From Escherichia coli (GTDB lineage Bacteria; Pseudomonadota; Gammaproteobacteria; Enterobacterales; Enterobacteriaceae): a stretch of DNA of 64,000 nt. Below are positions 1 to 64,000 of the stretch, piece by piece. The number at the start of each line of letters is the position of its first letter. Positions within the stretch are counted from its first letter, which is position 1. The notes beneath the pieces were generated by a model. It made no database searches. It was not told where the DNA came from and worked only from the letters and a program-made list of their open reading frames with translations. The stretch lies in the NCBI RefSeq assembly GCF_013122565.1, contig NZ_CP053258.1. One strand, given 5' to 3'. Position numbers and translations under genes: made by a program.

Positions 1-527
1 CTATAAAATTTAATATGGGCATCATTTAAAGGAAAAAAGCCATCGCGAAGCTCATAGCATCTTAAGCCCCAGAAGGTGTCATCTTTCATAGCCTCGCTGT
101 CACATTGGATAAATATTGTATCCATTGCATCGGATAACAGTTCATCATCTATTAACAACTGTTTTTCCATCAATTCTGATTGTTTGAAAGCCACGTGCAT
201 AAAAATATTATTGAATATAACAAAATCATTTATTCCAGAATTGCAATACATCATTGTAAAATTCTCGTTGTCGTCTATATCATACAAGTAATACACTTTC
301 TTGTTTTCTACACTGACAATAAAATAGCCATCTAAGTCATGACCAAACACAATGTAATCGCAGGAATTAAACCAATATAACTCATCATAATAAAACTTTA
401 CATCTTGATTTCCATAGGGAATAAGAAGAGATAATTTTATTTTAATTTCATTAATTAAATCGCATGAAGATGAGTTTATTTTTTTGAAAACCTTGGAAGT
501 TTGTAAATCAATTAACTTTATTAACAT
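1..527 (-). CDS. Hypothetical protein, N-terminus complete, C-terminus beyond window start; cytoplasmic, AT-rich
   Basis: Hand translation of minus strand: ATG at 525-527, frame open down to position 3 with no stop (MLIKLIDLQTSKVFKK...GLRCYELRDGFFPLNDAHIKFY, >=175 aa). Not in ORF track because it lacks a stop inside the window. Tandem with the next two ORFs. Confidence 0.4.
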   Translation of the reverse strand, partial: MLIKLIDLQTSKVFKKINSSSCDLINEIKIKLSLLIPYGNQDVKFYYDELYWFNSCDYIVFGHDLDGYFIVSVENKKVYYLYDIDDNENFTMMYCNSGINDFVIFNNIFMHVAFKQSELMEKQLLIDDELLSDAMDTIFIQCDSEAMKDDTFWGLRCYELRDGFFPLNDAHIKFY

Positions 528-586
528 AGAACACCCTGATATGTTAAATAACAAATTTCAACATCTTAAACTAGTTAACAATAACG

Positions 587-1057
587 CTATTTTATTTTCA
601 ATCCACAAGAGAATAAATAATTTAAATATTTATTATTTGCATCGACTAAAAACGGACAAATATCGCAACTAACTTCACTTAGTAAAAATTCCTTATCCAA
701 TATTATGAATTCATGACAAAGCAATATATCAATTAAACCTGCTATATCTTCATTTATATTTGCATGGTTTGTTATAACATCGTTTTTGAATATTATAAGT
801 GCATATTGCCCGACAAAAGACATATATAAAAAGGCAATACCTTCTTGCAAAACAACTTCTAATGAAAAACAAACATCACTGTTTAATTCAGTGTTATCTC
901 TTACATCAAACCGTGAACTCAACTCAGTAATTACGCCTTTATATTTTAATGAGTTATATTTCTCCATCACAAATTCATAATTGGGAAACGCCATATCGAG
1001 ATAAGCATTTTTAATAGCCTGATCAAAGACGATTTTATTTTTCATTATAATCCACAA
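587..1057 (-). CDS. Hypothetical protein (156 aa), no recognisable family, AT-rich
   Basis: ORF track; same strand and short spacers (about 60-75 nt) to neighbouring ORFs; no TM segments evident. Confidence 0.45.
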   Translation of the reverse strand: MWIIMKNKIVFDQAIKNAYLDMAFPNYEFVMEKYNSLKYKGVITELSSRFDVRDNTELNSDVCFSLEVVLQEGIAFLYMSFVGQYALIIFKNDVITNHANINEDIAGLIDILLCHEFIILDKEFLLSEVSCDICPFLVDANNKYLNYLFSCGLKIK

Positions 1058-1133
1058 TATTTATTTCCATAATTAACATTTGCAATACTGTTATTAAAAC
1101 ACATAATTATGGTCAATTTACTAGCATTCCACA

Positions 1134-1538
1134 TTAATGCACATCATGCCCGTTGTTATTTCTAAACATAAAAGATACTGCATGTTCCATTTTATCACTC
1201 AAGGGATAATTATCTTTTGTTGCATATGTAAAATCACTTACTTTGGTTATTAAATTTTTTATAGCATCATCAAGATGCTCAGGAACCAAGGACTCAATAT
1301 CTTCAAACTCACAACCAAGATCAATTATATCTATTAACTCTTTGTCACAACTATTTTTGTGCAAAAGCCTGGAAATAAAAGGTCTAAAAACAAGTAGTTC
1401 AGATTCATCTATAGTTATTGAACCTTCTTTTAGTGAATGTAAAATTCCTGAAAGAAGGATAGCCATAAATTTATCTATATATTTATTATCGATGGTACAA
1501 ACTAACTGCATGATATTCCTTATAACTTTCGCAACCAT
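1134..1538 (-). CDS. Hypothetical protein (134 aa), acidic, AT-rich
   Basis: ORF track; start may be the second Met (about 1511), which removes the overlap with the upstream ORF. Confidence 0.45.
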   Translation of the reverse strand: MVAKVIRNIMQLVCTIDNKYIDKFMAILLSGILHSLKEGSITIDESELLVFRPFISRLLHKNSCDKELIDIIDLGCEFEDIESLVPEHLDDAIKNLITKVSDFTYATKDNYPLSDKMEHAVSFMFRNNNGHDVH

Positions 1539-2218
1539 TGCTTGACGTTGAACAGTTCAAAAACCATCACAACAATTGACCAAAAGAAACAGACAAAATC
1601 AAAGTAAAGCATTAATGCCCCTACAATGGCACAATGCTTCAACGTCCAAGGTTCATCGCTATATAATTTGCGCACATAAAGCTTCAGTGCATTTATTTTT
1701 CTTAAGGCAATGCATGACCATAATAACACAAAGAGGAAACTCATTATCCAAAGATACAAACTATTTAACAAAACGAAATTAGAAACAAAAGAAATACTCC
1801 AGCCGACACCAATCAGTAATAAAACATACCACCGCGATGCCGTATTGATATTAAAACTCAAAGCCAACAGTATACTAAGGAGGAACATTGCCCCACCGAT
1901 GCCAAATAATAACCTGACAAACGCGATCGAAAAAAGGCTTGCTATGAGTATTGCGAATAGACTGATTATGGAAAAATAAATAATACATATTGCTAATGTG
2001 TTTATTTTCTCAATTTTCGTCCTTAATCCGTATCCAAAAATAAGAAGCAAGACAACGGCTAAAAAGAATGGTGCGGTATGTTGATGCGTTGCGGTAATGT
2101 TATAATAATCTGCTATCCATGCAAATCCTGCAGTTACCCATAAACCAACCGCTGTTATCAACCAGATACAGGCCATCATTCTGGTCATTAAAGGCTGTTT
2201 TTTCATTAAACCTGTCAT
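1520..2218 (-). CDS. BI-1/YccA-family multi-pass inner membrane protein paralog (about 233 aa from Met52 of the track ORF)
   Basis: ORF 1520..2371; the N-terminal 44 aa of the track ORF overlap the 3' end of the upstream gene in another frame, so the true start is taken as an internal ATG (2216-2218, GGAAA RBS; alternative ATG 2237-2239 two nt after the upstream stop). C-terminal motif CAIVGALMLYFDF matches the ybhL C-terminus. Confidence 0.55.
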   Translation of the reverse strand: MTGLMKKQPLMTRMMACIWLITAVGLWVTAGFAWIADYYNITATHQHTAPFFLAVVLLLIFGYGLRTKIEKINTLAICIIYFSIISLFAILIASLFSIAFVRLLFGIGGAMFLLSILLALSFNINTASRWYVLLLIGVGWSISFVSNFVLLNSLYLWIMSFLFVLLWSCIALRKINALKLYVRKLYSDEPWTLKHCAIVGALMLYFDFVCFFWSIVVMVFELFNVKQWLRKL

Positions 2219-2241
2219 TGTGATTTTTCCATAAATCATGA

Positions 2242-2955
2242 CTACCACTGAAACCGTGAATGCCTTTGCCAGACAAGCGTTATCGCTATTGCTGCAAGAA
2301 TCCCAAAGAAGCCGATAAAATAGTAATAGAGTGTTAATGCACCTGTAACAGCGCAACGAACCGGACTCCACAACTCTTCGCTATGGCATTTTCCTGCCAG
2401 TTCAAGGAGCTTATTTCGTCCATGCGAGATAATGCCTGACCATAACACAATCATTAAGCAACTTATTACCCAAACGAGTCGTTCACTCATTAATGCGGCA
2501 TTCACGATGATCACCAGGGCCAACCCTGTCAACGTCATCATAATGATAAAACGATGAGAACCAGGATCAACATTAAATAATAAACCGGCCAGCATACTAA
2601 TTAAAAACATCGCGCCCGCAATGCTGAACACAAGGATAATGGCAGGTACAGGAACTAAACTAGCAACGACAATCGCCACCAAAGAGAGTAAAAACAGATA
2701 TATTACGCCTGCGATGGTGGCATTTATCTTGTTGATATACTTACTTAAGCCATACATACAAAGTAATAATAACCCTATGGCGACATACATAGGTGGTGAA
2801 TCATATTTGGTTGCCGTAATTTCGAGATACTTAGCTCCCCAGGCCAGTCCTGCGGTTGCCACCAAACCTAAAGCGGTAATGAGCCATACACCGTTTAATA
2901 TTCTGGCTTCGTGCTGAAATTCATTAGCTATGTTATTTGCTGAGCGCGATTTCAT
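2242..2955 (-). CDS. BI-1/YccA-family inner membrane protein, 237 aa (candidate ybhM ortholog)
   Basis: ORF track; hydrophobic multi-TM protein; C-terminal CAVTGALTLYYYF motif shared with ybhL; length equals my recollection of K-12 YbhM but the assignment is unverified. Confidence 0.6.
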   Translation of the reverse strand: MKSRSANNIANEFQHEARILNGVWLITALGLVATAGLAWGAKYLEITATKYDSPPMYVAIGLLLLCMYGLSKYINKINATIAGVIYLFLLSLVAIVVASLVPVPAIILVFSIAGAMFLISMLAGLLFNVDPGSHRFIIMMTLTGLALVIIVNAALMSERLVWVISCLMIVLWSGIISHGRNKLLELAGKCHSEELWSPVRCAVTGALTLYYYFIGFFGILAAIAITLVWQRHSRFQW

Positions 2956-3024
2956 TATTTTTATATCCTTAAATTAAATATCAATATCTATTCCAATTAA
3001 CGTAATAAAACTCGTCAATTCGCA

Positions 3025-3729
3025 CTACCACACTAAACCATTAATAAAGTCAAGAACTGTTACAGTAATTCTAAAGAGGACGCTTAAAATACTAAAATAG
3101 AGTGTTATTGCCCCAAGAACTATACAGCGAAGAGAACCTGAAATTTCAGAGGTGTCGGCAACACGGATCAAATCTTCCAGTGTTGTTGCTTCACAGGCAG
3201 CCGTAATGCCCCAGATAAAGACAGTCAAAATACTCGCTAACCACACGGAAAAACTGCTGGTAAGGATCAGGTTAACAACAAAAGCAATACTCAAACCACA
3301 GAAAATATATAAATATAACTGTCTGACTGGTGGGATAACCCTATTACTACAACAGCAAATCAGCGCCATTGCGGCAAACATCCCTCCCGTAATTCCCATT
3401 ACCGTCGCTATGCTCGAAAAGGTAAAAAGGCTGGCGAAGAGAAAGCCAATAAGCAGGATTATTAGCAGATAGACCAGACATGCGCCTGATGCATTGAGTC
3501 TTTTCAGGGCGTAGTTTAACCAAAGACCACCTATTATCAGTGCAGCCAAAGCGAAGACAAACGCGCCTGGAGACTTTCGTGACGTAACCCAATGCAAGTG
3601 CTGAAATATCCAGGCACAGCCTGCCGTAGCCCATACTCCAGCAGCTGTTAACCACCAAATGAGAAGCAGCATTTTGCTGAGCGAAGCACTTTTTTGCTGT
3701 AATTGAGTAGCAGTGGATTGTCTGTTCAA
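3025..3729 (-). CDS. BI-1/YccA-family inner membrane protein paralog, 234 aa
   Basis: ORF track; multi-TM; C-terminal CIVLGAITLYFSIL motif; sits between ybhL and the 237-aa paralog. Confidence 0.6.
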   Translation of the reverse strand: MNRQSTATQLQQKSASLSKMLLLIWWLTAAGVWATAGCAWIFQHLHWVTSRKSPGAFVFALAALIIGGLWLNYALKRLNASGACLVYLLIILLIGFLFASLFTFSSIATVMGITGGMFAAMALICCCSNRVIPPVRQLYLYIFCGLSIAFVVNLILTSSFSVWLASILTVFIWGITAACEATTLEDLIRVADTSEISGSLRCIVLGAITLYFSILSVLFRITVTVLDFINGLVW

Positions 3730-3828
3730 ATGCGTTATCTGTCCCTGAAATTACGTAGTGGACATAGTCTGGCATTTGCAGCGACTGAGTTCTCATGAAA
3801 ATGAGCGAAACAGCCTTTATATAATCCG

Positions 3829-3852
3829 AAAAAATCCCGGCACCAGGCCGGG
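3829..3852 (-). terminator. Rho-independent terminator downstream of ybhL
   Basis: GC stem cccggc/gccggg (3836-3841 / 3847-3852) with 5-nt loop; A-run 3829-3834 on plus strand gives the T-run after the hairpin on the minus strand. Confidence 0.65.
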
Positions 3853-3872
3853 ATCAGCAGGAAGAAGAGAAT

Positions 3873-4577
3873 TTAACGGCGGTTGCCGAAGATCCGCAGC
3901 AACATCAGGAACAGGTTGATGAAGTCCAGATACAAGGTTAACGCGCCAAGAATGGAATATTTGCGCAGGTTCGACGTGTCGCGGGTATCAATCTGCTCAC
4001 CCATATTTTTCAATTTCTGAGTGTCATACGCCGTCAATCCGACAAAGACAATCACGCCGATGTAGGTAACTGCCCACATCAATGCTTCGCTTTTCAGCCA
4101 GAAGTTGACCAGCGATGCCAGCACAATGCCGATTAACGCCATAAACAGCATATTGCCAAAGCCGCTTAGATCGCGCTTCGTGGTGTAACCATACAGGCTC
4201 ATTGCGCCGAACATCCCGGCAGTAACGACGAAAGTACTGGCGATAGAAGCAGCGGTATAGACAATGAAAATACTGGAAAGCGTAAGACCCGTCAGCGCCG
4301 AATAAAGCATAAAGAGCATCGTCGTTACACCTGCGCTCAGCTTTTGAATCATCGCTGATAACACAATAACCAATGCTAATTGCGCGATGATCAGACCGAT
4401 TAAAAAGACACGGTTAGTGAACAACAGCTCCATCACGGCCGCGGAATTAGCCGCATACCAGGCAACAAATGCGGTCAGCAACAAGCCAACGGTCATCCAG
4501 CCATAGACTTGCGCCATATAAGTTTGCAAGCCAGCCCGGGGTTGTACAATTGAATCAGAACGTGGGAATCTGTCCAT
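3873..4577 (-). CDS. ybhL: Inner membrane protein YbhL (BI-1 family), 234 aa from MDRFPRS
   Basis: ORF 3873..4658 with internal start; recognised sequence and position next to moaE. Confidence 0.85.
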   Translation of the reverse strand: MDRFPRSDSIVQPRAGLQTYMAQVYGWMTVGLLLTAFVAWYAANSAAVMELLFTNRVFLIGLIIAQLALVIVLSAMIQKLSAGVTTMLFMLYSALTGLTLSSIFIVYTAASIASTFVVTAGMFGAMSLYGYTTKRDLSGFGNMLFMALIGIVLASLVNFWLKSEALMWAVTYIGVIVFVGLTAYDTQKLKNMGEQIDTRDTSNLRKYSILGALTLYLDFINLFLMLLRIFGNRR

Positions 4578-4676
4578 GACGATCTCCTGAAGATATAAGG
4601 AATATCTTAAGGATACTGCAAAATGATGAGGCTGTGCATCGACGCAGCGTAAACGCATGTACTGAGCGGTGAAATT

Positions 4677-4703
4677 GCCGGATGCAGCGGTGCCTTATCC
4701 GGC
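4677..4703. repeat. REP-like palindromic element (gccggatg...ccttatccggc)
   Basis: Typical E. coli REP consensus in the ybhL-moaE spacer. Confidence 0.5.
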
Positions 4704-4713
4704 TAACAAAAAA

Positions 4714-5166
4714 CTACCAGCGTTTTGCTGCCTGCTGATCGCTCTCCCGAGCTTCGACCCAGCGGTCGCCTTCAGGCGTGGCTTCGCGCTTCCAAAACGG
4801 TGCGCGGGTTTTGAGATAATCCATAATAAACTGCCCGGCTTCAAACGCACTGCTGCGATGCGCACTGGTGACACCGACAAAAACGATTTCATCGCCCGGC
4901 CATAATTCCCCGATGCGGTGAATCACCGTGACGCGCCCCAGCGGCCAGCGGTTACGCGCTTCATAGACAATTTCTGCCAGTGCTTTTTCAGTCATCCCCG
5001 GATAGTGTTCGAGGGTTAATGCTTTGACGCTGTCGCCCAGGTTATGGTTGCGCACCTTACCGGTAAAGGTGACTACCGCACCGTCTTCGTCACACTCAGC
5101 CAGCCACGGGTACTCTTCACCTACACTGAACGGCTGCGGGCCGACAACAATTTTGGTTTCTGCCAT
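4714..5166 (-). CDS. moaE: Molybdopterin synthase catalytic subunit MoaE
   Basis: 150-aa ORF, recognised sequence, operon position. Confidence 0.93.
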   Translation of the reverse strand: MAETKIVVGPQPFSVGEEYPWLAECDEDGAVVTFTGKVRNHNLGDSVKALTLEHYPGMTEKALAEIVYEARNRWPLGRVTVIHRIGELWPGDEIVFVGVTSAHRSSAFEAGQFIMDYLKTRAPFWKREATPEGDRWVEARESDQQAAKRW

Positions 5167-5167
5167 C

Positions 5168-5413
5168 TTAACCTCCGGTTACCGGCGGGAAGAAAGCTAC
5201 TTCGTCGCCGTCAGTCAGCGAATGGTCAAAACTCACCAGCGTCTGGTTGACGGCAGCCAGCAATTTGCCATCTTCCAGCGCCAGCGCCCAGCGTTCGCTC
5301 TGCGCAGCCAGATGCTGGCGTAACGCTTCAACGGTTGGGAAATCCGCAGCCACTTCGGTTGCATCTGTTCCCACCAACTCGCGCACCTGGGCGAAAAAAA
5401 GAACTTTAATCAT
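5168..5413 (-). CDS. moaD: Molybdopterin synthase sulfur-carrier subunit MoaD (81 aa, C-terminal GG)
   Basis: ORF 5168..5476 with internal start [13 protein letters not shown]; ends ...PPVTGG. Confidence 0.92.
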
Positions 5414-5891
5414 CCGCTTCCACCTTAAAGTCACCCGACTTTCCGCCGCTCTTCGCCAGCAAACGTACCGGACCAATCACCATATCTTTTTGCACCGCTT
5501 TACACATGTCATAAATGGTCAGCGCCGCCACGGAGGCCGCAGTTAACGCTTCCATTTCGACACCGGTTTTCCCGGTCAGGCGGCATAAGGTTTCTATACG
5601 TACCCGATTGTGCTCCGGCTCAGCCTGTAAATTGACTTCAACTTTGCTGAGCATCAGCGGGTGACACAGCGGGATCAGATCCCACGTGCGTTTTGCCGCC
5701 TGAATACCGGCAATACGCGCAGTGGCAAATACGTCGCCTTTGTGGTGGCGACCATCAATAATCATCGCCAGCGTCTCGCTGCGCATGGTGACAAAGGCTT
5801 CGGCGCGCGCTTCACGCACGGTTTCTGCTTTGGCGGAGACATCCACCATGTGCGCTTCGCCAGCGGCGTTGATATGGGTCAGTTGCGACAT
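5406..5891 (-). CDS. moaC: Cyclic pyranopterin monophosphate synthase MoaC
   Basis: 161-aa ORF, recognised. Confidence 0.93.
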
Positions 5892-5893
5892 AC

Positions 5894-6406
5894 TTATTTC
5901 TTCAAATGTGGATGGAAATTACACGGACGCGTACGGGCATCCAGCTGCGGCGCGATGATATTTTCCCATGCGGTACGGCACGCTTTGGTCGAACCCGGCA
6001 TGGCAAAAATCAGCGTTTTGTTAGCGACGCCCGCTACCGCACGAGATTGTAACGTGGAAGTGCCAATCTCTTCGAACGACAACATCCGGAACACTTCACC
6101 AAAACCTTCCACTTCACGGTCGAACAACGGCAGCAGCGCTTCAGGAGCCTGATCACCTTCCGTCAGGCCAGTACCACCCGTAATCAATACCACTTGTACA
6201 TCGTCGCTGGCGATCCACGCAGATACCTGAGCGCGAATAGCGTAGCGGTTTTCTTTCACAATGGCTTTATCGACAACGTGATGGCCCGCTTCTTGCGCCG
6301 AATCGCGCAAATAGTGACCGGAGGTATCGTCTTCTTCACCGCGCCGATTAGAAACCGTAAGAATAGCAATACGGGTCGGGATAAATTCAGTGCTTACCTG
6401 ACTCAT
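5894..6406 (-). CDS. moaB: Molybdenum cofactor biosynthesis protein MoaB
   Basis: 170-aa ORF, recognised. Confidence 0.93.
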
Positions 6407-6427
6407 CTGATCTCTCCTTTTGACGTT

Positions 6428-7417
6428 TTAGCCGCCAATGTACGATAAGTTTTGTGTAATACCGGTGTTGTTTTGATGCAGGAAATGGGTCTGTTTCTTC
6501 TCCCGCAGCGCCGCTGAAATACGCGCTTCCAGCGCCTGTTGCTGGGTATCGTCTTCCAGCAGATCGCGCAGGTTAACGCCGCCCTCACCAAACAGGCAGA
6601 GATGGAGTTTACCAATGGAGGAAACGCGCAGGCGGTTGCAAGTGGCGCAGAAGTCTTTTTCATACGGCATGATAAGGCCAATCTCTCCAGCGTAATCCGG
6701 ATGACAAAAGACTTGCGCGGGACCGTCGCTGCGTTGACGTAATTGGTGGATCCAGCCGCGACGCAGTAGCTCGTCACGCAGAACCTGACCAGAGATGTGA
6801 TGCTTACGGAAGAGCTCGCTGCCCTCGCCCGTTTCCATCAGTTCGATGAAACGCAGCTGGATGGGACGATGCTGGATCCAGTCCAGAAAGGTGTCGAGCT
6901 GGTGATGGTTGACATCGCGCATCAGCACGGTATTGACTTTGACCTTCTCAAAACCGGCCTCAAATGCAGCATCGATCCCTGCCATGACCTGGTTGAATTT
7001 ATCCTGCCCGGTAATGGCATGAAACTGGCGAGCGTCGAGACTATCAACACTGACGTTAATGCCAGTAAGTCCCGCATCGCGCCAGTTCGCCACGTCGCGT
7101 TCCAGACGGTAACCATTGGTGGTGACCGCAATCTGACAGATAGCGTTGTTTTCCCGCACAGCGGCGATGATATCGGTAAAGTCGCGGCGTAAAGACGGCT
7201 CACCGCCTGTCAGGCGCACTTTTTCGGTGCCCAGACTGGCGAAGGCGCGCGTAACCCGGCGAATTTCATCGACGGTAAGGAAGCCTTTATTGGTGACGCC
7301 GCTCGGTTTGTAGCCTTCCGGCAGGCAGTAGGTGCAACGAAAGTTACACACATCGGTAATCGACAGGCGCAAGTAGTAAAACTTACGCGCAAATGCATCA
7401 GTCAGTTGTGAAGCCAT
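6428..7417 (-). CDS. moaA: GTP 3',8-cyclase MoaA (radical SAM), 329 aa
   Basis: ORF 6428..7498 with start at MASQLTDAF; CxxxCxxC motif (CNFRCTYC). Confidence 0.93.
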
Positions 7418-7419
7418 GT

Positions 7420-7570
7420 ACACCTTTCCAGATACGGGAGGCGAAGTCATTTCTTCCTTCGCCCTGGTGGCAATCTTTACGAGCATTGTCACGGCCAAAG
7501 CACCGTATCAGTTGACCCAGGTGCAGAGGCTAGAGTGTTTAGTAGTTAAGCCGATACTAGCGTGTAAACG
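7420..7570 (-). ncRNA. moaA 5' leader; expected position of the molybdenum cofactor (Moco) riboswitch
   Basis: Established knowledge that the E. coli moaABCDE leader carries the Moco RNA motif; leader present here but structure not folded by me; boundaries approximate. Confidence 0.5.
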
Positions 7571-7753
7571 AGATTTTTACCATCCACACTTTCGCTATGT
7601 AATCATGTATATAGCGTCATGATCGTGCTATTTCGCTACAGAATAAGGGAAAATGGCGGTTTTACTTTGATATACATCATCAGGGAGGCATAGCGTACAT
7701 CGTCCTTTAGAGGTAGAAGAAAATAGTTTGTATCCTCAATATTGGCAGGTTAA

Positions 7754-8722
<969 letters not shown>

Positions 8723-8778
8723 TGGGAAGCCGAAAGAAAATTCCTGCTTCCCATTGAAGACAAAGTACACGTTGTTCA

Positions 8779-8877
8779 TGCCGGATGCGGCGTGAACGCC
8801 TTATCCGGCCTACAAACCGCGCAAATTCAATATATTGCGGAGAAAATGTAGGCCTGATAAGCGTAGCGCATCCGGCT
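8779..8877. repeat. REP/BIME-like palindromic repeats between convergent ybhK and uvrB
   Basis: ccggatgcggcgtgaacgccttatccggcctac ... gcctgataagcgtagcgcatccggc. Confidence 0.6.
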
Positions 8878-8913
8878 GTTTTCCGTTTGTCATCAGTCTT
8901 CTTCGCTATCCTG

Positions 8914-10935
8914 TTACGATGCGGCAATAAACAACTCACGCAACTGATGCAACTGGTCACGAATTTGCGCCGCTTCTTCGAACTCCAGATTCTGCGCGTG
9001 TTGCATCATCAACCCTTCCAGTTCATGGATCTTCTGCTGCAACGCTTTAGGCGACATATCCATCGGCACATTATCCGGCTCAACAATCGGTCGCGATTTT
9101 ACTCTGCCCTTCGCTTTGGTTTTGGCGATGTTCTGCCCCAGCGCCAGGATATCGACCACTTTCTTGTTCAAGCCTTGCGGCGTAATGCCGTGTTCCTCGT
9201 TGTACTTCTGCTGTTTCTCGCGGCGACGTTCGGTTTCGCCAATCGCTTTCGCCATTGATGGGGTGATCTTATCGCCGTAGAGAATCGCTTTACCGTTAAC
9301 GTTACGTGCCGCACGACCAATGGTCTGGATCAACGAACGTTCGGAACGCAGGAAGCCTTCTTTGTCAGCGTCGAGGATCGCCACCAGCGACACTTCCGGC
9401 ATATCCAGACCTTCGCGCAGTAAGTTGATCCCTACCAGCACGTCGAACTCACCCAGACGCAAGTCGCGGATGATTTCCATACGCTCGACGGTGTCGATAT
9501 CCGAGTGAAGATAACGCACGCGCTCGCCATGTTCTTCAAGATATTCCGTGAGATCTTCCGCCATTCGCTTGGTCAGTGTGGTGACCAGCACGCGTTCGTT
9601 AATTGCCGCTCGCTGACGAATCTCCGAAAGAAGATCATCAACCTGTGTCGCCACCGGCCGCACTTCAATTATCGGGTCAAGCAATCCGGTTGGACGCACC
9701 ACCTGATCCACCACATCGCCGCCGGATTTTTCCAGCTCATAATTACCCGGCGTCGCCGAAACATAGATGGTTTGCGGCGCTAATGCTTCGAACTCTTCAA
9801 ATTTCAGCGGACGGTTATCCAGCGCCGATGGCAGGCGGAAGCCGTACTCCACCAGCGTCTCTTTACGCGCCCGGTCACCGCGATACATGCCGCCAATTTG
9901 CGGAATGGTGACGTGAGATTCATCGACGACCAGCAGCCCATCGGCAGGCAGGTAATCAAACAGCGTCGGCGGTGGCTCACCCGGTCCACGACCGGAGAGG
10001 AAGCGCGAGTAGTTTTCAATCCCCGAACAGTAGCCCAGCTCGTTCATCATCTCCAGATCAAACTGGGTACGCTGGGTCAGCCGCTGCTCTTCCAGCAGTT
10101 TGTTGTTTTCCAACAGCACCTTGCGTCTGGCGGCCAGTTCTTCTTTGATCTCCTCCATCGCCTGTACGATGCGCTCACGTGGCGTGACGTAGTGCGTTTT
10201 CGGGTAGATGGTAAAACGTGGAATCGTGGAAATAATCTGCCCGGTTAGCGGGTCAAATAACGACAATCGTTCCACTTCCTCGTCAAACAGTTCCACGCGA
10301 AGTGCAATGTCATCCGATTCTGCCGGGAAGATATCTATCACCTCGCCACGAACGCGGAAAGTACCACGCTGGAATGCCTGATCATTACGAGCGTATTGCA
10401 ACTCCGCCAGTCGGCGCAGGATCGCACGTTGATCGATAATCATGCCGACCGTGAGGTGGAGCATCATCTTGAGATATAAATCAGGGTCGCCCAGACCATA
10501 AATCGCGGAAACAGAGGCCACTACAACCACATCACGCCGCTCCAGCATCGCTTTGGTGGCGGATAAACGCATCTGCTCAATATGTTCGTTAACCGAGGCA
10601 TCTTTCTCAATGAAGGTGTCGGAACTCGGTACATAGGCTTCCGGCTGATAGTAGTCGTAGTAGGAAACGAAATACTCCACCGCGTTTTCCGGGAAGAACT
10701 CTTTCATTTCGCCATAGAGCTGGGCCGCCAGCGTTTTGTTGGGCGCCAGCACCATCGTTGGACGCTGTAGGTCAGCAATGACATTGGCGATGGTGAAGGT
10801 TTTCCCGGAGCCCGTCACGCCAAGTAACGTCTGGTGCGCCAGGCCATCTTCCAGCCCCTCTTCGAGACGTCGAATCGCCTCTGGCTGATCGCCAGAAGGT
10901 TTAAAAGCGGAATTCAGTTTGAACGGTTTACTCAT
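8914..10935 (-). CDS. uvrB: Excinuclease ABC subunit B UvrB
   Basis: 673-aa ORF; [21 protein letters not shown]..., helicase motifs (GVTGSGKT). Confidence 0.96.
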
Positions 10936-11011
10936 GAGTCGCTACCTGAAGGAGTTGGGCGGGCAGGTATGTAATTTTACTCGTCGTACTTAATTATGCC
11001 AACAAATTATA

Positions 11012-11027
11012 CTGGATAAAAAAACAG
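11012..11027. promoter_or_regulatory. LexA (SOS) box in uvrB promoter
   Basis: ctggataaaaaaacag = CTG-N10-CAG SOS-box pattern upstream of uvrB. Confidence 0.8.
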
Positions 11028-11331
11028 TTCATCACCATAATATTTCTGATACAGCGTAAACTCCGCTGTCAATCATGAGCAAAATTTACTCTGTGGCGAG
11101 ATAAAACTCCGGCCTTACCGGGTTATCCCCAAAGCAACGGCTTTTTTAACATTTGTCAAGATGAGTGATGACAGTTTTATGGCAAGAGATGCCTCGTTAG
11201 TGACTGCCATTGCAATTATCTAACCATTTAAAAAATAAAAGATATTTCTTTGAGCCGTCTTTAACGCCAATTCGCGTGCAAGCCGCGTATTCTCTCGCTT
11301 GCCTCGTGTTTTCTAACTCTAATACACATGG

Positions 11332-11354
11332 TTATCCACAGGAATAGTGGATAA
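11332..11354. promoter_or_regulatory. Inverted pair of DnaA boxes upstream of uvrB (P3 region)
   Basis: ttatccaca at 11332-11340 and gtggataa at 11347-11354. Confidence 0.6.
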
Positions 11355-11513
11355 CTGTCTGCAGCCCCTATCCCCCGCCGCCTGGGCAATTCCCACATTC
11401 GCCGCATGATGCGGAAGTAAAATTTTTTTCGTGATTATTTTAGAATTTAATTGGTTAAATTGAAGTCAGTCGAAGACGCGATCTCGCTCGCAATTTAACC
11501 AAATACAGGATGG

Positions 11514-12191
11514 CTACAACAAGGCAAGGTTTATGTACTTTCCGGTTGCCGCATTTTCTGGATTTTCTGCAAGCCAGGGGATCTCTCCCAGCAGCGGCGC
11601 GGGAATCATGCGGGTGAGCGTGGTCATATATTCAGCGTGACGTTTTCCTGGAGGCGTGACATCGTTCGCCACCCAACCCGCCAGAGTGAGTCCGGCGTGT
11701 TGTATTGCCTGTGCCGTCAACATTGCGTGATTAATACAGCCGAGTTTCACGCCAACCACCAGTATCACCGGCAATTGTTCCTGTGTTACCCAATCCGCAA
11801 AAGTGAAAGTGTCAGAAAGGGGCGTAAACCAGCCGCCAGCGCCTTCCACTAACACCCAGTCAGCCTGTTGTTCAAGCGCGCGTAATCCGGAGCTCAATAC
11901 CGATGATTCTATCGGCCTGTCCTCTTGTGCGCTGATGATGTGCGGCGAGGTGGGTTCTGCGAAGGTGTACGGGTTTACCGTGGCGTAATCGAGATGCAGG
12001 CTGCTGTGGCGTTGTAACGCCAGCGCGTCGCTGTTACGCAAACCTTCCGGGGTTATTTCACTGCCGGAGGCTACGGGTTTATAACCTGCTGTCCGATAAC
12101 CTGCGTTCTTTGCTGCCTGCAAAAGTGCGCAACTGACGACGGTTTTCCCCACTTCGGTGTCCGTTCCGGTGACAAAATAACGTTTACTCAC
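11514..12191 (-). CDS. bioD: Dethiobiotin synthetase BioD (GTG start)
   Basis: ORF 11514..12197; recognised ([16 protein letters not shown]); GTG at 12189-12191 overlaps the bioC stop. Confidence 0.92.
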
Positions 12192-12939
12192 GAGCAATCA
12201 CTCCCAAAAAAAGATGATAAGTCAGAGGGTATCGCCCCTGTTGTTGCGGCCAGGCCAGTTGCAACTGCTGTAGCTGAGAACGGGTTAATACCCGTGGGTC
12301 ACGCCCGTCGTGAAGATGCGTTGCACCAATGCCTTTGAGCGATCGCATGGCACTGAGCGCATCATCAAACCACAGCGTGATGGGCTGAATATGATGTTGA
12401 TAATGCACGCCGTTCAGCGACTGTTCGATTTCATCTGGTGGTAAAAAGCGATTAGCATGCGGGCGCTCGTCCACCGCCTGCCACGCCTGATGCAGTTCGG
12501 GTAACGATCCCTGCACCAGCGTGGTAAACGCGACCACGCCTCCGGGGCGCACCACCCGATACAGCTCGCGGAGTGCCGTGGATAAATTACCGCACCACTG
12601 CACCGCGAGATTGCTCCATGCCAGATCGAACGTCGCAGTCGCTAATGGCAGGGATTCGATATCTCCCGCCAGATAATGGTCTGCTGCATCCTTCTGGCGT
12701 GCCTGAATAAGCATTGGCGGCGAGAGATCTAACGCCGTCACCTGCGCGTGACGTTCCCGCCAATGACGGCTCATCCAGCCAGGTCCACAACCCGCATCCA
12801 GTACGTGGGTGTATTTACGCTGTGGGAGCATTGCCAGTAAGACGTCAGCACTCTGGCGCTGTAACTCTGCGTGTTGCTCATAGTGCGCGGCTGCCCGACC
12901 AAATGCCGCTGCAATGGCTTGTTTATTAACCGTTGCCAT
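12184..12939 (-). CDS. bioC: Malonyl-ACP O-methyltransferase BioC, 251 aa
   Basis: ORF 12184..12978 with start at [24 protein letters not shown]. Confidence 0.92.
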
Positions 12940-14080
12940 GCAGCACCTCCAGCAGACGGTCGATATCCTGCATTTCATGCGCTGCGGTTAGCGTTAAGCG
13001 CAGTCGCGCAGTACCAGCGGGTACGGTTGGCGGGCGAATCGCCGTGACCCAGCAGCCTTGCTGGCGCAGTTTTTCTGCCAGTTGTAACGCACGGCTATTA
13101 TCACCGACGATCAATGGCTGGATGGCGCTGCATGAATCAGCAAGCGTAAACGGCAAATCCTGTACTCCGGCACGAAAACGCGTAATGAGTGCCGCCAGTT
13201 TTTCGCGCCGTGCATCACCCTCATCACTGCGAATGACCGCCAGTGACGCACGTAATGCCTGCGCCTGAGCGGGCGGCATACTGGTGCTGTAGATAAGATG
13301 GCGGGCGAATTGCAGCAGATAATCCGCCACCGTATTGGAGCAAAGCACCGCAGCCCCGCTGACGCCAAATCCTTTGCCAAAAGTCACTACCAGCAATTCT
13401 GGTTTTACCTTTTGCAACCAGCAGGTGCCGCGCCCCTGCTCCCCGATAACGCCCGTGCCGTGGGCATCATCGACCATCAACCAGCCATTGTACTGTTGCG
13501 TTACCTGCTGGATTTCCTCCAGTGGCGCGCTATCGCCGTCCATGCTGAACACGCCTTCTGTCACCACCAGTTGCTGCCCCGGACAGGGGGAAGCAAGCAG
13601 TCGCGCCAGATGAGCGGCATCGTTATGAGTAAAACGGCGAAGCTGCGACGGGCTTAAACTGGCAGCCTCCAGCAAGGAGGCATGGCTAAGCCGGTCGGCA
13701 ACAATACGGTCCTCTTTCGCCATCATCGCGGCAATGACTGCCTGATTCGCGGCAAAACCAGAGATAAACAGCAGTGCCCGCGAATAGCCCAGCCACTCGG
13801 CCAGTTCTTCTTCCAGCGCCTGATGCGCAACGCTATAACCGCTGACGTGACCGGAACCGCCGCTACCGACGCCAAATTGCTCCACACCCTGCTGCCAGGA
13901 ACGGATAATTTGCGGATGATGGCTTAAACCTAAATAATCGTTACTGGAAAAATTCAGATACTGGCGATCATCCGCCACCAGCCAGCGTCCGGCTCCTTGC
14001 GCCACTGGATAACGGCGACGCAGGGCATCGGCAGCACGCCGCGCATCGAGCGCCGCGTTGATTTTCTCCTGCCAGCTCAT
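12926..14080 (-). CDS. bioF: 8-amino-7-oxononanoate synthase BioF
   Basis: 384-aa ORF, recognised. Confidence 0.93.
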
Positions 14081-15117
14081 AGTGCTGCCGCGTTGTAATA
14101 TTCGTCAGTATCCGGGGTCATCAGTGCCTGTTCCAGACGCTGCTGTTGTTCGTTATCGCCCGCCAGCACGGCAGTTTGCTGCGGATTTAACCCCAGTTTG
14201 CGGAACAGTTGCAGGTCTTTATCTTCTTCCGGATTCGGCGTGGTCAGCAGTTTGCAACCGTAGAAAATCGAGTTTGCGCCTGCCATAAAGCACATCGCCT
14301 GAGTCTGTTCGTTCATCTGCTCGCGTCCGGCAGAAAGGCGCACGTAAGAGGTCGGCATCATGATCCGCGCTACGGCAATGGTGCGAATAAAATCAAAGGC
14401 ATCGACATCATCGTTATCTGCCAGTGGAGTACCTTTCACCTTCACCAGCATGTTGATTGGCACGCTTTCCGGCGGCGTCGGCAGGTTTGCCAGTTGCAGT
14501 AATAATCCAGCGCGATCTTTTACCGTTTCGCCTAAACCCACAATGCCACCTGAGCAAACTTTGATCCCGGCATCGCGCACTTTTTCCAGGGTATCAAGGC
14601 GTTCCTGATAAGTACGTGTGGTGATGATATTGCCGTAAAACTCCGGCGAGGTGTCGAGGTTATGGTTGTAGTAATCCAGCCCGGCGTTCGCAAGGCGCTG
14701 CGCTTGAGATTCACTCAACGTGCCCAGCGTCATACACGCCTCCAGCCCCATCGCTTTTACCCCCTGCACCATTTGTTCCAGGTACGGCATATCGCGTTCG
14801 TGGGGATTCTTCCACGCCGCGCCCATACAGAAGCGCGTCGATCCTGCCGCTTTCGCTTTGCGCGCCGACTCCAGCACCTGTTCAACTTCCATCAACCGCT
14901 CGGCTTCCAGCCCGGTTTTGTAGCGCGAGCTTTGCGGGCAGTATTTGCAATCTTCCGGACAAGCTCCGGTCTTAATCGACAGCAACGTGCTGACCTGCAC
15001 CTGACGTGGATCGAAATGCTGACGATGCACCTGCTGCGCTTCAAACAGCAGATCCAGCAACGGTTTTTCAAATAATTCTGTGACTTGCGACAATGTCCAG
15101 CGTGGGCGGTGAGCCAT
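14077..15117 (-). CDS. bioB: Biotin synthase BioB (radical SAM)
   Basis: 346-aa ORF; CPEDCKYC motif. Confidence 0.95.
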
Positions 15118-15159
15118 GGGGCTTCTCCAAAACGTGTTTTTTGTTGTTAATTCGGTGTA

Positions 15160-15200
15160 GACTCGTAAACCTAAATCTTTTCAATTTGGTTTACAAGTCG
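15160..15200. promoter_or_regulatory. bio operator (bioO), BirA-binding palindrome between divergent bioB and bioA
   Basis: cgtaaacctaaatcttttcaatttggtttacaag inverted repeat in the 86-bp divergent promoter region. Confidence 0.88.
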
Positions 15201-15203
15201 ATT

Positions 15204-16493
15204 ATGACAACGGACGATCTTGCCTTTGACCAACGCCATATCTGGCACCCATACACATCCATGACCTCCCCGCTACCGGTTTATCCGGTGGCGAGCGCCG
15301 AAGGTTGCGAGCTAATTTTGTCTGACGGCAGACGCCTGGTTGACGGTATGTCGTCCTGGTGGGCGGCGATCCACGGCTACAATCACCCGCAGCTTAATGC
15401 GGCGATGAAGACGCAAATTGATGCCATGTCGCATGTGATGTTTGGCGGTATCACCCATGCGCCCGCCATCGAGCTGTGCCGCAAACTGGTGGCGATGACG
15501 CCGCAACCGCTGGAATGCGTTTTTCTCGCGGACTCCGGCTCCGTAGCGGTGGAAGTGGCGATGAAAATGGCGTTGCAGTACTGGCAAGCCAAAGGCGAAG
15601 CGCGCCAGCGTTTTCTGACCTTCCGCAATGGTTATCATGGCGATACCTTTGGTGCGATGTCGGTGTGCGATCCAGACAACTCAATGCACAGCCTGTGGAA
15701 AGGCTATCTGCCAGAAAACTTGTTTGCTCCAGCCCCGCAAAGCCGCATGGATGGTGAATGGGATGAGCGCGATATGGTGGGCTTTGCCCGCCTGATGGCG
15801 GCGCATCGTCATGAAATCGCCGCGGTGATCGTTGAACCGATTGTCCAGGGCGCAGGTGGAATGCGCATCTACCATCCGGAATGGTTAAAGCGAATCCGTA
15901 AAATGTGCGATCGCGAAGGTATCTTGCTGATTGCCGACGAGATCGCCACCGGATTTGGTCGTACCGGCAAACTGTTTGCCTGTGAACATGCAGAAATCGC
16001 GCCGGACATTTTGTGCCTCGGTAAAGCCTTAACCGGCGGCACAATGACCCTTTCCGCCACGCTCACCACGCGCGAGGTTGCAGAAACCATCAGTAACGGC
16101 GAAGCCGGTTGCTTTATGCATGGGCCAACTTTTATGGGTAATCCGCTGGCCTGCGCGGCAGCAAACGCCAGCCTCGCCATTATCGAAACTGGTGAATGGC
16201 AACAGCAGGTGGCGGCTATTGAAGTACAGCTGCGCGAGCAACTGGCACCAGCCCGTGATGCCGAAATGGTTGCCGATGTGCGCGTGCTAGGGGCCATTGG
16301 CGTGGTCGAAACCACTCGTCCGGTGAATATGGCGGCGCTGCAAAAATTCTTTGTCGAACAGGGGGTATGGATCCGGCCTTTTGGCAAACTGATTTACCTG
16401 ATGCCGCCCTATATTATTCACCCGCAACAGTTGCAGCGTCTGACCGCAGCGGTTAACCGCGCGGTACAGGATGAAACATTTTTTTGCCAATAA
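15204..16493 (+). CDS. bioA: Adenosylmethionine-8-amino-7-oxononanoate aminotransferase BioA, 429 aa
   Basis: ORF 15093..16493 with start ATG 15204 ([20 protein letters not shown]). Confidence 0.94.
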
Positions 16494-16551
16494 CGGGAAG
16501 TCAGCGAGAGGGTTTCTGGCTACACTTTCTGCAAACTAGAAAGGAGGGTTC

Positions 16552-17028
16552 ATGAAACTCATCAGTAATGATCTGCGCGATGGCGATAAGTTGCCACATC
16601 GTCATGTCTTTAACGGCATGGGTTACGATGGCGATAATATTTCACCGCATCTGGCGTGGGATGATGTTCCTGCGGGAACGAAAAGTTTTGTCGTCACCTG
16701 CTACGACCCGGATGCGCCAACCGGCTCCGGCTGGTGGCACTGGGTAGTTGTTAATTTACCTGCTGATACCCGCGTATTACCGCAAGGGTTTGGCTCTGGT
16801 CTGGTAGCAATGCCAGACGGCGTTTTGCAGACGCGTACCGACTTTGGTAAAACCGGGTACGATGGCGCAGCGCCGCCGAAAGGCGAAACCCATCGCTACA
16901 TTTTTACCGTTCACGCGCTGGATGTAGAACGTATTGATGTCGATGAAGGTGCCAGCGGCGCGATGGTCGGGTTTAACGTTCATTTCCACTCTCTGGCAAG
17001 CGCCTCGATTACTGCGATGTTTAGTTAA
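16552..17028 (+). CDS. ybhB: PEBP-family protein YbhB
   Basis: 158-aa ORF, recognised. Confidence 0.9.
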   Translation: MKLISNDLRDGDKLPHRHVFNGMGYDGDNISPHLAWDDVPAGTKSFVVTCYDPDAPTGSGWWHWVVVNLPADTRVLPQGFGSGLVAMPDGVLQTRTDFGKTGYDGAAPPKGETHRYIFTVHALDVERIDVDEGASGAMVGFNVHFHSLASASITAMFS

Positions 17029-17118
17029 TCACTCTGCCAGATGGCGCAATGCCATCTGGTATCACTTAAAGGTATTAAAAACAACTTTTTGTCTTTTTAC
17101 CTTCCCGTTTCGCTCAAG

Positions 17119-17133
17119 TTAGTATAAAAAAGC
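17119..17133. other. attB: Bacteriophage lambda attB core, unoccupied
   Basis: ttagtataaaaaagc = reverse complement of the lambda core GCTTTTTTATACTAA, in the ybhB-ybhC spacer (gal-bio interval); no prophage genes present. Confidence 0.85.
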
Positions 17134-17179
17134 AGGCTTCAACGGATTCATTTTTCTATTTCATAGCCCGGAGCAACCT

Positions 17180-18463
17180 GTGAACACATTTTCAGTTTCC
17201 CGTCTGGCGCTGGCATTGGCTTTTGGCGTGACGCTGACCGCCTGTAGCTCAACACCGCCCGATCAACGTCCTTCTGATCAAACCGCGCCTGGTACCTCTT
17301 CTCGCCCGATTCTGTCGGCAAAAGAAGCGCAGAATTTCGATGCTCAACACTATTTTGCATCCCTGACACCAGGTGCGGCAGCGTGGAATCCTTCCCCGAT
17401 TACCCTGCCTGCGCAACCTGACTTTGTTGTCGGCCCGGCGGGTACTCAAGGTGTAACGCATACCACGATTCAGGCGGCGGTAGATGCGGCAATTATCAAG
17501 CGTACCAACAAGCGCCAGTATATTGCCGTGATGCCTGGTGAGTATCAGGGAACGGTATATGTCCCTGCCGCTCCGGGTGGAATTACTCTGTACGGTACAG
17601 GTGAAAAACCGATTGATGTGAAGATTGGGCTTTCCCTTGATGGGGGCATGAGCCCTGCCGACTGGCGTCATGACGTCAACCCGCGCGGCAAATATATGCC
17701 AGGTAAACCAGCGTGGTATATGTACGATAGCTGCCAGAGCAAACGCAGCGACAGTATCGGTGTTCTCTGCTCTGCGGTCTTCTGGTCACAAAACAATGGC
17801 CTGCAACTGCAAAACCTGACCATCGAAAACACGCTGGGCGATAGCGTAGATGCAGGTAACCATCCGGCGGTGGCACTGCGTACTGATGGTGACCAGGTAC
17901 AGATTAACAACGTTAACATTCTCGGTCGTCAGAACACCTTCTTTGTCACCAACAGCGGTGTGCAGAACCGTCTGGAAACCAACCGTCAGCCGCGTACGCT
18001 GGTGACCAACAGCTACATTGAAGGGGATGTGGATATCGTTTCTGGTCGCGGCGCAGTGGTGTTCGATAACACCGAATTCCGCGTGGTGAACTCACGTACC
18101 CAGCAAGAAGCATATGTGTTTGCACCGGCTACGCTGTCTAACATCTATTACGGTTTCCTCGCCGTAAACAGCCGTTTCAATGCTTTCGGTGATGGTGTGG
18201 CGCAACTGGGCCGCTCGCTGGATGTTGATGCCAATACCAACGGTCAGGTGGTGATCCGTGATAGTGCCATCAACGAAGGTTTTAACACGGCTAAACCGTG
18301 GGCCGATGCGGTGATCTCTAATCGTCCGTTTGCGGGTAATACCGGCAGCGTAGATGATAACGACGAACTACAGCGCAATCTGAATGACACTAACTACAAC
18401 CGCATGTGGGAATACAATAACCGCGGCGTGGGTAGTAAAGTGGTTGCAGAGGCGAAGAAGTAA
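17180..18463 (+). CDS. ybhC: Outer-membrane lipoprotein YbhC (pectinesterase-like), lipobox LTAC
   Basis: 427-aa ORF, signal peptide with lipobox, recognised. Confidence 0.9.
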   Translation: MNTFSVSRLALALAFGVTLTACSSTPPDQRPSDQTAPGTSSRPILSAKEAQNFDAQHYFASLTPGAAAWNPSPITLPAQPDFVVGPAGTQGVTHTTIQAAVDAAIIKRTNKRQYIAVMPGEYQGTVYVPAAPGGITLYGTGEKPIDVKIGLSLDGGMSPADWRHDVNPRGKYMPGKPAWYMYDSCQSKRSDSIGVLCSAVFWSQNNGLQLQNLTIENTLGDSVDAGNHPAVALRTDGDQVQINNVNILGRQNTFFVTNSGVQNRLETNRQPRTLVTNSYIEGDVDIVSGRGAVVFDNTEFRVVNSRTQQEAYVFAPATLSNIYYGFLAVNSRFNAFGDGVAQLGRSLDVDANTNGQVVIRDSAINEGFNTAKPWADAVISNRPFAGNTGSVDDNDELQRNLNDTNYNRMWEYNNRGVGSKVVAEAKK

Positions 18464-18472
18464 AAAAGAAAA

Positions 18473-18532
18473 CCCGATAGTCTGAACCATCGGGTTAATG
18501 AAACAGGGCGCTATATTTCATAGCGCCTTTTT
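18473..18532. terminator. Back-to-back rho-independent terminators between convergent ybhC and ybhJ
   Basis: Hairpin cccgat...atcggg preceded by an A-run (serves minus strand); hairpin ggcgctat...atagcgcc followed by TTTTTTT (serves plus strand). Confidence 0.7.
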
Positions 18533-20794
18533 TTACATCTGACGGTTTTTATTGAAGTTAATCAAACTACCCGCCTTGATAATCTCGCGCTCTTCAGCAG
18601 TCAGATTTTCCATATAGAGCGTAATTTCCGTTACCGGCGCATCTTCATGGATCACATAACCTTTAAACGTCGTACCCGGATTATCCAGCGCCGCTTTAAT
18701 GCCAGGGATGTAAATGTAATCCCCCACTTCAAAGGTTGGCACTTCCGCCATCTGCAGAGGTAACATCCCCCAGTTGATGACGTTTGAACGGTAGCGTTTA
18801 GTCGCGTACTCCTCGGCAATATTCGCCAGACCGCCAATCACACGCTGGCAGCTCGCCGCCTGTTCACGCGCAGAACCATCGCCTGGTTTCACCGCATAGA
18901 CCATACTGCCAATTTCAGTTTGCAGCGGATCAATATGCTCCTGACCAGCAATCTGCTTAATGCGCGCAAACACCTCTGTCAGCTCGCTGACATTCCCCGC
19001 CAGACGCTGATTTTCCAGCTCAGCAGTCGCTTTACTTCTGCCAACATAACCGGGATCGCGGCGTGACAGGGTAAACTCCGCCAGACCAATCGGATTTGAA
19101 CGATAAGAAGAGGTTTCACCGGAAGGAATCAATTCGTCGGTGGTGGTCACTTCGTCGAGGATCTTCGAGCACACTTTGAGGACGATATTGTCAGTCAGCG
19201 CACCTAATTCCGGCCAGTCTTTAATGTTCGGTCCGTAAATCAGCGGTTGCTGAGTTGCCCCTTTCACAAAGCCCTGATAAACACGGTTTTTATACGGCGT
19301 TACATCGAAGGCGTACTCCGGCACGTTGTCCCAGCAATCAAGTTCGCTGGCAGAAGTTAAATAGCCACCGTTTGCCGCAGTCGCAGCGATAGAACGAGCG
19401 TCCATCAACGCCACCGCTGACATCTGCCCATTAGCTGGCTTAGAGCCTTCGCGGTTCGGGAAGTTACGCGTGGTGTGGCGAATACTCAAACCGTTGTTGA
19501 TTGGCGTATCGCCCGCGCCAAAGCATGGGCCGCAGAACGCGGTTCTGATGATTGCGCCTGCGCCAATCAAATCTGCTACCACACCTTTTTTGGCGAGATC
19601 CATAAACACCGGCTGTGATGACGGGTAAACCGCCAGCGAGAAGGTGTCGTTACCACAGGATTGACCGCGCAGCGCATTTGCTGCGGCGATAACGTTTTCA
19701 TAGTTACCGCCAGAACAGCCCGCGATAATCCCCTGCTGCACTTTCAGGCGACCGTTTTCCACTTTGTCCAGCAGCGAGAGTTTGGCTTTACCGTGCGCCA
19801 CGCGCTCGGACTCAATTTCAATCTCACGCAGAATGTCGGTCAGGTTCTGGTTCAGCGTGTCGATTTCATACACGTTGCTCGGGTGGAACGGCAGCGCAAT
19901 CATTGGTTTGATGGCGCTTAAATCAACGCTGATGCAGCCATCGTAGTACGCCATCGGTTGAGGGTTAAGCTGGCAGTAATCCTGGCCGCGACCGTGGAGC
20001 GCCAGCCAGTTATGGACTTCTTCATCGGTTTGCCAGACAGAACTTAAACAGGTCGTTTCAGTGGTCATAACGTCAACGCTGTTACGGAAATCGGTAGAGA
20101 GCTCAGCAACGCCGGGACCTACGAATTCCATCACTTTGTTTTTGACGTAGCCGTTTTTGAACACGGCACCGATGATAGCCAACGCCACATCCTGCGGCCC
20201 CACATACGGCGCTGGTTTTCCGGTCAGATGCACCGCAACAACTCCCGGATAGTCGATATCCCAGGTGTCATTAAGCAGCTGTTTTACCAACTCACCGCCG
20301 CCCTCACCGACTGCCATTGTCCCTAATGCACCGTAACGGGTGTGGCTGTCTGACCCGAGGATCATTTTGCCCCCGCCTGCCATCATCTCACGCATATATT
20401 GATGGATGACCGCAATATGCGGAGGCACAAAAATACCGCCATAACGCTGAGCTGCCGATAAACCAAAAACATGGTCATCACCGTTAATGGTGCCGCCGAC
20501 GGCGCAGAGTGAGTTATGGCAGTTGGTCAGCACATACGGCAGCGGGAAACGTTCCATTCCGGACGCTTTAGCGGTCTGTACAATACCAACAAAGGTAATA
20601 TCGTGAGAGGCTAATGAATCAAACTTAATTTTAAGTTTATCCATATTTCCGGACGTATTATGAGAAGAGAGAATAGACCAGGCAATAGTGCCTTTTTTGG
20701 CTTCTTCTTTTTTAATTTGGCCGGTGAAATGTTCTTCGGCAATTATTTCGTTATTACTGGCGAGAAACACGCCTTTTTCAGATAACTTGATCAT
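18533..20794 (-). CDS. ybhJ: Aconitase-family putative hydratase YbhJ, 753 aa
   Basis: ORF 18533..20818 with start at [10 protein letters not shown]. Confidence 0.88.
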
Positions 20795-20851
20795 TAAATG
20801 CTCCAGATATCTGCGCACCGTGAAGTGCGCAGAAAGATAATGAAGGGATAT

Positions 20852-22285
20852 TTACAGCATGTTCCAGCCGATCAGCATATTCCACCACCATACGCCGAGG
20901 GTGATATGCACCAGGAAGGTTAATATCGTCAGTACCGCACCGACCAACCACCAGGATTTAATATCGTTGTAACCCACGCCAAAGATGACCGGACCTGCCG
21001 CGCCGCCATAGTGAGTAACCATGCCGCCATAGGAGTTGGAGAACAACAGTGCCAGCGCGGTTAACATTAACGGTGCGCCGGAGACGTTCGCCAGCATGGC
21101 AAATACCGGTAACATAGCAACGATATAGGCACTACCGGAAGCGAAGAAATAACGCACGATGATGCTAAGGAAAATAATAACGAAGAAAGCAACGTTTCCG
21201 TGACCATCAAATGCCAGGTTATTTTTAAAGACTTCAGCTAACCATTCGAAGAATTTAACTTTCGATAATAAGGAACTTAAGCCGATAATACCGCCGTACC
21301 AGATTAAGGTATTCCAGCCGCCTTTATTTTTAACCACGTCTTCCCAGGTAACGATACCCAGCAGCAGCATGGTCGCCATAACAACAATAGCCACTGAAGA
21401 TTCATCAACCCCCAGAGACTTACTGAAAATCCAGCCCAGCAGCGCCAGCACAAAGACACCGAGCAGCATTTTTTCGCGGATTTTCATCGGTCCCAGTTCG
21501 GCAAGGCCCGCTTTGGCGATGGTTTTGTTATCCACCTTCTTAATTTCTGGCGGATACATGGTGTAAATCACCAGCGGGGTGACCAGCAGCATAATGATGC
21601 CCGGCAATCCGGCTGCCAGCGCCCATCCACCCCAGCTAATTTGCAGGTGCAGAATGTCGTTGATCATTTTCAGCGCCAGAATGTTCCCCGCCATTGCGGT
21701 AAAGAACATATAGCTGGTGGTTTTGGTGACCATGTAAATGGACATCATCAGGTAATGTCCGACACGACGCGGACTTTTTTCCGGTTCGGACCCCAAAGCC
21801 ACCGCCACACTGTTGATGATCGGTAACACAATGCCGCCCGCACGCGCGGTGTTAGACGGTGTTGCCGGAGCCAGTACCAGATCGAGGAATACCGTAACGT
21901 AACCCAGACCCAGCGTGGTGTTACCGATTTTACCAATCAGCAGATAGGCAATACGTTTACCTAAACCGGTGGTCACAAATGCGGCGCTTAAGGTAAACGC
22001 CGAGAACACCAGCCAGGTGGTACCTGAAGAGTAACCGCTTAATACGGCGGTGGTTTTAAACGCACCGTCGGATAAGTTACCGACCACCACCATGGAGGCA
22101 GCAACGGCAATTAACAGTACGACAGGTTCCGGGAAAGGCTTGATAACCAGACCCACAATGGCCGCCAGGTAAATACCAAAAAGCACCCACGCCAGTTCGC
22201 TTAATCCTGCCGGAGCTGGCATAAAGCCAATAATACATGGGATCGCTAATATCAGAATTAGCTTCCATAACGATTTCTTATTCAT
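20852..22285 (-). CDS. ybhI: DASS-family anion transporter YbhI
   Basis: 477-aa polytopic membrane ORF, recognised. Confidence 0.88.
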   Translation of the reverse strand: MNKKSLWKLILILAIPCIIGFMPAPAGLSELAWVLFGIYLAAIVGLVIKPFPEPVVLLIAVAASMVVVGNLSDGAFKTTAVLSGYSSGTTWLVFSAFTLSAAFVTTGLGKRIAYLLIGKIGNTTLGLGYVTVFLDLVLAPATPSNTARAGGIVLPIINSVAVALGSEPEKSPRRVGHYLMMSIYMVTKTTSYMFFTAMAGNILALKMINDILHLQISWGGWALAAGLPGIIMLLVTPLVIYTMYPPEIKKVDNKTIAKAGLAELGPMKIREKMLLGVFVLALLGWIFSKSLGVDESSVAIVVMATMLLLGIVTWEDVVKNKGGWNTLIWYGGIIGLSSLLSKVKFFEWLAEVFKNNLAFDGHGNVAFFVIIFLSIIVRYFFASGSAYIVAMLPVFAMLANVSGAPLMLTALALLFSNSYGGMVTHYGGAAGPVIFGVGYNDIKSWWLVGAVLTILTFLVHITLGVWWWNMLIGWNML

Positions 22286-22360
22286 TTAAAATCCTGTTCT
22301 TTCTGTATGACTCATACAGAAGTCCTTTATTGATTGTCCTTATCCTGACAACGAATTTTT

Positions 22361-23413
22361 TCAGGGAAGATAAACTTCACCGGAAAATATTTTTCTGGTC
22401 GTCCGAATAACAGATGCGCGTAACGTCGTGGCATCCTGACCTTCATTACTTAAATGAACGTCGAGCGCACCACTGGGGTGTTCAATATTGATATTGCCAT
22501 ATCCTACAGAAGGGACGATTTGTCGGGTGACGGTGCCTTCCAATGCACAACTACTGGAAATAGCAATAGCACCGGTTATCGCCAGCGCGCGATGGCAAGA
22601 ATGCGGCATAAAATAACGCACATTAATTGCCCCGCCTTTCTGCGCTGGAGAAATAAGCACAGGTTTAGGGATAACCATATTACTGACATCACCTAAGCCC
22701 ATTGCTTTACCCGCTTGTAGACGGATAGATTCAATGCGGGCTAATAATGCTTTGTCGGCATCCAGTTCCGCCGGTAATTCATAACCTGTTTTTCCCAGAT
22801 ATTCAGCCGGAATAATGACGACTGGCATCGCCATATCGATACAGGTCACCGGGACATCGTCAAAATAATCGATCTGATTATCAGTCGGGAAAACTTTTCC
22901 GGTTTTGGTTCCAGCGGCATTCAGGAAAGTGAGCGCAACCGGTGCGGCAGTACCCGGTACGCCGTCAATTCTGGCACTACCCTCGTACTCGACAACACCA
23001 TTTGGCGTTTGCACATCAGCTTCGATGAACGTACCCGTATTGACGTTGCGGATACGTACGCGAGTAACTGGCGAAGTCGCTGCAATCAAACCATTTTCAA
23101 TGGCGAATGCCCCAACACCAGACAGCATATTGCCGCAGTTAGGCGTGGTATCGACACGTTGCTCATGGACGATAACTTGAGCAAACAGATAATCAACATC
23201 AGCACGCGGATCGCTGGAACGGCTAATAATGGCGACTTTACTGGTCAGTGGATTACCGCCGCCAATACCGTCAATTTCCAGATCGTTACCGGAACCCATA
23301 ATTGCCATCAATATTTTATCGCGCTGCGTTTGATCTTCGGGTAAATGTTCCGCTAACAGGAACGCGCCCCTCGAGGTTCCACCTCGCATCATCACGCAGG
23401 GTATTTTTTTCAT
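22361..23413 (-). CDS. ybhH: PrpF-family putative isomerase YbhH
   Basis: 350-aa ORF, recognised. Confidence 0.88.
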   Translation of the reverse strand: MKKIPCVMMRGGTSRGAFLLAEHLPEDQTQRDKILMAIMGSGNDLEIDGIGGGNPLTSKVAIISRSSDPRADVDYLFAQVIVHEQRVDTTPNCGNMLSGVGAFAIENGLIAATSPVTRVRIRNVNTGTFIEADVQTPNGVVEYEGSARIDGVPGTAAPVALTFLNAAGTKTGKVFPTDNQIDYFDDVPVTCIDMAMPVVIIPAEYLGKTGYELPAELDADKALLARIESIRLQAGKAMGLGDVSNMVIPKPVLISPAQKGGAINVRYFMPHSCHRALAITGAIAISSSCALEGTVTRQIVPSVGYGNINIEHPSGALDVHLSNEGQDATTLRASVIRTTRKIFSGEVYLP

Positions 23414-23595
23414 AATAATGCCCTCAATTTAAAAACATAACTTATTGCGATATGGTTACATTAAGGACAAAACCGCACTAATGACTTTATCTTCACGATT
23501 AATTACTTTTTTTCATTAATTTAAGTGATTAAAATGCAGTTAAACGGTTTAAAGCGAAACGCTAAAAGAGAACCTTTCCATTTTCTGGAGTAGTA

Positions 23596-24552
23596 ATGAA
23601 GCATGAATTATCAAGTATGAAGGCATTTGTCACTCTGGCAGAGTCGACTTCATTTAACAACGCCGCCAAATTACTTAACATTACACAACCCGCGTTAACG
23701 CGAAAAATAAAAAAGATGGAAGAAGATTTACATATTCAACTTTTTGAGCGTACAACTCGCAAGGTTACATTAACAACAGCGGGGAAAATGTTGCTTCCTG
23801 AGGCGCGGGAATTAATAAAAAAATTTGATGAAACACTTTTTAATATTCGGGAAATGAATCATTACCATCGTGGTATAGTGACATTAGCGTGTATTCCGAC
23901 CGCCGTGTTCTATTTCTTGCCATTGGCGATCGGCAAATTTAATGAGCTATATCCCAATATTAAAGTGCGGATTCTGGAACAAGGCACGAATAATTGCATG
24001 GAATCGGTGCTGTGCAACGAATCTGATTTTGGCATAAACATGAACAACGTCACAAATTTATCTATCGATTTTACTCCCCTGGTCAACGAGCCATTCGTGC
24101 TGGCCTGTCGGCGTGACCATCCTTTAGCCAAAAAGCAGCTAGTGGAATGGCAGGAGTTAGTCGGTTACAAAATGATTGGCGTACGCTCCTCCAGCGGCAA
24201 CCGATTGTTGATTGAACAAAATTTGGCCGACAAACCCTGGAAACTGGACTGGTTTTACGAAGTGCGCCATCTTTCAACGTCATTAGGACTGGTGGAGGCT
24301 GGACTGGGAATTTCGGCACTACCAAGCCTGGCAATGCCTCATGCGCCCTCTTCTTCTATTATTGGTATCCCCCTGGTAGAACCAGTAATTCGCCGCACAT
24401 TGGGTGTGATTCGCCGTAAAGATGCAGTGCTTTCTCCAGCAGCAGAACGCTTTTTTGCGTTACTTATTAATTTGTGGACTGACGATAAGGATAATCTGTG
24501 GACCAAGATCGTTGAACGTCAGAGACAGACATTACAGGTGATGGGAAAATAA
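23596..24552 (+). CDS. ybhD: LysR-type transcriptional regulator YbhD
   Basis: N-terminal HTH (FVTLAESTSFNNAAKLLNITQPALTRKIKKMEEDL), divergent from ybhH. Confidence 0.88.
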   Translation: MKHELSSMKAFVTLAESTSFNNAAKLLNITQPALTRKIKKMEEDLHIQLFERTTRKVTLTTAGKMLLPEARELIKKFDETLFNIREMNHYHRGIVTLACIPTAVFYFLPLAIGKFNELYPNIKVRILEQGTNNCMESVLCNESDFGINMNNVTNLSIDFTPLVNEPFVLACRRDHPLAKKQLVEWQELVGYKMIGVRSSSGNRLLIEQNLADKPWKLDWFYEVRHLSTSLGLVEAGLGISALPSLAMPHAPSSSIIGIPLVEPVIRRTLGVIRRKDAVLSPAAERFFALLINLWTDDKDNLWTKIVERQRQTLQVMGK

Positions 24553-24590
24553 TCCCGGAGCGGGAGATGCCGCGCCAGGATTATCAACAA

Positions 24591-25622
<1,032 letters not shown>

Positions 25623-25740
25623 CTAAAATTAGTCGCTTTTGGCGGTGAATGCTGAATTAAAACGCAGAATTTTGTCCGATAGTGGTATCGGTGTACCATT
25701 CGCGCAGACGAAAATTCTTAACCTTAATCTGGAATACGCC

Positions 25741-26559
25741 ATGACCACACGCGTGATTGCTCTCGACTTAGACGGCACCTTATTGACCCCGAAAAAGACC
25801 CTGCTTCCTTCATCGATAGAAGCCCTGGCCCGCGCTCGCGAAGCAGGCTATCAATTAATCATCGTCACAGGTCGCCATCACGTCGCTATTCATCCTTTTT
25901 ATCAGGCGCTGGCGCTGGATACACCTGCTATTTGCTGTAATGGCACCTATTTGTATGATTATCATGCAAAAACCGTGCTGGAAGCGGACCCAATGCCCGT
26001 TAATAAAGCCCTGCAACTCATTGAGATGCTCAATGAACACCACATTCACGGTCTGATGTATGTGGATGACGCGATGGTTTATGAGCACCCGACCGGGCAT
26101 GTCATTCGCACGTCTAACTGGGCGCAAACCCTGCCGCCGGAACAGCGTCCGACTTTCACACAAGTCGCTTCTCTGGCTGAAACGGCGCAACAAGTTAACG
26201 CCGTATGGAAGTTCGCCCTGACGCACGATGACCTGCCGCAATTGCAGCATTTTGGTAAGCATGTCGAACATGAACTGGGACTGGAGTGTGAATGGTCCTG
26301 GCACGATCAGGTTGATATTGCACGCGGCGGCAACAGCAAAGGTAAACGTTTGACGAAATGGGTTGAGGCGCAAGGCTGGTCGATGGAAAACGTCGTGGCG
26401 TTCGGCGATAACTTTAATGATATCAGTATGCTGGAGGCCGCTGGTACAGGCGTGGCGATGGGCAACGCCGATGACGCGGTAAAAGCGCGCGCCAACATTG
26501 TGATTGGTGATAACACCACCGACAGCATTGCCCAGTTCATTTATAGCCAACTGATTTAA
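25741..26559 (+). CDS. ybhA: HAD-family pyridoxal phosphate phosphatase YbhA, 272 aa
   Basis: ORF 25639..26559 with start at MTTRVIALDLDGTLL (HAD motif I). Confidence 0.9.
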   Translation: MTTRVIALDLDGTLLTPKKTLLPSSIEALARAREAGYQLIIVTGRHHVAIHPFYQALALDTPAICCNGTYLYDYHAKTVLEADPMPVNKALQLIEMLNEHHIHGLMYVDDAMVYEHPTGHVIRTSNWAQTLPPEQRPTFTQVASLAETAQQVNAVWKFALTHDDLPQLQHFGKHVEHELGLECEWSWHDQVDIARGGNSKGKRLTKWVEAQGWSMENVVAFGDNFNDISMLEAAGTGVAMGNADDAVKARANIVIGDNTTDSIAQFIYSQLI

Positions 26560-27618
26560 TCAGGCGGTTATCGACACACTTTTAATTTGCGCGTACAGCC
26601 ACAGGCCAGGTTTGATCGCCAGTTCATCCCTGGCCCACGGGCTGATACGAGCCCACAGCGTTTTACCGCCGACTTCCAGTTCCACTTCCACCTGGCCGTT
26701 GTCGTCATAACTATTAACAACTTTTGCCCGCAATACGTTACGAATGCTGGTTTGCTGCGGCGGTTGTAAAACCAGAGAAACATCGGAAGCCTGAATGCGG
26801 ATACGTAGCGCAGCTTGCAGCGGTTCGTCCAGCTTATTGACCCACAAATGCTGATCGCCCAGCGCCAGCGCAGTCATCGCGTAATGCGGATGATGCTCAA
26901 GTACCGTCACTTTCAGAATGCTACTTTGTTGCTCTTTCGGCAGCCACGGATTCATCACGCTACTACCCCAGACTTCTTCCAGCGCGCCAAAGGCTTTCAC
27001 CTGACCGTTTTCCAGTACCATCACTCTGTCTGCCAGATGGAGGATCTCATCCAGCGAATGGCTGACATACAACATCGGGATGTTGATTTCCCGCGTCAGA
27101 CGTTGCAGATAAGGCAACAGTTCGCGTTTACGCGGAATATCCAGTGACGCCAGCGGTTCATCCAGCAACAGCAATTCCGGTGCTGTCAGCAAAGCCCGCC
27201 CAATCGCCACGCGCTGTTTTTCGCCTCCGGACAGGCTGCCTGGTAAACGGTCAAGCAACGGTTCAATGCCTAAAAGCGCCACCAGCTTATCGAACTGATC
27301 GACCATACTTTTCGACATGCCGTAGCGCAGATTGCCACGCACTTTGTAATGCGGGAACAGCCGCGCATCCTGAAAAACATAGCCAACGCGACGCTTTTCC
27401 GGCGTCAGGCAGATACCTTTTTCGGCATCATTTAGTACCCGCCCATTGAGGACAATCCGCCCTTTTTGCGGGCGCGTCAGTCCACTGATGGCGTTAATCA
27501 GCGAAGTTTTTCCGGCACCGGATACGCCAAAGATAGCAGTGATGCCATTGGCGGGCAGCGTTTCATTAATGGTCAGGCAATGGTTGCCCAACGTCTGGGA
27601 AAAATTCAGCTCCAGCAT
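26560..27618 (-). CDS. modC: Molybdate ABC transporter ATPase ModC
   Basis: 352-aa ORF, Walker A GVSGAGKT. Confidence 0.94.
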
Positions 27619-27620
27619 GA

Positions 27621-28310
27621 TTAGCGCCCCGCCCGTTCACGGCTGATTCTGGCCAGCCATTCTGAAATCAACAGGGAGATCATCGCCAGCGCAATAGAAA
27701 TAATGCACAGTCTCGCCGCGCCACTTTCCCCGCCGGGGGTCTGGATCAGGGTATACATGGCAGAGGGAATGGTTCGCGTTTCGCCAGGAATGTTCGACAC
27801 AAAGGTGATGGTTGCACCAAACTCACCGAGAGAACGAGCAAAAGCCAGTACCGTACCAACAATAATTCCCGGTAAGGTCAGCGGTAACGTGATAGTAAAG
27901 AAAACGCGCCAGCGCCCGGCCCCCAGTGTTCTTGCGGCCTGTTCCAGTTTGACATCAACCCCTTCCAGCGCCAGACGAATTGCCCGCACCATCAGCGGAA
28001 ACGACATGACGGCGGCAGCGAGAACCGCGCCGCGCCAGCTAAAGGCGAAGGTAATACCAAACCAGTCATACAGACGTTCACCGATAAATCCGCGCCGTCC
28101 CATCGAAACTAATAATAAGTAACCGACGACCACGGGCGGTAACACCAGCGGTAGATGCAGTACGCTGTCGAGCAGAGCTTTGCCCGGAAACGTGTAACGC
28201 ACCAGTAACCAGGCAAAAAAGATCCCAAACGGCAGGCTAAACAGCACAGCCAGGGAAGAAACTTTCAGGCTTAATAAAACTGCCTGCCATTCTGGATCGG
28301 TCAGTATCAT
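27621..28310 (-). CDS. modB: Molybdate ABC transporter permease ModB
   Basis: 229-aa ORF. Confidence 0.94.
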
Positions 28311-29083
28311 TACTTGGTTGTAAATCCGTAATGTTTAAAGATTTCCGCAGCCTGCGGCCCTTTCAAATAATCATAAAATGCTTTCACTGTCGCATTGTTA
28401 TGCCCTTCCACAACAGCAACCGGATATTCCACTTTTTTATGCGAATCTTCCGGGAAGGTGGCAACCACTTTTACCCCTTTGCTGGCAACTGCGTCAGAAC
28501 CATAAACAATGCCCAGCGGCGCTTCATTGCGTTCGACCAACGCCAGCGCGCCACGAACATCTTCCGCCGGAGCCAGTTTCGGGGAGAGCGTATCCCATGC
28601 GCCCAGTTTTTGCAGTGCTTCTTTCGCATAAATGCCAGCGGGGACATGTTCCGGATCGCCAACCGCCAGACGACCGCCATTCAGCAGCGAAGTCCAGTTA
28701 GTTTTGCTGTCGATGGTGAAATCTTTCTGCTCGCTGGCTTTCGGTGCTACAACGACCAGGCTATTGCCGAGCAGTGTCTGACGCGTAGCTGTATCGATCG
28801 CTTTTTTATCAACCGCATAATCCATCCATTTCTGATCGGCAGAAATAAACAGATCCGCAGGGGCACCCGCTTCAATCTGACGGGCGAGAGTAGATGACGA
28901 AGCGAAAGAAGAAACCACATCCACGCCTTTCTCTTTTTTATACTGGGTAGCAATGTCCTGCATTGCGTTAGTCAGTGATGCGGCGGCGAACACCGTGATT
29001 TTCCCTTCATCTGCCAGTGCATTGCCAGCAACAGCGAAAGAGAGTGCCGCCCCGGCAAACAAGTTCAACCATTTACGAGCCAT
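28310..29083 (-). CDS. modA: Molybdate-binding periplasmic protein ModA
   Basis: 257-aa ORF with signal peptide. Confidence 0.94.
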   Translation of the reverse strand: MARKWLNLFAGAALSFAVAGNALADEGKITVFAAASLTNAMQDIATQYKKEKGVDVVSSFASSSTLARQIEAGAPADLFISADQKWMDYAVDKKAIDTATRQTLLGNSLVVVAPKASEQKDFTIDSKTNWTSLLNGGRLAVGDPEHVPAGIYAKEALQKLGAWDTLSPKLAPAEDVRGALALVERNEAPLGIVYGSDAVASKGVKVVATFPEDSHKKVEYPVAVVEGHNNATVKAFYDYLKGPQAAEIFKHYGFTTK

Positions 29084-29092
29084 TGGTAACCC

Positions 29093-29129
29093 CTTAATGT
29101 AACGTTATGTAGGCGACAATATAACGACT
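29093..29129. promoter_or_regulatory. ModE operator at the modABC promoter
   Basis: cttaatgtaacgttatgtaggcgacaatataacgactaa matches the remembered modA operator (CGTTATATTGTCGCCTACATAACGTTACATTAAG on the other strand). Confidence 0.75.
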
Positions 29130-29249
29130 AACTCGGAATTTTCCCAGCAGTTATTGCTAACCTTTGTGAGGTATATAAGAAAAAATATCGGCAGGAAAAG
29201 CAGGAAGTTGAGAAAAAGAAAATGCCCGACTAAGCGGGCATTCAGGGAA

Positions 29250-29417
<168 letters not shown>

Positions 29418-29527
29418 TCATGAGACTATTCTAACCGCTAAGCTCAGAAAAGCACTCCCCTTTTGTGCGGTCAGCTTTGCGTGGCGTTCGTTTTCCGTCA
29501 CAATAAGACTTTTGCCAGGACATTGTT

Positions 29528-30316
29528 ATGCAGGCCGAAATCCTTCTCACCCTTAAGCTCCAACAAAAATTATTCGCCGACCCGCGCCGCATTTCGCTAC
29601 TAAAACACATTGCGCTTTCCGGTTCCATTAGCCAGGGAGCGAAAGATGCCGGTATCAGCTATAAAAGCGCCTGGGATGCCATTAACGAAATGAATCAGTT
29701 AAGCGAGCATACGCTGGTTGAGCGCGCAACAGGCGGTAAAGGTGGCGGCGGCGCGATGCTGACTCGCTATGGTCAACGCCTGATTCAGCTTTACGACCTG
29801 CTCGCCCAGATCCAGCAAAAAGCCTTTGATGTGTTAAGCGACGATGACGCCCTGCCGCTGAACAGCCTGCTGGCCGCGATCTCACGTTTTTCACTACAAA
29901 CCAGCGCCCGTAACCAGTGGTTCGGTACCATCACCGCCCGCGATCATGATGACGTTCAACAGCATGTTGATGTCTTACTGGCTGACGGAAAAACACGCCT
30001 GAAAGTCGCAATTACCGCACAAAGCGGCGCGCGTCTGGGGCTGGATGAAGGCAAAGAAGTGTTGATATTGCTAAAAGCGCCGTGGGTAGGTATTACTCAG
30101 GACGAGACGGTCGCGCAAAACGCCGACAACCAATTACCGGGTATTATTAGTCATATTGAGCGCGGCGCAGAGCAGTGCGAAGTATTAATGGCGCTACCCG
30201 ACGGGCAAACACTATGCGCCACTGTGCCGGTAAATGAAGCGACTACTCTTCAGCAAGGACAGAATGTCACGGCCTACTTTAATGCCGACAGCGTGATTAT
30301 CGCCACGCTGTGCTAA
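29528..30316 (+). CDS. modE: Molybdate-responsive transcriptional regulator ModE
   Basis: 262-aa ORF, recognised. Confidence 0.94.
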   Translation: MQAEILLTLKLQQKLFADPRRISLLKHIALSGSISQGAKDAGISYKSAWDAINEMNQLSEHTLVERATGGKGGGGAMLTRYGQRLIQLYDLLAQIQQKAFDVLSDDDALPLNSLLAAISRFSLQTSARNQWFGTITARDHDDVQQHVDVLLADGKTRLKVAITAQSGARLGLDEGKEVLILLKAPWVGITQDETVAQNADNQLPGIISHIERGAEQCEVLMALPDGQTLCATVPVNEATTLQQGQNVTAYFNADSVIIATLC

Positions 30317-30383
30317 GCGTGTTGACAATTTGTTATGAAACACGTATCCCTGTCAGTAATCGCTGCACAAAATGGGATATAAA

Positions 30384-31856
30384 ATGTCATCGTTGCAAAT
30401 TTTGCAAGGCACGTTTCGTCTTAGCGACACAAAAACGCTGCAATTGCCTCAGCTAACGTTAAACGCGGGTGATAGTTGGGCGTTTGTCGGTTCGAATGGA
30501 AGCGGGAAATCGGCCCTGGCCCGCGCGCTGGCGGGGGAACTTCCGCTTTTGAAAGGTGAACGGCAAAGCCAGTTTTCCCACATCACTCGTCTCTCCTTCG
30601 AGCAATTGCAAAAGCTCGTCAGCGACGAATGGCAGCGGAATAACACCGATATGCTCGGCCCTGGCGAAGATGACACCGGACGCACTACGGCTGAGATCAT
30701 TCAGGATGAAGTAAAGGATGCACCGAGTTGTATGCAACTGGCGCAACAGTTCGGTATTACCGCCCTCCTCGACCGACGCTTTAAATACCTTTCCACTGGC
30801 GAGACGCGAAAAACCCTGCTGTGTCAGGCGCTGATGTCGGAGCCTGACTTGTTGATTCTTGATGAGCCGTTCGATGGCCTGGATGTTGCCTCACGTCAGC
30901 AGCTGGCTGAGCTACTCGCCTCGTTACATCAGTCCGGTATTACTCTGGTACTGGTGCTCAATCGCTTCGATGAGATCCCGGAATTTGTCCAGTTTGCTGG
31001 CGTGCTGGCGGATTGCACGTTAGCGGAAACTGGTGCTAAAGAGGAACTGCTCCAACAAGCACTCGTCGCGCAACTGGCGCATAGTGAACAGCTTGAAGGT
31101 GTGCAACTGCCGGAGCCGGATGAACCTTCAGCACGTCACGCCTTACCCGCCAACGAACCGCGCATTGTGCTGAATAATGGCGTGGTTTCTTATAACGATC
31201 GCCCCATTCTTAATAACCTTAGCTGGCAGGTGAATCCAGGTGAACACTGGCAAATTGTCGGGCCAAATGGCGCGGGAAAATCGACGTTATTAAGCCTGAT
31301 TACTGGCGATCATCCGCAAGGTTACAGCAACGATTTGACGCTTTTCGGCCGACGTCGCGGCAGCGGCGAAACCATCTGGGATATCAAAAAGCATATCGGT
31401 TACGTCAGCAGTAGTTTGCATCTGGATTACCGGGTCAGCACTACCGTGCGTAATGTGATTCTTTCTGGCTATTTTGATTCGATTGGCATTTATCAGGCCG
31501 TTTCGGATCGCCAGCAAAAACTGGTGCAGCAGTGGCTGGATATTCTCGGCATTGATAAACGCACGGCTGACGCTCCTTTCCATAGTCTTTCCTGGGGACA
31601 GCAGCGTCTGGCGCTGATCGTCCGCGCACTGGTGAAACATCCGACGTTGCTTATTCTCGATGAACCACTACAGGGGCTTGATCCGCTCAATCGCCAGCTT
31701 ATCCGCCGTTTTGTTGATGTGCTGATTAGCGAAGGTGAAACGCAATTGTTGTTTGTTTCGCACCATGCTGAAGATGCACCAGCCTGTATTACCCATCGAC
31801 TGGAGTTCGTGCCGGACGGTGAACTCTATCGCTATGTGCTGACAAAAATATATTGA
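30384..31856 (+). CDS. modF: ABC-family ATPase ModF (two ATP-binding domains), 490 aa
   Basis: ORF 30372..31856 with start at MSSLQI; two Walker A motifs (GSNGSGKS, GPNGAGKS). Confidence 0.92.
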   Translation: MSSLQILQGTFRLSDTKTLQLPQLTLNAGDSWAFVGSNGSGKSALARALAGELPLLKGERQSQFSHITRLSFEQLQKLVSDEWQRNNTDMLGPGEDDTGRTTAEIIQDEVKDAPSCMQLAQQFGITALLDRRFKYLSTGETRKTLLCQALMSEPDLLILDEPFDGLDVASRQQLAELLASLHQSGITLVLVLNRFDEIPEFVQFAGVLADCTLAETGAKEELLQQALVAQLAHSEQLEGVQLPEPDEPSARHALPANEPRIVLNNGVVSYNDRPILNNLSWQVNPGEHWQIVGPNGAGKSTLLSLITGDHPQGYSNDLTLFGRRRGSGETIWDIKKHIGYVSSSLHLDYRVSTTVRNVILSGYFDSIGIYQAVSDRQQKLVQQWLDILGIDKRTADAPFHSLSWGQQRLALIVRALVKHPTLLILDEPLQGLDPLNRQLIRRFVDVLISEGETQLLFVSHHAEDAPACITHRLEFVPDGELYRYVLTKIY

Positions 31857-31860
31857 GTCG

Positions 31861-31925
31861 GTAGTGCTGACCGTGCCGGATGTGGCGTAAACGCGTTATC
31901 CGGCCCACGGTCAGACGCATCCAGG
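31861..31925. repeat. REP-like element after modF
   Basis: gccggatgtggcgtaaacgcgttatccggc palindrome. Confidence 0.5.
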
Positions 31926-32019
31926 TATGAAACCGCGTCTTTTTTTCAGATAAAAAGCGCAATCATTCATAAACCCTCTGTTTTATAATCACTTAATCGC
32001 ACATAAAAAATGGCTAAAC

Positions 32020-32117
32020 TCTTGTGTAAACGATTCCACTAATTTATTCCATGTCACACTTTTCGCATCTTTGTTATGCTATGGTTATTTCATACCATAA
32101 GCCTAATGGAGCGAATT
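32020..32117 (+). promoter_or_regulatory. gal operon promoters P1/P2 with external operator OE
   Basis: OE gtgtaaacgattccac at 32024-32039; tatgctatggttatttcatacc promoter region immediately upstream of galE. Confidence 0.85.
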
Positions 32118-33134
32118 ATGAGAGTTCTGGTTACCGGTGGTAGCGGTTACATTGGAAGTCATACCTGTGTGCAATTACTGCAAAACGGTCATGATGTCAT
32201 CATTCTTGATAACCTCTGTAACAGTAAGCGCAGCGTACTGCCTGTTATCGAGCGTTTAGGCGGCAAACATCCAACGTTTGTTGAAGGCGATATTCGTAAC
32301 GAAGCGTTGATGACCGAGATCCTGCACGATCACGCTATCGACACCGTGATCCACTTCGCCGGGCTGAAAGCCGTTGGCGAATCGGTACAAAAACCGCTGG
32401 AATATTACGACAACAATGTCAACGGTACTCTGCGCCTGATTAGCGCCATGCGCGCCGCTAACGTCAAAAACTTTATTTTTAGCTCCTCCGCCACCGTCTA
32501 TGGCGATCAGCCCAAAATTCCATACGTTGAAAGCTTCCCGACCGGCACACCGCAAAGCCCTTACGGCAAAAGCAAGCTGATGGTGGAACAGATCCTCACC
32601 GATCTGCAAAAAGCCCAGCCGGACTGGAGCATTGCCCTGCTGCGCTACTTCAACCCGGTTGGCGCACATCCGTCGGGCGATATGGGCGAAGATCCGCAAG
32701 GCATTCCGAATAACCTGATGCCATACATCGCCCAGGTTGCTGTAGGCCGTCGCGACTCGCTGGCGATTTTTGGTAACGATTATCCGACCGAAGATGGTAC
32801 TGGCGTACGCGATTACATCCACGTAATGGATCTGGCGGACGGTCACGTCGTGGCGATGGAAAAACTGGCGAACAAGCCAGGCGTACACATCTACAACCTC
32901 GGTGCTGGCGTAGGCAGCAGCGTGCTGGACGTGGTTAATGCCTTCAGCAAAGCCTGCGGCAAACCGGTTAACTATCATTTTGCACCGCGTCGCGAGGGCG
33001 ACCTTCCGGCCTACTGGGCGGACGCCAGCAAAGCCGACCGTGAACTGAACTGGCGCGTAACGCGCACACTCGATGAAATGGCGCAGGACACCTGGCACTG
33101 GCAGTCACGCCATCCACAGGGATATCCCGATTAA
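32118..33134 (+). CDS. galE: UDP-glucose 4-epimerase GalE, 338 aa
   Basis: ORF 32076..33134 with start at MRVLVTGGSGYIGSH. Confidence 0.96.
   Translation: MRVLVTGGSGYIGSHTCVQLLQNGHDVIILDNLCNSKRSVLPVIERLGGKHPTFVEGDIRNEALMTEILHDHAIDTVIHFAGLKAVGESVQKPLEYYDNNVNGTLRLISAMRAANVKNFIFSSSATVYGDQPKIPYVESFPTGTPQSPYGKSKLMVEQILTDLQKAQPDWSIALLRYFNPVGAHPSGDMGEDPQGIPNNLMPYIAQVAVGRRDSLAIFGNDYPTEDGTGVRDYIHVMDLADGHVVAMEKLANKPGVHIYNLGAGVGSSVLDVVNAFSKACGKPVNYHFAPRREGDLPAYWADASKADRELNWRVTRTLDEMAQDTWHWQSRHPQGYPD
32147..32162. promoter_or_regulatory. gal internal operator OI inside galE
   Basis: gtggtagcggttacat within the first 45 nt of galE. Confidence 0.8.
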
Positions 33135-33143
33135 GGAACGACC

Positions 33144-34190
33144 ATGACGCAATTTAATCCCGTTGATCATCCACATCGCCGCTACAACCCGCTCACCGGG
33201 CAATGGATTCTGGTTTCACCGCACCGCGCTAAGCGCCCCTGGCAGGGGGCGCAGGAAACGCCAGCCAAACAGGTGTTACCTGCGCACGATCCAGATTGCT
33301 TCCTCTGCGCAGGTAATGTGCGGGTGACAGGCGATAAAAACCCCGATTACACCGGGACTTACGTTTTCACTAATGACTTTGCGGCCTTGATGTCTGACAC
33401 GCCAGATGCGCCAGAAAGCAACGATCCGCTGATGCGTTGCCAGAGCGCGCGCGGTACCAGCCGGGTGATCTGCTTTTCACCGGATCACAGTAAAACGTTG
33501 CCAGAGCTCAGTGTTGCGGCATTGACGGAAATCGTCAAAACCTGGCAGGAGCAAACCGCAGAACTGGGGAAAACGTACCCATGGGTGCAGGTCTTTGAAA
33601 ACAAAGGCGCGGCGATGGGCTGCTCTAACCCGCATCCGCACGGACAGGTTTGGGCAAATAGCTTCCTGCCTAACGAAGCTGAGCGCGAAGACCGCCTGCA
33701 AAAAGAATATTTTGCCGGGCAGAAATCACCAATGCTGGTGGATTATGTTCAGCGCGAGCTGGCAGACGGTAGCCGTACCGTTGTCGAAACCGAACACTGG
33801 TTAGCCGTCGTGCCTTACTGGGCTGCCTGGCCGTTCGAAACGCTACTGCTGCCCAAAGCCCACGTTTTACGGATCACCGATTTGACCGATGCCCAGCGCA
33901 GCGATCTGGCGCTGGCGTTGAAAAAGCTGACCAGTCGTTATGACAACCTCTTCCAGTGCTCCTTCCCCTACTCTATGGGCTGGCACGGCGCGCCATTTAA
34001 TGGCGAAGAGAATCAACACTGGCAGCTGCACGCGCACTTTTATCCGCCTCTGTTGCGCTCCGCCACCGTACGTAAATTTATGGTTGGTTATGAAATGCTG
34101 GCAGAGACCCAGCGAGACCTGACCGCAGAACAGGCAGCAGAGCGTTTGCGCGCAGTCAGCGATATCCATTTTCGCGAATCCGGAGTGTAA
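33144..34190 (+). CDS. galT: Galactose-1-phosphate uridylyltransferase GalT
   Basis: 348-aa ORF, recognised. Confidence 0.96.
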
Positions 34191-34193
34191 GAA

Positions 34194-35342
34194 ATGAGTC
34201 TGAAAGAAAAAACGCAATCTCTGTTTGCCAACGCATTTGGCTACCCTGCCACTCACACCATTCAGGCGCCTGGCCGCGTGAATTTGATTGGTGAACACAC
34301 CGACTACAACGACGGTTTCGTTCTGCCCTGCGCGATTGATTATCAAACCGTGATCAGTTGTGCGCCACGCGATGACCGTAAAGTTCGCGTAATGGCAGCC
34401 GATTATGAAAATCAGCTCGACGAGTTTTCCCTCGATGCGCCCATTGTCGCGCATGAAAACTATCAATGGGCGAACTACGTTCGTGGCGTGGTGAAACATC
34501 TGCAACTGCGTAACAACAGCTTCGGCGGTGTGGACATGGTGATCAGCGGCAATGTGCCGCAGGGTGCCGGGTTAAGTTCTTCCGCTTCACTGGAAGTCGC
34601 GGTCGGAACCGTATTGCAGCAGCTTTATCATCTACCGCTGGACGGCGCACAAATCGCGCTTAACGGTCAGGAAGCAGAAAACCAGTTTGTTGGCTGTAAC
34701 TGCGGGATCATGGATCAACTGATTTCCGCGCTCGGCAAGAAAGATCATGCCTTGCTGATTGACTGCCGCTCACTGGGTACCAAAGCAGTTTCCATGCCGA
34801 AAGGTGTGGCTGTGGTCATCATCAACAGTAACTTCAAACGTACCCTGGTTGGCAGCGAATACAACACCCGTCGTGAACAGTGCGAAACCGGTGCGCGTTT
34901 CTTCCAGCAGCCAGCCCTGCGCGATGTCACCATTGAAGAGTTCAACGCTGTTGCGCATGAACTGGACCCGATCGTGGCGAAACGCGTGCGTCATATCCTG
35001 ACTGAAAACGCCCGCACCGTTGAAGCTGCCAGCGCGCTGGAGCAAGGCGATCTGAAACGTATGGGCGAGTTGATGGCGGAGTCTCATGCCTCTATGCGCG
35101 ATGATTTCGAAATCACCGTGCCGCAAATTGACACTCTGGTAGAAATCGTCAAAGCTGTGATTGGCGACAAAGGTGGCGTACGCATGACCGGCGGCGGATT
35201 TGGCGGCTGTATCGTCGCGTTGATCCCGGAAGAGCTGGTGCCTGCCGTACAGCAAGCTGTCGCTGAACAATATGAAGCAAAAACAGGTATTAAAGAGACT
35301 TTTTACGTTTGTAAACCATCACAAGGAGCAGGACAGTGCTGA
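34194..35342 (+). CDS. galK: Galactokinase GalK
   Basis: 382-aa ORF, recognised. Confidence 0.96.
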
Positions 35343-36376
35343 ACGAAACTCCCGCACTGGCACCCGATGGTCAGCCGTACCGACTGTTAACTTTGCGTAA
35401 CAACGCAGGGATGGTAGTCACGCTGATGGACTGGGGTGCGACTTTACTTTCAGCCCGTATTCCGCTTTCCGATGGCAGCGTCCGCGAGGCGCTGCTCGGC
35501 TGTGCCAGCCCGGAATGCTATCAGGATCAGGCCGCGTTTCTGGGGGCCTCTATTGGTCGTTATGCCAACCGTATCGCCAATAGCCGTTATACCTTTGACG
35601 GTGAAACCGTGACGCTTTCGCCAAGTCAGGGCGTTAACCAGCTGCACGGCGGCCCGGAAGGGTTCGACAAACGTCGCTGGCAGATTGTGAACCAGAACGA
35701 TCGTCAGGTGCTGTTTGCCCTGAGTTCAGATGATGGCGATCAGGGCTTCCCGGGTAATCTCGGCGCGACGGTGCAATATCGTCTGACCGACGATAACCGT
35801 ATCTCCATTACTTATCGCGCCACAGTTGATAAACCTTGCCCGGTGAATATGACTAATCACGTCTATTTCAATCTTGACGGCGAGCAGTCTGACGTGCGCA
35901 ATCACAAGTTGCAGATTCTGGCGGACGAATATCTTCCGGTTGATGAAGGCGGCATTCCGCACGACGGCCTGAAATCTGTCGCCGGAACGTCTTTTGATTT
36001 CCGCAGCGCCAAAATCATCGCCAGTGAGTTTCTTGCCGATGACGATCAGCGCAAAGTGAAAGGTTACGATCACGCGTTCTTGTTACAGGCCAAAGGCGAT
36101 GGCAAGAAAGTGGCGGCGCATGTCTGGTCAGCAGATGAAAAATTGCAGCTGAAGGTCTACACCACCGCTCCGGCTCTGCAATTCTACTCCGGCAACTTCC
36201 TTGGCGGCACACCGTCGCGGGGAACCGAACCTTACGCCGACTGGCAAGGGCTGGCTCTGGAAAGCGAGTTTCTGCCGGACAGCCCGAACCACCCTGAATG
36301 GCCGCAACCGGACTGCTTCCTGCGTCCTGGCGAAGAGTATTCCAGCCTGACGGAATATCAGTTTATTGCTGAGTAA
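35336..36376 (+). CDS. galM: Aldose 1-epimerase (mutarotase) GalM
   Basis: 346-aa ORF; start overlaps galK end. Confidence 0.95.
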
Positions 36377-36379
36377 TGT

Positions 36380-36406
36380 TAAGCCCTCGTCATGAGGGCT
36401 TTATCT
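36380..36406 (+). terminator. Rho-independent terminator after galM
   Basis: gccctcgtcatgagggc hairpin followed by ttatcttc. Confidence 0.6.
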
Positions 36407-36534
36407 TCACATTGTTCAAATCACCAGCAAACACCGACATATTTGCAACTCAATATTCACAACAACCTTACACTGCGACACTATTTTCGCTATGGTTATG
36501 CGTAAGCATTGCTGTTGCTTCGTCACGGCAATAT

Positions 36535-36553
36535 AATGAGAATTATTATCATT
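36535..36553. promoter_or_regulatory. Fur box in gpmA promoter
   Basis: taatgagaattattatcat resembles the Fur consensus GATAATGATAATCATTATC; gpmA is known to be Fur-regulated. Confidence 0.6.
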
Positions 36554-36578
36554 AAAAAATGATTTGAGGAGTAAGTAT

Positions 36579-37331
36579 ATGGCTGTAACTAAGCTGGTTC
36601 TGGTTCGTCATGGCGAAAGTCAGTGGAACAAAGAAAACCGTTTCACCGGTTGGTACGACGTGGATCTGTCTGAGAAAGGCGTAAGCGAAGCAAAAGCAGC
36701 AGGTAAGCTGCTGAAAGAGGAAGGTTACAGCTTTGACTTTGCTTACACTTCTGTGCTGAAACGCGCTATCCATACCCTGTGGAATGTGCTGGACGAACTG
36801 GATCAGGCATGGCTGCCCGTTGAGAAATCCTGGAAACTGAACGAACGTCACTACGGTGCGTTGCAGGGTCTGAACAAAGCGGAAACTGCTGAAAAGTATG
36901 GCGACGAGCAGGTGAAACAGTGGCGTCGTGGTTTTGCAGTGACTCCGCCGGAACTGACTAAAGATGATGAGCGTTATCCGGGTCACGATCCGCGTTACGC
37001 GAAACTGAGCGAGAAAGAACTGCCGCTGACGGAAAGCCTGGCGCTGACCATTGACCGCGTGATCCCTTACTGGAATGAAACCATTCTGCCGCGTATGAAG
37101 AGCGGTGAGCGCGTGATCATCGCTGCACACGGTAACTCTTTACGTGCGCTGGTGAAATATCTTGATAACATGAGTGAAGAAGAGATTCTTGAGCTGAATA
37201 TCCCGACAGGCGTGCCGCTGGTGTATGAGTTCGACGAGAATTTCAAACCGCTGAAACGTTATTATCTGGGTAATGCTGACGAGATCGCAGCGAAAGCAGC
37301 GGCGGTTGCTAACCAGGGTAAAGCGAAGTAA
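36579..37331 (+). CDS. gpmA: 2,3-bisphosphoglycerate-dependent phosphoglycerate mutase GpmA, 250 aa
   Basis: ORF 36564..37331 with start at [17 protein letters not shown]. Confidence 0.95.
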
Positions 37332-37353
37332 ACGTCATTCGTTTAAAAATAAG

Positions 37354-37387
37354 AAAGCCGACTGCAACAAGTGAGTCGGCTTTTTTG
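37354..37387 (+). terminator. Rho-independent terminator after gpmA
   Basis: agccgact...agtcggct hairpin followed by tttttt. Confidence 0.75.
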
Positions 37388-37394
37388 TTGCTAA

Positions 37395-37480
37395 CAATGG
37401 AGCACATTGCCTGATGCGACGCTGGCGCGTCTTATCAGGCCTATGGTGATTCATCGGATACGCCACTCTGGCGGTGCATC
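37395..37480. repeat. REP-like elements between gpmA and aroG
   Basis: gcctgatgcgacgctggcgcgtcttatcaggcc and ggatacgccactctggcggtgcatccgac. Confidence 0.5.
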
Positions 37481-37493
37481 CGACAATTAAACC

Positions 37494-38546
37494 TTACCCG
37501 CGACGCGCTTTTACTGCATTCGCCAGTTGACGTAACAGAGCATCGGTATCATCCCAGCCAATGCAGGCATCGGTGATGCTCTTACCGTAGGCCAGCGGCT
37601 CCCCGCTCTCGAGGCTCTGATTGCCTTCCACCAGATGGCTTTCCACCATCACGCCAATAATGGCCTTTTCGCCACCGGCAATCTGCTGGCAAACGTCAGC
37701 ACAAACATCCATCTGCTTTTTGAATTGTTTTGACGAGTTAGCATGGCTGAAATCGATCATCACCTGTGCTGGCAGTCCTGCTTTGTTCAGCCCTTCTTTC
37801 ACTTCAGCAACGTGCTTCGCGCTGTAGTTAGGCTCTTTACCGCCGCGCAGAATGATATGGCAATCGCCGTTACCACTGGTATTCACAATCGCCGAATGCC
37901 CCCATTTCGTTACGGACAGGAAGCAGTGCGGCGCACCGGCGGCATTAATGGCATCGATAGCCACTTTAATCGTACCGTCGGTGCCATTTTTGAAGCCGAC
38001 CGGACAAGAAAGCCCTGATGCCAGTTCGCGGTGCACCTGCGATTCGGTGGTACGTGCGCCAATTGCGCCCCAGCTCATCAGGTCAGCGAGATATTGTGGG
38101 GTGATCATATCGAGAAACTCACCCGCCGCTGGCAGACCGCTGTCGTTAATATCAAGCAGCAATTTACGGGCAATACGCAGACCGTCGTTGATCTGGAAGC
38201 TGTTATCCATATGCGGATCGTTAATCAGCCCTTTCCAGCCCACCGTGGTACGCGGCTTTTCAAAATAGACGCGCATTACGATTTCCAGCTCATCTTTCAG
38301 CTCTTCACGCAGCGCCAGCAAGCGAGTGGCATACTCTTTTGCCGCGACAGGATCATGAATTGAGCATGGGCCAATCACAACCAACAGGCGATCATCATTA
38401 CCTTTCAGGATCTTATGGATCGCTTTTCGGGCATAGGCAACCGTATTCGCGGCATTTTCAGTAGCGGGGAATTTTTCCAGCAATGCGACAGGAGGAAGTA
38501 ACTCTTTGATTTCTTTGATGCGTAAATCGTCGTTCTGATAATTCAT
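37494..38546 (-). CDS. aroG: Phe-sensitive DAHP synthase AroG
   Basis: 350-aa ORF (MNYQNDDLRIKEIKELLPPVALLEKFPATE), recognised. Confidence 0.96.
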   Translation of the reverse strand: MNYQNDDLRIKEIKELLPPVALLEKFPATENAANTVAYARKAIHKILKGNDDRLLVVIGPCSIHDPVAAKEYATRLLALREELKDELEIVMRVYFEKPRTTVGWKGLINDPHMDNSFQINDGLRIARKLLLDINDSGLPAAGEFLDMITPQYLADLMSWGAIGARTTESQVHRELASGLSCPVGFKNGTDGTIKVAIDAINAAGAPHCFLSVTKWGHSAIVNTSGNGDCHIILRGGKEPNYSAKHVAEVKEGLNKAGLPAQVMIDFSHANSSKQFKKQMDVCADVCQQIAGGEKAIIGVMVESHLVEGNQSLESGEPLAYGKSITDACIGWDDTDALLRQLANAVKARRG

Positions 38547-38616
38547 GTCTGTTCCAGTGTTGCCATACTTATCTTAGTGAATGCAATACTTCCAATCTAT
38601 ATCTTCCGTCAGAATG

Positions 38617-38634
38617 TGTAAACGGGGTTTTACA
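38617..38634. promoter_or_regulatory. TyrR box upstream of aroG
   Basis: tgtaaacggggttttaca = TGTAAA-N6-TTTACA. Confidence 0.8.
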
Positions 38635-38861
38635 CTATGAACGGATTAATCCTGGAATTAGCAAGAAAAACGCCAGATTGTCGCGAAAAACGAGATCTCT
38701 CCTACAATTTCTAACTGTAACTCCTTTGTTTGTTAATTATTTCAAGATTCTCTGCTGCGTTTCATAACCTGGCTGAAATCTTAAACCAATGCCTTATATT
38801 CACCTGCAAATGCACTGTTGGAAGAGGTTATCCGACATAACGACCATAACAGGAGCATCCT

Positions 38862-39242
38862 ATGAAAATGACAAAACTGGCCACACTATTTCTGACTGCC
38901 ACTCTAAGCCTTGCCAGCGGTGCCGCACTGGCTGCCGATAGCGGAGCGCAAACTAATAACGGCCAGGCAAACGCCGCAGCTGATGCGGGCCAGGTAGCCC
39001 CTGACGCCCGTGAAAATGTCGCGCCAAATAACGTCGACAATAACGGGGTAAATACCGGTTCTGGCGGCACAATGCTGCATTCGGATGGTTCTTCAATGAA
39101 CAATGACGGCATGACCAAAGATGAAGAGCACAAGAACACCATGTGTAAAGATGGTCGCTGTCCGGATATCAATAAAAAGGTACAAACCGGTGATGGCATC
39201 AATAATGATGTCGATACCAAAACCGACGGTACCACGCAGTAA
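38862..39242 (+). CDS. ybgS: Uncharacterized secreted protein YbgS (signal peptide, Gly/Asn/Asp-rich)
   Basis: 126-aa ORF, recognised by position and composition. Confidence 0.85.
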
Positions 39243-39355
39243 CCCTGCAAAATAGCCAATAATGGGAGAGCGGAGTCTCTCCCTTTTAATTTTTCCCTTC
39301 TAAAAGCAGTATGATGTCATAAAGTTAAGTGAGAATAACTAAGGGATGACTCGTC

Positions 39356-40297
39356 ATGGCGCACTCACACTCACACACTTCCCCACACCTGCCAGAAGAT
39401 AATAATGCTCGTCGCTTGTTGTATGCTTTCGGCGTGACTGCCGGGTTTATGCTGGTAGAAGTCGTTGGTGGTTTTCTTTCTGGTTCTCTGGCATTGCTGG
39501 CCGATGCGGGTCATATGTTGACCGATACTGCTGCCCTGCTTTTTGCCCTACTCGCCGTGCAATTTTCACGTCGTCCTCCCACCATTCGCCACACTTTCGG
39601 TTGGCTAAGATTGACCACGCTCGCGGCGTTTGTGAATGCCATAGCCCTGGTGGTGATTACTATTTTGATTGTCTGGGAGGCGATAGAACGCTTCCGCACA
39701 CCGCGTCCGGTCGAGGGCGGCATGATGATGGCAATTGCCGTGGCTGGGTTGCTGGCAAATATACTTTCTTTCTGGTTACTTCATCACGGCAGCGAAGAGA
39801 AAAACCTCAACGTACGAGCAGCGGCACTGCATGTGCTCGGGGACCTGCTGGGTTCGGTTGGGGCTATTATTGCCGCGTTGATTATTATCTGGACCGGCTG
39901 GACACCTGCTGACCCTATTCTCTCGATACTGGTGTCGCTTCTGGTTCTGCGTAGCGCGTGGCGACTGTTGAAAGATAGCGTGAATGAATTACTTGAAGGT
40001 GCACCGGTATCGCTGGATATCGCTGAACTGAAGCGTCGTATGTGCCGGGAAATCCCGGAAGTCCGCAATGTGCACCATGTACATGTATGGATGGTAGGCG
40101 AGAAGCCGGTGATGACGCTGCATGTGCAGGTGATCCCGCCACACGATCACGATGCCTTGTTGGATCAGATCCAACACTACCTGATGGATCACTATCAGAT
40201 TGAGCACGCCACCATTCAGATGGAATATCAACCTTGTCATGGGCCAGACTGCCACCTGAATGAAGGGGTGTCTGGCCATTCACATCATCACCATTAA
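39356..40297 (+). CDS. zitB: Zinc efflux cation diffusion facilitator ZitB
   Basis: 313-aa ORF, His-rich termini, recognised. Confidence 0.92.
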
Positions 40298-41013
40298 TGG
40301 GACAGCGCGCGTGAGCCTCTTTCGCGTGCGCTGTTGATCCACATCCGACTGCCGTTGAGCGCAATAAAGGTCAGGATGATGTACTCCAGAGACATGGCGT
40401 AAACGCCCTGAAGTGCAAAAATAACGACGCTAATCACGTTAATAATCACCCACAACAGCCAGTTTTCCACATACTTACGCGTCATCAGAATCATTGCCAC
40501 GATAGATAACACCATCATGCATGAATCCCAGAACGGAAAAGCGTCCGGTTGCAGTTCAGGCATCACAACCTGTAATCCTAATGCTTGCATGATCATGACT
40601 GCCACGCGGGTCAAAAATGCAAACACCGGATTGATAAATACCGTCATCAGACCAATCGAAACAACGCAAACCGCCAACCAGCTGAGCGCCTTCGGCAATG
40701 GCAACCAGCGAATTTTCAACTCCGCCTCGTTCTGACTGGTTTGTCGCGACCACGCATACCAACCGTAAATATTCGCGGCAAAGAAAAACACCTGTAATAG
40801 CAGGCTGGCATACAGCTGAATCTGAAAGAAAATAATGCCAAACAAAGTGACGTTGATCAGGCCAAAGAAGTAGTTGCTGATCTTCTCCAGACTGGCAAGG
40901 CCAATACACAGCAACCCGGCGATCGTGCCTACCGCTTCGATCCATGAGAGATCATAACCGCCTGCCCCTATTGGTATATGTACCAGGATATTCTGCACAC
41001 TAAAAAAATCCAT
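40294..41013 (-). CDS. pnuC: Nicotinamide riboside transporter PnuC
   Basis: 239-aa membrane ORF, downstream of nadA. Confidence 0.92.
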
Positions 41014-41050
41014 CTTTCCCCCAAAGCGTAACGTTACGCCTTATTATTCG

Positions 41051-42094
41051 TTATCCACGTAGTGTAGCCGCAAAATCCAGCATACGATTGAGCGGCACCA
41101 GCGCCCTCTCTCGCAGCCTCTCATCAACATGAACCTCGTGATTACTTCCTTCCTGTTCTAATGCCTCTGCGATAGCCTGAAGGCCATTCATGGCCATCCA
41201 CGGACAATGCGCGCAGCTGCGGCAGGTTGCACCCTCACCTGCGGTTGGTGCTTCCAGTAACTCTTTATCTGGCACCGCCTGCTGCATTTTGTAGAAAATA
41301 CCCCGATCGGTTGCCACAATAAGCCGCTGATGAGGCAATGCTTTTGCAGCAGCGATCAGTTGACTGGTGGAACCGACCGCATCCGCCATATCGACAATAG
41401 CTTGTGGTGATTCTGGATGCACCAGTATGGCAGCATCCGGGTATTCTTCTTGCAAGCGGGTTAACGCCTGAGTCTTAAATTCATCATGCACAATGCAGGC
41501 ACCCTGCCAGCATAAAATATCTGCGCCCGTCTGTTTTTGCACGTAACGCCCCAGATGTTTGTCGGGTGCCCAGATGATTTTTTCACCCAAACTATCCAGA
41601 TGATCAATAAGTTCGACGGCAATGCTTGAAGTTACCACCCAATCTGCCCGCGCTTTTACCGCAGCAGAAGTGTTGGCGTAGACGACGACAGTACGATCGG
41701 GATGGGCATCGCAAAATGCGTTAAATTCTTCAACAGGGCAGCCGAGATCCAGTGAACACTCAGCCTGAAGTGTCGGCATCAGAATTGTTTTTTCCGGACT
41801 GAGAATTTTGGCGGTTTCTCCCATAAATCTCACCCCAGCGACTAACAACGTAGAAGCGGGATGCTTTGCACCGAAGCGCGCCATTTCCAGAGAATCAGAA
41901 ATACAGCCACCGGTTTCTTCTGCCAGTTGTTGAATTTCGGGATCGGTATAGTAATGGGCAACCATCACCGCATTACGTTCTTTTAGCAGACGTTTTATCT
42001 TCTCGCGGTAATACGCTTTTTCATCAATGCTTAACGGCGTCGGCTTCGGGGGGAAAGGATAAATCGCCGTGTCTGGATCAAACATCACGCTCAT
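41051..42094 (-). CDS. nadA: Quinolinate synthase NadA
   Basis: 347-aa ORF, recognised. Confidence 0.95.
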
Positions 42095-42166
42095 CTTACC
42101 ATCTCGTTTTACAGGCTTAACGTTAAAACCGACATAAGCGTGATATTCGCTGTTATCGGTGTAATT

Positions 42167-42184
42167 TGTTTTATATGCTAAACA
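42167..42184. promoter_or_regulatory. NadR operator upstream of nadA
   Basis: tgttttatatgctaaaca close to TGTTTA-N6-TAAACA. Confidence 0.7.
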
Positions 42185-42337
42185 AGATAGTCGAATGGTG
42201 GGGAAAAGTCACTCGAATTACGCCTAATGTGCAGGATGCGTCATTTTACGCCTAATTCTACCGACATAGAGTTGCTTGCACAGTAAGCTCTGACTATGTC
42301 ATCAGGTTTACAAAGTTAAATTGAGGGATGCCTGAAT

Positions 42338-42366
42338 AGCAAAAAAGCGCCTTTAGGGCGCTTTTT
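42338..42366 (-). terminator. Rho-independent terminator at the end of the tRNA operon
   Basis: gcgcc...ggcgc hairpin flanked by A/T runs, just downstream (minus strand) of the last tRNA. Confidence 0.7.
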
Positions 42367-42371
42367 TACAT

Positions 42372-42447
42372 TGGTGGGTCGTGCAGGATTCGAACCTGCG
42401 ACCAATTGATTAAAAGTCAACTGCTCTACCAACTGAGCTAACGACCC
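42372..42447 (-). tRNA. lysQ: tRNA-Lys (UUU)
   Basis: Exact match to remembered E. coli tRNA-Lys including CCA; name by position next to nadA. Confidence 0.95.
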
Positions 42448-42480
42448 CTTGCGGGATTATGCTGCTTTAATCATTCAGGA

Positions 42481-42556
42481 TGGTGGGTCGTGCAGGATTC
42501 GAACCTGCGACCAATTGATTAAAAGTCAACTGCTCTACCAACTGAGCTAACGACCC
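42481..42556 (-). tRNA. lysZ: tRNA-Lys (UUU)
   Basis: Identical 76-nt copy. Confidence 0.95.
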
Positions 42557-42604
42557 ATACGGGTGTTACCTGAAAGATTTCTACTCGGAACCAATCTTTA
42601 AAAT

Positions 42605-42702
42605 TGGTGGGTCGTGCAGGATGACTCGCTTCGCTCGCCCTACGGGCCGTTGCTGGCGCAACGTTATCCTTCACGCTTAACATCTGAGTTTGATGTTAAA
42701 AC
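42605..42702 (-). repeat. Spacer repeat copy 1 (ends, in transcript sense, with a 17-nt copy of the tRNA-Lys 3' end)
   Basis: tggtgggtcgtgcagga then gactcgcttcgctcgccctacgggccgttgctg...; three near-identical copies in this operon. Confidence 0.7.
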
Positions 42703-42778
42703 TGGTGGGTCGTGCAGGATTCGAACCTGCGACCAATTGATTAAAAGTCAACTGCTCTACCAACTGAGCTAACGACCC
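42703..42778 (-). tRNA. lysY: tRNA-Lys (UUU)
   Basis: Identical 76-nt copy. Confidence 0.95.
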
Positions 42779-42781
42779 GAG

Positions 42782-42857
42782 TGGTGGGTGATGACGGGAT
42801 CGAACCGCCGACCCCCTCCTTGTAAGGGAGGTGCTCTCCCAGCTGAGCTAATCACCC
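42782..42857 (-). tRNA. valZ: tRNA-Val (UAC)
   Basis: 76 nt, recognised tRNA-Val (GGGTGATTAGCTCAGCTGGGAGAGCACCTCCCTTACAAGGAGG...CCA on minus strand). Confidence 0.93.
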
Positions 42858-42908
42858 GATACTGCGCTGGATACTACAAACTACTTCCACCGAACCCACC
42901 GTAATTAG

Positions 42909-43006
42909 TGGTGGGTCGTGCAGGATGACTCGCTTCGCTCGCCCTACGGGCCGTTGCTGACGCAACGTTATCCTACACGCTTAACATCTGTCTTCGATGT
43001 TAAAAT
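42909..43006 (-). repeat. Spacer repeat copy 2
   Basis: Same element as 42605-42702 with a few substitutions. Confidence 0.7.
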
Positions 43007-43082
43007 TGGTGGGTCGTGCAGGATTCGAACCTGCGACCAATTGATTAAAAGTCAACTGCTCTACCAACTGAGCTAACGACCC
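43007..43082 (-). tRNA. lysW: tRNA-Lys (UUU)
   Basis: Identical 76-nt copy. Confidence 0.95.
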
Positions 43083-43084
43083 GG

Positions 43085-43160
43085 TGGTGGGTGATGACGG
43101 GATCGAACCGCCGACCCCCTCCTTGTAAGGGAGGTGCTCTCCCAGCTGAGCTAATCACCC
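43085..43160 (-). tRNA. valT: tRNA-Val (UAC)
   Basis: Identical to the other Val copy. Confidence 0.93.
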
Positions 43161-43195
43161 GATACTACGCTGGATACTACAACTAACTATGTTAG

Positions 43196-43295
43196 TGGTG
43201 GGTCGTGCAGGATGACTCGACTTCGTCTCGCCCTTCGGGCCGTTGCTGACGCAACGTTATCCTTCACGTTTTACTACCGCTTCCACCTTAGCGCT
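43196..43295 (-). repeat. Spacer repeat copy 3
   Basis: Same element, slightly diverged (gactcgacttcgtctcgcccttcgggccg). Confidence 0.7.
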
Positions 43296-43371
43296 TGGTG
43301 GGTCGTGCAGGATTCGAACCTGCGACCAATTGATTAAAAGTCAACTGCTCTACCAACTGAGCTAACGACCC
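43296..43371 (-). tRNA. lysT: tRNA-Lys (UUU)
   Basis: Identical 76-nt copy; first gene of the operon. Confidence 0.95.
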
Positions 43372-43535
43372 ACTTTTTCGTTGCTTTCGGTTTGTTTGAT
43401 ATCCCGTGGCAACGGCGGCATATATTACTGATTTCAGACTTGAGCGCAACAAAAATTTCGATGTAGATCACTCAACTGCTTATGATTCGCACGACACGAC
43501 CAGAAATAATGCGACTTCTGGTCGTGTGTTATGCA

Positions 43536-44327
43536 TTACATCGCGTTCAGACGTTTTTGCGCCTGTTTAGCGCCATCAGTACCAGGGTATTTACTGATAA
43601 CCTGCTGGTATACGGCTTTCGCTTTTGCGGTGTCACCTTTGTCCTGCATGATGACGCCGACTTTAAACATCGCATCTGCAGCCTTTGGTGACTTCGGATA
43701 GTTTTTCACTACCGAAGCAAAATAGTACGCCGCATCATCTTTTTTACCCTTGTTGTAGTTTAACTGACCCAGCCAATAATTGGCGTTTGGCAGGTAAGTT
43801 GAATCAGGGTAATTTTTGATGAAATTCTGAAATGCCACCATTGCGTCATCCTGGCGGGATTTATCCTGCACCAGCGCAATAGCTGCATTGTAATCCGTGT
43901 TTGCATCGCCGCTTTTCACCGGCGCGCCAGCATTCGCAGTACCAGCATCAGCTGTCGGCGTCGTTGATGCCGCCGCACCGCTTTGATCACCGCTGGTTGA
44001 TTGCGCCGCTGCACCACCGCTGCTGAGGCTGTCGATCTGCAACAGGATCTGCTTTTGCCGCTCCACGACCTGATTCAGTTGATACTGATTTTCCTGAATC
44101 TGACCACGCAGGGAATCAATATCGGATTGATTATCAGAGAGTTGTTGCTGGAGTTGGGTTAAAAGCTGGCTGTGAGCATTAGAAATACGCTCAAGTTGAG
44201 TGACGCGGTCTTCGACCGAGCCTGAGCCGACACTACTGATTGGTGCCTGAGCAAAAGCGGCCCAGGGGGCCGCTATACCAACCAGTAACGACAGACTCAA
44301 TAGTTGATGTCTGAAGTTACTGCTCAT
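43536..44327 (-). CDS. cpoB: Cell division coordinator CpoB (YbgF), TPR protein with signal peptide
   Basis: 263-aa ORF, recognised. Confidence 0.93.
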   Translation of the reverse strand: MSSNFRHQLLSLSLLVGIAAPWAAFAQAPISSVGSGSVEDRVTQLERISNAHSQLLTQLQQQLSDNQSDIDSLRGQIQENQYQLNQVVERQKQILLQIDSLSSGGAAAQSTSGDQSGAAASTTPTADAGTANAGAPVKSGDANTDYNAAIALVQDKSRQDDAMVAFQNFIKNYPDSTYLPNANYWLGQLNYNKGKKDDAAYYFASVVKNYPKSPKAADAMFKVGVIMQDKGDTAKAKAVYQQVISKYPGTDGAKQAQKRLNAM

Positions 44328-44336
44328 GCAATTCTC

Positions 44337-44882
<546 letters not shown>

Positions 44883-44892
44883 TTAATTATTA

Positions 44893-46185
44893 TCACAGAT
44901 ACGGCGACCAGGCAGGGAATTTGACCTGTCCATCAGTTGCCGGAAGACGCGCTTTGAAACGCCCATCTGTAGAAACCAAATTCAGCACGGATCCCATCCC
45001 CTGAGAAGAGCTGTAGATTACCATAGTGCCGTTAGGTGCCAGACTTGGCGTTTCATCCAGGAACGTGGACGACAGAACTTGTACGCCTCCCGTTGCCAGA
45101 TCTTGTTTGGCAATGTGCTGCTGCCCACCGTTGGAGCTGACCATTACCATAAATTTACCGTCGCTGCTGACATCCGCATCCTGGTTCTGCGAACCTTCCC
45201 AGGTAATACGTTGTGGCGCACCGCCGTTGATATTCACTTTATAAACCTGTGGACGACCGGCCTGGTCAGAAGTAAATGCCAGGTTCTGGCTGTCCGGGAA
45301 CCAGGTCGGTTCGGTATTGTTACTGCGACCATCAGTCACCTGGCGGATCTGACCAGAAGCCAAATCCATTACGTACAGGTTCAGACTACCGGTTTTCGAC
45401 AAGGCGAATGCCAGTTTGCTGCCGTCTGGCGAGAATGCAGGTGCACCGTTGTGACGCGGGAATGAAGCCACCTGACGTACAGCGCCATTTGCCAGCGTTT
45501 GGATGACCAGCGCGGAACGACCACTTTCGAAGGTCACATAAGCCAGTTTAGAACCGTCTGGTGACCATGCCGGAGACATCAGCGGCTGCGGTGAACGGTG
45601 AACGACAAACTGGTTGTAACCGTCATAGTCAGATACGCGCAGTTCATACGGGAACTGACCGCCGTTGGTCTGAACAACGTAGGCAATACGGGTACGGAAC
45701 GCACCTTTAATGCCGGTCAGTTTTTCAAACACTTCATCACTGGCGGTATGACCAGCATAACGCAGCCACTGCTTGTTCACTTTGTACGAGTTCTGAGCAA
45801 GTACAGTACCCGGTGCGCCGCCAGTGTCAACAAGTTGATAAGCAACATTGTAAGAACCATCCGGATTCGGAGTGACCTGACCGACAACCACAGCGTCAAT
45901 GCCCAGCGCAGACCATGCAGCTGGTTGTACTTCCTGCGCACTACCCGGCTGCTGTGGCAGACGAGCGCGATCTAACGGATTAAATTTACCGCTGTTACGC
46001 AAGTCAGCAGCAACGATGCCGCCAATATCTTCAGGTGCCGCACCTGGCCCCGCCCACTGGAAAGGAACAACACCAATAGGACGACCGGAATCTACACCGC
46101 TATCGATCACAATGCGGACTTCAGCATGCAGAACTGATGCCCACAGTATGAGAAAACCAAATGCTACTCGTAATGCCTGCTTCAT
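44893..46185 (-). CDS. tolB: Tol-Pal system periplasmic protein TolB, 430 aa
   Basis: ORF 44893..46188, start at second Met ([21 protein letters not shown]). Confidence 0.95.
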
Positions 46186-46317
46186 CATATCTCCCTTATC
46201 TGGACCGATGGCCCACGATAATTTAGCAGAATGTTAACAAACTAAAATACACAAAACTACCAGAACCCCGTGGCAACCGGTGCCTGATGTTGACCGTCGG
46301 AACAGTCAGCATCGCGA

Positions 46318-47598
46318 TTACGGTTTGAAGTCCAATGGCGCGTTTTTGAACACTTCATATACTGCCTGGCTTGGTGGTTTCGGGATCTTCGCAAGTTTAG
46401 CCGCTGCCAACGCAGCCTGACAAAGTGCGGGATCGCCACCTTCAGGTTTGATATCCAGTAACATACCATCGGGTGCCAGTTTTATGCGCAGCGTACAGGT
46501 TTTGCCTGCATAGGACGATGCGTCATAGAACTTACTTTCGATAGCAGATTTAATCTGCCCGGCATAGTTATTGATATCGGCCCCTGATGCGCCATTGTTT
46601 TTAGTATTACCACTCCCGGCAGGCGAAGCATTGTTCCCTTTCGCTCCTCCCCCCGTTTTCGGTGCATTCTTACCAGAGCTTAGCTCACCGAAAATATCAT
46701 CTGCCTCTGCGGCAGCTTTTGCTGCAGCGGCTTTTTCAGCTGCTGCTTTTTCAGCTGCTGCTTTTGCAGCTGCCGCTTTTTTGTCTGCGGCGGCTTTTTC
46801 TGCCGCTGCTTTCTTATCAGCTGCTGCCTTTTCAGCAGCCGCTTTTTCTGCTGCTTTTTTGTCGGCTGCAGCTTTCTCTGCTGCCGCTTTCTTATCAGCT
46901 GCTGCCTTTTCAGCAGCCGCTTTCTTCTCAGCTTCTGCCTTGGCTTTTTCAGCAGCTTCAGTTGCTGCTTTCTTTCTTGCTTCAGCTGCAGCCGCTTCTG
47001 CCGCTTCCGCTTTCTTCTTCAGTGCCGCAGCGGCTGCCTCGGCTTTTTTCTGCGCTTCGGCTGCGGCTTTGGCGGCTTCTGCTTCTGCTTTTTTCTTCGC
47101 GTCTGCAGCCGCTTTCTTCGCTGCTTCTTCCGCAGCTTTAGCATCCGCTTCGGCCTTCGCTTTAGCATCTGCCGCCGCTTTCGCTGCCGCCTCTTCCGCT
47201 TGCTTCTGCTTTAACTCGGCCTGTTTTGCGGCTTCTTCAGCCTGCTTTTTCTGTTCCTGAGCAGCTAACCGCTCTTTCTCAAGTTGCTTCAGGCGTTCCT
47301 GTTCAGCCGCTTGTTTCTCACGCAGTTCTTCAGCAGCCTGCTGTTCCTTCATCTTGCGCTGCTCATCAGAACGCTTCGCGCTTGATTCCTGGCTTTGCAT
47401 GCGTTTGTACTGCTCAACTACCGCACCTGAATCAACCATGACAGCGTCGATGGACGAACCACCGCCGCCTCCGGCTGAAGCTTCTATATTCTCATCGAAC
47501 GAACTCCAGATCAGCGCCGCAAATAAGATGACATGCAGCACTGCTGAAATAATTATCGCCCGCTTGAGCTTGTCGTTTTGTTCGGTTGCCTTTGACAC
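46318..47598 (-). CDS. tolA: Tol-Pal system protein TolA (426 aa; long Ala/Lys/Glu-rich repeat domain)
   Basis: ORF track; recognised N-terminal anchor and C-terminal domain; central region built from tandem DNA repeats. Confidence 0.93.
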   Translation of the reverse strand: MSKATEQNDKLKRAIIISAVLHVILFAALIWSSFDENIEASAGGGGGSSIDAVMVDSGAVVEQYKRMQSQESSAKRSDEQRKMKEQQAAEELREKQAAEQERLKQLEKERLAAQEQKKQAEEAAKQAELKQKQAEEAAAKAAADAKAKAEADAKAAEEAAKKAAADAKKKAEAEAAKAAAEAQKKAEAAAAALKKKAEAAEAAAAEARKKAATEAAEKAKAEAEKKAAAEKAAADKKAAAEKAAADKKAAEKAAAEKAAADKKAAAEKAAADKKAAAAKAAAEKAAAEKAAAAKAAAEADDIFGELSSGKNAPKTGGGAKGNNASPAGSGNTKNNGASGADINNYAGQIKSAIESKFYDASSYAGKTCTLRIKLAPDGMLLDIKPEGGDPALCQAALAAAKLAKIPKPPSQAVYEVFKNAPLDFKP

Positions 47599-47662
47599 TC
47601 TCGGTTTCCAAAAACTGTTCGCCTGTTACCCGCTATCTTTCAAGCAAGGGAAACGCAGATGT

Positions 47663-48091
47663 TTAGATAGGCTGCGTCATTAAACCAACCGATTTCACAC
47701 CCGCACTATGTAACAAGTTCAGTGCTTTAATTATTTCATCGTAAGGCACATCTTTTGCGCCACCGATCAGAAAGACCGTTTTCGGGTTGGCCTTGAAACG
47801 GCTGGACACTTCCGCCACCACCTGCTCTGGTGGTAAACGCTCCAGGCGATCTTTCTCAACCACCACGGTGTACTGACCAATACCAGACACTTCAACAATC
47901 ACTGGCGGATTATCGTTACTGCTCACCGCCTGTGATTCAGTAGCGTCTGGCAGATCGACCTCCACGCTCTGGGTGATGATGGGCGCTGTCGCCATAAAGA
48001 TCAGCAACAGCACCAGCAGTACGTCCAGCAACGGTACAATGTTGATTTCGGACTTGAGATCGCGACGACCTCGTCCACGCGCTCTGGCCAT
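47663..48091 (-). CDS. tolR: Tol-Pal system protein TolR
   Basis: 142-aa ORF, recognised. Confidence 0.95.
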   Translation of the reverse strand: MARARGRGRRDLKSEINIVPLLDVLLVLLLIFMATAPIITQSVEVDLPDATESQAVSSNDNPPVIVEVSGIGQYTVVVEKDRLERLPPEQVVAEVSSRFKANPKTVFLIGGAKDVPYDEIIKALNLLHSAGVKSVGLMTQPI

Positions 48092-48094
48092 GGC

Positions 48095-49188
<1,094 letters not shown>

Positions 49189-49337
49189 TTTACATCCCGG
49201 TAATGCAACAAAAGTTAGAGCTTTTAAACGCTGCTACTATACGCGCGCGATTGAGGTTTGGGAATGAGGGCAAGTTAAGGGAGCGTAAAAATTTATGGGC
49301 CTGAAGCGGCCCATAATTTTTTAAAGAGAATTCTGAT

Positions 49338-49631
49338 TTAAAAGAAGAAGAAAATCAGCCCGACAATGAGAACAATATCGGCAAGCAATGGGCAAAAAAT
49401 CCCTTGCCAGAGAACCTTCTGCGGACGAAAGCCCACGCCGTGAATCACACCAGCACAGACGGCCCACATCAGCAATAAACCATGCCAGATTTCCAGCTCA
49501 CTGGTCTTCGCGGCAAAACGAGATGGGTCCCAAAACATACATCCTGCTAACAGAAGCGCCATCACGAAGGAAAGCGCCCGCAGGGGGCGCTTGTCCATTA
49601 CCGCATACAAGGTCGCGATAATCTTACTCAT
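49338..49631 (-). CDS. ybgE: Cyd operon inner membrane protein YbgE
   Basis: 97-aa ORF, recognised by position. Confidence 0.88.
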   Translation of the reverse strand: MSKIIATLYAVMDKRPLRALSFVMALLLAGCMFWDPSRFAAKTSELEIWHGLLLMWAVCAGVIHGVGFRPQKVLWQGIFCPLLADIVLIVGLIFFFF

Positions 49632-49744
49632 CAGATGTCTTCTTGACCGGCTTTGCCTGATTCGACGTGCTCAAGCGCCAGCGCGGTGATTACCCCAAAC
49701 GAACAGGCAAGAAGCGTTCCCAGAATCCATGCGAAATACCACAT
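49631..49744 (-). CDS. cydX: Cytochrome bd-I small subunit CydX (YbgT), 37 aa
   Basis: Below the ORF-track cutoff; hand-translated MWYFAWILGTLLACSFGVITALALEHVESGKAGQEDI; its stop shares one nt with the ybgE start. Confidence 0.88.
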   Translation of the reverse strand: MWYFAWILGTLLACSFGVITALALEHVESGKAGQEDI

Positions 49745-49758
49745 TTTTAGCTCCTTAC

Positions 49759-50898
49759 TTAGTACAGAGAGTGGGTGTTACGTTCAATATCTTCTTTGGT
49801 GATACGACCGAACATTTTCCAGTAACACCAGGCGGTGTAGAGCAGAATGATCGGTACCAGAACCACCGCAACCCAGGTCATGACGTTAAGCGTCAGCTGG
49901 CTGGAAGTTGCATCCCACATTGTCAGACTTGCGTTCATCATGGTGCTGGACGGCATCACAAACGGGAACATTGCGATACCGGCAGTCAGGATGATGCAGG
50001 CCAGCGTCAGGGAGGAGAACACAAACGCCCACGCGGCTTTATCCATACGTGCAGTCAGGATGGTCAGCAGCGGCAGAACTACACCCAGTGCCGGAATAGC
50101 CCACAGAATTGGCGTGTTGTTGAAGTTAACCAGCCATGCGCCAGCTTCACGAACCACTACTTTATTCTGCGGGTTAGAGGCTGCGTAATGGTCCATTGTC
50201 GATTTCACGACATAACCATCGATACCGTACATCACCCATACGCCAGCCAGTGCGAAGCAGACCAGTGTCACCAGTGCCGCCACCTGAGCCGTTGCACGGG
50301 TACGCAGGTGCAGTTCGCCCACGGTACGCATTTGCAGATAGGTTGCGCCCTGAGTAATGATCATCCCTACGCTCACCACGCCTGCCAGCAGGCCGAACGG
50401 ATTAAGCAACTGAAAGAAGTTACCGGTGTAGTACAGACGCAGATATTCATCAACGTTGAACGGTACGCCCTGCAACAGGTTACCGAACGCTACACCAATT
50501 ACCAGCGGCGGAACGAAGCTACCAATGAAGATGCCCCAGTCCCACATGTTACGCCAGCGGGTTTCTTCAATCTTGGAGCGGTAGTCAAAACCGACCGGAC
50601 GGAAGAACAAAGACGCCAGCACGAGGATCATCGCCACATAGAAGCCGGAGAACGCAGCGGCATAGACCATCGGCCAGGCAGCAAAGAGTGCGCCGCCCGC
50701 GGTGATCAGCCAAACCTGGTTACCGTCCCAGTGTGGAGCAATGGAGTTAATCATAATTCGACGCTCGGTGTCGTTACGACCGAGAAAACGGGTGAGCATG
50801 CCCACCCCCATGTCGAAACCGTCAGTGACTGCAAAACCAATCAGCAGAACGCCAACCAGCAGCCACCAGATAAAACGCAATACTTCATAATCGATCAT
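49759..50898 (-). CDS. cydB: Cytochrome bd-I ubiquinol oxidase subunit II CydB
   Basis: 379-aa ORF, recognised. Confidence 0.96.
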   Translation of the reverse strand: MIDYEVLRFIWWLLVGVLLIGFAVTDGFDMGVGMLTRFLGRNDTERRIMINSIAPHWDGNQVWLITAGGALFAAWPMVYAAAFSGFYVAMILVLASLFFRPVGFDYRSKIEETRWRNMWDWGIFIGSFVPPLVIGVAFGNLLQGVPFNVDEYLRLYYTGNFFQLLNPFGLLAGVVSVGMIITQGATYLQMRTVGELHLRTRATAQVAALVTLVCFALAGVWVMYGIDGYVVKSTMDHYAASNPQNKVVVREAGAWLVNFNNTPILWAIPALGVVLPLLTILTARMDKAAWAFVFSSLTLACIILTAGIAMFPFVMPSSTMMNASLTMWDATSSQLTLNVMTWVAVVLVPIILLYTAWCYWKMFGRITKEDIERNTHSLY

Positions 50899-50913
50899 TT
50901 GACGACTCCTGTC

Positions 50914-52482
50914 TTAGCGTGCCGGCTGAGTAGTCGTGGAAGACTGCTCAAAGTGATAGCGACCGGTTTTCAGGCTGCTTGGGCCGAGGCGTGCAAACTT
51001 GAACATTAAGAACAATTCTGCCACCAGGAACAGGGTATACAGGCCGCAAATCAGCACCATTGAGAAGATGAGATCGCCTGCGGTCAGTGACGAGTTCGCC
51101 ACAGCTGTCGGCAGCACTTCACCGATAGCCCACGGTTGGCGGCCATATTCAGCCACGAACCAGCCCGCTTCTACAGCAATCCACGGCAGCGGAATACCGT
51201 ACAGCGCGGCGCGCAGCAGCCATTTTTTCTCGCCAATGCGGTTGCGGATGACACTCCAGAAAGAGAGCGCGATGATTGCCAGCAGCAGGAAGCCACACGC
51301 CACCATGATACGGAACGCGAAGTACAGCGGCGCTACACGCGGAATGGAGTCTTTGGTTGCCTGTTGAATCTGAGCTTCAGTCGCATCAGCCACGTTTGGC
51401 GTATAGCGTTTCAGCAGCAGACCGTAACCGAGGTCTTTCTTCATGCTATTGAACTGGTCACGAACCGCCTGGTCGGTAGAACCAGAACGCAGTTGTTCGA
51501 GCAGAGAGTAAGCCTTCATCCCGTTACGAATGCGTTCTTCATGCTGCACCATCAGTTCTTTCAGGCCGATAACTGGAGTATCCACGGAACGCGTTGCAAT
51601 GATGCCCAGCGCGTAAGGGATCTGGATCGCAAATTTGTTCGTCTCCTCTTCCTGATCAGGAATGCCGAACAGAGTAAAGGCAGCAGGCGCAGGTTGCGTT
51701 TCCCACTCGGCTTCAATAGCAGCCAGTTTGGTTTTCTGCACGTCGCCCATTTCGTAACCAGATTCATCACCCAGAACAATAACAGACAGAACGGCAGCCA
51801 TACCGAAGCTGGCAGCGATAGCAAAGGAGCGTTTAGCGAAGGCGAAGTCACGACCTTTCAGCATATACCATGCGCTGATACCGAGGATGAACATCGCGCC
51901 AGTCACATAACCAGACGCTACAGTGTGAACGAATTTCACCTGAGCAACCGGGTTAAGCACCAGCTCGGAGAAGCTCACCATCTCCATACGCATAGTTTCA
52001 AAGTTGAAATCGGACGCGATTGGGTTTTGCATCCAGCCGTTCGCAACCAGAATCCACAGTGCGGACAGGTTTGAACCGAGCGCCACCAGCCAGGTGACAC
52101 ACATATGCTGAACTTTACCCAGACGATCCCAACCGAAGAAGAACAGACCTACAAAGGTGGATTCGAGGAAGAAGGCCATCAGACCTTCGATTGCCAGCGG
52201 CGCACCGAAGATATCCCCTACATAGTGGGAATAGTAAGACCAGTTAGTCCCGAACTGGAACTCCATAGTCAGACCGGTAGCCACACCCAGAGCGAAGTTG
52301 ATACCAAACAACTTGCCCCAGAACTTGGTCATATCTTTATAAATCTGTTTGCCGGAAAGGACGTAGACCGTTTCCATAATGGCCAGCAGGAACGCCATAC
52401 CGAGCGTCAGTGGCACAAAAAGGAAGTGGTACATCGCGGTCAAGGCAAACTGTAAGCGCGACAGTTCGACTATATCTAACAT
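50914..52482 (-). CDS. cydA: Cytochrome bd-I ubiquinol oxidase subunit I CydA, 522 aa
   Basis: ORF 50914..52485, start at second Met ([20 protein letters not shown]). Confidence 0.96.
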
Positions 52483-52819
52483 CATGACTCCTTGCTCATC
52501 GCATGAAGACTCCGAGAGTGAACCCCGTTAGAAAGGGTCACACGCATGCCCCAATACAAAATTATTTGCTCGCCTCTATCGTTGCCATTTCATCAAAAGA
52601 GGAAAAGACAATGATAAAAAAGTTGCAAATATGTTAATGAATAAACCAAATTGATCCCGTAATTATATTACGCCGCAAAATCCTTACAATAAACAGGTTT
52701 TTATTGAGCAAATTTGCATTTTTCGACAGTGATCAATTTATAGCGAAATTGTCACGATCTCACCAATTTGATCTACGACAATTTATCGTGTTTTGCAGAT
52801 TTTTTTCAAGAATTAAAAA

Positions 52820-52833
52820 TTGATTTATATCAA
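52820..52833. promoter_or_regulatory. FNR-consensus palindrome in the cydAB upstream region
   Basis: ttgatttatatcaa = TTGAT-N4-ATCAA exactly, about 340 nt upstream of cydA; the cydAB promoter is known to be FNR/ArcA controlled. Confidence 0.7.
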
Positions 52834-53287
52834 AACTAACCAAATATGTTAATTATGTATAAACCATAGATCATTAGTGATTTTATTGTTAATTTATTGT
52901 GAAATATTTATGCAACACAATTATTACAATGAAAAGGTATAGATAAAAAACCAGTGTTGTATTTAACAGAACCGCCTTATCCACTTTTTATAATACCAAT
53001 TGATTAGAGTAGCCAATTTGTTGCTATTTTACATAACATATTTTTATCAAAGTTAATTGATTGTTGCCTTTATGAGCACCGACCGTAAGCCCGTTATGTT
53101 ATTGTTTCATTGGTAATAATCACTTAAATGTATCGATGGAACAGGTATGACTTAGCGGGAGTGATTGTTTCTGAGTGAACAGGGGCCACTTTTGCCTGAT
53201 AAATGAAAAATGAGCGATTTTTGCAAGTTAGTTTTTCTATAGCCGTGTACGCTCAGCGCCTCGCTTGATTACAATGAGGTTGCTGCT

Positions 53288-54232
53288 ATGAGTCCTGATA
53301 ATATCGGTTCGGCTGTCAATCGCTTCTCAGGTTGGCCATCTAATGATCCTCTAAAAACAGATAAAGAATCAACGACATCACCCGTGACAGTGCAGGTAAT
53401 AAAGATGATTGCCGCCATCCTTGACCCACATCGGATAGTCGTTGGAATCGATACACTTTATACAACGCAGCGCGAAACATTTACCTCAGAGAGTCAACAG
53501 CTCATTGAATCAGCATTGCAAACACTTCATGTGATGAATTTAAATAACCTGGAAACAAATCGCGATGAAGAAGGTCACTATCTGGCTTTTGAATATAACG
53601 TTGACACCTCTGACAGAATAACCGTTTCTGCTTACAATGAAAAAAATCCTGGCTGCTATGGCCAATGTCTTTTAATACAGGATGACGAAACAGACTTATT
53701 CAACCTGATAAAAATTAAAATTTTTGAAGCCAGGCATAATTATGTCGCTCAATTGATGAGCGATCCAGAATTTATGTTCAAATTCAGTTATAGCGCTCAA
53801 CAAAATAGATTAGAACCTCATCTTCTGGTTCCCGCTTATTTCCCTCTAAAAACAAACGAACCGGTTACGCAAGAGGATGTACTGTTACTTTATCGTTTCT
53901 TTAAAATGAATGATGATTTTAACAAATTAACATCAGATGAATACATGAGTATCCTGACACCTCTGATGAAGTGTGAGCGTAGCGTCCACGACAACAACAG
54001 GTATGTGACGGGCAAAGATACCCTTCTTCTGGACTATCCTCCTTCTGGTAACCAGATACATTTCCATGTTTTCCCTGACGAATCAGCAACACTAGTCCTT
54101 TATTTTTCAAACAATGACCTTGAATATTTCGTCTTTGAAAGAGATATTCCGAGCCAGTATCGCTTTTTCAAAATGTTTACCAATCTGGCACTGGTTATAG
54201 ATCAGTTAACCGAAGCCCATAAAATACTTTAA
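53288..54232 (+). CDS. Hypothetical protein (314 aa), AT-rich, no family recognised
   Basis: ORF track; GAGG RBS 7-10 nt upstream; soluble, Ser/Pro/Asn-rich N-terminus. Confidence 0.55.
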   Translation: MSPDNIGSAVNRFSGWPSNDPLKTDKESTTSPVTVQVIKMIAAILDPHRIVVGIDTLYTTQRETFTSESQQLIESALQTLHVMNLNNLETNRDEEGHYLAFEYNVDTSDRITVSAYNEKNPGCYGQCLLIQDDETDLFNLIKIKIFEARHNYVAQLMSDPEFMFKFSYSAQQNRLEPHLLVPAYFPLKTNEPVTQEDVLLLYRFFKMNDDFNKLTSDEYMSILTPLMKCERSVHDNNRYVTGKDTLLLDYPPSGNQIHFHVFPDESATLVLYFSNNDLEYFVFERDIPSQYRFFKMFTNLALVIDQLTEAHKIL

Positions 54233-54312
54233 TTTTCTATATATCCCTATGGCAAATATTGCTAAACAATGCCTGGGGATTAATTTTTATTACTCACGGA
54301 AAGATTTAAATA

Positions 54313-54735
54313 ATGATATCATCTCAGATCTCTTTCAGTACTCTTCCTGTCAATGCAACATACGCTTCAGAGACAACAGTTGACACACAAAAATTCTCTG
54401 ACATCCTCTACTCAGCGGGGTGTTCCCTAAAGGATATGGCTTATCTGAGCAGATGTCTGGCATCAATACACCCGACTATCGCCAAAAACATTTATGAAAC
54501 AGAAAATCTCAGCGATCAAAAATTACTGCATATTGATTGCCGTAGTACAAATGACATCAAGATAAATATCTTTTTTGGTCAGCAACGAGAAGGATTAATT
54601 GAAATTAGTTCTGACACAGTTATTTTTTCGATACTGTCTTCATTGATTGACTCCGCCATTTCTAAATTTCAACATCAAAACCCGGTTAACGGTTCAGTTA
54701 ATCCTGAACTATTGTATGAGGATTATACTGATTAA
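54313..54735 (+). CDS. Hypothetical small acidic protein (140 aa), AT-rich
   Basis: ORF track; 80 nt downstream of the 314-aa ORF on the same strand; Ser-rich N-terminus. Confidence 0.5.
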   Translation: MISSQISFSTLPVNATYASETTVDTQKFSDILYSAGCSLKDMAYLSRCLASIHPTIAKNIYETENLSDQKLLHIDCRSTNDIKINIFFGQQREGLIEISSDTVIFSILSSLIDSAISKFQHQNPVNGSVNPELLYEDYTD

Positions 54736-55281
54736 ATCCACCCTGTCGCGAAAAATGGCCTGCGTTATTGCCAGACGTAATAAAACCTTTGATTAACGTT
54801 ACTCATACTGATAGCACCTTCATGTACCTCTCTTTTTTACGCAAATCAAAAGAGCTAACGAAGGTCATAATTCGCATGAATCATTAACCATTTGTTATTT
54901 TCAACATTACTTTTACATTAAGCAGAAATGAATGGTAGTGAAATTCGACTTAAATTTTATGAAATGCATTTACTTATGGCTAAACCCATATCACTAAAAT
55001 GCAAATTAGAAGTAGATCACAAATATCTCAATACACCAAATCAAGTTAATTTTAAAAATTTAACATTCATGACATTAGTTGACATAACACACTGAATTAA
55101 CATGGAAATTTAAAAACACACTTTAAACAATCATTTCCCGAAAGACATTTTGAAAATAGATCAATTGCAACATTACGGTCAGATAAAGACACTCCTGTGA
55201 TATTAAACCTGTGCCGTTATGAACGGCCATAAATACGACGTGTGTAACTTATTTTACTCTCTGTCTTACAAAGGATTACCC

Positions 55282-55731
55282 ATGAAGAAAGCAACACTTG
55301 TGATTGGCGTTATTGGCGCGGACTGCCATGCAGTAGGCAATAAAGTTCTGGACCGCGTTTTTAGCAACCACGACTTCAGAGTCATTAATCTGGGCGTAAT
55401 GGTCAGCCAGGACGAATATATTGATGCTGCCATTGAAACTGGCGCTGACGCGATTGTCGTCTCCTCTATCTATGGGCATGGCGATATCGACTGTCTGGGC
55501 ATGCGCGAACGCTGCATCGAGCGTGGACTGGGGGACATCCTGCTCTATGTGGGCGGTAACCTGGTGGTAGGAAAACATGACTTCGCTGACGTGGAAAACA
55601 AGTTCAAAGAGATGGGATTTGATCGCGTCTTTGCCCCAAGTCATGACTTAGAAGAGGTTTGTCAGCTGATGGCCCACGATATCAACCAACGTCATGACGT
55701 TGATACTCGCATTCTTGAAGAGGCAATCTGA
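55282..55731 (+). CDS. glmS: Glutamate mutase (methylaspartate mutase) S / sigma subunit, B12-binding, 149 aa
   Basis: ORF 55219..55731 with start at [22 protein letters not shown] (cobalamin-binding DxHxxG-type motif); family assignment from recognised conservation. Confidence 0.85.
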
Positions 55732-57119
55732 TGCAAATCGTCTCTGTCGATATTGGATCGACGTGGACCAAAGCAGCCCTCTTCACCCGGGAGGGGGACG
55801 CGTTAACGTTGGTTAACCACGTACTGACCCCAACCACCACCCATCATCTGGCGAAGGGGTTTTTCTCCAGCCTGAACCAGGTGTTAAACGTAGATAATGC
55901 CCTCCCCCTGTTAAACAGCGGTGAGGTTGCATTGAAGTATTCCTCCTCTGCCAAAGGTGGGCTGGCGGTTGCCGCAATGGGATTGGTGCCTTCTATCACC
56001 CTGGAAACCGCGAAAGTAACCGCTCACTCTGCGGGTGCTAAAATTGCGCAATATTACGCCTACAAGCTGAACCGCCGTGATATCCAGGCACTGGAAGAAA
56101 CGCAGCCCGATATTCTCTTGTTCACCGGCGGCACCGACGGCGGAGAAGAAAGCTACGGACTGAATAACGCCCGTGTGCTGGCAGAATCCAAACTCGACTG
56201 CGCCATTATTTATGCCGGAAACCGGGATATTCAGGACGAGGTGCAGGAGATCCTCGGACATAAAGACCTGACCATCGTCGACAACGTTCTGCCCGATCTT
56301 GACCATCCGAACCCTTTAGCCGCACGCCAGGCTATCTGCGACATATTCCTTAAACGCATCGTTAAAGGGAAAGGGCTGGATGTCATTGTTGATAAAACAG
56401 GCGAAGAACCAATGCCGACACCATGGACGGTCTTTGAACTGGTTAAGGCAATCAGTAACGTCGATCACAGCTGGAAAGAGTTCATGCTGATCGACATGGG
56501 CGGCGCAACCACCGATGTCTATTCCGCCTGTGCCAACACGCTCTCGCCCGACACCGTTTTACACGGCGTACCGGAACCCTTCGTAAAACGGACGGTGGAA
56601 GGCGATCTGGGAATGCGCGTCTCGGCAATGGTGGTTGGTGAAAGTGCGAAAGAGTTAGTCAATGTAAATTTTGCTCAGCAACCCGCACAGCTGGACGCTT
56701 TTTATCATTACCTCCGTCATTTAGTCGCTCATCCCGACTACTTACCCGCGAATGCAGAAGAAAAATATTTCGATACCGTCCTGGCCGGACTGTGTGTGGG
56801 TTATGCCACCGAAAGACATGCGGGCACCAAAAAAGAGGTCTGCACCTGCGTCGGCAATGTCGATTTACAAATGGGACGTGACCTGACAACCGTGCGTAAA
56901 GTCGTCGGATCCGGCGGATGGCTCTCGCGTGCCAGTCAGTTCGATATGCATCACTGGTTGAAATACCGCGAGTTAAACGACGACGGTAAACGCATTCTCT
57001 TACCGACCGAATTTGAATATTACCGCGATTCCCGGGGGCTATTACCACTGCTGGCAAACGTCGCCAGAGTCGATCCGCTGGCCGCCGCGCGCACCAGTAT
57101 TCAATGCTTAACCCTATAA
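55731..57119 (+). CDS. glmL: Glutamate mutase-associated protein GlmL/MutL (ASKHA-like)
   Basis: 462-aa ORF between S and E subunit genes ([18 protein letters not shown]); start shares one nt with the preceding stop. Confidence 0.75.
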   Translation: MQIVSVDIGSTWTKAALFTREGDALTLVNHVLTPTTTHHLAKGFFSSLNQVLNVDNALPLLNSGEVALKYSSSAKGGLAVAAMGLVPSITLETAKVTAHSAGAKIAQYYAYKLNRRDIQALEETQPDILLFTGGTDGGEESYGLNNARVLAESKLDCAIIYAGNRDIQDEVQEILGHKDLTIVDNVLPDLDHPNPLAARQAICDIFLKRIVKGKGLDVIVDKTGEEPMPTPWTVFELVKAISNVDHSWKEFMLIDMGGATTDVYSACANTLSPDTVLHGVPEPFVKRTVEGDLGMRVSAMVVGESAKELVNVNFAQQPAQLDAFYHYLRHLVAHPDYLPANAEEKYFDTVLAGLCVGYATERHAGTKKEVCTCVGNVDLQMGRDLTTVRKVVGSGGWLSRASQFDMHHWLKYRELNDDGKRILLPTEFEYYRDSRGLLPLLANVARVDPLAAARTSIQCLTL

Positions 57120-57137
57120 CAATTAAGGCTGCAATCA

Positions 57138-58583
57138 ATGGAACTTCGAAATAAGAAATTAACCCATGACGAATTCATGACCGAGCGGCAACAGGTACTG
57201 AAAACCTGGGAAACCGGCAAGGATGTTGAAAATTTTGAAGATGGCGTTAAATACCAACAAACCATTCCTGAGCATAAACGCTTCTCTCTCGCCCTGCTGA
57301 AAGCAGACAAGGAAGGTAAAACCCTTAGCCAACCGCGCGCAGGTGTGGCGCTGATGGACGAACACATCGAACTACTGAAAACACTACAAGAAGAGTGCGA
57401 TCTGCTGCCAAGCACCATCGATGCATATACCCGTCTGAATCGGTACGAAGAAGCGGCTGTAGGGATTAAAAAATCCATCGAAGCCGGAACCTCTAAACTG
57501 AACGGTTTACCGGTAGTTAACCACGGAGTCGCAGCTTGCCGTCGCCTCACCGAAACCCTGCAAAAACCGCTACAGATCCGCCACGGCACGCCAGATGCGC
57601 GTCTGCTGGCTGAAATCTCGATGGCCAGTGGCTTTACCAGTTACGAAGGCGGCGGCATTTCCTACAACATTCCGTATGCCAAACGCGTAACGCTGGAAAA
57701 ATCGATCCGCGACTGGCAGTACTGCGACCGTTTAATGGGGATGTATGAAGAACACGGGATCCGCATCAACCGCGAACCATTTGGCCCACTAACGGGTACG
57801 CTGATCCCGCCGTTTATCTCGCACTCTATCGCCATAATCGAAGGCTTGCTGGCGCTGGAACAGGGTGTGAAATCTATCACCGTTGGTTATGGCCAGGTCG
57901 GCAGCCTGACGCAGGATGTTGCGGCGATCCAGTCTCTGCGTGAACTTGCACATGAATACTTTCAGAGCTATGGCTATACCGACTATGAATTAAGTACCGT
58001 GTTTCACCAGTGGATGGGCGGCTTTCCGGAAGACGAATCGAAAGCGTTCGCTATTATCTCCTGGGGCGCAGCCGTCGCGGGGATGTCTGGTGCCACCAAA
58101 GTCATCACCAAAAGTCCGCACGAAGCCTGGGGTATCCCAACTGCCGCTGCCAACATTCAGGGGCTGAAAGCCTCCCGCCAGATGCTCAACATGGTCAATG
58201 AGCAGAAATTCCCGCCATGCCCTGCGGTTGAACTGGAAATTGAACTGATTAAGAGCGAGGTTCGCGCGGTACTGAATAAAGTGTTCGAACTGGGTAATGG
58301 TGATATTGCGCGCGGTACGGTGCTGGCATTTGAAGCGGGCGTACTGGATGTGCCGTTTGCGCCAGCCGCCTGCAACGCGGGCAAAATTCTTCCGGTCCGT
58401 GACAACACCGGCGCGATACGCGTACTGGAAGCCGGAGCCGTTCCATTGCCAAAAGATATTCTCGACCTCCACCACGATTACGTTGCGGAACGCGCACGCT
58501 GTGAAGGACGCCAACCGACATTCCAGATGGTTGTAGATGACATCAATGCTGTATCCCACAGTAAATTAATAGGAAGACCATAA
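57138..58583 (+). CDS. glmE: Glutamate mutase (methylaspartate mutase) E / epsilon subunit
   Basis: 481-aa ORF, characteristic size and position. Confidence 0.8.
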   Translation: MELRNKKLTHDEFMTERQQVLKTWETGKDVENFEDGVKYQQTIPEHKRFSLALLKADKEGKTLSQPRAGVALMDEHIELLKTLQEECDLLPSTIDAYTRLNRYEEAAVGIKKSIEAGTSKLNGLPVVNHGVAACRRLTETLQKPLQIRHGTPDARLLAEISMASGFTSYEGGGISYNIPYAKRVTLEKSIRDWQYCDRLMGMYEEHGIRINREPFGPLTGTLIPPFISHSIAIIEGLLALEQGVKSITVGYGQVGSLTQDVAAIQSLRELAHEYFQSYGYTDYELSTVFHQWMGGFPEDESKAFAIISWGAAVAGMSGATKVITKSPHEAWGIPTAAANIQGLKASRQMLNMVNEQKFPPCPAVELEIELIKSEVRAVLNKVFELGNGDIARGTVLAFEAGVLDVPFAPAACNAGKILPVRDNTGAIRVLEAGAVPLPKDILDLHHDYVAERARCEGRQPTFQMVVDDINAVSHSKLIGRP

Positions 58584-59824
58584 TGAAAATAAAACAGGCC
58601 CTGTTCACCGCTGGCTATTCCTCATTCTATTTCGATGACCAGCAGGCGATAAAAAACGGAGCGGGTCACGACGGCTTTTTTTATACCGGGGAGCCAGTAA
58701 CACAGGGGTTTAACGCCGTACGTCAGGCCGGGGAGTGCGTATCGGTACAGTTGATTCTGGAAAACGGCGCGGTCGCTGTAGGTGACTGTGCTGCCGTACA
58801 GTATTCCGGGGCAGGTGGTCGCGATCCACTGTTCCTCGCAGAGCACTTTATTCCGTTCCTCAACGACCATATTAAGCCATTACTGGTAGGCCGCGATGTG
58901 GATACTTTCCTGCCGAATGCCCGTTTCTTCGACAAATTGCGTATTGACGGCAACTTGCTGCATACCGCCGTGCGCTACGGATTATCACAGGCGCTGCTTG
59001 ATGCTACCGCGCTGGCAACCGGCCGTCTGAAAACTGAAGTGGTCTGTGATGAATGGCAGTTGCCACGCGTGGCGGAATCCATTCCATTATTTGGTCAGAG
59101 CGGCGACGATCGATATATCGCCGTCGATAAGATGATCCTTAAGGGCATCGACGTGCTGCCCCATGCGCTGATTAATAACGTCGAAGAGAAGCTGGGCTTT
59201 AAAGGTGAAAAACTGAGCGAATATGTCCGCTGGTTGTCGGATCGCATTCTAAGCAAGCGCACCAGCGCGCGCTACCACCCTACCCTGCACATCGATGTAT
59301 ACGGCACTATCGGTCTGATCTTCGATATGGATCCGCTCCGCTGTGCGCAATACATCGCCAGCCTGGAAAAAGAAGCGCAAGGCCTGCCGCTCTACATCGA
59401 AGGGCCGGTCGATGCCGGTAACAAGCCCGATCAAATTCGCCTGCTGACCGCGATTACCAAAGAGCTGACGCGCCTCGGTTCCGGCGTGAAAATTGTGGCC
59501 GATGAATGGTGTAACACCTACCAGGATATTGTTGATTTCACTGATGCTGCCAGTTGTCACATGGTGCAAATCAAAACCCCGGATCTGGGCAGTATTCACA
59601 ACATCGTCGATGCGGTTCTTTACTGCAACAGCCACAGCATGGAAGCGTACCAGGGCGGCACCTGCAATGAAACTGATGTCAGTGCCCGCACCTGTGTCCA
59701 CGTCGCCCTTGCCGCTCGCCCTATGCGTATGCTGGTAAAACCAGGGATGGGCTTTGACGAAGGCCTCGATATCGTCTTCAACGAAATGAATCGTACTATC
59801 GCGCTGTTGCAGGCTAAGGATTAA
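58583..59824 (+). CDS. Methylaspartate ammonia-lyase (enolase superfamily)
   Basis: 413-aa ORF (MKIKQALFTAGYSSFYFDDQQAIKNGAGHDGFFYTGEP...), directly after the mutase genes. Confidence 0.8.
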   Translation: MKIKQALFTAGYSSFYFDDQQAIKNGAGHDGFFYTGEPVTQGFNAVRQAGECVSVQLILENGAVAVGDCAAVQYSGAGGRDPLFLAEHFIPFLNDHIKPLLVGRDVDTFLPNARFFDKLRIDGNLLHTAVRYGLSQALLDATALATGRLKTEVVCDEWQLPRVAESIPLFGQSGDDRYIAVDKMILKGIDVLPHALINNVEEKLGFKGEKLSEYVRWLSDRILSKRTSARYHPTLHIDVYGTIGLIFDMDPLRCAQYIASLEKEAQGLPLYIEGPVDAGNKPDQIRLLTAITKELTRLGSGVKIVADEWCNTYQDIVDFTDAASCHMVQIKTPDLGSIHNIVDAVLYCNSHSMEAYQGGTCNETDVSARTCVHVALAARPMRMLVKPGMGFDEGLDIVFNEMNRTIALLQAKD

Positions 59825-59827
59825 CAA

Positions 59828-61198
59828 ATGGCTCGTTCTTTTAAAGTCTTATCGCCAACGGCAATCCTCGGGTATGGATTCCCGGAAGAGAGCTTCCGCA
59901 AAGCGATGGCAGAATCGCCCGATCTGATCGCCGTTGATGCCGGCTCTTCCGATCCAGGCCCCCACTACCTCGGGGCAGGCAAACCGTTTACCGATCGCGC
60001 AGGGGTCAAGCGCGATCTGCGCTATATGATCACCGCAGGCGTGCAAAATAATATACCGGTGGTGATCGGAACGGCTGGCGGTTCTGGTGCCGCACCACAC
60101 CTGGAGTGGTGCCGAGAAATAATTCATGAGATTGCCCGGGAAGAGCACCTCTCGTTCTCGATGGCGTTGATCCCGGCAGACGTTGACAAAGCCATCGTCC
60201 ACCAGGCGCTGGATAACGGCAAAATCACGGCGCTGGATTTTGTCCCGCCGTTAACCCACGACGCGATTGACGAAAGTACGTATATCGTTGCGCAAATGGG
60301 CATCGAACCCTTCCAGCGGGCTCTGAAAGAAGGCGCGCAAGTGGTGCTGGGCGGGCGCGCTTACGACCCGGCCTGCTTTGCTGCGCTCCCGATCATGCAA
60401 GGCTTTGATGAAGGTCTGGCGCTGCATTGTGGGAAAATCCTTGAGTGCGCAGCAATCGCCGCAACGCCCGGCTCAGGCTCTGACTGTGCGATGGGCATCA
60501 TTGATGACAACGGCTTTACGCTGAAGACATTTAATCCGAAGCGTAAATTTACCGAAACGTCAGCAGCTGCACACACACTGTATGAAAAATCCGATCCCTA
60601 CTTCCTGCCAGGACCTGGCGGCGTGTTGAACCTGAAAGGCTGCACATTTAAAGCAGTCAATGACGGCGAAGTCTACGTCAGCGGTTCTAAGCATGAAGAA
60701 ACGCCGTATGCCCTGAAACTGGAAGGTGCACGACGGGTGGGCTTCCGCTGTCTGACCATCGCCGGAACGCGCGACCCGATCATGATCGCCGGGATCGATA
60801 AAATCATCGATGAAGTCAAAATCAGCGTTTCGCGTAACCTGTCGCTTGACGATGACAGCATTCGCATCAATTTCCACCTGTACGGCAAAAACGGGGTGAT
60901 GGGCGACCATGAACCGATGCAAACTACCGGGCATGAGCTGGGGATTGTCCTTGATGTAGTTGCACCGACCCAGGAAATTGCCAACAGCGTTTGCTCGCTG
61001 GTGCGCTCTACCATGCTGCACTACGGCTATGAAAACCGCATCGCTACCGCAGGCAACCTGGCGTTCCCGTTCTCCCCTTCTGATATCCAGGGCGGGCCGG
61101 TATACGAATTTTCCATATATCACCTGATTGAAGCCAACGACGCTCTGCGTTTTGATTTCCATATTGAACAGGTGACGCCAGAAGGAGTTCAGGTATGA
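59828..61198 (+). CDS. DUF1446 (AtuA-like) family protein, function unknown
   Basis: 456-aa ORF; family assignment from memory of conserved N-terminal region; unverified. Confidence 0.55.
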   Translation: MARSFKVLSPTAILGYGFPEESFRKAMAESPDLIAVDAGSSDPGPHYLGAGKPFTDRAGVKRDLRYMITAGVQNNIPVVIGTAGGSGAAPHLEWCREIIHEIAREEHLSFSMALIPADVDKAIVHQALDNGKITALDFVPPLTHDAIDESTYIVAQMGIEPFQRALKEGAQVVLGGRAYDPACFAALPIMQGFDEGLALHCGKILECAAIAATPGSGSDCAMGIIDDNGFTLKTFNPKRKFTETSAAAHTLYEKSDPYFLPGPGGVLNLKGCTFKAVNDGEVYVSGSKHEETPYALKLEGARRVGFRCLTIAGTRDPIMIAGIDKIIDEVKISVSRNLSLDDDSIRINFHLYGKNGVMGDHEPMQTTGHELGIVLDVVAPTQEIANSVCSLVRSTMLHYGYENRIATAGNLAFPFSPSDIQGGPVYEFSIYHLIEANDALRFDFHIEQVTPEGVQV

Positions 61199-61512
61199 AA
61201 CAGTCAATTGTCTCACTGGCGCAAGTCATTCGTTCGAAAAATGCCGGTCCTTACGAACTGGTTTTAGATATTTTATTTAAAACGAAAGAAAACTATGAGC
61301 GAGTTAAATCATCAGGGCAATTAACCCCAGAACTGATTGCGCGCTTATATCATGTTGAACCTGACTTTATTCATCGTATTGTCTGGTTTGATCCTTCTAA
61401 CGCAGTAAAAATCGTCATGCCACGAGATATTATCTCCGGGAATGTAGGTGACAATGATGTCTATGGTGCACAGCAACATGCACCTTTATTAAATATGAGT
61501 TTCGATTTGTAA
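61195..61512 (+). CDS. Small protein (105 aa), likely DUF4387 partner of the DUF1446 protein
   Basis: Start overlaps the upstream stop by 4 nt (ATGA), which is direct evidence of tight gene coupling; family name from memory. Confidence 0.5.
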   Translation: MKQSIVSLAQVIRSKNAGPYELVLDILFKTKENYERVKSSGQLTPELIARLYHVEPDFIHRIVWFDPSNAVKIVMPRDIISGNVGDNDVYGAQQHAPLLNMSFDL

Positions 61513-61672
61513 AAATCCGAACACTTTTAGCCAACTGACATCCCATCACTTATTGCAGTTCAACACTTCAGCTATTTGTAAGGTTGTAATAGCAGGTAGA
61601 TGCCTGAGTCTCTATTCAGGCATCTACTTCTCCTGATTCTGATTTATCGCCGTGCACCTGATGGAGGAAAAA

Positions 61673-62953
61673 ATGAAGAAAATAAGTTTAACCACGATGA
61701 TTCTTTTGGCGCTGGTACTTGGAATGATTATCGGCGTAGTGCTCAATAACACTGCTTCACCGGAAACCGCAAAACTCTATGCGCAAGAAATATCGATATT
61801 CACGACGATTTTCTTACGACTGATAAAAATGATTATCGCTCCGTTAGTGGTCTCTACCCTGGTGGTAGGTATAGCTAAAATGGGCGATGCCAAAGCCCTT
61901 GGTCGTATTTTTTCTAAAACACTTTTTTTATTTATTTGCGCCTCATTGCTGTCAATTGCCTTAGGCTTGATAACAGTAAATTTCTTCATGCCAGGCACAG
62001 GAATTAATTTTGTTGCACACGGAGCCGAAACCACCGGAGTGGTCGCGTCAGAACCCTTTACGCTAAAAGTATTTATTTCGCATGCTTTCCCCACCAGCAT
62101 TGTCGATGCCATGGCGCACAATGAAATTTTGCAAATCGTGGTGTTCTCAATTTTCCTCGGCTGTAGCCTGACGGCGATTGGCGAGAAAGGCAGCGCCATC
62201 GTTCACGCCTTAGATTCGCTGGCACATGCCATGTTAAAGCTCACTGGCTACGTCATGCTCTTCGCTCCCCTGACCGTATTCGCCGCTATTTCAGCATTGA
62301 TTGCTGAACGAGGACTGGCAGTTATGGTGAGCGCCGGGATCTTTATGGGTGAATTTTATTTCACCATGTTGTTACTTTGGGTACTGCTTATCGGTCTGGC
62401 CATCGTTTATGTCGGCCCCTGCATCAGACGCCTGACCCGCGCCCTTTCGGAACCCGCCCTGCTGGCATTTACCACATCCAGTTCTGAAGCGGCTTTTCCG
62501 GGAACGCTTGAAAAACTGGAGCAATTTGGCGTTTCCCCCAAAATTGCCAGCTTTGTCTTACCCATTGGCTACTCATTTAATCTCGTTGGATCAATGGCCT
62601 ACTGCTCCTTCGCCACAGTTTTCATCGCCCAGGCCTGCAATATCCATTTATCCATCGGTGAGCAAATCACCATGCTGTTGATCCTGATGTTGACCTCGAA
62701 AGGAATGGCTGGCGTACCACGCGCCTCAATGGTGGTTATCGCCGCCACGCTCAACCAGTTCAATATTCCGGAAGCAGGGCTGATCTTGCTGATGGGCGTT
62801 GATCCGTTCCTTGATATGGGGCGTTCCGCGACAAACGTCATGAGCAACGCAATGGGCGCTGCGATGGTGAGTCGGTGGGAAGGCGAACATTTCGGCGAGG
62901 GCTGTCGGGGTAAAGCATTAAAACCCAATGAATCGAACGTTGCTCTGCCCTGA
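61673..62953 (+). CDS. Dicarboxylate/amino acid:cation symporter (DAACS, GltP-like), probably glutamate/aspartate uptake
   Basis: ORF 61652..62953; start chosen at ATG 61673 with GGAGG RBS; polytopic membrane protein with GltP-family character. Confidence 0.8.
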   Translation: MKKISLTTMILLALVLGMIIGVVLNNTASPETAKLYAQEISIFTTIFLRLIKMIIAPLVVSTLVVGIAKMGDAKALGRIFSKTLFLFICASLLSIALGLITVNFFMPGTGINFVAHGAETTGVVASEPFTLKVFISHAFPTSIVDAMAHNEILQIVVFSIFLGCSLTAIGEKGSAIVHALDSLAHAMLKLTGYVMLFAPLTVFAAISALIAERGLAVMVSAGIFMGEFYFTMLLLWVLLIGLAIVYVGPCIRRLTRALSEPALLAFTTSSSEAAFPGTLEKLEQFGVSPKIASFVLPIGYSFNLVGSMAYCSFATVFIAQACNIHLSIGEQITMLLILMLTSKGMAGVPRASMVVIAATLNQFNIPEAGLILLMGVDPFLDMGRSATNVMSNAMGAAMVSRWEGEHFGEGCRGKALKPNESNVALP

Positions 62954-63060
62954 GGGGGATCTTAAGCAATCAGAAGCCAATGACTACGCATTTTTATAAG
63001 CCGGATCATGAAGTTAGACGGCAATTAAGTAACACTAACGTTTAAGGTGAAAAGTGAAAT

Positions 63061-64000
63061 ATGTCCAAACCATTTATCTGGCAAGAACCGTTTCTACAAA
63101 ATAAAGACGGTACAGAATATACATTAATTAGCGATCAACATATTACAGTAACGGAATTAGACGGCGAAGAAGTGATAAAAATCGCTCCTGAAGCATTAAC
63201 GCTGCTTGCCCGGCAGGCATTTTATGAAGCCTCTTTTTTCTTACGTTCCGCTCATTTGCAACAGGTCGCCAGCATTCTTAACGATCCGCAGGCCAGTAGT
63301 AATGATAAATACGTTGCGTTGCAGTTATTACGTAATGCTGAAGTCTCAGCAAAAGGGGTATTACCCAACTGTCAGGATACCGGCACCGCAACTATTGTTG
63401 CCAGGAAAGGGCAACAGATATGGACCGGAGGTAACGACGCTGAAGCCTTAAGCAAAGGCATTTACACCACTTTCCAGGAAAATAATCTGCGCTTTTCACA
63501 AAATGCGCCGCTGGATATGTATACCGAAGTCAATACGCAAACCAATCTCCCGGCGCAGATTGATATCAGCGCCGTCGCTGGTGATGAGTACCATTTTCTC
63601 TGTGTTAATAAAGGGGGCGGCTCCGCCAATAAAGCCACGCTTTATCAGGAAACCAAATCCTTATTGCAACCAGAAAAACTGACCGCATTTTTAATCGAAA
63701 AAATGAAATCGCTGGGCACCGCTGCCTGCCCGCCTTACCACATCGCCTTTGTCGTCGGAGGGCTTTCAGCCGATCAAACCTTAAAAGTTGCCAAGCTGGC
63801 TTCTACGAAATATTACGACAATTTGCCCACCAGCGGAAACGAGCAGGGACAAGCATTCCGTGATATTGAGCTGGAAAAAGTGATGCTCGAGGCCAGTCAG
63901 CAATTTGGTATTGGTGCGCAATTTGGGGGTAAATATTTCGCTCATGATATTCGCGTCATTCGTCTGCCGCGTCACGGTGGCTCCTGCCCGATAGCTATGG
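63061..64000 (+). CDS. fumD: Class I fumarate hydratase paralog (FumA/FumB-like; mesaconase/fumarase FumD-type), 3' end beyond window
   Basis: Hand translation from ATG 63061, open to the window end: [23 protein letters not shown]...CQDTGTA...GGGSANKA...[12 protein letters not shown], collinear with FumA; not in ORF track because truncated. Confidence 0.8.

Follow-up and report, generated by a model that had tools for sequence, protein, structure and literature searches.

A rare, maximal allele of the ybhL–ybhN locus of Escherichia coli with four tandem BI-1-family genes

Results

The window, by which we mean the whole 64,000-nucleotide stretch of Escherichia coli DNA analysed here, contains four complete PF01027 genes in tandem on the minus strand, running from position 4577 to 1520 (Table 1). 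A preliminary description of the sequence had proposed four such BI-1-family paralogs here and two in K-12, and this is what we find: in K-12, ybhL and ybhM are the sole genes of this kind, and ybhN, in convergent orientation, comes next. The copy corresponding to ybhM is P3, while P2 and P4 are 23–36% identical to K-12 YbhM. From P2 to the SUKH-4 gene the intergenic gaps measure 69, 2, 8, 88, and 59 nt, a spacing that suggests co-transcription of the array. As had been described, the last paralog begins within a few nucleotides of the preceding stop (TAG-TC-ATG at 2244..2237); RefSeq annotation places the start of the P4 homologue at the ATG equivalent to 2218. A long form of P2, starting from an ATG at 3765, is closed in the window by a TAA at 3753-3751, and this site is polymorphic between strains (TAA or CAA). 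The hairpin downstream of ybhL folds at -18.5 kcal/mol (z = -3.1) and its stem is kept in other strains with compensatory changes, making it a putative intrinsic terminator.

Table 1. Features of the array in the window
Feature	Position	Strand	Length	Description	Pfam match
ybhL	3873..4577	-	234 aa	Conserved BI-1/TMBIM gene; 100% aa identity to K-12 YbhL	PF01027
Intrinsic-terminator-like hairpin	3827..3855	-		9-bp GC-rich stem and U6, between ybhL and the paralog array
P2	3025..3729	-	234 aa	YbhM-like BI-1 paralog; start TTG	PF01027, E=1.8e-13
P3 (ybhM orthologue)	2242..2955	-	237 aa	91% aa identity to K-12 YbhM	PF01027, E=1.5e-21
P4	1520..2239	-	239 aa (ATG 2239) or 232 aa (ATG 2218)	Rare YbhM-like paralog	PF01027, E=9.7e-8
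DUF3969 gene	1134..1511	-	125 aa	Start 8 nt past the P4 stop	PF13108, E=6.3e-17
Orphan gene	587..1045	-	152 aa	Soluble protein
SUKH-4 immunity-family gene	1..527	-		Truncated by the window edge	PF14435, E=6.9e-6

The GC content of whole genes falls along the array, in agreement with the gradient reported earlier, from 0.488 in ybhL through 0.435 in P2 and 0.427 in P3 to 0.358 in P4. GC at third codon positions is 0.61, 0.42, 0.43, and 0.39 in the same order. The paralogs lie well below the window as a whole (0.50). The array also runs on past P4 into the DUF3969, orphan, and SUKH-4 genes, all three small and coding for soluble proteins, which the preliminary description missed; their GC contents are 0.296, 0.277, and 0.295, respectively.

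P2, P3, and P4 match the Bax1-I model PF01027 (length 207) over essentially its full extent, at model positions 3-203, 3-205, and 3-205. Because every ORF spans the whole model, the possibility that two of them are halves of one frameshifted gene was rejected. Profile–profile comparison of YbhM-like with YbhL-like proteins using hhalign gave a probability of 99.5% (E=3.9e-23, 210 columns). By hydropathy, every one of the four proteins has 6–8 hydrophobic segments, and the AF2 model of P4 has seven long helices (pLDDT 87.8, pTM 0.85). Its best matches in AFDB belong to the YbhM-like clade (TM 0.77-0.95), followed by generic BI-1 and Lifeguard proteins. The shared GALTLY-type C-terminal motif noted before is present in all four proteins, as GALTLYLDF (YbhL), GAITLYFSI (P2), GALTLYYYF (P3), and GALMLYFDF (P4), and the YbhM-like clade has 32 invariant alignment columns. 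P2, P3, and P4 are intact seven-helix membrane proteins. Scans of all array genes against NCBIfam, PADLOC, and PHROG returned nothing except weak matches for YbhL. None of P2, P3, and P4 matched the YccA equivalog model NF007765; YbhL reached no more than 23 bits, where the cut-off is 353. PADLOC and domain scans found no immunity-family domain within the BI-1 paralogs, PF01027 being their sole match; SUKH-4 is a separate neighbouring gene.

We also compared the positions equivalent to the aspartate pair of BsYetJ. D171 and D195, as numbered in that protein, reportedly act as its pH sensor (Chang et al. 2014). YbhL D185 and D218 align to them, and YbhL retains the pair (D/D). One or both aspartates are gone in P2 (E/S), P3 (G/Y), and P4 (K/D); YccA has E/S.

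In an NJ tree, the YbhM-like proteins form a monophyletic clade in which P3 and P4 are sisters (36% identity) and P2 lies closer to the Kluyvera and Salmonella classes. P2, P3, and P4 are merely 25–36% identical to one another, indicating that the duplications are ancient. Members of the clade were found in Escherichia, Salmonella, Kluyvera, Superficieibacter, Pseudocitrobacter, Phytobacter, and Kosakonia, all of them Enterobacteriaceae. In all full-length contexts examined they occupy the ybhL locus, almost always between ybhL and ybhN, and the islets of other genera intersperse YbhM-like genes with small uncharacterised ORFs. A peptide-pattern scan of genome contigs, using narrow patterns, returned six loci; it added two cryptic-clade loci and no new genera.

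Across 5426 complete E. coli genomes, the individual genes differ widely in frequency. ybhM is present in 4787–5395 genomes, the lower figure counting those with at least 80% of the gene, P2 in 748 (14%), and P4 in a single one (0.02%). DUF3969 was found in 23 genomes and all three neighbour genes together in 5. The P2 module corresponds to window positions 3828-2988 and is missing from K-12, strain 042, and E. albertii. Module borders fall at or near gene borders, and presence or absence takes the form of precise single-gene cassettes. Outside E. coli, P4 shares 76% amino acid identity with the E. albertii gene in the equivalent position, and P2 lies within one unbroken alignment of 92% identity to Escherichia sp. 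MOD1-EC7003, of a cryptic Escherichia clade. Disruptions of ybhM and P2 are frequent, and databases hold many truncated proteins; ybhM has an internal stop in 042, is split in PI7, and carries a frameshift in 2017-02-2CC. In K-12, no scar of a P2 deletion is visible in the spacer between ybhL and ybhM, where the terminator and the ribosome-binding region are all that is shared. At the module junctions we found neither an integrase nor an IS element nor repeats. Searching phages with tblastn gave no copies of the paralogs, and the plasmid matches were all typed as non-mobilizable and came mostly from records of 0.5–5 Mb, which are probably parts of chromosomes under the wrong label. On this basis we dropped a mobile-element origin. 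The allele in the window is a rare and maximal one at a locus that is known but uncharacterised; no fuller version is known of this hypervariable chromosomal islet, which lies between ybhL and ybhN in Enterobacteriaceae.

The paralogs evolve approximately ten times faster than ybhL, with dN/dS of 0.18–0.43 against 0–0.04. For P2, dN/dS is 0.30–0.43 in all pairs but the closest, the window and 2020CK-00188 (dS 0.012), where it is 0.63; for P3 it is 0.18–0.43. Between the window and E. albertii, P4 has a dN/dS of 0.19 at a dS of 0.68, and dS is 0.68 for ybhL and 0.91 for DUF3969. The range of 0.19–0.43 across divergence of up to dS 0.68 indicates purifying selection since the split of E. coli and E. 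albertii. The paralogs are under purifying selection, weaker than that on ybhL. Within YbhM, the N-terminal tail of 14–20 residues is the most variable region (entropy 1.02 versus 0.32 overall).

Turning to the neighbouring genes, the SUKH-4 product is 83% identical in amino acid sequence to the product of a strain 042 gene annotated in RefSeq as a SUKH-4 family immunity protein. The orphan protein has no match in Pfam, NCBIfam, PHROG, PADLOC, or PDB; three clusters of homologs were found, of which the sole named one is from E. coli. In strain EC42405 the DUF3969, orphan, and SUKH-4 genes occur with no YbhM-like gene intact, and K-12 shows the reverse, ybhM without the three neighbours. Since each set can exist without the other, we rejected the idea that the BI-1 genes are obligatorily linked in function to the SUKH-4 set. 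Neither the window nor any of 12 related loci, spanning 7 genera, has a toxin, Rhs, CdiA, colicin, or secretion gene beside the array. The array loci are flanked by moa, ybhN-clsB-ybhP, an IS element, or DUF1266/DjlB genes. No functional study turned up in literature searches on ybhM/ybhL, on DUF3969, or on Bax inhibitor in combination with immunity protein.

Discussion

We consider it somewhat better than an even chance that the locus is an ancient array of YbhM-type genes, differentially lost among strains, whose products act as YccA-like partners or decoys. The array would have arisen when a ybhL-like gene was duplicated in tandem in an ancestral enterobacterium. It would already have been multi-copy in the ancestor of Escherichia, and later trimming in individual lineages would have left K-12 with ybhM alone. 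That the array is ancestral and was differentially lost is suggested by P4, shared with E. albertii at a dS like that of ybhL, by P2 in the cryptic clade, and by the lack of phage or genuine plasmid copies. Cassette-wise loss best explains the present-day variation among strains. Because K-12 retains no scar of P2, the choice of loss over gain rests on distribution and dS rather than on relics. Rather than recent import, the low and falling GC content would reflect a dispensable region drifting toward AT under weak selection.

The proposed mechanism is the weakest step of this account. The paralogs are probably no longer pH-gated cation leaks. YccA binds and inhibits FtsH (PMC9379554), and by analogy the paralogs are more likely to be inner-membrane binding partners or decoys of, for example, FtsH/HflKC, with specificity differing between paralogs. 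Contact with the partner would be made by the hypervariable cytoplasmic N-terminal tail.

Because SUKH-4 (PF14435) and DUF3969 share one tightly spaced, low-GC array with the paralogs, the locus might instead be an orphan immunity islet, in which the YbhM-type proteins are membrane-embedded protectors against inter-bacterial toxins. They could, for instance, stop toxins whose entry depends on FtsH or a different inner-membrane protein, or neutralise toxins that act on membranes. Like the members of poly-immunity loci, they would have been gathered together with SUKH-4 and other small genes of immunity-like type. We find this unlikely. The array does match the pattern described for SUKH loci, in which tandem paralogs have diverged and immunity genes are supernumerary (Zhang, Iyer and Aravind 2011; PMC3113570), and the paralogs are fast-evolving, strain-specific, and variably present, with YbhM-like genes interleaved with small ORFs in other genera. 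Target-cell FtsH is needed for the toxins CdiA-EC536 and CdiA-ECL (PMC7690452), and the BI-1 relative YccA inhibits FtsH. However, the array has no toxin or toxin-delivery gene next to it in the window or the related loci examined, the BI-1 paralogs have no PADLOC or immunity-family match, and the neighbour set and ybhM occur apart in EC42405 and K-12. Known membrane immunity proteins against CDI ionophores are two-helix hairpins of 72–100 aa rather than seven-helix proteins (PMC11630599), and gene-wide dN/dS is well under 1. A more specific version is slightly more doubtful still. It would make the paralogs an unrecognised class of seven-TM protectors, built on TMBIM scaffolds that have lost channel activity, each acting at the inner membrane against a different inter-bacterial toxin, perhaps through masking or modulation of FtsH or some other entry factor. 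The ybhL–ybhN islet would then be a chromosomal poly-immunity locus in several Enterobacteriaceae, made up of these proteins along with SUKH-4 and further small genes of immunity-like type.

It also seems improbable that the paralogs are functionless relics, redundant duplicates drifting toward pseudogenes and kept here by chance. The frequent stops, splits, frameshifts, and truncated database proteins of ybhM and P2, the stop codon that closes the P2 long-form start in the window, and the low GC and relaxed constraint all point in that direction. The frequency of ybhM pseudogenes fits a dispensable gene and could mean that it has little function at all. However, the P2, P3, and P4 ORFs are all intact and full length, purifying selection has persisted since the E. 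coli/E. albertii split, and 32 columns are invariant across the clade.

Serial insertion of the paralogs and then of the AT-rich distal genes, from ever more AT-rich donors, is very unlikely: the stepwise fall in GC and GC3 to well under the window value, the sharp cassette-like borders, and the great rarity of P4 and the distal genes in E. coli would suit it, but the clade was found only in Enterobacteriaceae and at the ybhL locus, no phage or genuine plasmid copies were found, P4 and DUF3969 diverge from E. albertii at a dS of the same order as ybhL, P2 is co-linear in the cryptic clade at flank-like identity, and the junctions lack integrase, IS element, and repeats. Of the two sources suggested earlier for the GC gradient, successive acquisition or duplication with divergence, ancient duplication thus stands and recent successive acquisition does not. 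An AT-rich, "foreign-looking" locus can be old and vertically inherited, and a GC gradient should be read as an order of acquisition only with caution.

Taken together, our results present YbhM, a K-12 y-gene product, as the one copy left in K-12 of a TMBIM array that is multi-copy, fast-evolving, and specific to Enterobacteriaceae, and that lies beside immunity-family genes. YccA-like modulation of FtsH and protection from toxins are both testable hypotheses, for which P2, P3, and P4 provide a natural allelic series. If the paralogs have no special function, the locus is ordinary pan-genome variation. This is comparative genomics of a locus and not a new kind of system.

Among known systems, SUKH-type poly-immunity loci resemble the array in their tandem divergent paralogs, strain-specific content, and inclusion of a SUKH-4 gene, but their repeated genes encode SUKH domains, whereas those of the window encode seven-TM BI-1 proteins without a linked toxin gene. 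CdiI proteins of CDI ionophore toxins are likewise inner-membrane and highly polymorphic, with about 30% identity within a group (PMC11630599). They are hairpins encoded beside cdiA, in contrast to the window paralogs of ~235 aa with seven helices and no toxin partner. With YbhL/BsYetJ-type TMBIM proteins, which are pH-sensitive Ca2+ leak channels (PDB 4PGR), the paralogs share full-length Pfam and profile–profile homology, seven predicted helices, and the GALTLY motif of the last helix. K-12 YbhM (b0787), a Bax1-I inner-membrane protein, is matched by P3 as an orthologue of equal length and position after ybhL, and its clade includes P2 and P4; K-12 has one copy, whereas P2 and P4 are separate classes. 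YccA, an FtsH substrate and inhibitor in E. coli (compare mitochondrial TMBIM5-AFG3L2), differs from the paralogs in sequence, at 13–15% identity and without an NF007765 match on their side, but belongs to the same superfamily, likewise lacks the aspartate pair (E/S, as in P2), and has a cytoplasmic N-terminal tail, as do the YbhM-type proteins.

Gene content and order of the array

The preliminary description had claimed four tandem BI-1-family genes, ybhL and three paralogs called P2, P3 and P4 here, and each of the four proteins is a near-full match to PF01027. With YbhL and YccA, an FtsH-binding relative, as positive controls, E-values were 1.8e-13 for P2, 1.5e-21 for P3 and 9.7e-8 for P4, each over nearly the whole model. 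Alignment of the YbhM-like with the YbhL-like profile gave 99.5% probability over 210 columns. That the ORFs of the array are gene fragments was ruled out by the near-whole model in each. As the preliminary description stated, K-12 has only two such genes, ybhL and ybhM, followed by convergent ybhN. P3 is the copy that corresponds to ybhM, with 91% identity to K-12 YbhM, and YbhL is identical in the window and K-12. The close P3/P4 junction is present as TAG-TC-ATG. GC falls as described, from 0.488 in ybhL to 0.435, 0.427 and 0.358 in P2, P3 and P4 (whole gene), and is about 0.28-0.30 in the distal genes beyond P4, where DUF3969, orphan and SUKH-4 genes are grouped (window 1-1511, minus strand). 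GC3 drops too: it is 0.61 in ybhL and close to 0.4 in the paralogs.

The hairpin between ybhL and P2 has a folding energy of -18.5 kcal/mol (z = -3.1); its pairing is preserved through compensatory changes in other strains, which suggests that ybhL is its own transcription unit. Spacers 3' of P2 measure, in order, 69, 2 (or 23), 8, 88 and 59 nt, short enough to make co-transcription of the distal genes plausible. For the start of P4, RefSeq chooses the second ATG in the only close E. coli homologue and the E. albertii gene favors a position near the first. The long form of P2 starts at ATG 3765 (window 3751-3765, minus strand). Its codon 5 is TAA in the window, PT62, PI7 and 2014C-3075 and CAA in 2020CK-00188 and 2017-02-2CC; annotation therefore alternates between 246 aa and 234 aa from the TTG. 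Seven database proteins (P0050, P0055, P0059, P0066, P0067, P0078 and P0084) begin in the frame of an overlapping 149-aa ORF and shift into the P2 frame at varied points. Such frame-switching calls reflect either frameshifts in P2 alleles or errors of assembly.

Features of the window
Feature	Coordinates	Strand	Remarks
ES036/CssrF sRNA family match	8814-8855	plus	43 bits
Moco riboswitch match	7405-7549	minus	102 bits; upstream of moaA
moaABCDE	7498..4714	minus	array genes lie downstream, same strand
ybhL	4577..3873	minus	
GC-rich hairpin then U6	3855..3827	minus	between ybhL and P2
ORF, 149 aa	3347-3796	minus	ATG start; other frame, overlaps 5' half of P2
P2	3729..3025	minus	234 aa, TTG start
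P3	2955..2242	minus	237 aa
P4	2239..1520	minus	239 aa, or 232 aa from ATG at 2218
DUF3969 gene	1511..1134	minus	
Orphan gene	1045..587	minus	152 aa
SUKH-4 gene	527 to past position 1	minus	cut by window edge
Low-GC stretch and genes after it	52001-57119		stretch of GC 0.40 adjoins cydA, then methylaspartate mutase genes, not known from K-12
Two further ORFs	53288-54735		unassigned; in 52001-57119
Methylaspartate mutase subunit S	55219-55731		
Methylaspartate mutase GlmL	55731-57119		

Variation of the locus between strains

By BLASTN of the window against six loci (K-12, 042, 2020CK-00188, PT62, PI7 and E. albertii), P2 (window 3828-2988) and P4 (2248-1520) come or go as units whose borders lie at or near gene boundaries, where neither flanking repeats nor an integrase or IS element could be seen. 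The window combines P2, ybhM, P4, DUF3969, orphan and SUKH-4, and its array is a rare, maximal allele of the locus.

Genes between ybhL and ybhN in other E. coli strains
Strain	Genes
K-12	ybhM
PI7	P2, split ybhM
PT62	P2, ybhM, DUF3969, small ORF (75 aa)
2014C-3075	P2, ybhM, DUF3969, small ORF (73 aa)
2017-02-2CC	P2, frameshifted ybhM, DUF3969, small ORF (73 aa)
042	ybhM (internal stop), DUF3969, orphan, SUKH-4, small ORF (73 aa)
2020CK-00188	P2, ybhM, P4, small ORF (73 aa)
EC42405	DUF3969, orphan, SUKH-4; no intact YbhM-like gene

Of 5426 complete E. coli genomes, 5395 contain a detectable ybhM, and in 4787 the gene is present over 80% or more of its length. P2 occurs in 748 of the 5426, DUF3969 in 23, the DUF3969, orphan and SUKH-4 genes together in five, and P4 in a single genome; none covers at least 80% of window 1-5200. 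The core genes at 4700-12000 (moa, yvcK, uvrB, bioD) reach at most 97.1% identity to any of the 5426, so the window comes from a somewhat divergent Escherichia lineage. The two cryptic-clade genomes compared are about 92% identical to the window, and it belongs to neither of them. The orphan protein has three homolog clusters only, one of them named, as E. coli, and a second allele set of DUF3969, orphan and SUKH-4 is only 78% identical.

In PT62 (locus L007, 4363-4762), exactly where the window has P4, ybhM and DUF3969 are separated by an insert of ~340 bp, a putative ERIC-like repeat. E. albertii (locus L005) carries a 553-aa sulfatase-family (PF00884) membrane protein between ybhL and ybhM (5419-7080), and the far side of its variable region is without ybhN-clsB-ybhP.

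Selection and age of the paralogs

We determined dN/dS and dS by the Nei-Gojobori method. Values of dN/dS are 0-0.04 for ybhL, 0.18-0.43 for ybhM, 0.19-0.22 for P4 and 0.30-0.43 for all P2 pairs but the closest (window and 2020CK-00188, dS 0.012), which gives 0.63. These values mark the paralogs as real genes on which purifying selection is relaxed; their proteins change at roughly ten times the rate of YbhL.

Comparison of the window with E. albertii gives a dS of 0.68 for both P4 and ybhL, 0.47 for ybhM and 0.91 for DUF3969; P4 has thus been in the lineage as long as ybhL, its conserved neighbor. P2 lies within a single 2959-bp alignment (92% identity) to Escherichia sp. MOD1-EC7003, of a cryptic clade. 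Searches with tblastn gave no matches in phages and, in a plasmid collection, only non-mobilizable records, mostly of 0.5-5 Mb, taken to be chromosomal pieces. The preliminary description had offered successive acquisition or duplication and divergence as the origin. Because of the dS match, the co-linearity of P2, the absence of phage copies and the non-mobilizable plasmid records, we consider stepwise acquisition improbable and favor an ancestral multi-copy array that would have undergone differential loss. No P2 relic was found in K-12, a caveat to loss over gain.

Reach of the YbhM-like family

An HMM search run exhaustively over 1.84 billion representative proteins, with cluster look-ups, places the YbhM-like group in seven genera only: Escherichia, Salmonella, Kluyvera, Superficieibacter, Pseudocitrobacter, Phytobacter and Kosakonia. 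Below it, scores fall to generic YbhL-type BI-1 proteins, and Foldseek of the predicted P4 structure against AFDB gives the same order. A neighbor-joining tree separates the YbhM-like proteins from YbhL as a monophyletic clade, in which P3 pairs with P4 as its sister (36% identity) and P2 is nearer the Kluyvera (38%) and Salmonella (31%) classes. In contrast to the paralogs, the YbhL proteins of Escherichia and Salmonella share 87% identity. All long contigs examined carry the YbhM-like gene between ybhL and ybhN or ybhQ, with one exception, a second Salmonella copy adjoining an IS element. The locus genes are already in RefSeq as Bax inhibitor-1 family, and a literature search found no paper on the function or evolution of the locus.

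In Salmonella enterica (L008, 7001-8908; L009, 1087-2986) the YbhM-like gene precedes two multi-pass membrane proteins (~202 and ~186 aa), and the three genes form a module that exists in two divergent copies, one at the ybhL locus and the other, beside the IS element, with Sel1-repeat, DUF1266 and DjlB_C genes as neighbors. In Pseudocitrobacter and another enterobacterial contig (L013, 850-5500; L014, 7100-9800), the interval from ybhL to ybhN contains one or two YbhM-like genes interspersed with small ORFs. One P4-class protein (P0004, NCBI source) has an in-frame insertion of the 8-residue VTLLHCYI, four times, within a transmembrane helix.

Possible function

By HMMER alignment, D185 and D218 of YbhL correspond to D171 and D195 of BsYetJ, the aspartate pair that reportedly serves as its pH sensor (Chang et al. 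2014). The two positions hold E/S in P2, G/Y in P3 and K/D in P4; YccA has E/S, and in most other members of the YbhM-like clade E or K occupies the first position and the second is S, G or C. In a comparison of 15 YbhM alleles, no other segment varies nearly as much as the N-terminal cytoplasmic tail (entropy 1.02 versus a mean of 0.32).

A protective or immunity role for the YbhM-type paralogs seems improbable to us. Two points make it attractive: SUKH-4 proteins, one of which is encoded next to the array, have been proposed to confer immunity and often come as extra copies within groups of diverged paralogs (PMC3113570), and two CDI toxins, CdiA-EC536 and CdiA-ECL, require FtsH in target cells (PMC7690452). 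Against it, no locus read contains a linked toxin gene, the BI-1 paralogs match no immunity or defense model, and the membrane immunity proteins known so far are hairpins of two helices and small size (PMC11630599). The genes of the SUKH-4 set and the YbhM-like genes also each occur without the other, as in EC42405 and K-12.

We propose instead that YbhM-type proteins may be binding partners or decoys rather than channels, given their altered sensor residues, the variable N-terminal tail and the precedent of YccA and TMBIM5: YccA is both a substrate and an inhibitor of FtsH, and mitochondrial TMBIM5 likewise inhibits the FtsH homolog AFG3L2 (PMC9379554).

Follow-up and report, generated by a model that had tools for sequence, protein, structure and literature searches.

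The leader of moaA in the 64,000-nt stretch of E. coli DNA analyzed here (the window) very probably contains the known Moco riboswitch of the moaABCDE operon, in a copy from an Escherichia lineage that has diverged by about 3% from sequenced E. coli. The riboswitch as such is already known: it was described in 2008, is contained in Rfam, and is routinely annotated by the NCBI pipeline. An earlier note, made from the letters of the window alone, had placed the molybdenum cofactor motif in the moaA leader and had proposed a search with the Rfam covariance model as a check. This search returned a strong match, to Rfam RF01055 (Molybdenum/Tungsten riboswitch aptamer, Moco RNA motif), with a score of 102 bits (gathering score, 36) and an E value of 3.3e-24 (cmscan), which far exceeds chance. 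The match runs from 7549 to 7405 on the minus strand, covers positions 1 to 135 of the 135 positions of the model, and is full length and not truncated. RF01055 was matched only once when the 64-kb window was searched against Rfam at the gathering thresholds.

Genomic context of the moaA leader

The element overlaps moaA, the first gene of moaABCDE, and lies on the same (minus) strand. As the earlier note had it, moaA and ybhK are divergent; the spacer between them has a length of 396 nt (7418-7813). The genes and the element are as follows:

6428..7417, minus: moaA (GTP 3',8-cyclase), the gene directly controlled; ATG at 7417, matches TIGR02666
4714..6406, minus: moaB, moaC, moaD, and moaE, the remaining operon, from the open reading frames and the annotation of syntenic E. 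coli loci
7814..8722, plus: ybhK/yvcK, matches TIGR01826
7405..7549, minus: Moco riboswitch, aptamer and expression platform in one 145-nt element, from RF01055, a covariance model of our own, and the PGAP annotation at the homologous position

The gene order is that of the E. coli region uvrB - ybhK(yvcK) / moaABCDE, in reverse orientation in the window. The moaA product scored 368 bits on the MoaA equivalog TIGR02666 (cutoff, 284), and the moaA start used by RefSeq is the same ATG as in the window. At its 3' end (7405), the RF01055 match takes in the Shine-Dalgarno sequence, the AUG at 7417..7415, and 12 nt of the moaA coding sequence. Thus, the localization of the motif in the moaA leader was correct, but the aptamer is not wholly upstream in untranslated RNA, since it overlaps the ribosome binding site (RBS) and the start codon. 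The interval 7420-7570 originally given for the leader leaves out the 3' end of the motif, whose true limits are 7405 and 7549 on the minus strand; positions 7550 to 7570 are core promoter DNA and not RNA.

Anatomy of the riboswitch

The Rfam alignment was mapped onto the sequence of the window, and P1 to P5 were all aligned, with neither P3 nor the GAAA loop of P4 missing, so that the full motif, which had only been expected before, is present. The parts are as follows:

7539..7533 with 7424..7419, minus: P1, 5' strand A-ACAC-U-C (anti-Shine-Dalgarno) with 3' strand GGUGUA, from the Rfam alignment
7547..7544 with 7414..7411, minus: weak outer extension of P1, from the Rfam alignment
7494..7530, minus: P2 stem, from the Rfam alignment; 10 of 11 pairs covary in 94 sequences
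7521..7516 and 7507..7503, minus: internal bulges of P2, CCUGGG and UACGG, at the tetraloop-receptor position
7467..7492, minus: P3, a hairpin of GUGACAAU ... AUUGCCAC in which one pair is an A·C mismatch
7439..7464, minus: P4 stem with a GAAA tetraloop (7453..7450) at its tip
7428..7438, minus: P5 mini-hairpin, CC CGUAUCU GG, within the conserved core CCUCCC...GGAAAGG
7426..7421, minus: Shine-Dalgarno sequence AAGGUG, overlapping the 3' strand of P1, GGUGUA at 7424..7419 (the part spans 7419..7426)
7415..7417, minus: AUG start codon of moaA, from translation, inside the Rfam match

The overlap of the P1 3' strand with the Shine-Dalgarno sequence sits 3 to 5 nt before the AUG. Since the RBS has its core in the 3' strand of P1 (GGUGU), the arrangement fits a translational OFF switch, and E. 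coli moaA has indeed been described with its RBS within P1 and predicted to be under the control of such a switch (Regulski 2008, Mol Microbiol 68:918). No intrinsic terminator was found in the moaA leader, which also fits translational control.

P3 has five consensus pairs, or eight with the extension found in E. coli, and its A·C mismatch is replaced by A-U in Citrobacter and by G-C in Enterobacter. The presence of P3 marks the Moco type, whereas copies that lack P3 are associated with tungsten-cofactor metabolism (Regulski 2008). Judged by the presence of P3 in its sequence, the RNA of the window is of the Moco-type subclass rather than the Tuco type. The GAAA loop is present, but the putative receptor for it, the bulge at the receptor position, reads CCUGGG/UACGG instead of the common YCUAAR/YAUGR. 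This bulge variant is common to Escherichia (E. albertii included) and Citrobacter, whereas YCUAAR/YAUGR is found in most relatives.

Conservation and covariation of the fold

Relatives of the leader were gathered with a plain pattern of the conserved core, which yielded 120 loci on contigs chosen at one genome per species. The window and 19 gammaproteobacterial leaders (20 in total) were aligned with MAFFT as a seed alignment that was fitted to no structure; a pattern match in Methylotuvimicrobium was left out since it aligned poorly. In this structure-naive alignment, 78.8% of the pair cells of the consensus fold were paired, compared to 33 to 43% when the 3' partners were slid, and covariation was 0.373, compared to 0.10 or less in the slid controls. 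The columns of P5 and the core were invariant in the gammaproteobacterial alignment, a value to be read with the fact that the search pattern itself fixed 18 of these bases.

A covariance model built independently from these 20 leaders only found one site in the window, at 7408-7552, with 100.9 bits. When applied to the other 99 loci, it gave another 92 matches, only one of which was not full length; these loci belong to Chloroflexi, Bacillota, Actinomycetota, Deltaproteobacteria, and other phyla. In the resulting alignment of 94 sequences, 89.5% of the pair cells were paired (slid controls, 35 to 48%), covariation was 0.521 (slid controls, 0.084 or less), and none of 500 shuffles reached the observed values; 838 cells had changes on both sides. 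Being fitted to the model, this alignment leans towards the structure, but the structure-naive alignment agrees with it. Among the individual stems, P1 was paired to 89.9%, with changes on both sides at four of six pairs, and P4 was paired to 92.4%, with 8 of 11 pairs covarying. The columns of P3 were without letters in about 60 of the 94 sequences.

Single-sequence folding of the leader

Thermodynamic folding of the 145-nt RNA as a single sequence did not return the consensus fold. The minimum free energy (MFE) was -42 kcal/mol, with a z score of -1.94, whereas the Rfam structure had -25 kcal/mol, or -32 kcal/mol when extended. The MFE fold keeps P3 and P4, and P1, P2, and P5 are replaced by long-range pairs: GCACCU at 7524..7519, the 5' strand of P2, pairs with the Shine-Dalgarno region, and GAUACGG pairs with CCGUAUC. 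In the predicted ligand-free ensemble, the Shine-Dalgarno bases 7425..7420 are paired to 7519..7524 with a probability of about 0.9. When the alternative helices were examined for covariation, none was detected: in the gammaproteobacterial alignment, 56 of 500 shuffles reached the observed values, and in the alignment of 94 sequences, 409 of 500 did so. The MFE helices were therefore rejected as conserved structure, as they did not covary in either of the two alignments. The MFE fold may still be a ligand-free (apo) state specific to Escherichia. The second anti-Shine-Dalgarno strand, GCACCU, had no covariation support outside enterics.

Transcription signals upstream of the riboswitch

Transcription has been reported from a ModE-dependent start, which gives a 131-nt leader, and from a second, FNR-dependent start that lies another 87 nt upstream (Anderson 2000, as quoted in Regulski 2008). 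From the published leader length, we infer that transcription starts at about 7548 (ModE dependent) and at about 7635 (FNR dependent). The 5' end of the RF01055 match, 7549, nearly coincides with the published ModE-dependent start. The candidate signals are as follows:

7554..7559, minus: -10-like hexamer TAGTAT of a putative ModE-dependent promoter, from the sequence and the published leader length
7593..7616, minus: palindromic ModE-type operator, CGCTATATACATGATTACATAGCG, from a pattern match
7667..7680, strand unassigned: FNR-like box ATGATgtatATCAA, matching the consensus at 9 of 10 bases and located upstream of the distal promoter
29103-29126: modA operator for ModE, CGTTATATTGTCGCCTACATAACG, 20 nt upstream of modA and next to modE

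A scan of 7380-7830 for consensus promoters called none. The ModE operator pattern, which was partly derived from the moaA site, matched exactly twice in the 64 kb, with 0 matches expected. The box at 7667-7680 fits in position to the published FNR-dependent start at -87 but is not significant alone, since the search of the window with the FNR consensus gave five matches, with 2.6 expected. A perfect FNR consensus, TTGATTTATATCAA, was seen elsewhere, at 52820-52833. In the neighborhood of modA, modB, and modE (28310-29083 and 29528-30316), modB follows modA and modE is divergent, and the gene of the molybdate sensor ModE and both of its operators (moaA and modA) share the same 64-kb window.

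Proposed regulation and alternative explanations

In the regulation that we propose, a leader of about 131 nt would be transcribed from about 7548 and would fold into the five-stem Moco aptamer. Ample Moco, or a closely related pterin containing Mo, would stabilize the folded aptamer, the stabilized P1 would hold the Shine-Dalgarno sequence, and translation of moaA would be repressed; the outcome would be feedback control of cofactor synthesis. ModE, responding to molybdate, and FNR, responding to anaerobiosis, would set transcription upstream of this switch, and two layers may be added to it, activation of translation by CsrA bound in the aptamer and a contribution of Rho-dependent termination to repression. 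In E. coli K-12, repression requires moa, mogA, modC, and moeA, and mobA is not needed; disruption of P3 abolishes it, changes that restore P3 pairing bring it back, and tungstate has no effect (Regulski 2008). CsrA has been found to have two sites inside the aptamer and to activate translation with the mRNA level unchanged, and Rho-dependent termination in the 5' untranslated region (5' UTR) or the open reading frame of moaA contributes to repression. For the allele in the window, Moco-dependent repression is predicted by analogy, carried over from the nearly identical K-12 sequence.

Binding of Moco to the RNA has not been demonstrated directly in the literature, the cofactor being too labile (PMC10265488; Regulski 2008), and a 2024 paper states that the effector of the Moco riboswitch still awaits identification (PMC10845959). 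Direct binding is thus unproven and deduced for the whole class, not just for the copy in the window.

In a rival explanation, the conserved leader would be a platform for a protein, CsrA or a Moco-binding factor, with Moco acting through that protein. The lack of a demonstration of direct binding, the two CsrA sites in the aptamer, and GGA motifs at 7457..7455 and 7429..7427 would fit this idea. However, the five-stem fold and its junction covary or are conserved across Chloroflexi, Bacillota, Actinomycetota, Deltaproteobacteria, and other phyla, and the motif adjoins Moco genes with differing expression platforms (Regulski 2008), which together is the pattern of a metabolite aptamer and not that of a lineage-specific protein site. 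Moreover, two decades of genetics have not revealed a protein factor (Regulski 2008), and we consider the protein platform very unlikely. Slightly less probable still is that the MFE fold, and not the Rfam fold, is adopted in the cell and acts as a constitutive damper of translation. Its lower free energy (-42 compared to -25 to -32 kcal/mol) and the probability of about 0.9 with which it pairs the Shine-Dalgarno sequence argue for it, as do experiments on the RNA: in-line probing data for the ligand-free K-12 RNA conflicted with a large part of P2 (Regulski 2008), and in vitro dimethyl sulfate mapping puts the Moco riboswitch among the regions with two or more conformations. Against this stand the z score of only -1.94 and the covariation, since shuffles matched the alternative helices in 56 and 409 of 500 cases but the consensus fold in none of 500. 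A further possibility is that the Escherichia leader is not a simple two-state switch. In such a model, the RBS would be masked by the 5' strand of P1, ACAC-C at 7538..7533, in the ligand-bound fold and by the 5' strand of P2, GCACCU at 7524..7519, in the apo fold; CsrA or another factor would be needed to open the RNA for derepression, Moco would compete with CsrA instead of closing an RBS that is otherwise open, and the U·G pair at 7544 would slightly shift the balance. We regard this elaboration as quite unlikely.

It is also conceivable, though unlikely, that regulation acts mainly through Rho-dependent premature termination, in the leader or the early open reading frame, and not through ribosome access, given the contribution of Rho mentioned above. 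But Moco affects translational fusions that are driven by a constitutive promoter, the RBS is in P1 (Regulski 2008), and CsrA changes translation with the mRNA level staying the same. Rho action would most simply follow from blocked translation and would then be an added layer to, rather than an alternative for, the translational switch. That the interval is coding can practically be dismissed. Two frames are open in the list of open reading frames, an antisense one at 7416..7622 (plus strand, 68 amino acids) and an N-terminal extension of MoaA from a TTG at 7498, but related enterobacterial leaders have indels within this stretch, of 11 nt in Enterobacter and of 1 nt in C. youngae, neither of them a multiple of three, TIGR02666 aligns from residue 5 of the protein started at the ATG, and this is the ATG that RefSeq uses. 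Both the antisense frame and the upstream TTG extension were rejected on the indel pattern and the family alignment. A translational OFF switch built on the Moco aptamer is the reading that we retain.

The window carries a natural allele from a diverged lineage

A homologous 145-nt element was found in 5,424 of 5,426 complete E. coli genomes, and the four PGAP-annotated E. coli loci examined carry a RefSeq feature "molybdenum cofactor riboswitch" in exactly the homologous place. Among some 5,400 matches to the moaA leader, two were on records of E. coli plasmids and not on chromosomes. The copy in the window has one position of its own in the leader:

7544, minus: lineage-specific C-to-U change, the sole leader difference from K-12 and three other E. 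coli loci in a base-by-base comparison

U at 7544 was found in no complete E. coli genome, and no copy there matches all 145 nt exactly. The same U is, however, present in assembly GCA_018578885.1 (contig DAEGCK010000001.1), in which the whole spacer is identical and 3.9 kb are 99.3% identical, and since it is shared by this second assembly, the allele is natural. The window is about 96.8 to 97.2% identical to the nearest of the 5,426 complete E. coli genomes, for 1-24000 as well as for 4400-11000. With a best identity of about 97%, the lineage of the window is unrepresented among these genomes.

Between the window and four E. coli genomes, the 396-nt spacer has only one to four differences (0.25 to 1.0%), whereas moaA to moaE, ybhK, and uvrB differ by 2 to 6% and the spacer between ybhK and uvrB by 5 to 12.6% in the same comparison; from K-12, moaA differs by 2.9%. 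Conservation of the control region between moaA and ybhK thus exceeds that of the flanking genes by a factor of 3 to 10, which is what a spacer dense in regulatory signals should show. The contribution of the window is one natural allele of a lineage with about 3% divergence, which matters little beyond correct annotation.

Other observations in the window

The spacer between ybhK and uvrB contains an inverted pair of REP elements (BIME-like) at 8780-8877, and an Rfam match to the small RNA ES036 (CssrF) at 8814-8855 is the stretch between the two REPs. A 6.6-kb query that included the REP spacer gave a median of 33 matches in each E. coli genome, possibly because of the REP pair, and about 150 nt around the pair (8751-8900) had no match in two of the comparison loci (L125 and L126). 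Further away, the CpoB/ybgF intercistronic RNA thermometer RF02782 was matched at full length at 44298-44436 on the minus strand, with 142 bits (gathering score, 51). Seven tRNA genes, five for tRNA-Lys(UUU) and two for tRNA-Val(UAC), are clustered at 42372-43371 on the minus strand. RtT has been described from the tyrT operon; in the window, three matches to RtT (RF00391), with 54 to 61 bits, span tRNA spacers and overlap tRNA-Lys genes, and could be due to repeats that the spacers share or to portions of the model that resemble tRNA. The segments 1-1150 and 1520-2250 are without a counterpart in strain PT62, the E. coli genome that matches best, and look like variable or accessory DNA beside the ybhL/ybhM region.

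Comparison with known systems

The closest known system is the moaA Moco riboswitch of E. coli K-12, at the same locus (uvrB-ybhK / moaABCDE) and with a 131-nt leader, P1 to P5 including P3, the GAAA loop, and the RBS in P1. The sequence of the aptamer core of K-12 is identical to that of the window. Within the 5' UTR, the two differ only by the change of C to U at 7544, which turns the outermost pair of P1, with G7414, from C-G to U·G. Over the Rfam interval there are two differences, both at the 5' edge, the second being a change of A to U at the unpaired position 7549.

Variants that lack P3, which have been proposed to be sensors of the tungsten cofactor (Tuco/Wco), share the core of P1, P2, P4, and P5 and the junction sequence with the RNA of the window. 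Unlike these variants, the window RNA has P3, and tungstate has no effect on the K-12 copy (Regulski 2008). The thiM thiamine pyrophosphate riboswitch of E. coli is likewise a translational OFF switch, in which the Shine-Dalgarno sequence is sequestered by ligand-stabilized folding and an intrinsic terminator is absent. Its fold and its ligand are unrelated, however, and it uses a separate platform of anti-Shine-Dalgarno and anti-anti-Shine-Dalgarno sequences after the aptamer, whereas in the moaA leader the RBS lies inside P1 itself.

Follow-up and report, generated by a model that had tools for sequence, protein, structure and literature searches.

An intact and unoccupied phage lambda attachment site within a conserved sequence block upstream of ybhC in an Escherichia coli chromosome

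The window, by which we mean the whole stretch of 64,000 nucleotides of Escherichia coli DNA that was analysed, contains the interval between the bio and gal genes. Towards the bio end of this interval ybhB, annotated as a kinase inhibitor, is followed in the same orientation by ybhC, which encodes a predicted outer-membrane lipoprotein, and the two genes are separated by a spacer of 151 bp (Table 1). Within the spacer lies a 15-bp sequence, GCTTTTTTATACTAA, at a distance of 90 bp from the end of ybhB and 46 bp upstream of the GTG start codon of ybhC. Annotation and colinearity with E. coli K-12 MG1655 show the setting to be the canonical one for the lambda attachment site, namely the ybhC-ybhB spacer of the gal-bio interval with the B arm towards gal; since the window is written in the bio-to-gal direction, opposite to the K-12 map, the core is found on its minus strand. 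The spacer also includes a perfect 9-bp hairpin (CCAGATGGC-gcaat-GCCATCTGG, 17037-17059) located 9 bp past the ybhB stop codon; it lacks a T-run, the terminator scan does not report it, and other genera do not share its sequence.

The first-pass annotation of this DNA, made from the sequence alone, had placed an exact copy of the lambda core, with no strand given, at this position in the ybhB/ybhC spacer, and we find both its coordinates and its sequence to be right: alignment with the attP core of the lambda genome (NC_001416) reveals no mismatch, and the match is the only one in the 64 kb when up to two mismatches are allowed. An exact copy was recovered in none of 100 dinucleotide-preserving shuffles. 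When three mismatches are allowed the core is also matched at 28431-28445 and 28932-28946, inside modA, with three matches found and 1.77 expected. Secondary lambda attachment sites, which serve infrequently once attB has been deleted, resemble the core in part, but the modA matches are at the level expected by chance and nothing about them suggests such a function.

The anatomy of the site can be read directly from the sequence. The minimal attB is defined as 21 bp, and on the minus strand the site and its immediate surroundings read ...GAAGC CTGCTTT/TTTATAC/TAACTTG AGCG..., in which the core-type sites B and B' are inverted with respect to each other and flank a 7-bp overlap. What B, B' and the overlap do when Int binds and cleaves is well established for lambda, and we take the overlap to be the place of the staggered cuts by Int and of strand exchange.

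Table 1. Features of the ybhB-ybhC spacer and its surroundings, in window coordinates.
Feature	Coordinates	Strand	Content or basis
bioA-to-galE interval, 15.6 kb	16494..32117		ybhB, attB, ybhC, ybhJ, ybhI, ybhH, ybhD, pgl, ybhA, modCBA, acrZ, modE, modF; colinear with MG1655 and strain Rb-50
ybhB, PEBP-family 'kinase inhibitor', bio-side flank	16552..17028	+	ORF; RefSeq annotation of 99% identical matches (up to 99.5%)
Conserved block, 38 bp, containing attB, CTTCCCGTTTCGC and TAGTATAAAAA	17101..17138		94-100% per position, 70 sequences
Minimal attB, 21 bp, CTGCTTT/TTTATAC/TAACTTG (B-O-B'), CTGCTTTTTTATACTAACTTG	17115..17135	-	Identical to K-12 MG1655
B' core-type Int-binding site CAAGTTAGT, ybhB/bio side; consensus CAACTTNNT	17115..17123	+	Same in K-12
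Variable position, C	17118	-	Window, K-12, E. fergusonii; likewise Rb-50 and E69, with differences from those three further along
Variable position, T	17118	-	BL21, via the attR of phage DN1
Variable position, G	17118	-	67 other species; also Salmonella, with additional differences farther along its B' arm
Common core (O) of lambda attB, GCTTTTTTATACTAA	17119..17133	-	Identical to attP core, NC_001416 27724-27738, annotated misc_recomb
7-bp overlap TTTATAC, same as that of attP	17122..17128	-	Direct sequence reading
B core-type Int-binding site CTGCTTTTT, ybhC/gal side	17127..17135	-	Shared with K-12 and a natural lysogen's attL
ybhC, pectinesterase-family outer-membrane lipoprotein, gal-side flank	17180..18463	+	ORF; annotation; Pfam PF01095 in homologues

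In K-12 the attachment site att-lambda maps between ybhC and ybhB at 17.4 min. The window agrees with it in the core, the 21-bp minimal site, the entire spacer (151 of 151 positions), the genes on either side and its orientation with respect to gal and bio, and while the site itself shows no difference the surrounding genes have diverged by 2.4-3.2%. Such identity should not be taken as a sign of special conservation: divergence from K-12 is 3-6% in bioA and bioB but falls to about 1% across ybhB-ybhC, so that the lack of any mismatch in 151 bp is unremarkable, and the mismatch-free run in fact extends to 329 bp (16925-17253). The window as a whole is a mosaic, with 96-98.5% identity to its best match among 5,426 complete E. 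coli genomes; the 1.1 kb around the site is 99.5% identical to strain Rb-50, whose sequences on either side match at about 96%.

Several other segments of the window can be described briefly. The first ~1.1 kb has matches in few E. coli genomes, where the nearby annotation is of SUKH-4 immunity and pentapeptide proteins, and some segment of positions 1-9000 is present at a median of 33 copies per genome. This end of the window contains an ORF without a family match (587-1057), a DUF3969 ORF (1134-1538), three tandem genes of the Bax-inhibitor-1 family (ybhM, 2242-2955; an additional paralogue, 3025-3729; ybhL, 3873-4577), a Moco riboswitch upstream of moaA (7405-7549) and a match to the ES036 sRNA (8814-8855). 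At 42372-43371 there is a cluster of five genes for tRNA-Lys(UUU) and two for tRNA-Val(UAC), together with three RtT repeats; here the O157:H7 comparison strain has five tRNAs only, and a CpoB/ybgF thermometer is located at 44298-44436. Beside cydA, at about 53288-62953, is a methylaspartate (mesaconate) pathway island encoding glutamate mutase S, L and E, methylaspartate ammonia-lyase, an AtuA-family protein, a DUF4387 protein and a dicarboxylate symporter; the island part is covered to at least 80% in about 1,005 of the 5,426 complete E. coli genomes, including O157:H7.

The sequence around the lambda core extends well beyond E. coli. We scanned one genome per species for 100,044 species (GTDB representatives) with the exact pattern CCTGCTTTTTTATACTAANTTNAGCG and obtained matches in 68, the genera including Citrobacter, Enterobacter, Lelliottia, Kosakonia, Phytobacter, Buttiauxella and Cedecea, together with Leclercia, Yokenella, Silvania, Huaxiibacter, Pseudenterobacter and Escherichia. 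In all of the matched species the motif is found 35-70 bp upstream of ybhC. An alignment was built from the sequences found with the pattern and from four taxa that were sampled through YbhC homology, and thus blind to the upstream sequence, and it defines a block of 38 bp in which conservation is 94-100% across 70 sequences representing at least 15 genera; the search pattern fixed 24 of the 38 positions in 66 of these sequences. The flanking spacer is conserved at only 7-60%. High conservation is seen as well at the 13 positions that the pattern leaves free (17101-17110, 17114 and 17137-17138). Moreover, in Trabulsiella and Kluyvera, both sampled through YbhC, the exact lambda core is lost while the flanking CTTCCCGTTTCGC...TAGTATAAAAA is kept. 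In Salmonella and in the 68 species representatives, those of Citrobacter, Enterobacter, Kosakonia and Buttiauxella among them, the site upstream of ybhC shares with the window its exact core, its B arm and its position; in many of them it borders on the hut operon instead of ybhB.

The block stays with ybhC whichever gene is its other neighbour, be it ybhB, the hut operon or mtlR. The hut operon (hutH, hutU, hutC, hutG, hutI) lies between ybhB and the block in Enterobacter, Lelliottia, Citrobacter, Salmonella and Trabulsiella, and in Kluyvera mtlA, mtlD and mtlR occupy the equivalent place with mtlR as the neighbour. The boundary of the rearrangement in the genera with hut or mtl genes is just outside the conserved block.

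Only one position of the block, 17118, is hypervariable. It adjoins the core on the B' side and is the fourth base of the B' site, and the distribution of its variants is included in Table 1. The G that prevails outside E. coli is the base present in the P' arm of lambda, and with it the B' site reads CAACTTAGT, like the lambda C' site and the Int consensus; the identity with attP in those species is consequently 19 bp rather than 15 bp.

These patterns raise the question as to whether the site is primarily a host element, a conserved promoter or operator of ybhC that phages of the lambda family have adopted. This explanation is complementary to the identification of the site as attB rather than exclusive of it, and we regard it as a serious possibility whose chances we put at a little below even. 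It would further imply that, on integration, the phage P' arm takes the place of the upstream half of the element, with a consequent change in ybhC expression. In its favor are the conservation of the block, unforced positions included, against far more variable flanks, and its position, which is fixed relative to ybhC and independent of the other neighbour, suggesting a ybhC promoter or operator; the retention of CTTCCCGTTTCGC...TAGTATAAAAA in Trabulsiella and Kluyvera despite a broken lambda core is in agreement, and a -10-like TATAAA is present at 17123-17128. On the other hand, the -35 position is occupied by a poor sequence, CCTTCC, and the large share of positions fixed by the search pattern weakens the argument from conservation. 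A consensus scan of 16900-17300 yielded no sigma-70 -35/-10 pair at a threshold of 9 of 12 matches and no intrinsic terminator, and no mapped ybhC transcription start was found in accessible published TSS datasets.

An observation that agrees with this reading, if indirectly, comes from E. coli 83972, in which a 12.5-kb insertion (attB::lsr) 'next to' the lambda attB was accompanied by a drop in ybhC expression, reaching 8- to 10-fold, in three growth phases (log2 changes of -3.4, -3.0 and -1.6; PMC12263705). The same insertion reproduced the H2O2 sensitivity of a ybhC deletion (PMC12263705). A position effect is not discussed by the authors of that study (PMC12263705), and the reading of the drop as an effect in cis is our own; the lsr genes themselves could have produced it. 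A structured RNA leader or known RNA family is rejected, with a fold z-score of +0.64 and no Rfam match at E-values up to 1. Comparison by eye with sigma-E, sigma-54, PhoP box, IHF and HutC motifs gave nothing convincing, and we base no claim on it.

Whatever its role for the host, the site is one at which many E. coli genomes are interrupted, and these natural recombinants map the crossover. The region is continuous in 3,492 of the 5,424 complete E. coli genomes that hold it and is split at the core in about 1,930 (~36%). In the split genomes the piece on the ybhC side begins at window position 17115 or 17119 (query 516 or 520), and that on the ybhB side stops at window position 17133 (query 534); the overlapping ends of the two halves indicate that the core is duplicated, as it is in attL and attR. 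In the lysogen FDAARGOS_433 the genes gam-bet-exo-xis-int adjoin ybhC and the junction is a perfect B-O-P'. Conversely, phage DN1, a bio-transducing derivative of DE3 with an annotated attR, carries P-O-B', and its homology to the window stops exactly at 17133, as does that of the transducing phage vB_EcoP-720R6. Two assemblies that encode a YbhC identical to that of the window, and that are 98.7% identical to it at the DNA level, are lysogenic: both have a B-O-P' junction, and their Int matches that of lambda with 99% identity. Neither these lysogens nor E. coli E69 and E. whittamii, which are only 91-93% identical, can be the source of the window. The ybhC/ybhB intergenic site has been described as 'the phage lambda locus' and is among the most island-rich sites in Escherichia (PMC9580842).

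With so many occupied relatives, it must be considered whether the core in the window is itself part of a hybrid attL or attR junction, left by a degraded prophage or another element, such that the site is occupied or scarred. The frequency of interruption at attB and the lysogeny of strains with an identical YbhC speak for this, but the arms on either side of the core speak decisively against it. Each is identical to K-12 at 45 of 45 positions and matches the lambda P and P' arms (NC_001416) at only 11-12 of 45. Both arms are thus bacterial (B and B') and the site has the form B-O-B', neither attL nor attR. The junctions of lysogens (FDAARGOS_433, BL21(DE3)/phage DN1 and GCA_053839965.1) have the same core and the same bacterial half-arms as the window, but there phage DNA makes up one arm and an int-xis module sits beside ybhC, whereas in the window both arms are bacterial and there is no phage gene. 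The short distances from the core to ybhB and ybhC leave no room for an insert.

Nor are phage genes present elsewhere in the bio-gal interval. Megablast comparison of positions 11500-36400 with 50,697 phage records identified no phage genes; the strong matches are to host bio genes carried by two transducing phages, with a few short, unannotated, host-like fragments besides. Colinearity with MG1655, which we take to be lambda-free, holds from bioD to galM except for two small intergenic indels of ~290 bp in total, and the bioA-galE interval of the window compares with 15.9 kb in K-12. The window is without ~165 bp in the ybhC/ybhJ spacer (18464-18529) and without ~121 bp in the ybhJ/ybhI spacer (about 20819-20851) that are found in K-12 and Rb-50; these stretches may be REP-type elements. 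Lambda attP is a P-O-P' site of ~240 bp with arm-type Int sites and sites for IHF, Xis and Fis, while attB, which needs ~21 bp, is a simple site without arm-type Int sites or a need for flanking accessory sites. The window site and attP share the 15-bp core and the layout of inverted core-type sites but are otherwise unrelated in their flanks. No arm-type Int site (MAGTCACTAT, up to one mismatch) occurs within ~3.5 kb of the core, and the whole window contains six such matches where 4.7 are expected.

Taken together, the bacterial arms, the short spacer and the absence of phage matches across the interval rule out a hybrid junction, which we consider very improbable. The bacterial arms, colinearity and short spacer likewise bear out two further statements of the first-pass annotation, that prophage genes do not interrupt the gal-bio interval and that no lambdoid prophage is integrated at attB, the latter holding for attB itself, other genome sites being a separate matter. 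That an AT-rich 15-mer unrelated to lambda arose here by chance has nothing to commend it beyond the AT-richness of intergenic DNA, and is dismissed as having a negligible probability by the shuffled sequences, the identity of the flanks to K-12 attB over 151 bp, the canonical synteny and the natural attL and attR junctions that break at the same bases.

We are therefore nearly certain that this is attB (att-lambda), phage lambda's primary site of attachment to the chromosome, present here as unoccupied B-O-B', a reading that follows from the exact and unique core, the K-12-identical spacer, the bacterial arms, the canonical position and the natural crossovers at the same bases. It is the textbook lambda attB, and as a feature it is already known.

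The site is predicted to be competent for recombination on the basis of its identity with the K-12 site, and nothing in the sequence argues against function as a target. If it behaves as established lambda biology leads one to expect, Int would bind the inverted core-type sites B (CTGCTTTTT) and B' (CAAGTTAGT), and the Int-IHF complex (the intasome) assembled on attP would capture the bare attB. In both partners Int would then cleave at the borders of the 7-bp overlap that they share, and strand exchange would proceed through a Holliday junction. The inserted phage would be flanked by attL (B-O-P') beside ybhC and by attR (P-O-B') beside ybhB, with int adjoining ybhC. Host factors such as IHF and LamB affect lysogenisation but not the identity of the site. 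The copy in the window would either have never recombined or have been restored through precise excision; because excision regenerates attB, an intact site does not separate a strain that was never lysogenised from one that has been cured.

The finding of attB itself is of annotation value only. Nothing is currently integrated there, and to judge from its sequence the standard site of this strain should be available to lambda-type prophages, DE3 or CRIM-type constructs. The wider interest lies in the surroundings of the core. We tentatively propose, as an interpretation with somewhat less than an even chance of being correct, that the core is embedded in a 38-bp control element of ybhC (CTTCCCGTTTCGC-N6-TAGTATAAAAAAGCAGGCT) which is shared by most Enterobacteriaceae and is the source of the conservation of the core. 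This would provide a ready-made target for lambda-type phages in many genera, the '15-bp core' would be a peculiarity of E. coli arising from position 17118, and insertions at attB would detach the upstream half of the ybhC control region and change the expression of the gene. Lambda attB is widely used as a supposedly neutral site for chromosomal integration, and insertions there may carry an unrecognised cis effect on ybhC. If the proposal is true, any insert in attB would alter ybhC expression, be it a prophage, DE3 or a CRIM-type construct, and attB would be no neutral landing pad.

Follow-up and report, generated by a model that had tools for sequence, protein, structure and literature searches.

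What are the three repeated elements that lie in the spacers of the lysT tRNA operon in this Escherichia coli genome, and does the operon depend on them? The window analysed here, a stretch of 64,000 nucleotides from contig NZ_CP053258.1 (assembly GCF_013122565.1), contains this operon between cpoB and nadA, with seven tRNA genes predicted by ARAGORN, all on the minus strand (Table 1). The three spacer elements are tRNA-linked repeats (TLRs), the lysT-operon members of the Rfam RtT family, a repeat class already known in E. coli since 1978 (Egan & Landy 1978 and Rudd 1999, as summarised in PMC8144298). TLRs are defined there by 18-19 bp at their 3' end that exactly repeat the end of the preceding tRNA or rRNA gene; no function is known for the class (PMC8144298). 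The elements fit this published definition exactly. Each starts at the base following the CCA of lysT, lysW or lysY, and each terminates in ATCCTGCACGACCCACCA, which is identical at 18 of 18 positions to the 3' end of tRNA-Lys. This 18-mer occurs eight times in the 64-kb window, against a chance expectation of 0.00, and every occurrence lies in the lysT operon: five are tRNA-Lys 3' ends and three are the spacer copies. The core 20-mer GCAACGGCCCGWAGGGCGAG occurs three times, once per element (0.01 expected). All three elements also score above the RF00391 (RtT) gathering score of 45. The combined account developed below, which joins TLR identity, a defined anatomy, an origin as processing by-products and exact loss through a direct repeat, is very likely correct.

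Table 1. The lysT operon in the window, listed in the direction of transcription; motifs within elements are given in transcript sense.
Feature	Positions	Strand	Evidence or remark
lysT, tRNA-Lys(UUU), operon gene 1	43296..43371	-	ARAGORN; Rfam tRNA 79.2 bits; equals K-12 lysT
TLR 1, 100 nt, lysT-valT spacer	43196..43295	-	RtT 60.6 bits; tail 43213..43196
TLR 1 pairing strand CGTGAAGGAT, after 27-nt leader	43268..43259	-	
TLR 1 hairpin CGTTGC-GTCA-GCAACG	43256..43241	-	
TLR 1 hairpin GCCC-GAA-GGGC	43240..43230	-	
TLR 1 small hairpin GAC-GAA-GTC, then 18-nt tRNA-Lys tail	tail 43213..43196	-	
Distal lysT-valT spacer, 35 nt	43161..43195	-	Strain comparison; entire spacer in strains without TLR 1
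valT, tRNA-Val(UAC)	43085..43160	-	ARAGORN
lysW, tRNA-Lys(UUU), starts 2 nt past valT	43007..43082	-	ARAGORN
TLR 2, 98 nt, lysW-valZ spacer	42909..43006	-	RtT 54.9 bits; tail 42926..42909
TLR 2 leader hairpin TTAACATC/GATGTTAA		-	
TLR 2 pairing strand CGTGTAGGAT	42979..42970	-	
TLR 2 hairpin CGTTGC-GTCA-GCAACG	42967..42952	-	Then GCCC-GTA-GGGC
Distal lysW-valZ spacer, 51 nt	42858..42908	-	Strain comparison; entire spacer in strains without TLR 2
valZ, tRNA-Val(UAC)	42782..42857	-	ARAGORN
lysY, tRNA-Lys(UUU)	42703..42778	-	ARAGORN
TLR 3, 98 nt, lysY-lysZ spacer	42605..42702	-	RtT 54.4 bits; tail 42622..42605
TLR 3 pairing strand CGTGAAGGAT, after leader hairpin	42675..42666	-	
TLR 3 hairpin CGTTGC-GCCA-GCAACG	42663..42648	-	Then GCCC-GTA-GGGC
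Distal lysY-lysZ spacer, 48 nt	42557..42604	-	Strain comparison; entire spacer in strains without TLR 3
lysZ, tRNA-Lys(UUU)	42481..42556	-	ARAGORN
lysZ-lysQ spacer, 33 nt, empty TLR site	42448..42480	-	K-12 comparison
lysQ, tRNA-Lys(UUU), final gene of the operon	42372..42447	-	ARAGORN
Single intrinsic terminator past lysQ (ATGTAAAAAAGCGCCCTAAAGGCGCTTTTTTGCTAT)	42336..42371	-	lysQ-nadA intergenic alignment

A preliminary description of this locus, made from the sequence alone, had recognised three repeated spacer elements ending in a copy of the tRNA-Lys 3' end, and the counts above confirm that they are real. Several of its particulars were altered by measurement. The shared tail is 18 nt long and not 17; the proposed size of about 98 nt applies to TLR 2 and TLR 3, but TLR 1 has 100 nt. 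The elements had all been assigned to Lys-to-Val spacers with tRNA-Val 35-50 nt downstream, which is correct for TLR 1 (35 nt) and nearly so for TLR 2 (51 nt), but TLR 3 occupies a Lys-to-Lys spacer and is followed after 48 nt by lysZ. The copies had further been called near-identical. This holds for their 3' 71-73 nt, where pairwise identity from the internal pairing strand through the tail is 69/73 to 69/71, but not for the 27-nt leaders. The suggested alignment of the spacers with one another and with K-12 gave full-length identities of 92/98 between elements 2 and 3 and 82-84/101 between element 1 and the other two, and of 97/100, 97/98 and 98/98 (97-100%) between TLR 1, TLR 2 and TLR 3 and their K-12 orthologues.

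K-12 carries 22 TLRs at ten loci, with one to five copies per locus (PMC8144298), and that maximum equals the five RtT-model matches found here at its lysT locus. The window elements share with K-12 TLRs the position directly 3' of a tRNA gene in a tRNA operon, the 18-nt tail of their own tRNA and the presence of several copies per locus; they differ in no respect of kind, the window simply carrying three of the five K-12 copies at lysT. The 178-bp repeats of tyrT, reportedly described by Bosl & Kersten in 1991 as RtT RNA (rttR), have the same core, GA-AACGTTGC-loop-GCAACG-GCCCGAAGGG-..-GAGT-ATCC, which is also found in Arg-, Pro-, Ser- and 5S-linked copies. They likewise have a tail-pairing strand and a tail taken from the 3' end of the upstream tRNA, and both groups exceed the Rfam gathering threshold. 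The window copies differ in that the tail is specific for Lys rather than Tyr, in being a short form (98-100 nt) without the T-arm-like hairpin found inside the Tyr repeats, and in lacking a tpr-like ORF; a processed RNA, of 171 nt, is documented for the tyrT repeat only. The lower scores of the Lys copies (54-61 bits, against 133-138 for tyrT) arise because the cmscan alignment borrows the T arm of the real upstream tRNA to fill that region of the model and then requires a 44-nt insertion. The RrA, RrB and RrF elements lie between the dual terminators of rrnA, rrnB and rrnD (PMC8144298); they too are found 3' of a stable-RNA gene and carry an 18-nt tail copy, and the fifth K-12 lysT-locus copy is similarly flanked by two terminator copies. 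The three copies in the window are instead internal spacers, lie between no dual terminators and have no GGA in a hairpin loop, and binding of Hfq and CsrA has been reported for the rRNA members only (PMC8144298). Spacer fragments of the 3'ETS-leuZ type (mentioned in PMC8144298) are also by-products of polycistronic tRNA precursors, and like them the excised elements could persist as small RNAs; the lysT spacers, however, have no known stable product, partner or phenotype, and many strains lack the elements. Since the family is known and its members are absent from many strains, the finding is an ordinary one, and as catalogued repeats the elements are of low importance for this window.

The elements share a general anatomy consisting of a variable 27-nt leader with a small hairpin, a 10-nt strand CGUG(A/U)AGGAU, a hairpin core and the tail, which spans the T loop through the CCA of tRNA-Lys. 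The conserved core hairpins are CGUUGC-NNNN-GCAACG, GCCC-GNA-GGGC and a short G(A)C-GAA-G(U)C. A reading of the elements as coding sequence was rejected, as they hold just short ORFs of 20-54 amino acids, many of which cross tRNA genes, and no counterpart of tpr. Internal promoters and terminators were also rejected, because the scan of the elements returned no promoter-like sites and only two terminator-like matches (1.2 expected by chance), both of which are the antisense of the core hairpin. The terminator past lysQ was missed by the terminator scanner and was read from the sequence and its identity to K-12. 

The predicted folds of the elements are unusually stable, at -35.5 kcal/mol (z = -3.05) for TLR 1, -38.7 kcal/mol (z = -5.03) for TLR 2 and -32.7 kcal/mol (z = -3.52) for TLR 3. 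In these predictions the 10-nt strand folds back to pair with the tail and so encloses the core in a compact domain, whose modelled end resembles the acceptor/T-arm side of a tRNA. Of the 18 tail bases, 10 are taken up by the closing helix and about 8 (7 in the TLR 1 fold) stay unpaired, and the helix is therefore not a canonical RNase P minihelix. Across 18 copies of the Lys type, taken from several genera, 95% of the cells were paired, with almost invariant stems and variable loops, and one G-C to A-U double change was present in five sequences. Because the stems hardly vary and yield one compensatory pair, covariation support within the Lys type is weak, and correction of inverted repeats in the DNA could give rise to the same pattern even if the RNA had no function. 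When lysW and TLR 2 were folded together, the predicted minimum-energy structure exchanged the partners of the tRNA 3' end and the tail, which suggests that the elements could interfere with, or modulate, folding of the precursor.

Comparison with other strains bears directly on whether the operon needs these elements. The lysZ-lysQ spacer, noted earlier (as lysQ-lysZ) to be 33 nt and possibly shorter than in K-12, is indeed shorter: it measures 132 nt in K-12 MG1655, and the difference is exactly one 99-nt element. This fourth K-12 copy lies directly past lysZ and is followed by the same 33 nt as in the window. A fifth K-12 copy, a 120-nt TLR of the long type with an RtT score of 46.7 bits, lies past lysQ between two copies of the 36-nt terminator; alignment of the lysQ-nadA intergenic region showed that the window lacks this 156-nt unit. 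Standard annotation places no label at the three TLR sites of the window; in other strains, the one copy that PGAP names ('RtT sRNA') is the long one past lysQ. Nine sequences were read, from eight E. coli strains and the window, and in these each TLR copy was either present or exactly absent, with zero to five copies per strain. The spacers accordingly occur in paired alleles with and without the element (135/35, 149/51, 146/48 and 132/33 nt), and for the 156-nt unit past lysQ, too, both states were seen. Two strains, O157:H7 BB24-1 (L127) and E1 (L128), have no copy at all. Both have a lysT-valT spacer of 35 nt, which in E1, where the sequence was read, is identical to the distal 35 nt of the window; in E1, moreover, two spacers between Lys genes measure 48 nt and have the distal sequence of the window. 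A 51-nt lysW-valZ spacer was found in these two strains and in L125, with near-identity to the window sequence in L125 and E1, and the same 51 nt occur in L126, whose Val allele fell outside the search pattern. Wherever they were read, empty spacers begin exactly at the post-tail sequence and are identical to it or differ by few substitutions. For the lysZ-lysQ site, an estimated 58% or so of complete E. coli genomes have the uninterrupted 33 nt, and roughly 33% have the K-12 form. Because copies are exactly absent from natural strains, two of which have none, the elements are therefore dispensable for the operon.

These observations would fit a simple course of events. The lysT operon is expressed as one polycistronic transcript that requires RNase P and whose long spacers are cut by RNase E (PMC4176162). 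The elements would be transcribed within this published single precursor and cut out as spacer by-products, RNase E cleaving the spacers and RNase P freeing the downstream tRNAs; such excision has been published for the operon and would extend to the elements. The tail would lend the excised piece the 3'-end determinants of a tRNA, so that the same enzymes could trim it, by analogy with RrB, the 3' end of which maps 3 nt past its tail (PMC8144298). A Northern study of the operon found few intermediates in the wild type and described no stable spacer species (PMC4176162); the excised elements may simply be degraded. They would not be required for the working of the operon. At the DNA level, the tRNA end and the tail form an 18-bp direct repeat 98-100 bp apart, which would allow exact loss of the whole unit, presumably by slippage or unequal exchange. 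Such a repeat would explain both the three of five K-12 copies in the window and the zero to five copies in other strains, and the same local recombination probably keeps the tail identical to the adjacent tRNA.

A scan of 100,044 species genomes with the core pattern yielded 120 loci and placed the window copies in a wider setting. Core and tail are conserved across Enterobacterales, with position and sequence kept in Citrobacter, Pluralibacter, Pseudocitrobacter and others, and the core is also found in other Gammaproteobacteria. In 90 elements the tail match reached 16 nt or more, and in every one of these the tail was that of the tRNA closest on the upstream side (Lys 43, Tyr 26, Arg 16, Pro 5); across genera the tail is perfect (18/18) against the upstream gene in 89 of 105 elements. 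Variant tRNA-Lys alleles are accompanied by the matching variant tail (examples are GCCCC in loci L024, L018 and L121 and T at position 6 in L028). One core is found joined to six or more different stable-RNA tails. The tail-pairing strand is type-specific too: with at most one mismatch it was detected in 27 of 43 Lys, 26 of 26 Tyr and 8 of 16 Arg elements, and cross-type matches among Lys, Tyr and Arg were near zero. These figures come from a type-specific 8-mer test, which replaced a 14-nt ungapped score of upstream-versus-tail complementarity that was dropped as too noisy because all T arms share ATCCT. Longer relatives hold, in 61 of 109 elements and for seven tRNA identities, a second type-specific T-stem 5' strand with the first part of the T loop, at a constant distance of 28-32 nt (at most 42) on the 5' side of the core motif. 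Kosakonia cowanii has a near full-length tRNA-Tyr copy in which a 66-nt core lies between the GGTTCGA and ATCC of the T loop, and two Citrobacter loci (L023, L120) share this arrangement at the level of sequence context. Insofar as the longer relatives retain the 5' half of a T arm and Kosakonia a nearly complete copy, a tRNA-derived origin of the TLR frame is plausible. The Enterobacterales host tRNAs (Lys, Tyr, Arg-ACG, Pro) share the 13-mer AGGTTCGAATCCT, which is present in 0 of 49 co-resident tRNA-Val genes and is also missing from others; a rule that only tRNAs with this 13-mer host TLRs was rejected, because it holds in Enterobacterales but breaks down for Ser-type copies in Photobacterium, Arg(CCG)-type copies in Amphritea and 5S-type copies. 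On comparative sequence grounds, the conservation of core and tail suggests selection or a renewal mechanism beyond the account of a dispensable by-product. More than 45 years after TLRs were first described, the cross-genus rule, by which the tail always corresponds to the upstream gene, the complementary strand is type-specific and the core splits the T arm in long forms, offers a concrete start for testing selfish insertions against folding modulators and by-products.

Two of the alternative explanations concern where the elements came from. The preliminary description had proposed decayed tRNA-Lys duplicates, that is, pseudogenes intact at the 3' end only. The exact 18-nt tail, the T-stem strand and T-loop start of the longer relatives and the interrupted tRNA-Tyr copy of Kosakonia, with its Citrobacter parallels, are in its favour, and as an account of the tail, and possibly of a remote ancestry, the proposal stands. 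It does not extend to the upstream part, since global alignment of the elements without their tails to positions 1-58 of tRNA-Lys gives 36-38 matches in 80-84 columns, and the spacers give no tRNA hit with ARAGORN or the Rfam tRNA model, even with the cutoff at E<=1. The same core, moreover, adjoins Tyr, Arg, Pro and Ser tails and that of 5S rRNA, and therefore cannot be decayed tRNA-Lys sequence; tails held at 18/18 while leaders diverge freely are the opposite of decay. As an explanation of these elements, decay is thus unlikely. The elements could instead be footprints of a small insertion module directed at the tRNA T loop and the 5S rRNA 3' region, in which case the tRNA end and the tail would be a duplication resembling an attachment site, left behind by an integrative or other mobile element. 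tRNA-targeting integrases leave attachment-site duplications in tRNA genes, and here too a direct repeat of the tRNA 3' part, from the T loop on, flanks an insert. The duplicated 18 nt begin at the junction of T-loop positions 58 and 59, exactly where the Kosakonia copy is broken, and the shared 13-mer of the Enterobacterales hosts, absent from tRNA-Val, would suit a target. On such a reading, TLRs would be products of a structured module that entered, or was copied into, these sites, most copies having been cut down to inverted strand, core and tail; it would explain the at least six host-specific tails on one core, the host T-arm 5' half in long forms, the interrupted tRNA-Tyr of Kosakonia (for Citrobacter from sequence context only) and the predicted swap of the tail into the tRNA. 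The TLR insert differs from attachment-site duplications, however, in being about 80 nt long, in lacking a recombinase, in occurring up to five times in one operon and in joining one core to different tails. No integrase or transposase lies near the operon, which is flanked by cpoB and nadA, and the Photobacterium Ser-type and 5S-type copies lack the 13-mer. The core was matched in 4 of 50,697 phage and 25 of 72,556 plasmid records, mostly Mb-sized and apparently chromosomal and not genuine phages or plasmids, and an origin through such vehicles was set aside. Loss accounts for all polymorphism seen, with no case of an empty site having gained a copy. We consider both the footprint reading and its fuller form, a module trimmed after entry, to be quite unlikely; if such a module were still active, or the strand swap took place in vivo, TLRs would be a new stable-RNA-targeting element or a modulator of precursor folding and not inert spacers.

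The other two alternatives give the elements a present role. The preliminary description had also raised conserved processing signals; in the form considered here, the elements would act in cis and be needed to offer the RNase E or RNase P sites at which the flanking tRNAs are separated and matured. They sit exactly in the long spacers that RNase E cuts (PMC4176162), their tails copy the 3'-end determinants of a tRNA, recognition of the RrB tail by RNase E has been proposed (PMC8144298) and they are conserved in the genera named above. A requirement nevertheless finds no support in the strains sampled: every spacer exists in natural E. coli with the element exactly removed (35, 51, 48 and 33 nt), including the strains without any copy and the estimated 58% of complete genomes without the lysZ-lysQ copy, and the Val-to-Lys junctions of 2-3 nt are processed by RNase P with no element present (PMC4176162). 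We regard this explanation as highly improbable. The excised elements might also act in trans as small RNAs, sponging proteins, as RrA, RrB and RrF may do, or RNAs, as 3'ETS-leuZ does. For RrA, RrB and RrF, processing to defined sizes and in vitro binding of Hfq and CsrA have been reported (PMC8144298), and the compact, stable predicted domains with a core conserved across genera would suit such a part. The 19 TLRs of tRNA operons, however, score below 0.01 for CsrA binding (PMC8144298), the Lys elements have their sole GGA in the closing helix and not in a loop, Northern blots with spacer probes describe no stable spacer RNA (PMC4176162), a starvation phenotype once claimed for the RNA of the tyrT repeat has been withdrawn (PMC8144298) and copy number varies between strains from zero to five. 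A trans-acting role is accordingly very unlikely, and the elements are best read as TLRs that would leave the precursor as by-products and can be lost exactly.

The lysT operon is a structural hot spot, with zero to five TLR copies among the nine sequences read. Given this variation in TLR copies and gene number, spacer-length differences at this locus are to be expected and should not be taken for assembly errors. The numbers of tRNA-Lys and tRNA-Val genes also differ among the nine sequences.

The lysT operon of the window comprises seven tRNA genes on the minus strand (42372-43371; ARAGORN), in the transcript order Lys, Val, Lys, Val, Lys, Lys, Lys, and is flanked by the ORFs cpoB (43536-44327) and nadA (41051-42094); 5,425 of 5,426 complete E. 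coli genomes match the operon region. In transcript sense the spacers measure 135, 2, 149, 3, 146 and 33 nt, and each of the three long ones opens with an element whose first base adjoins the tRNA-Lys CCA and whose last bases are a copy of ATCCTGCACGACCCACCA, the 18-mer at the end of tRNA-Lys. Of the eight window occurrences of this 18-mer, five lie in genes and three in spacers (0.00 expected by chance); a core 20-mer was found three times, with 0.01 expected. The elements, hereafter called TLR 1, TLR 2 and TLR 3 (for tRNA-linked repeat), follow lysT, lysW and lysY, respectively. Alignment gave 82-94% identity overall among them, and 97/100, 97/98 and 98/98 identical positions relative to the K-12 elements of the same spacers. 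The preliminary description of three near-identical spacer elements, each ending in a copy of the tRNA-Lys 3' end, is confirmed with small corrections. Near-identity (95-97%) begins at an internal pairing strand and continues through the tail, the 27-nt leaders being different; the copied tail is 18 nt long rather than 17; the gap to the next gene, described as 35-50 nt, measures 35, 51 and 48 nt; and that gene is tRNA-Val for the first two elements, TLR 3 standing ahead of lysZ (tRNA-Lys). The accompanying interpretation, as decayed tRNA-Lys duplicates or conserved processing signals, is partly supported.

Elements of the window, and the two states of each site among the E. coli genomes read
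Feature	Position in window	Strand	Length (with element)	Length without element
TLR 1	43295..43196	minus	100 nt	
TLR 2	43006..42909	minus	98 nt	
TLR 3	42702..42605	minus	98 nt	
lysT-valT spacer			135 nt	35 nt
lysW-valZ spacer			149 nt	51 nt
lysY-lysZ spacer			146 nt	48 nt
lysZ-lysQ spacer			132 nt	33 nt
post-lysQ unit			156 nt	absent

The Rfam model RtT (RF00391; gathering score 45) matched all three sites, with 60.6, 54.9 and 54.4 bits. On K-12 MG1655 the same model found four tyrT-locus repeats at 133-138 bits together with five lysT-locus sites. TLRs were first seen in 1978 by Egan and Landy, and the catalogue of Rudd (1999) lists 22 copies spread over ten K-12 loci, with one to five at each (both as cited in PMC8144298). 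Since the window elements match this class, the finding is a rediscovery of an already known repeat family. TLRs of tRNA operons have no known function, and a starvation phenotype once ascribed to the tyrT repeat RNA has been withdrawn (PMC8144298). The three copies look unannotated because PGAP applies the label 'RtT sRNA' only to the long copy after lysQ, in other strains, and its annotation of one genome with the arrangement of the window labelled no TLR.

Four parts can be distinguished in each window element in transcript sense: a variable leader, which is a small hairpin (in TLR 2 and TLR 3, TTAACATC/GATGTTAA), a 10-nt strand CGUG(A/U)AGGAU, a core and the tail. In the predicted fold, pairing between the 10-nt strand and the ten initial bases of the tail closes the core, which forms three small hairpins (CGUUGC-NNNN-GCAACG, GCCC-GNA-GGGC and a short G(A)C-GAA-G(U)C). 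Folding energies of -35.5, -38.7 and -32.7 kcal/mol were predicted for TLR 1, 2 and 3, with z-scores of -3.05, -5.03 and -3.52 against shuffled sequences. When 18 Lys-type copies from several genera were aligned, the stems were nearly invariant (95% of cells paired) and the loops varied, with one G-C to A-U double change in 5 of the 18. This covariation is modest and could be mimicked by inverted-repeat correction at the DNA level, so that the modelled RNA structure is likely, short of proof.

The window holds three of the five K-12 copies, and both differences are exact units between direct repeats. The suggestion that the lysZ-lysQ spacer may be shorter than in K-12 is correct: the 132-nt K-12 spacer consists of a 99-nt TLR followed by 33 nt that equal, with one substitution, the whole 33-nt window spacer. 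After lysQ, K-12 carries a 156-nt unit made of a 36-nt terminator and a 120-nt long-type TLR, then a second terminator copy, tail and terminator forming a 54-nt direct repeat (K-12 locus L001, 1854-2045). This unit is missing from the window, which has one lysQ terminator (42336-42371). The K-12 dual terminator with a TLR in between, unlike the single terminator of the window, has its counterpart in the dual-terminator TLRs of rrnA, rrnB and rrnD.

For comparison with the window, the locus was read in eight genomes, those of K-12 and seven further strains. Every TLR site shows two states among them, and the short spacers that were read match the post-tail sequence of the long allele, identical or with few substitutions. 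O157:H7 BB24-1 and strain E1 carry the operon without any TLR, and tRNA gene counts among the strains read range from 3 to 6 for Lys and are 1 or 2 for Val. For the lysZ-lysQ junction, 60 evenly spaced rows of a ranking across all genomes gave estimates of ~58% for the contiguous 33-nt allele of the window, ~33% for the K-12 allele and ~8% lacking the junction. Corresponding Lys-Val and Lys-Lys spacers hold TLRs in Citrobacter, Pluralibacter, Pseudocitrobacter and others, from which we infer that the empty E. coli sites are losses. The DNA repeats would cause exact loss of elements, 18-bp repeats 98-100 bp apart being suited to slipped mispairing or unequal exchange.

Other variation was seen in individual E. 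coli strains. Strain WCHEC96200 (L125) has single substitutions in two TLR tails (ATCCTGCACGACCTACCA and ATCTTGCACGACCCACCA), and tail drift within E. coli is therefore possible. A single base, in the variable-loop region that precedes the T stem, separates both operon tRNA-Val genes of O157:H7 FRIK804 (L126) from the window allele (GGGGGGCGGCGG versus GGGGGTCGGCGG). In strain IH5 (L129, NZ_CP168949.1) one tRNA-Lys gene and, behind it, yrdA-yrdB-aroE come after cpoB, in place of the remaining operon genes and nadA, which suggests a chromosomal rearrangement that broke within the tRNA-Lys array.

A degenerate 20-nt core motif was scanned in 100,044 species genomes, one genome per species, and at least 120 loci were found. 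Among the matches listed, a few in GC-rich genomes are due to chance and the remainder are from Gammaproteobacteria. Where the tail match reached at least 16 nt, 90 of 90 listed elements carried the tail of the nearest upstream same-strand tRNA (Lys 43, Tyr 26, Arg(ACG) 16, Pro 5), and the tail was perfect (18/18) in 89 of the 105 listed elements adjoining Lys, Tyr, Arg(ACG) or Pro tRNAs. Variant tRNA alleles were accompanied by matching variant tails, even inside one operon (locus L024; likewise L018, L121 and L028). The tail-pairing strand is type-specific among the matches listed: CGTGAAGG in 27/43 Lys elements (at most one mismatch), GGGGAAGG in 26/26 Tyr elements and a CCGGGAGG-like strand in 8/16 Arg elements, with cross-type matches among these three types almost nil. 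Enterobacterales host tRNAs have the 13-mer AGGTTCGAATCCT in common; it was found in 0 of 49 neighbouring tRNA-Val sequences, and no TLR was found after tRNA-Val. Further types adjoin tRNA-Ser(UGA) (Photobacterium) or 5S rRNA (Siccibacter loci L031, L033 and L034, and loci L104 and L109). A rule that TLR hosts share AGGTTCGAATCCT is broken by the Photobacterium Ser type, an Amphritea Arg(CCG) type and the 5S type. In the 5S-linked members (the Siccibacter loci being S. colletis) the core lies between GGCAGTT and AACTGCCAGGCAT, the 5S 3' end; at L104 and L109, where genes were mapped, the element has the 5S gene on one side and a distal tRNA (Asp or Thr) on the other.

Descent from a decayed tRNA-Lys duplicate does not account for the bulk of the elements: no tRNA-Lys similarity was found upstream of the tail in the three window elements, and the core is common to several hosts. 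The TLR frame, by contrast, looks tRNA-derived on sequence comparison. Long forms (61 of 109 elements among the matches listed) carry a second copy of the host T-stem 5' strand and first five T-loop bases upstream of the core motif, at a fixed distance of 28-32 nt (up to 42), across seven tRNA identities, so that the core splits a T arm, with GGTTCGA on one side and ATCC on the other. In Kosakonia cowanii (L020, 9840-10010, minus strand) a nearly full-length tRNA-Tyr pseudogene with a tyrT-like leader lies upstream of the tyrT genes; a 66-nt TLR core sits inside its T loop at that same junction, and the acceptor 3' strand of the pseudogene is decayed. The sequence context is the same at the Citrobacter loci L023 and L120, read only around the core. 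The long Lys form, including the fifth K-12 copy, has at its start a copy of the tRNA 3' region in inverted orientation; the three window copies are the short form, reduced to the inverted strand, some of the core and the tail.

The lysT cluster is one polycistronic transcript, from which tRNA release needs RNase P, and RNase E cuts in the long spacers (PMC4176162). For the related TLR RrB, the 3' end maps 3 nt past the tail, and the tail has been proposed to direct RNase E (PMC8144298). The Lys TLRs most likely are co-transcribed structured spacers, cut out as by-products, and the tail would give the excised piece a tRNA-like 3' end. A role as required processing signals is contradicted by the natural element-free alleles of E. 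coli. The elements might act in trans as sRNAs like RrA, RrB and RrF, the TLRs between the rrnA, rrnB and rrnD dual terminators. Against such a role, tRNA-operon TLRs have a CsrA-binding score <0.01 (PMC8144298), the predicted folds of the window elements have no GGA in any loop, and no stable spacer species from the lysT operon has been described (PMC4176162).

Three features speak against purely inert spacer by-products. Core and tail show conservation across genera. Beyond the predicted closing helix ~8 nt stay unpaired (7 nt in the TLR 1 fold), and the excised piece would accordingly not be a canonical RNase P minihelix. Partners are swapped in the minimum-energy fold predicted for lysW with TLR 2 (42909-43082, minus strand): the TLR tail pairs to the 5' acceptor strand of the tRNA, whose own 3' end pairs to the internal strand of the TLR (-67.4 versus -64.2 kcal/mol for separate folds). 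The T-loop junction and the multiple hosts make footprints of an integrative or mobile element an attractive reading; however, no recombinase was found near the operon, genuine phages and plasmids essentially lack the core, and no gain of an element was observed. We consider it improbable that an insertion module targeting the T loop gave rise to TLRs, or that TLRs modulate the folding of the precursor.

A related three-hairpin module (hairpin, ACGTCGC-loop-GCGACG, GCCCGAAGGGTGA, hairpin), with no evident tRNA tail and no Rfam match at its sites, was observed at L030 (Pseudomonas subflava), L085, L116, L117, L119, L004 (Alishewanella), L086, L005 (Aliiglaciecola) and L026 (Brenneria), and may constitute a wider, undescribed repeat superfamily in Gammaproteobacteria. 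At L086 it lies on the opposite strand, ~300 nt past the end of a 5S gene, and at L026 just upstream of one. Other Rfam matches above gathering scores in the window were the CpoB/ybgF thermometer (44298-44436, minus, 142 bits), a Moco riboswitch (7405-7549, minus, 102 bits) and the ES036 sRNA (8814-8855, plus, 43.4 bits).

Follow-up and report, generated by a model that had tools for sequence, protein, structure and literature searches.

TolA is a protein of three parts, with domain I serving as an inner-membrane anchor, an alpha-helical domain II crossing the periplasm and domain III contacting outer-membrane partners. That the tandem repeats of its gene are polymorphic in length is already known, having been described in 2012, and a comparison of alleles and phenotypes across repeat numbers was published in the same year (PMC3477136). 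In MG1655, the tolA array comprises 13 imperfect repeats, each 15 or 18 bp long (PMC3477136), while a survey of 234 isolates, in the form in which that paper cites it, found 8-16 units, with 13 units in 66% (Zhou, Vanoirbeek, Aertsen and Michiels 2012, Res Microbiol 163:316, via PMC3477136). Contractions of the array were recovered from MG1655 at a frequency of 6.9e-5, in an assay that selected contractions only, and were RecA-dependent, raised in a uvrD background and insensitive to mutS; five-unit deletions predominated among them, and the last two units, which were suggested to be part of the YbgF (CpoB)-binding segment, never took part (PMC3477136). Constructs of 2, 6, 8, 13, 26 and 39 units were tested in the same work, the number of repeats giving graded tolerance of deoxycholate and also affecting tolerance of high salt and low pH, with susceptibility to phage fd reduced in every tested variant except that of 13 units (PMC3477136). 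Later papers treat tolA repeat variation as established (PMC8583887, PMC12505904).

Comparable systems are the ahpC TCT tract and the mutL CTGGCG tract (both cited in PMC3477136), together with bacterial contingency loci, in all of which, as in tolA, the gain or loss of a unit in frame alters the protein. What distinguishes tolA from these is that its units are long (15 or 18 nt) and imperfect, that its changes depend on recombination and are insensitive to mutS (PMC3477136), and that its repeats tune the length of a spacer without turning a gene on or off. Here, we describe the tolA allele carried by a 64-kb stretch of Escherichia coli DNA, referred to below as the window, and compare it with alleles from complete E. 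coli genomes. We conclude that it is almost certainly a natural allele in which the known tandem-repeat tract has 14 units, on an E. coli-type chromosome, and as such it is an ordinary example of the published polymorphism.

The gene itself occupies positions 46318-47598 of the minus strand, where an open reading frame of 1281 nt with a GTG start encodes 426 amino acids and a stop codon. Its product matches the TolA equivalog model NF007065 (NCBIfam) over its full length (557.9 bits against a cut-off of 213) as well as TIGR02794 (310.5 bits against 59.45), and in RefSeq it is the protein WP_001624913.1, found in strains Res13 and G5; an exact look-up of the 426-residue sequence in a collection of 15 billion proteins returned no entry, though RefSeq holds that accession. 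Directly upstream lies tolR (47663-48091, minus strand; NCBIfam NF008248, 272.8 bits against a cut-off of 162) and directly downstream tolB (44893-46188, minus strand; TIGR02800, 521.4 bits against 343). Since five neighbours on the same strand, namely YbgC, TolQ, TolR, TolB and Pal, all exceed the cut-offs of their equivalog models, the locus is the canonical ybgC-tolQ-tolR-tolA-tolB-pal cluster.

Two of these neighbours carry details of their own. The pal frame (44337-44882, minus strand) gives 181 residues from a TTG codon, with position 1 of the Pal model aligning at residue 9, and the 431-residue tolB frame begins MM, upstream of the start of its family model, so that the true starts of both genes probably lie a few codons downstream of those listed. 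Rfam places the CpoB/ybgF thermometer RNA, which is known from this locus, at the 3' terminus of pal and its junction with cpoB (44298-44436, minus strand; RF02782, 142 bits, gathering score 51).

The three domains can be placed along the window protein. Domain I, read from the translation, covers residues 1-47 (47458-47598, minus strand) and ends at a GGGGG linker at residues 43-47, its boundary being one that we take from the established literature. It includes an S18/H22 motif (within ...IIISAVLHVILF...), which we take to be the conserved Ser/His pair of the TolA N-terminal membrane anchor; the single anchor at residues 13-35, AIIISAVLHVILFAALIWSSF, carries both S18 and H22 and is the same in K-12. 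The Ala/Lys/Glu-rich helical spacer of domain II extends over about residues 48-315 (46654-47457, minus strand), with A, K, E, D and Q making up 92% of residues 101-312. The globular C-terminal domain III, at residues 330-424 (46327-46611, minus strand), is recognised by Pfam PF06519 (E=2e-38, 130.9 bits) and has the same sequence as its K-12 counterpart.

Within domain II, a unit-by-unit parse resolves a main array of 14 units of 15 or 18 nt, of the KKAAAE, KAAAD, KAAAE and KAAAA types, at residues 225-298 (46705-46926, minus strand). Read in the tolA frame, the units follow one another as KKAAAE, KAAAD, KKAAAE, KAAAD, KKAAE, KAAAE, KAAAD, KKAAAE, KAAAD, KKAAAA, KAAAE, KAAAE, KAAAA and KAAAE, and K-12 tolA parsed in the identical way yields 13. 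Tandem Repeats Finder detects the repeats as a single array (46706-46928) that it reads at periods of 15, 33 and 78, and a direct-repeat search recovers a family of 12 in-register copies (D1) spaced by 15 or 18 nt. At period 78 the matches amount to 85% and the score to 291, and this higher-order period, equal to five units, accounts for the predominance of five-unit deletions among the published contractions (PMC3477136). A weaker second repeat, of period 24 (ADAKAKAE), was found by Tandem Repeats Finder in the upstream part of domain II (47123-47185, minus strand) and is unexpanded in the window gene.

Because a protein so rich in Ala, Lys and Glu would appear repetitive in its DNA whatever the order of its codons, we used a control in which codon order was shuffled inside the array while the same codons were kept (2000 shuffles). 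Base identity in the observed array is 0.714 at a lag of 15 and 0.762 at a lag of 78, against 0.495 +/- 0.04 in the shuffled sequences (z = 6.3 and 6.5, respectively), and as 0/2000 shuffles reach the observed match, the periodicity is genuine and no by-product of composition. Three copies each of the motifs GCTGCTGCCTTTT and GCCGCTTTCTTATCAGC are present in the entire window, where 0.11 and 0, respectively, would be expected, and every one of these copies falls within 46739-46932.

Alignment with K-12, whose tolA is 1266 nt and encodes 421 amino acids in both C600 and MG1655 derivatives, reveals a sole difference in length, an in-frame insertion of 15 nt by which AAAGCAGCAGCTGAA (KAAAE) is exactly repeated in tandem. 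This 15-mer makes up both unit 11 and unit 12 of the window array (46735-46764, minus strand), each encoding KAAAE, one of the two being the unit that K-12 lacks; the aligner places the insertion at 46751-46765, a placement that is ambiguous over a 21-nt range. Self-identity at a distance of 15 nt runs over 21 consecutive positions of the window gene (gene nt 834-869), while no perfect 15-nt tandem occurs anywhere in K-12 tolA. The window gene thus stands very close to that of K-12 TolA (WP_000030637.1, 421 aa): operon position is shared, as are residues 1-277, domain I and domain III, and what sets the window apart is one more KAAAE together with 15 substitutions, each of them synonymous and at a third codon position, which amount to 1.2% of the DNA. 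The original prediction, in giving 421 residues for K-12 TolA against 426 here and in reading the Ala/Lys/Glu-rich domain as encoded by tandem DNA repeats, is borne out on both points, by the open reading frame and the K-12 derivatives in the one case and by Tandem Repeats Finder, the parse and the codon shuffles in the other, and the array does not have the K-12 number of repeats.

The tolA gene of strain Res13 encodes the same protein as the window and shares the duplication in its DNA, which otherwise differs from that of the window at nine sites, again all third positions. This pattern of substitution, 15 sites relative to K-12 and nine relative to Res13, points to selection acting on the tolA frame. 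The occurrence of the same duplication in Res13 despite nine synonymous differences argues that the extra unit is an inherited lineage allele, one that a few other strains carry by common descent, and not a fresh event in the strain from which the window comes.

Two trivial accounts of the five-residue difference have to be weighed against this reading. Repeat arrays are prone to error in assembly, and one might suppose the additional 15 nt to be an artefact of sequencing or assembly in a strain whose gene is truly of K-12 length; a case of a garbled, frameshifted central region does exist among the records that we fetched, in the tolA of NIPH17_0036 (NZ_AP024561.1). The insertion in the window is, however, in frame and an exact whole unit, the identical duplication is present in the DNA of Res13 and the identical protein is encoded by G5, and alleles of 1281 nt occur in at least 30 independent complete genomes, so that we regard an artefact as very improbable. 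Still less credible is the proposal that the discrepancy stems from the choice of start codon or from annotation and not from repeat number. The gene does have a GTG start, and alternative starts often cause discrepancies in length, but RefSeq annotates the GTG-start frame in every one of the 19 records fetched, and the alignment refutes the idea directly, as residues 1-277 match K-12 fully and the difference maps wholly to residues 278-283, inside the array. A natural allele with one additional repeat unit is, then, the reading that we carry forward.

A rival of another kind concerns the opposite strand, where the central part of tolA is open over long distances. The ORF list contains a frame of 229 codons with a low-complexity translation of the SAAAF type (46571-47260, plus strand) and another of 159 codons whose low-complexity translation is rich in Leu, Gln and Pro (46662-47141, plus strand), both lying entirely inside tolA, and from about 46682 to 47138 stop codons are absent from all three plus-strand frames. 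The length of the two frames is what might recommend either as a real overlapping gene, together with the circumstance that the 229-codon frame shares its third positions with tolA, such that changes synonymous in tolA are often silent there too; for this same reason third-position substitutions were dropped as a means of discriminating between tolA and the 229-codon frame. When the order of tolA codons 101-312 (212 codons) was shuffled, the antisense open run was 159 +/- 38 codons, compared with 198 observed, and since shuffled codons still give long antisense runs, the openness follows from composition. Neither frame matches a Pfam family, both are of low complexity, and the 19 RefSeq tolA records carry no annotation of a gene on the strand opposite tolA. 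An overlapping gene is accordingly next to inconceivable, and both frames are spurious by-products of the Ala/Lys/Glu codon composition, as had been proposed from the letters of the sequence.

To place the allele among its relatives, we compared it with tolA across complete E. coli genomes, of which 5,425/5,426 gave a megablast match at a region annotated as tolA; one genome was without a match, and two of the matches lie on records labelled as plasmids. In samples of 40 and 60 records taken at even steps down the ranked list of matches, the K-12 length of 1266 nt was found in 25/40 and 39/60, or about 65%, with the remaining ~35% differing. This figure stands beside the 66% with 13 units reported for the isolates of Zhou et al., as that survey is cited in PMC3477136. 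Sixteen length classes were seen (1185, 1188, 1200, 1203, 1215, 1221, 1227, 1251, 1266, 1272, 1275, 1281, 1290, 1296, 1299 and 1311 nt), all of them multiples of 3, in keeping with the earlier suggestion that copy number is variable among strains. The best 30 of the 5,425 matches are all 1281 nt in length and from about rank 93 alleles are of 1266 nt, which bounds the number of genomes with a 1281-nt gene at no fewer than 30 and at most about 92, a rare class representing ~0.6-1.7% of complete genomes.

The alignment of alleles that the original prediction had proposed as a check was carried out on 19 alleles fetched to span the range of lengths, 18 of which are intact and encode 394-436 amino acids. 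In all 18, whether aligned or parsed, insertions and deletions are confined to domain II, and a protein alignment of 14 sequences is invariant over residues 1-47 and from ADDIFGEL through the C-terminus, domain III included. Among six alleles longer than that of K-12, five (+6, +15 twice, +24 and +33 nt) carry an insert that repeats the segment next downstream with 100% identity, while in the sixth (+45 nt) the identity is 78%. Such duplications also fall upstream of the main array, examples being the perfect 24-nt ADAKAKAE duplication after K-12 nt 429 in GPEC1352 and the 6-nt GCAGCT (Ala-Ala) duplication in ET350.

The one allele that is not intact is that of NIPH17_0036 (locus 601-1742), a tolA of 1142 nt annotated as a pseudogene with a frameshift and internal stops. 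Small indels and ~92 mismatches crowd gene nt 346-1017, between two normal ends. The possibility that domain II is inverted was considered and ruled out, since its reverse complement gives no alignment (local score 10). What the record resembles is a poor consensus across the repeats, and we do not take it for a biological allele.

Alleles with 14 units are not all alike, and three distinct types can be told apart in their DNA. In the window and Res13 it is AAAGCAGCAGCTGAA that is duplicated, whereas SMS-3-5, 2021CK-01784 and CH4796 have instead a second copy of the core of unit 10 (AAAGCGGCAGCTGCA, KAAAA). Strain G5 (NZ_CP060065.1) has K-12 tolA with a perfect 15-nt duplication of GCAGCTGAAAAAGCC at gene nt 841-872 and zero other differences, and it encodes the one 426-residue protein of the window, though the two genes differ at 16 sites. 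The most economical reading of these sequences is that single units were gained three times independently within gene nt 819-872, and that WP_001624913.1 would have originated convergently in G5 and in the window; recombination between alleles, in place of three separate gains, could also have produced this distribution. That the same spot, units 10-12 (gene nt 819-872), has undergone repeated independent expansion to 14 units is a tentative proposal, and one that we think rather doubtful at present. These units lie immediately N-terminal of the last two of the array.

Elsewhere in the window, several features were observed independently of the repeats. The region 40000-52000 has a best identity of 98.9% among the 5,426 complete E. 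coli genomes, with matches to baboon, soil and Shiga-toxin-producing isolates. The chromosome of the window is thus absent from that set and belongs to a lineage without close relatives in it, possibly Shigella or an uncommon lineage of E. coli. Seven tRNA genes, five for Lys-UUU and two for Val-UAC, lie at 42372-43371 (minus strand), and in their spacers three Rfam matches to RtT RNA (54-61 bits), overlapping adjacent tRNA-Lys genes, indicate that the spacers are themselves repeated. A molybdenum cofactor riboswitch (Rfam RF01055, 102 bits) is found at 7405-7549 on the minus strand and the small RNA ES036 (Rfam RF02751, 43.4 bits against a gathering score of 37.6) at 8814-8855 on the plus strand.

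The course of events that would best fit the natural allele is one in which units of the array pair out of register as the DNA recombines or replicates, so that whole units are gained or lost in frame; the domain II spacer would thereby vary in length among strains, with domains I and III left unchanged. In the present case, duplication of AAAGCAGCAGCTGAA on the 13-unit K-12 arrangement would have raised the product from 421 to 426 residues. The array had been described as prone to slippage, a description that is partly apt: the instability stands, but the published contractions are RecA-dependent and thus reflect recombination between repeats in place of simple polymerase slippage (PMC3477136), whereas gains of single units may come about by either slippage or unequal exchange. 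Five further residues, at 1.5 Angstrom each, would lengthen the helix by ~0.75 nm, and the step from 13 to 14 units may be expected to have at most a small effect on phenotype. Its 14 units fall within the 8-16 published, as that range is given by Zhou, Michiels and Aertsen 2012 (PLoS One 7:e47766, PMC3477136), and although this particular arrangement, 13 units with one KAAAE added at units 11/12, is absent from their engineered variants (PMC3477136), nothing essential otherwise differs.

For the annotation of this chromosome, the 426-residue TolA is to be regarded as a genuine natural allele and not an error, and the antisense frames should not be called genes. For the biology of the protein, the allele belongs to a variable locus driven by recombination, in which the length of the TolA spacer tunes both tolerance of bile salts (deoxycholate) and the entry of filamentous phage, as was established in 2012. 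To this the present comparison adds a check of the published allele distribution across 5,425 complete genomes and the observation that the 14-unit state evidently arose more than once. Were the repeated expansions at units 10-12 to prove real, this segment may be either a local mutational hot spot or the site of selection for a slightly longer spacer beside the putative YbgF-binding segment.

Follow-up and report, generated by a model that had tools for sequence, protein, structure and literature searches.

The one-nucleotide cydX–ybgE overlap of Escherichia coli: geometry, conservation and probable translational coupling

The cydX–ybgE junction among known overlapping genes

In a phage system, a downstream start without a usable ribosome-binding site is said to depend on termination at the adjacent upstream gene, a dependence reportedly demonstrated by experiment. 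The cydX–ybgE junction of Escherichia coli resembles that system in concept, with the difference that the dependence is inferred here. Among E. coli genes, only one spacing is commoner than an overlap of one nucleotide (−1), and spacings of −8 to +6 nt account for 707 of the 2987 unidirectional pairs; such close pairs are enriched for subunits of the same complex (30.4% versus 6.8%), and coupling of their translation needs an overlap or a very short gap (PMC10666635). Of five native E. coli pairs with overlapping genes that were assayed directly, four were coupled; all five overlapped by 4 nt, and cydX–ybgE was not included. The overlapping pair bioBF, with a weak Shine-Dalgarno (SD) sequence, initiated de novo and was not coupled (PMC6728339). 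The junction described here belongs to the same class as the −4 (ATGA) and −1 (TGATG or TAATG) coupled pairs (Huber et al. 2019, PMC6728339; Huber et al. 2023, PMC10666635), and its stop–start distance of −1 nt falls inside the range of about −8 to +10 nt taken for coupling (PMC10666635). It departs from the same-complex enrichment of coupled pairs in that YbgE is absent from the solved bd-I structures.

The junction lies in a window of 64,000 nt of E. coli DNA (RefSeq assembly GCF_013122565.1, contig NZ_CP053258.1), to which all positions without a locus label refer (Table 1). Read on the minus strand, the sequence runs ...GGT CAA GAA GAC ATC TGA TGA GTA AGA..., and base 49631 is common to the cydX stop and the ybgE start. 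An initial sequence-only reading had stated that the last base of the cydX TGA is the A of the ybgE ATG; the minus-strand reading bears this out, and a mechanical open reading frame (ORF) list gives identical coordinates for both genes. That list was run with a minimum of 20 aa to show cydX. At the default minimum of 60 aa the gene would not be listed, in keeping with the earlier remark that it is missing from the ORF track owing to its size. The cydX stop is directly followed by a second in-frame TGA (tandem stops, 49631–49636, minus strand), which arises because the second ybgE codon begins with A; the A needed for it is present in 81% of the 81 loci compared below.

The identity of both genes is secure. 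The 37-aa cydX product (MWYFAWILGTLLACSFGVITALALEHVESGKAGQEDI) is identical to the K-12 CydX sequence printed in a published supplement, scores 53.9 bits against PF08173 (cut-off 26.2) and 70.7 bits against the equivalog model TIGR02106 (cut-off 31.6), and reaches just 21.7 bits against NF011333, the model of the bd-II paralogue (cut-off 57). It is a full-length match to the 37-residue chain X of PDB 6RKO (E = 8.9e-22), and its sequence is found in nine PDB entries. YbgE scores 116.1 bits against PF09600 (cut-off 25.2), 141.8 bits against TIGR02112 (cut-off 89.55) and 185.2 bits against NF007881 (cut-off 116), the last over residues 1–97 of 97.

A 501-nt region around the junction matches three complete E. 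coli genomes at 100% identity and is carried by 5425 of 5426 complete E. coli genomes, which excludes the frame-shifting sequencing difference that the first reading had named as its refutation. RefSeq annotates cydB, cydX and ybgE at the match in every record listed, and strain PT62, 100% identical to the window across the region, has the shared base annotated likewise. The K-12 MG1655 annotation places cydX (b4515) at 774196..774309 and ybgE (b0735) at 774309..774602, with the same 1-nt overlap, so that the gene names proposed from the letters alone agree with both RefSeq and K-12. It is essentially certain that the junction is the annotated border between the last two genes of the E. coli cydA–cydB–cydX–ybgE operon. 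The overlap is therefore already known, being present in the reference annotation; its class is a textbook one and its value as a discovery is small.

K-12 MG1655 shares the two genes, their 37-aa and 97-aa products, the TGATG overlap and the flanking gene order with the window, which comes from another E. coli strain and differs in the cluster upstream of cydA. At about 53000–62000 on the plus strand the window carries a methylaspartate mutase/methylaspartate ammonia-lyase cluster, where K-12 has mngB. In PT62, PrpF-domain and LysR-family genes hold IS1, IS4-like and IS3 elements, about 3.6 kb in all, which are absent from the window.

Overlaps of this kind are common. A mechanical scan of the window for stop/ATG overlaps between an open frame of at least 30 codons and one of at least 60 returned 36, and the TGATG motif alone is thus not beyond chance. 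Three other annotated 1-nt overlaps in the window join real genes (Table 1), and 4-nt overlaps join bioB–bioF, ybgC–tolQ (GTGA) and an atuA-family gene with a DUF4387 gene.

Table 1 Features of the cydX–ybgE locus, other overlaps in the window, and related sequences in other loci.
Feature	Position	Strand	Basis or remark
cydB, bd-I subunit II, 379 aa	49759..50898	−	ORF list; RefSeq annotation of identical sequence; stop TAA 49761–49759
cydX Shine-Dalgarno AAGGAG, 6 nt 5′ of ATG	49751..49756	−	Direct reading; duplex with 16S 3′ end, −8.4 kcal/mol
cydX (formerly ybgT), single-helix bd-I subunit, 37 aa	49631..49744 (including stop)	−	ATG 49744–49742, stop TGA 49633–49631; PF08173, TIGR02106, PDB 6RKO chain X, RefSeq and K-12
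Purine run AAGAAGA in last cydX codons, 7–13 nt 5′ of ybgE ATG	49638..49644	−	Conservation; duplex energy
TGATG junction (read 49633..49629)	49629..49633	−	Sequence reading, ORF list, K-12 annotation, T[GA]ATG in 80/81 loci
ybgE, 97-aa predicted inner-membrane protein, last gene of cyd operon	49338..49631	−	ATG 49631–49629, stop TAA 49340–49338; PF09600, NF007881
Intrinsic-terminator-like hairpin and T-run, 22 nt past ybgE stop	49293..49316	−	Terminator scan: 9-bp stem, 5 GC pairs, tail ATTTTT
modA–modB overlap, TAATG	28312	−
glmS–glmL overlap, TGATG	55729	+
Methylaspartate mutase subunit E/methylaspartate ammonia-lyase overlap, TAATG	58581	+
Repeat inside ybgE 5′ coding end, same site	L029:2400–2530, L058:1110–1240, L069:2394–2524
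Related repeat copies	about L023:2950–3080, L044:2957–3090, L045:2957–3090
CydX–YbgE fusion ORFs, 131–135 aa	P0002–P0006, P0012, P0014, P0018

Transcript, translation signals and the ybgE start codon

The gene order cydA–cydB–cydX–ybgE–ybgC–tolQ–tolR is the same in the window and in K-12. No intergenic base separates cydX from ybgE, and the sole strong terminator-like hairpin lies after ybgE, where it likely marks the end of the cydABX–ybgE transcript. This hairpin is terminator-like on both strands, and a sigma70-like promoter match lies past it, ahead of ybgC (49264–49236, minus strand). The pair lies on one transcript, subject to the caveat of a weak sigma54 ChIP site within cydX, and both cydX and ybgE RNAs are co-induced with cydAB in microaerobiosis (PMC8910356). 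A search of either strand of 48500–53500 returned no Rfam family at E ≤ 1.

The sigma54 site brings up a reading in which ybgE is expressed largely from its own promoter within cydX and is transcriptionally uncoupled from the cyd operon. A table in PMC4591121 lists it as the intragenic ChIP-seq site IS08 (TGGGAACGCTTCTTGCC), in cydX and pointing to ybgE, and the motif maps to 49706–49722 on the minus strand of the window. In an excerpt of that table IS08 is among the lower values in both numeric columns (1 and 6.849). Its motif occupies codons of the strongly conserved LGTLLAC segment of CydX, the conservation of which needs no promoter role, and a transcript from IS08 would hold the last ~25 cydX codons without the cydX start. 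Given also the co-induction of ybgE RNA with cydAB and cydX, we find a separate promoter highly improbable as the main source of ybgE expression; IS08 would be a minor independent route at most.

At the level of translation, cydX sits directly 3′ of cydB with a ribosome-binding site of its own, its ATG lying 14 nt past the cydB stop; this gap is 13–17 nt in 79 of the loci compared below, and exactly 14 nt in 69 of those. The duplex with the anti-SD sequence has an energy of −8.4 kcal/mol for cydX and −6.9 kcal/mol for cydB. For ybgE, the 18 nt upstream of the ATG give −2.4 kcal/mol, exactly what random windows of that length from the locus give at the median. Over the 81 loci the medians are −8.4 kcal/mol for cydX and −3.1 kcal/mol for ybgE. 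As such, ybgE is without a Shine-Dalgarno sequence. The AAGAAGA run sits at SD distance from the ybgE ATG and pairs weakly with the anti-SD. Numbered from the stop, the run shows 93–100% conservation at positions −11 to −7 and −5, two third-codon positions among them, and position −6 is G in 63% of loci. The run may be a weak positioning element, or may merely keep the site unstructured.

RNA structure masking the ybgE start is ruled out, since the 111-nt junction region folds with −28.4 kcal/mol against a shuffle mean of −28.6 kcal/mol (z = 0.07). The start region, an A-rich stretch, is unpaired in both the MFE and the centroid fold. One of the two general models of coupling (PMC12548453; PMC6728339) invokes RNA unfolding, and would have the ybgE start sequestered with cydX coding sequence and melted by cydX-translating ribosomes. 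A region no more stable than its shuffles, a junction unpaired in the centroid and the lack of an Rfam match in the region make this model very unlikely here.

The overlap might otherwise be a by-product of genome compaction, with ybgE initiating de novo at an accessible, A-rich and SD-poor site independently of cydX translation. The unpaired start and the purine run at SD distance speak for it. De novo initiation was found for bioBF, which overlaps with a very weak SD (PMC6728339), and correct genome-wide initiation without mRNA–rRNA pairing is reported in PMC7043885. The anti-SD energy of ybgE, no different from that of random windows, argues the other way, as does comparative evidence given in the next section. 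De novo initiation is a reading to be taken seriously, which we nevertheless consider unlikely.

The 1-nt overlap is real only if the annotated ybgE ATG is the true start. This ATG is the first ATG, GTG or TTG past the upstream in-frame stop, and YbgE residues 4–11 (IIAxLYAV), ahead of the internal Met12, show protein-level conservation in 19 genera. In the 49 ungapped loci, ybgE codons 1–11 vary by 0.55/0.49/0.89 at codon positions 1/2/3, with the third highest, which is a coding pattern. The 30 nt 5′ of the ATG show such a pattern in the cydX frame only (0.76/0.39/0.98), the ybgE frame being inverted there (0.98/0.76/0.47). Periodicity thus follows the cydX frame before the junction and the ybgE frame after it, so the reading frame switches at the junction. 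A start at Met12 is ruled out by the conserved residues 4–11 together with the coding periodicity of codons 1–11; Leclercia (L064) alone appears to use Met12, after a frameshifting deletion.

The frame relation between the genes also raises the idea of a programmed −1 frameshift late in cydX that would yield a CydX–YbgE fusion, as ybgE is in the −1 frame of cydX, open for 13 codons before the ATG, and a few 131–135-aa database proteins carry both Pfam domains. Every fusion has a different frameshift point within the last ~13 cydX codons. The fusions, which come from metagenome or read-archive assemblies, have 1–8 members each, compared with hundreds to thousands for the separate 97-aa protein. 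Inspection by eye of the last 13 codons revealed no canonical X XXY YYZ slippery heptamer, no stimulatory structure is present, and the periodicity upstream of the ATG is confined to the cydX frame. The scattered frameshift points, the small membership and the lack of a heptamer or stimulatory structure rule out a programmed event for practical purposes; we give it almost no credence. The fusion ORFs are most likely indel errors or sporadic mutations.

Conservation of the overlap and loci in which it is broken

The window was compared with 80 species-representative loci from a YbgE profile search (the best 80 of 229 hits), giving 81 loci. An ATG shares its A with the cydX stop in 80 of them, a figure that overstates the independent support, since the 80 loci are all from Enterobacteriaceae and phylogenetically related. 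A full in-frame YbgE is encoded from the overlapping ATG in 76. Over the same loci the cydX stop codon varies (TGA in 53, TAA in 27, TAG in one), as does the length of CydX (32–38 aa), and third-codon positions near the junction are almost saturated (1.0–1.9 bits). A new result is that 80 of 81 species-level loci retain the overlap geometry despite varying stop codon and CydX length. The conservation of the −1 geometry exceeds chance, whereas the TGATG motif by itself does not. That the exact geometry outlasts changes in both stop codon and CydX length argues against de novo initiation at a site overlapping through compaction. Start and stop codons are each conserved for reasons of their own, which also makes the conservation overstate independent support.

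Outside this clade the arrangement loosens. An exhaustive profile search finds only 108 clusters at 50% identity in the YbgE family, and ybgE directly follows cydX in every one of the 81 Enterobacteriaceae loci, the window among them, as well as in 10 of 11 sampled distant lineages. The ten distant lineages with an upstream cydX show spacings of −1, −1, −11, −14, −8, −8, −4, +1, +3 and +68 nt, nine of the ten lying between −14 and +3 nt. The spacings vary yet with one exception stay short, which indicates that the pair is almost always tightly packed and that the exact −1 overlap is a feature of the enterobacterial clade.

A few loci provide natural experiments. Codons 7–8 of ybgE are interrupted by a dispersed repeat of ~127 nt in Raoultella terrigena, a Lelliottia species and one MAG (Table 1). 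The same repeat family occurs in the ybgE–ybgC spacer of three other species (Pseudocitrobacter, Citrobacter). We take the repeat to be of the ERIC type, its core matching the ERIC primer sequence within 2–3 mismatches. All three species with the insertion keep ybgE intact: the right end of the element supplies a new ATG (GAGG-N7-ATGA) with an SD of −11.4, −5.8 and −5.8 kcal/mol, respectively. A leftover chimeric ORF of 44–45 codons begins at the original TGATG, and its TGA overlaps the new ATG by 4 nt (ATGA). Similarly, a strong SD (−10.0 kcal/mol) precedes a ybgE homologue whose contig, over the 325 nt that it extends upstream, contains no cydX. An SD is thus gained where the overlap is broken or cydX is absent upstream, which suggests that the normal ybgE site is not self-sufficient and speaks against de novo initiation as the usual route.

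One distant lineage (L087/L088) is a counter-example. Its ybgE is intact although it follows cydX by +68 nt with no SD (−3.0 kcal/mol), as de novo initiation would allow. The 68-nt spacer in this lineage holds a perfect hairpin (CTCTGTGGC...GCCACAGAG; L087:2433–2500, L088:1244–1311).

In Leclercia adecarboxylata NCTC13032 (L064:2480–2520), TGATG is retained, but through a short deletion the overlapping ATG is no longer in frame with the rest of ybgE. The sole in-frame ybgE start of this locus is Met12, 24 nt past the cydX stop, and its ybgE represents either a truncated YbgE or an assembly error.

Probable coupling of translation and the place of YbgE

The conserved geometry, the lack of both an SD and a masking structure at ybgE, and the appearance of an SD where the overlap is broken together favour coupling of cydX and ybgE by termination-reinitiation, which is the best explanation of the junction and, judged on comparative sequence data, a probable one. 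Ribosomes would load at the strong Shine-Dalgarno of cydX and read its 37 codons, and termination at the UGA would put them right on the ybgE AUG. Some terminating ribosomes would then reinitiate at this AUG rather than leave the mRNA. Because ybgE has no SD of its own, YbgE synthesis would depend on, and be capped by, translation of CydX. YbgE would be made from the mRNA that also yields CydX and at the same place on the membrane, in an amount probably below that of CydX.

Several observations weigh against such coupling. The E. coli pairs examined directly overlap by 4 nt and not by 1 nt, and among them bioBF is uncoupled (PMC6728339). The unpaired, A-rich ybgE start could permit SD-independent de novo initiation, the ybgE of L087/L088 lacks an SD even though 68 nt separate it from cydX, and YbgE protein went undetected in one proteome study (PMC8910356). 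A limited literature search found no coupling experiment on cydX–ybgE. Comparative support for SD-less termination-reinitiation is a tidy addition, not a discovery. With a 1-nt overlap, no SD and an upstream gene of 37 codons, the junction makes a clean test case for whether reinitiation can work without SD help.

The sequence-only reading had gone from the overlap to a tight coupling of the small oxidase subunit with ybgE. As translational coupling, that claim is plausible in light of the kept geometry, the SD-less ybgE and the SD found where the overlap is broken. A functional tie of YbgE to the bd-I oxidase, at which the wording hints, is not supported. CydX is part of bd-I, and no PDB chain matches YbgE at E ≤ 1. 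The bd-I structures contain CydA, CydB, CydX and CydH (YnhF, encoded elsewhere) only, without YbgE, according to reviews and 2026 cryo-EM work (PMC8951039; PMC13189123). Placing a kanamycin cassette at the border of the two genes, cydX and ybgE, caused no oxidase-deficiency phenotype in growth or with beta-mercaptoethanol (PMC6005532). Neither CydX nor YbgE was detected by proteomics, though their RNAs are co-induced (PMC8910356). The overlap itself tells nothing about YbgE as an oxidase subunit, and on current evidence YbgE is not a stable one.

A bolder version of the coupling scheme would make YbgE production strictly dependent on CydX translation by way of a −1 overlap without SD. This overlap would have been held through the history of the Enterobacteriaceae and rebuilt as a TGATG-then-ATGA relay after repeat insertion, because YbgE would serve CydX or bd-I, transiently and sub-stoichiometrically, as a factor for insertion or assembly where they are synthesized. 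This version is speculative and, in our estimate, rather improbable. If true, it would explain why YbgE is conserved beside cydX, missing from purified complexes and without phenotype in standard assays. YbgE itself is conserved as a membrane protein whose gene stays with the bd-I operon. A fold search of its AlphaFold2 model against the PDB gave no match (all E > 4). The model itself is confident (pLDDT 91.6) and consists of three long hydrophobic helices preceded by a short one at the N terminus.
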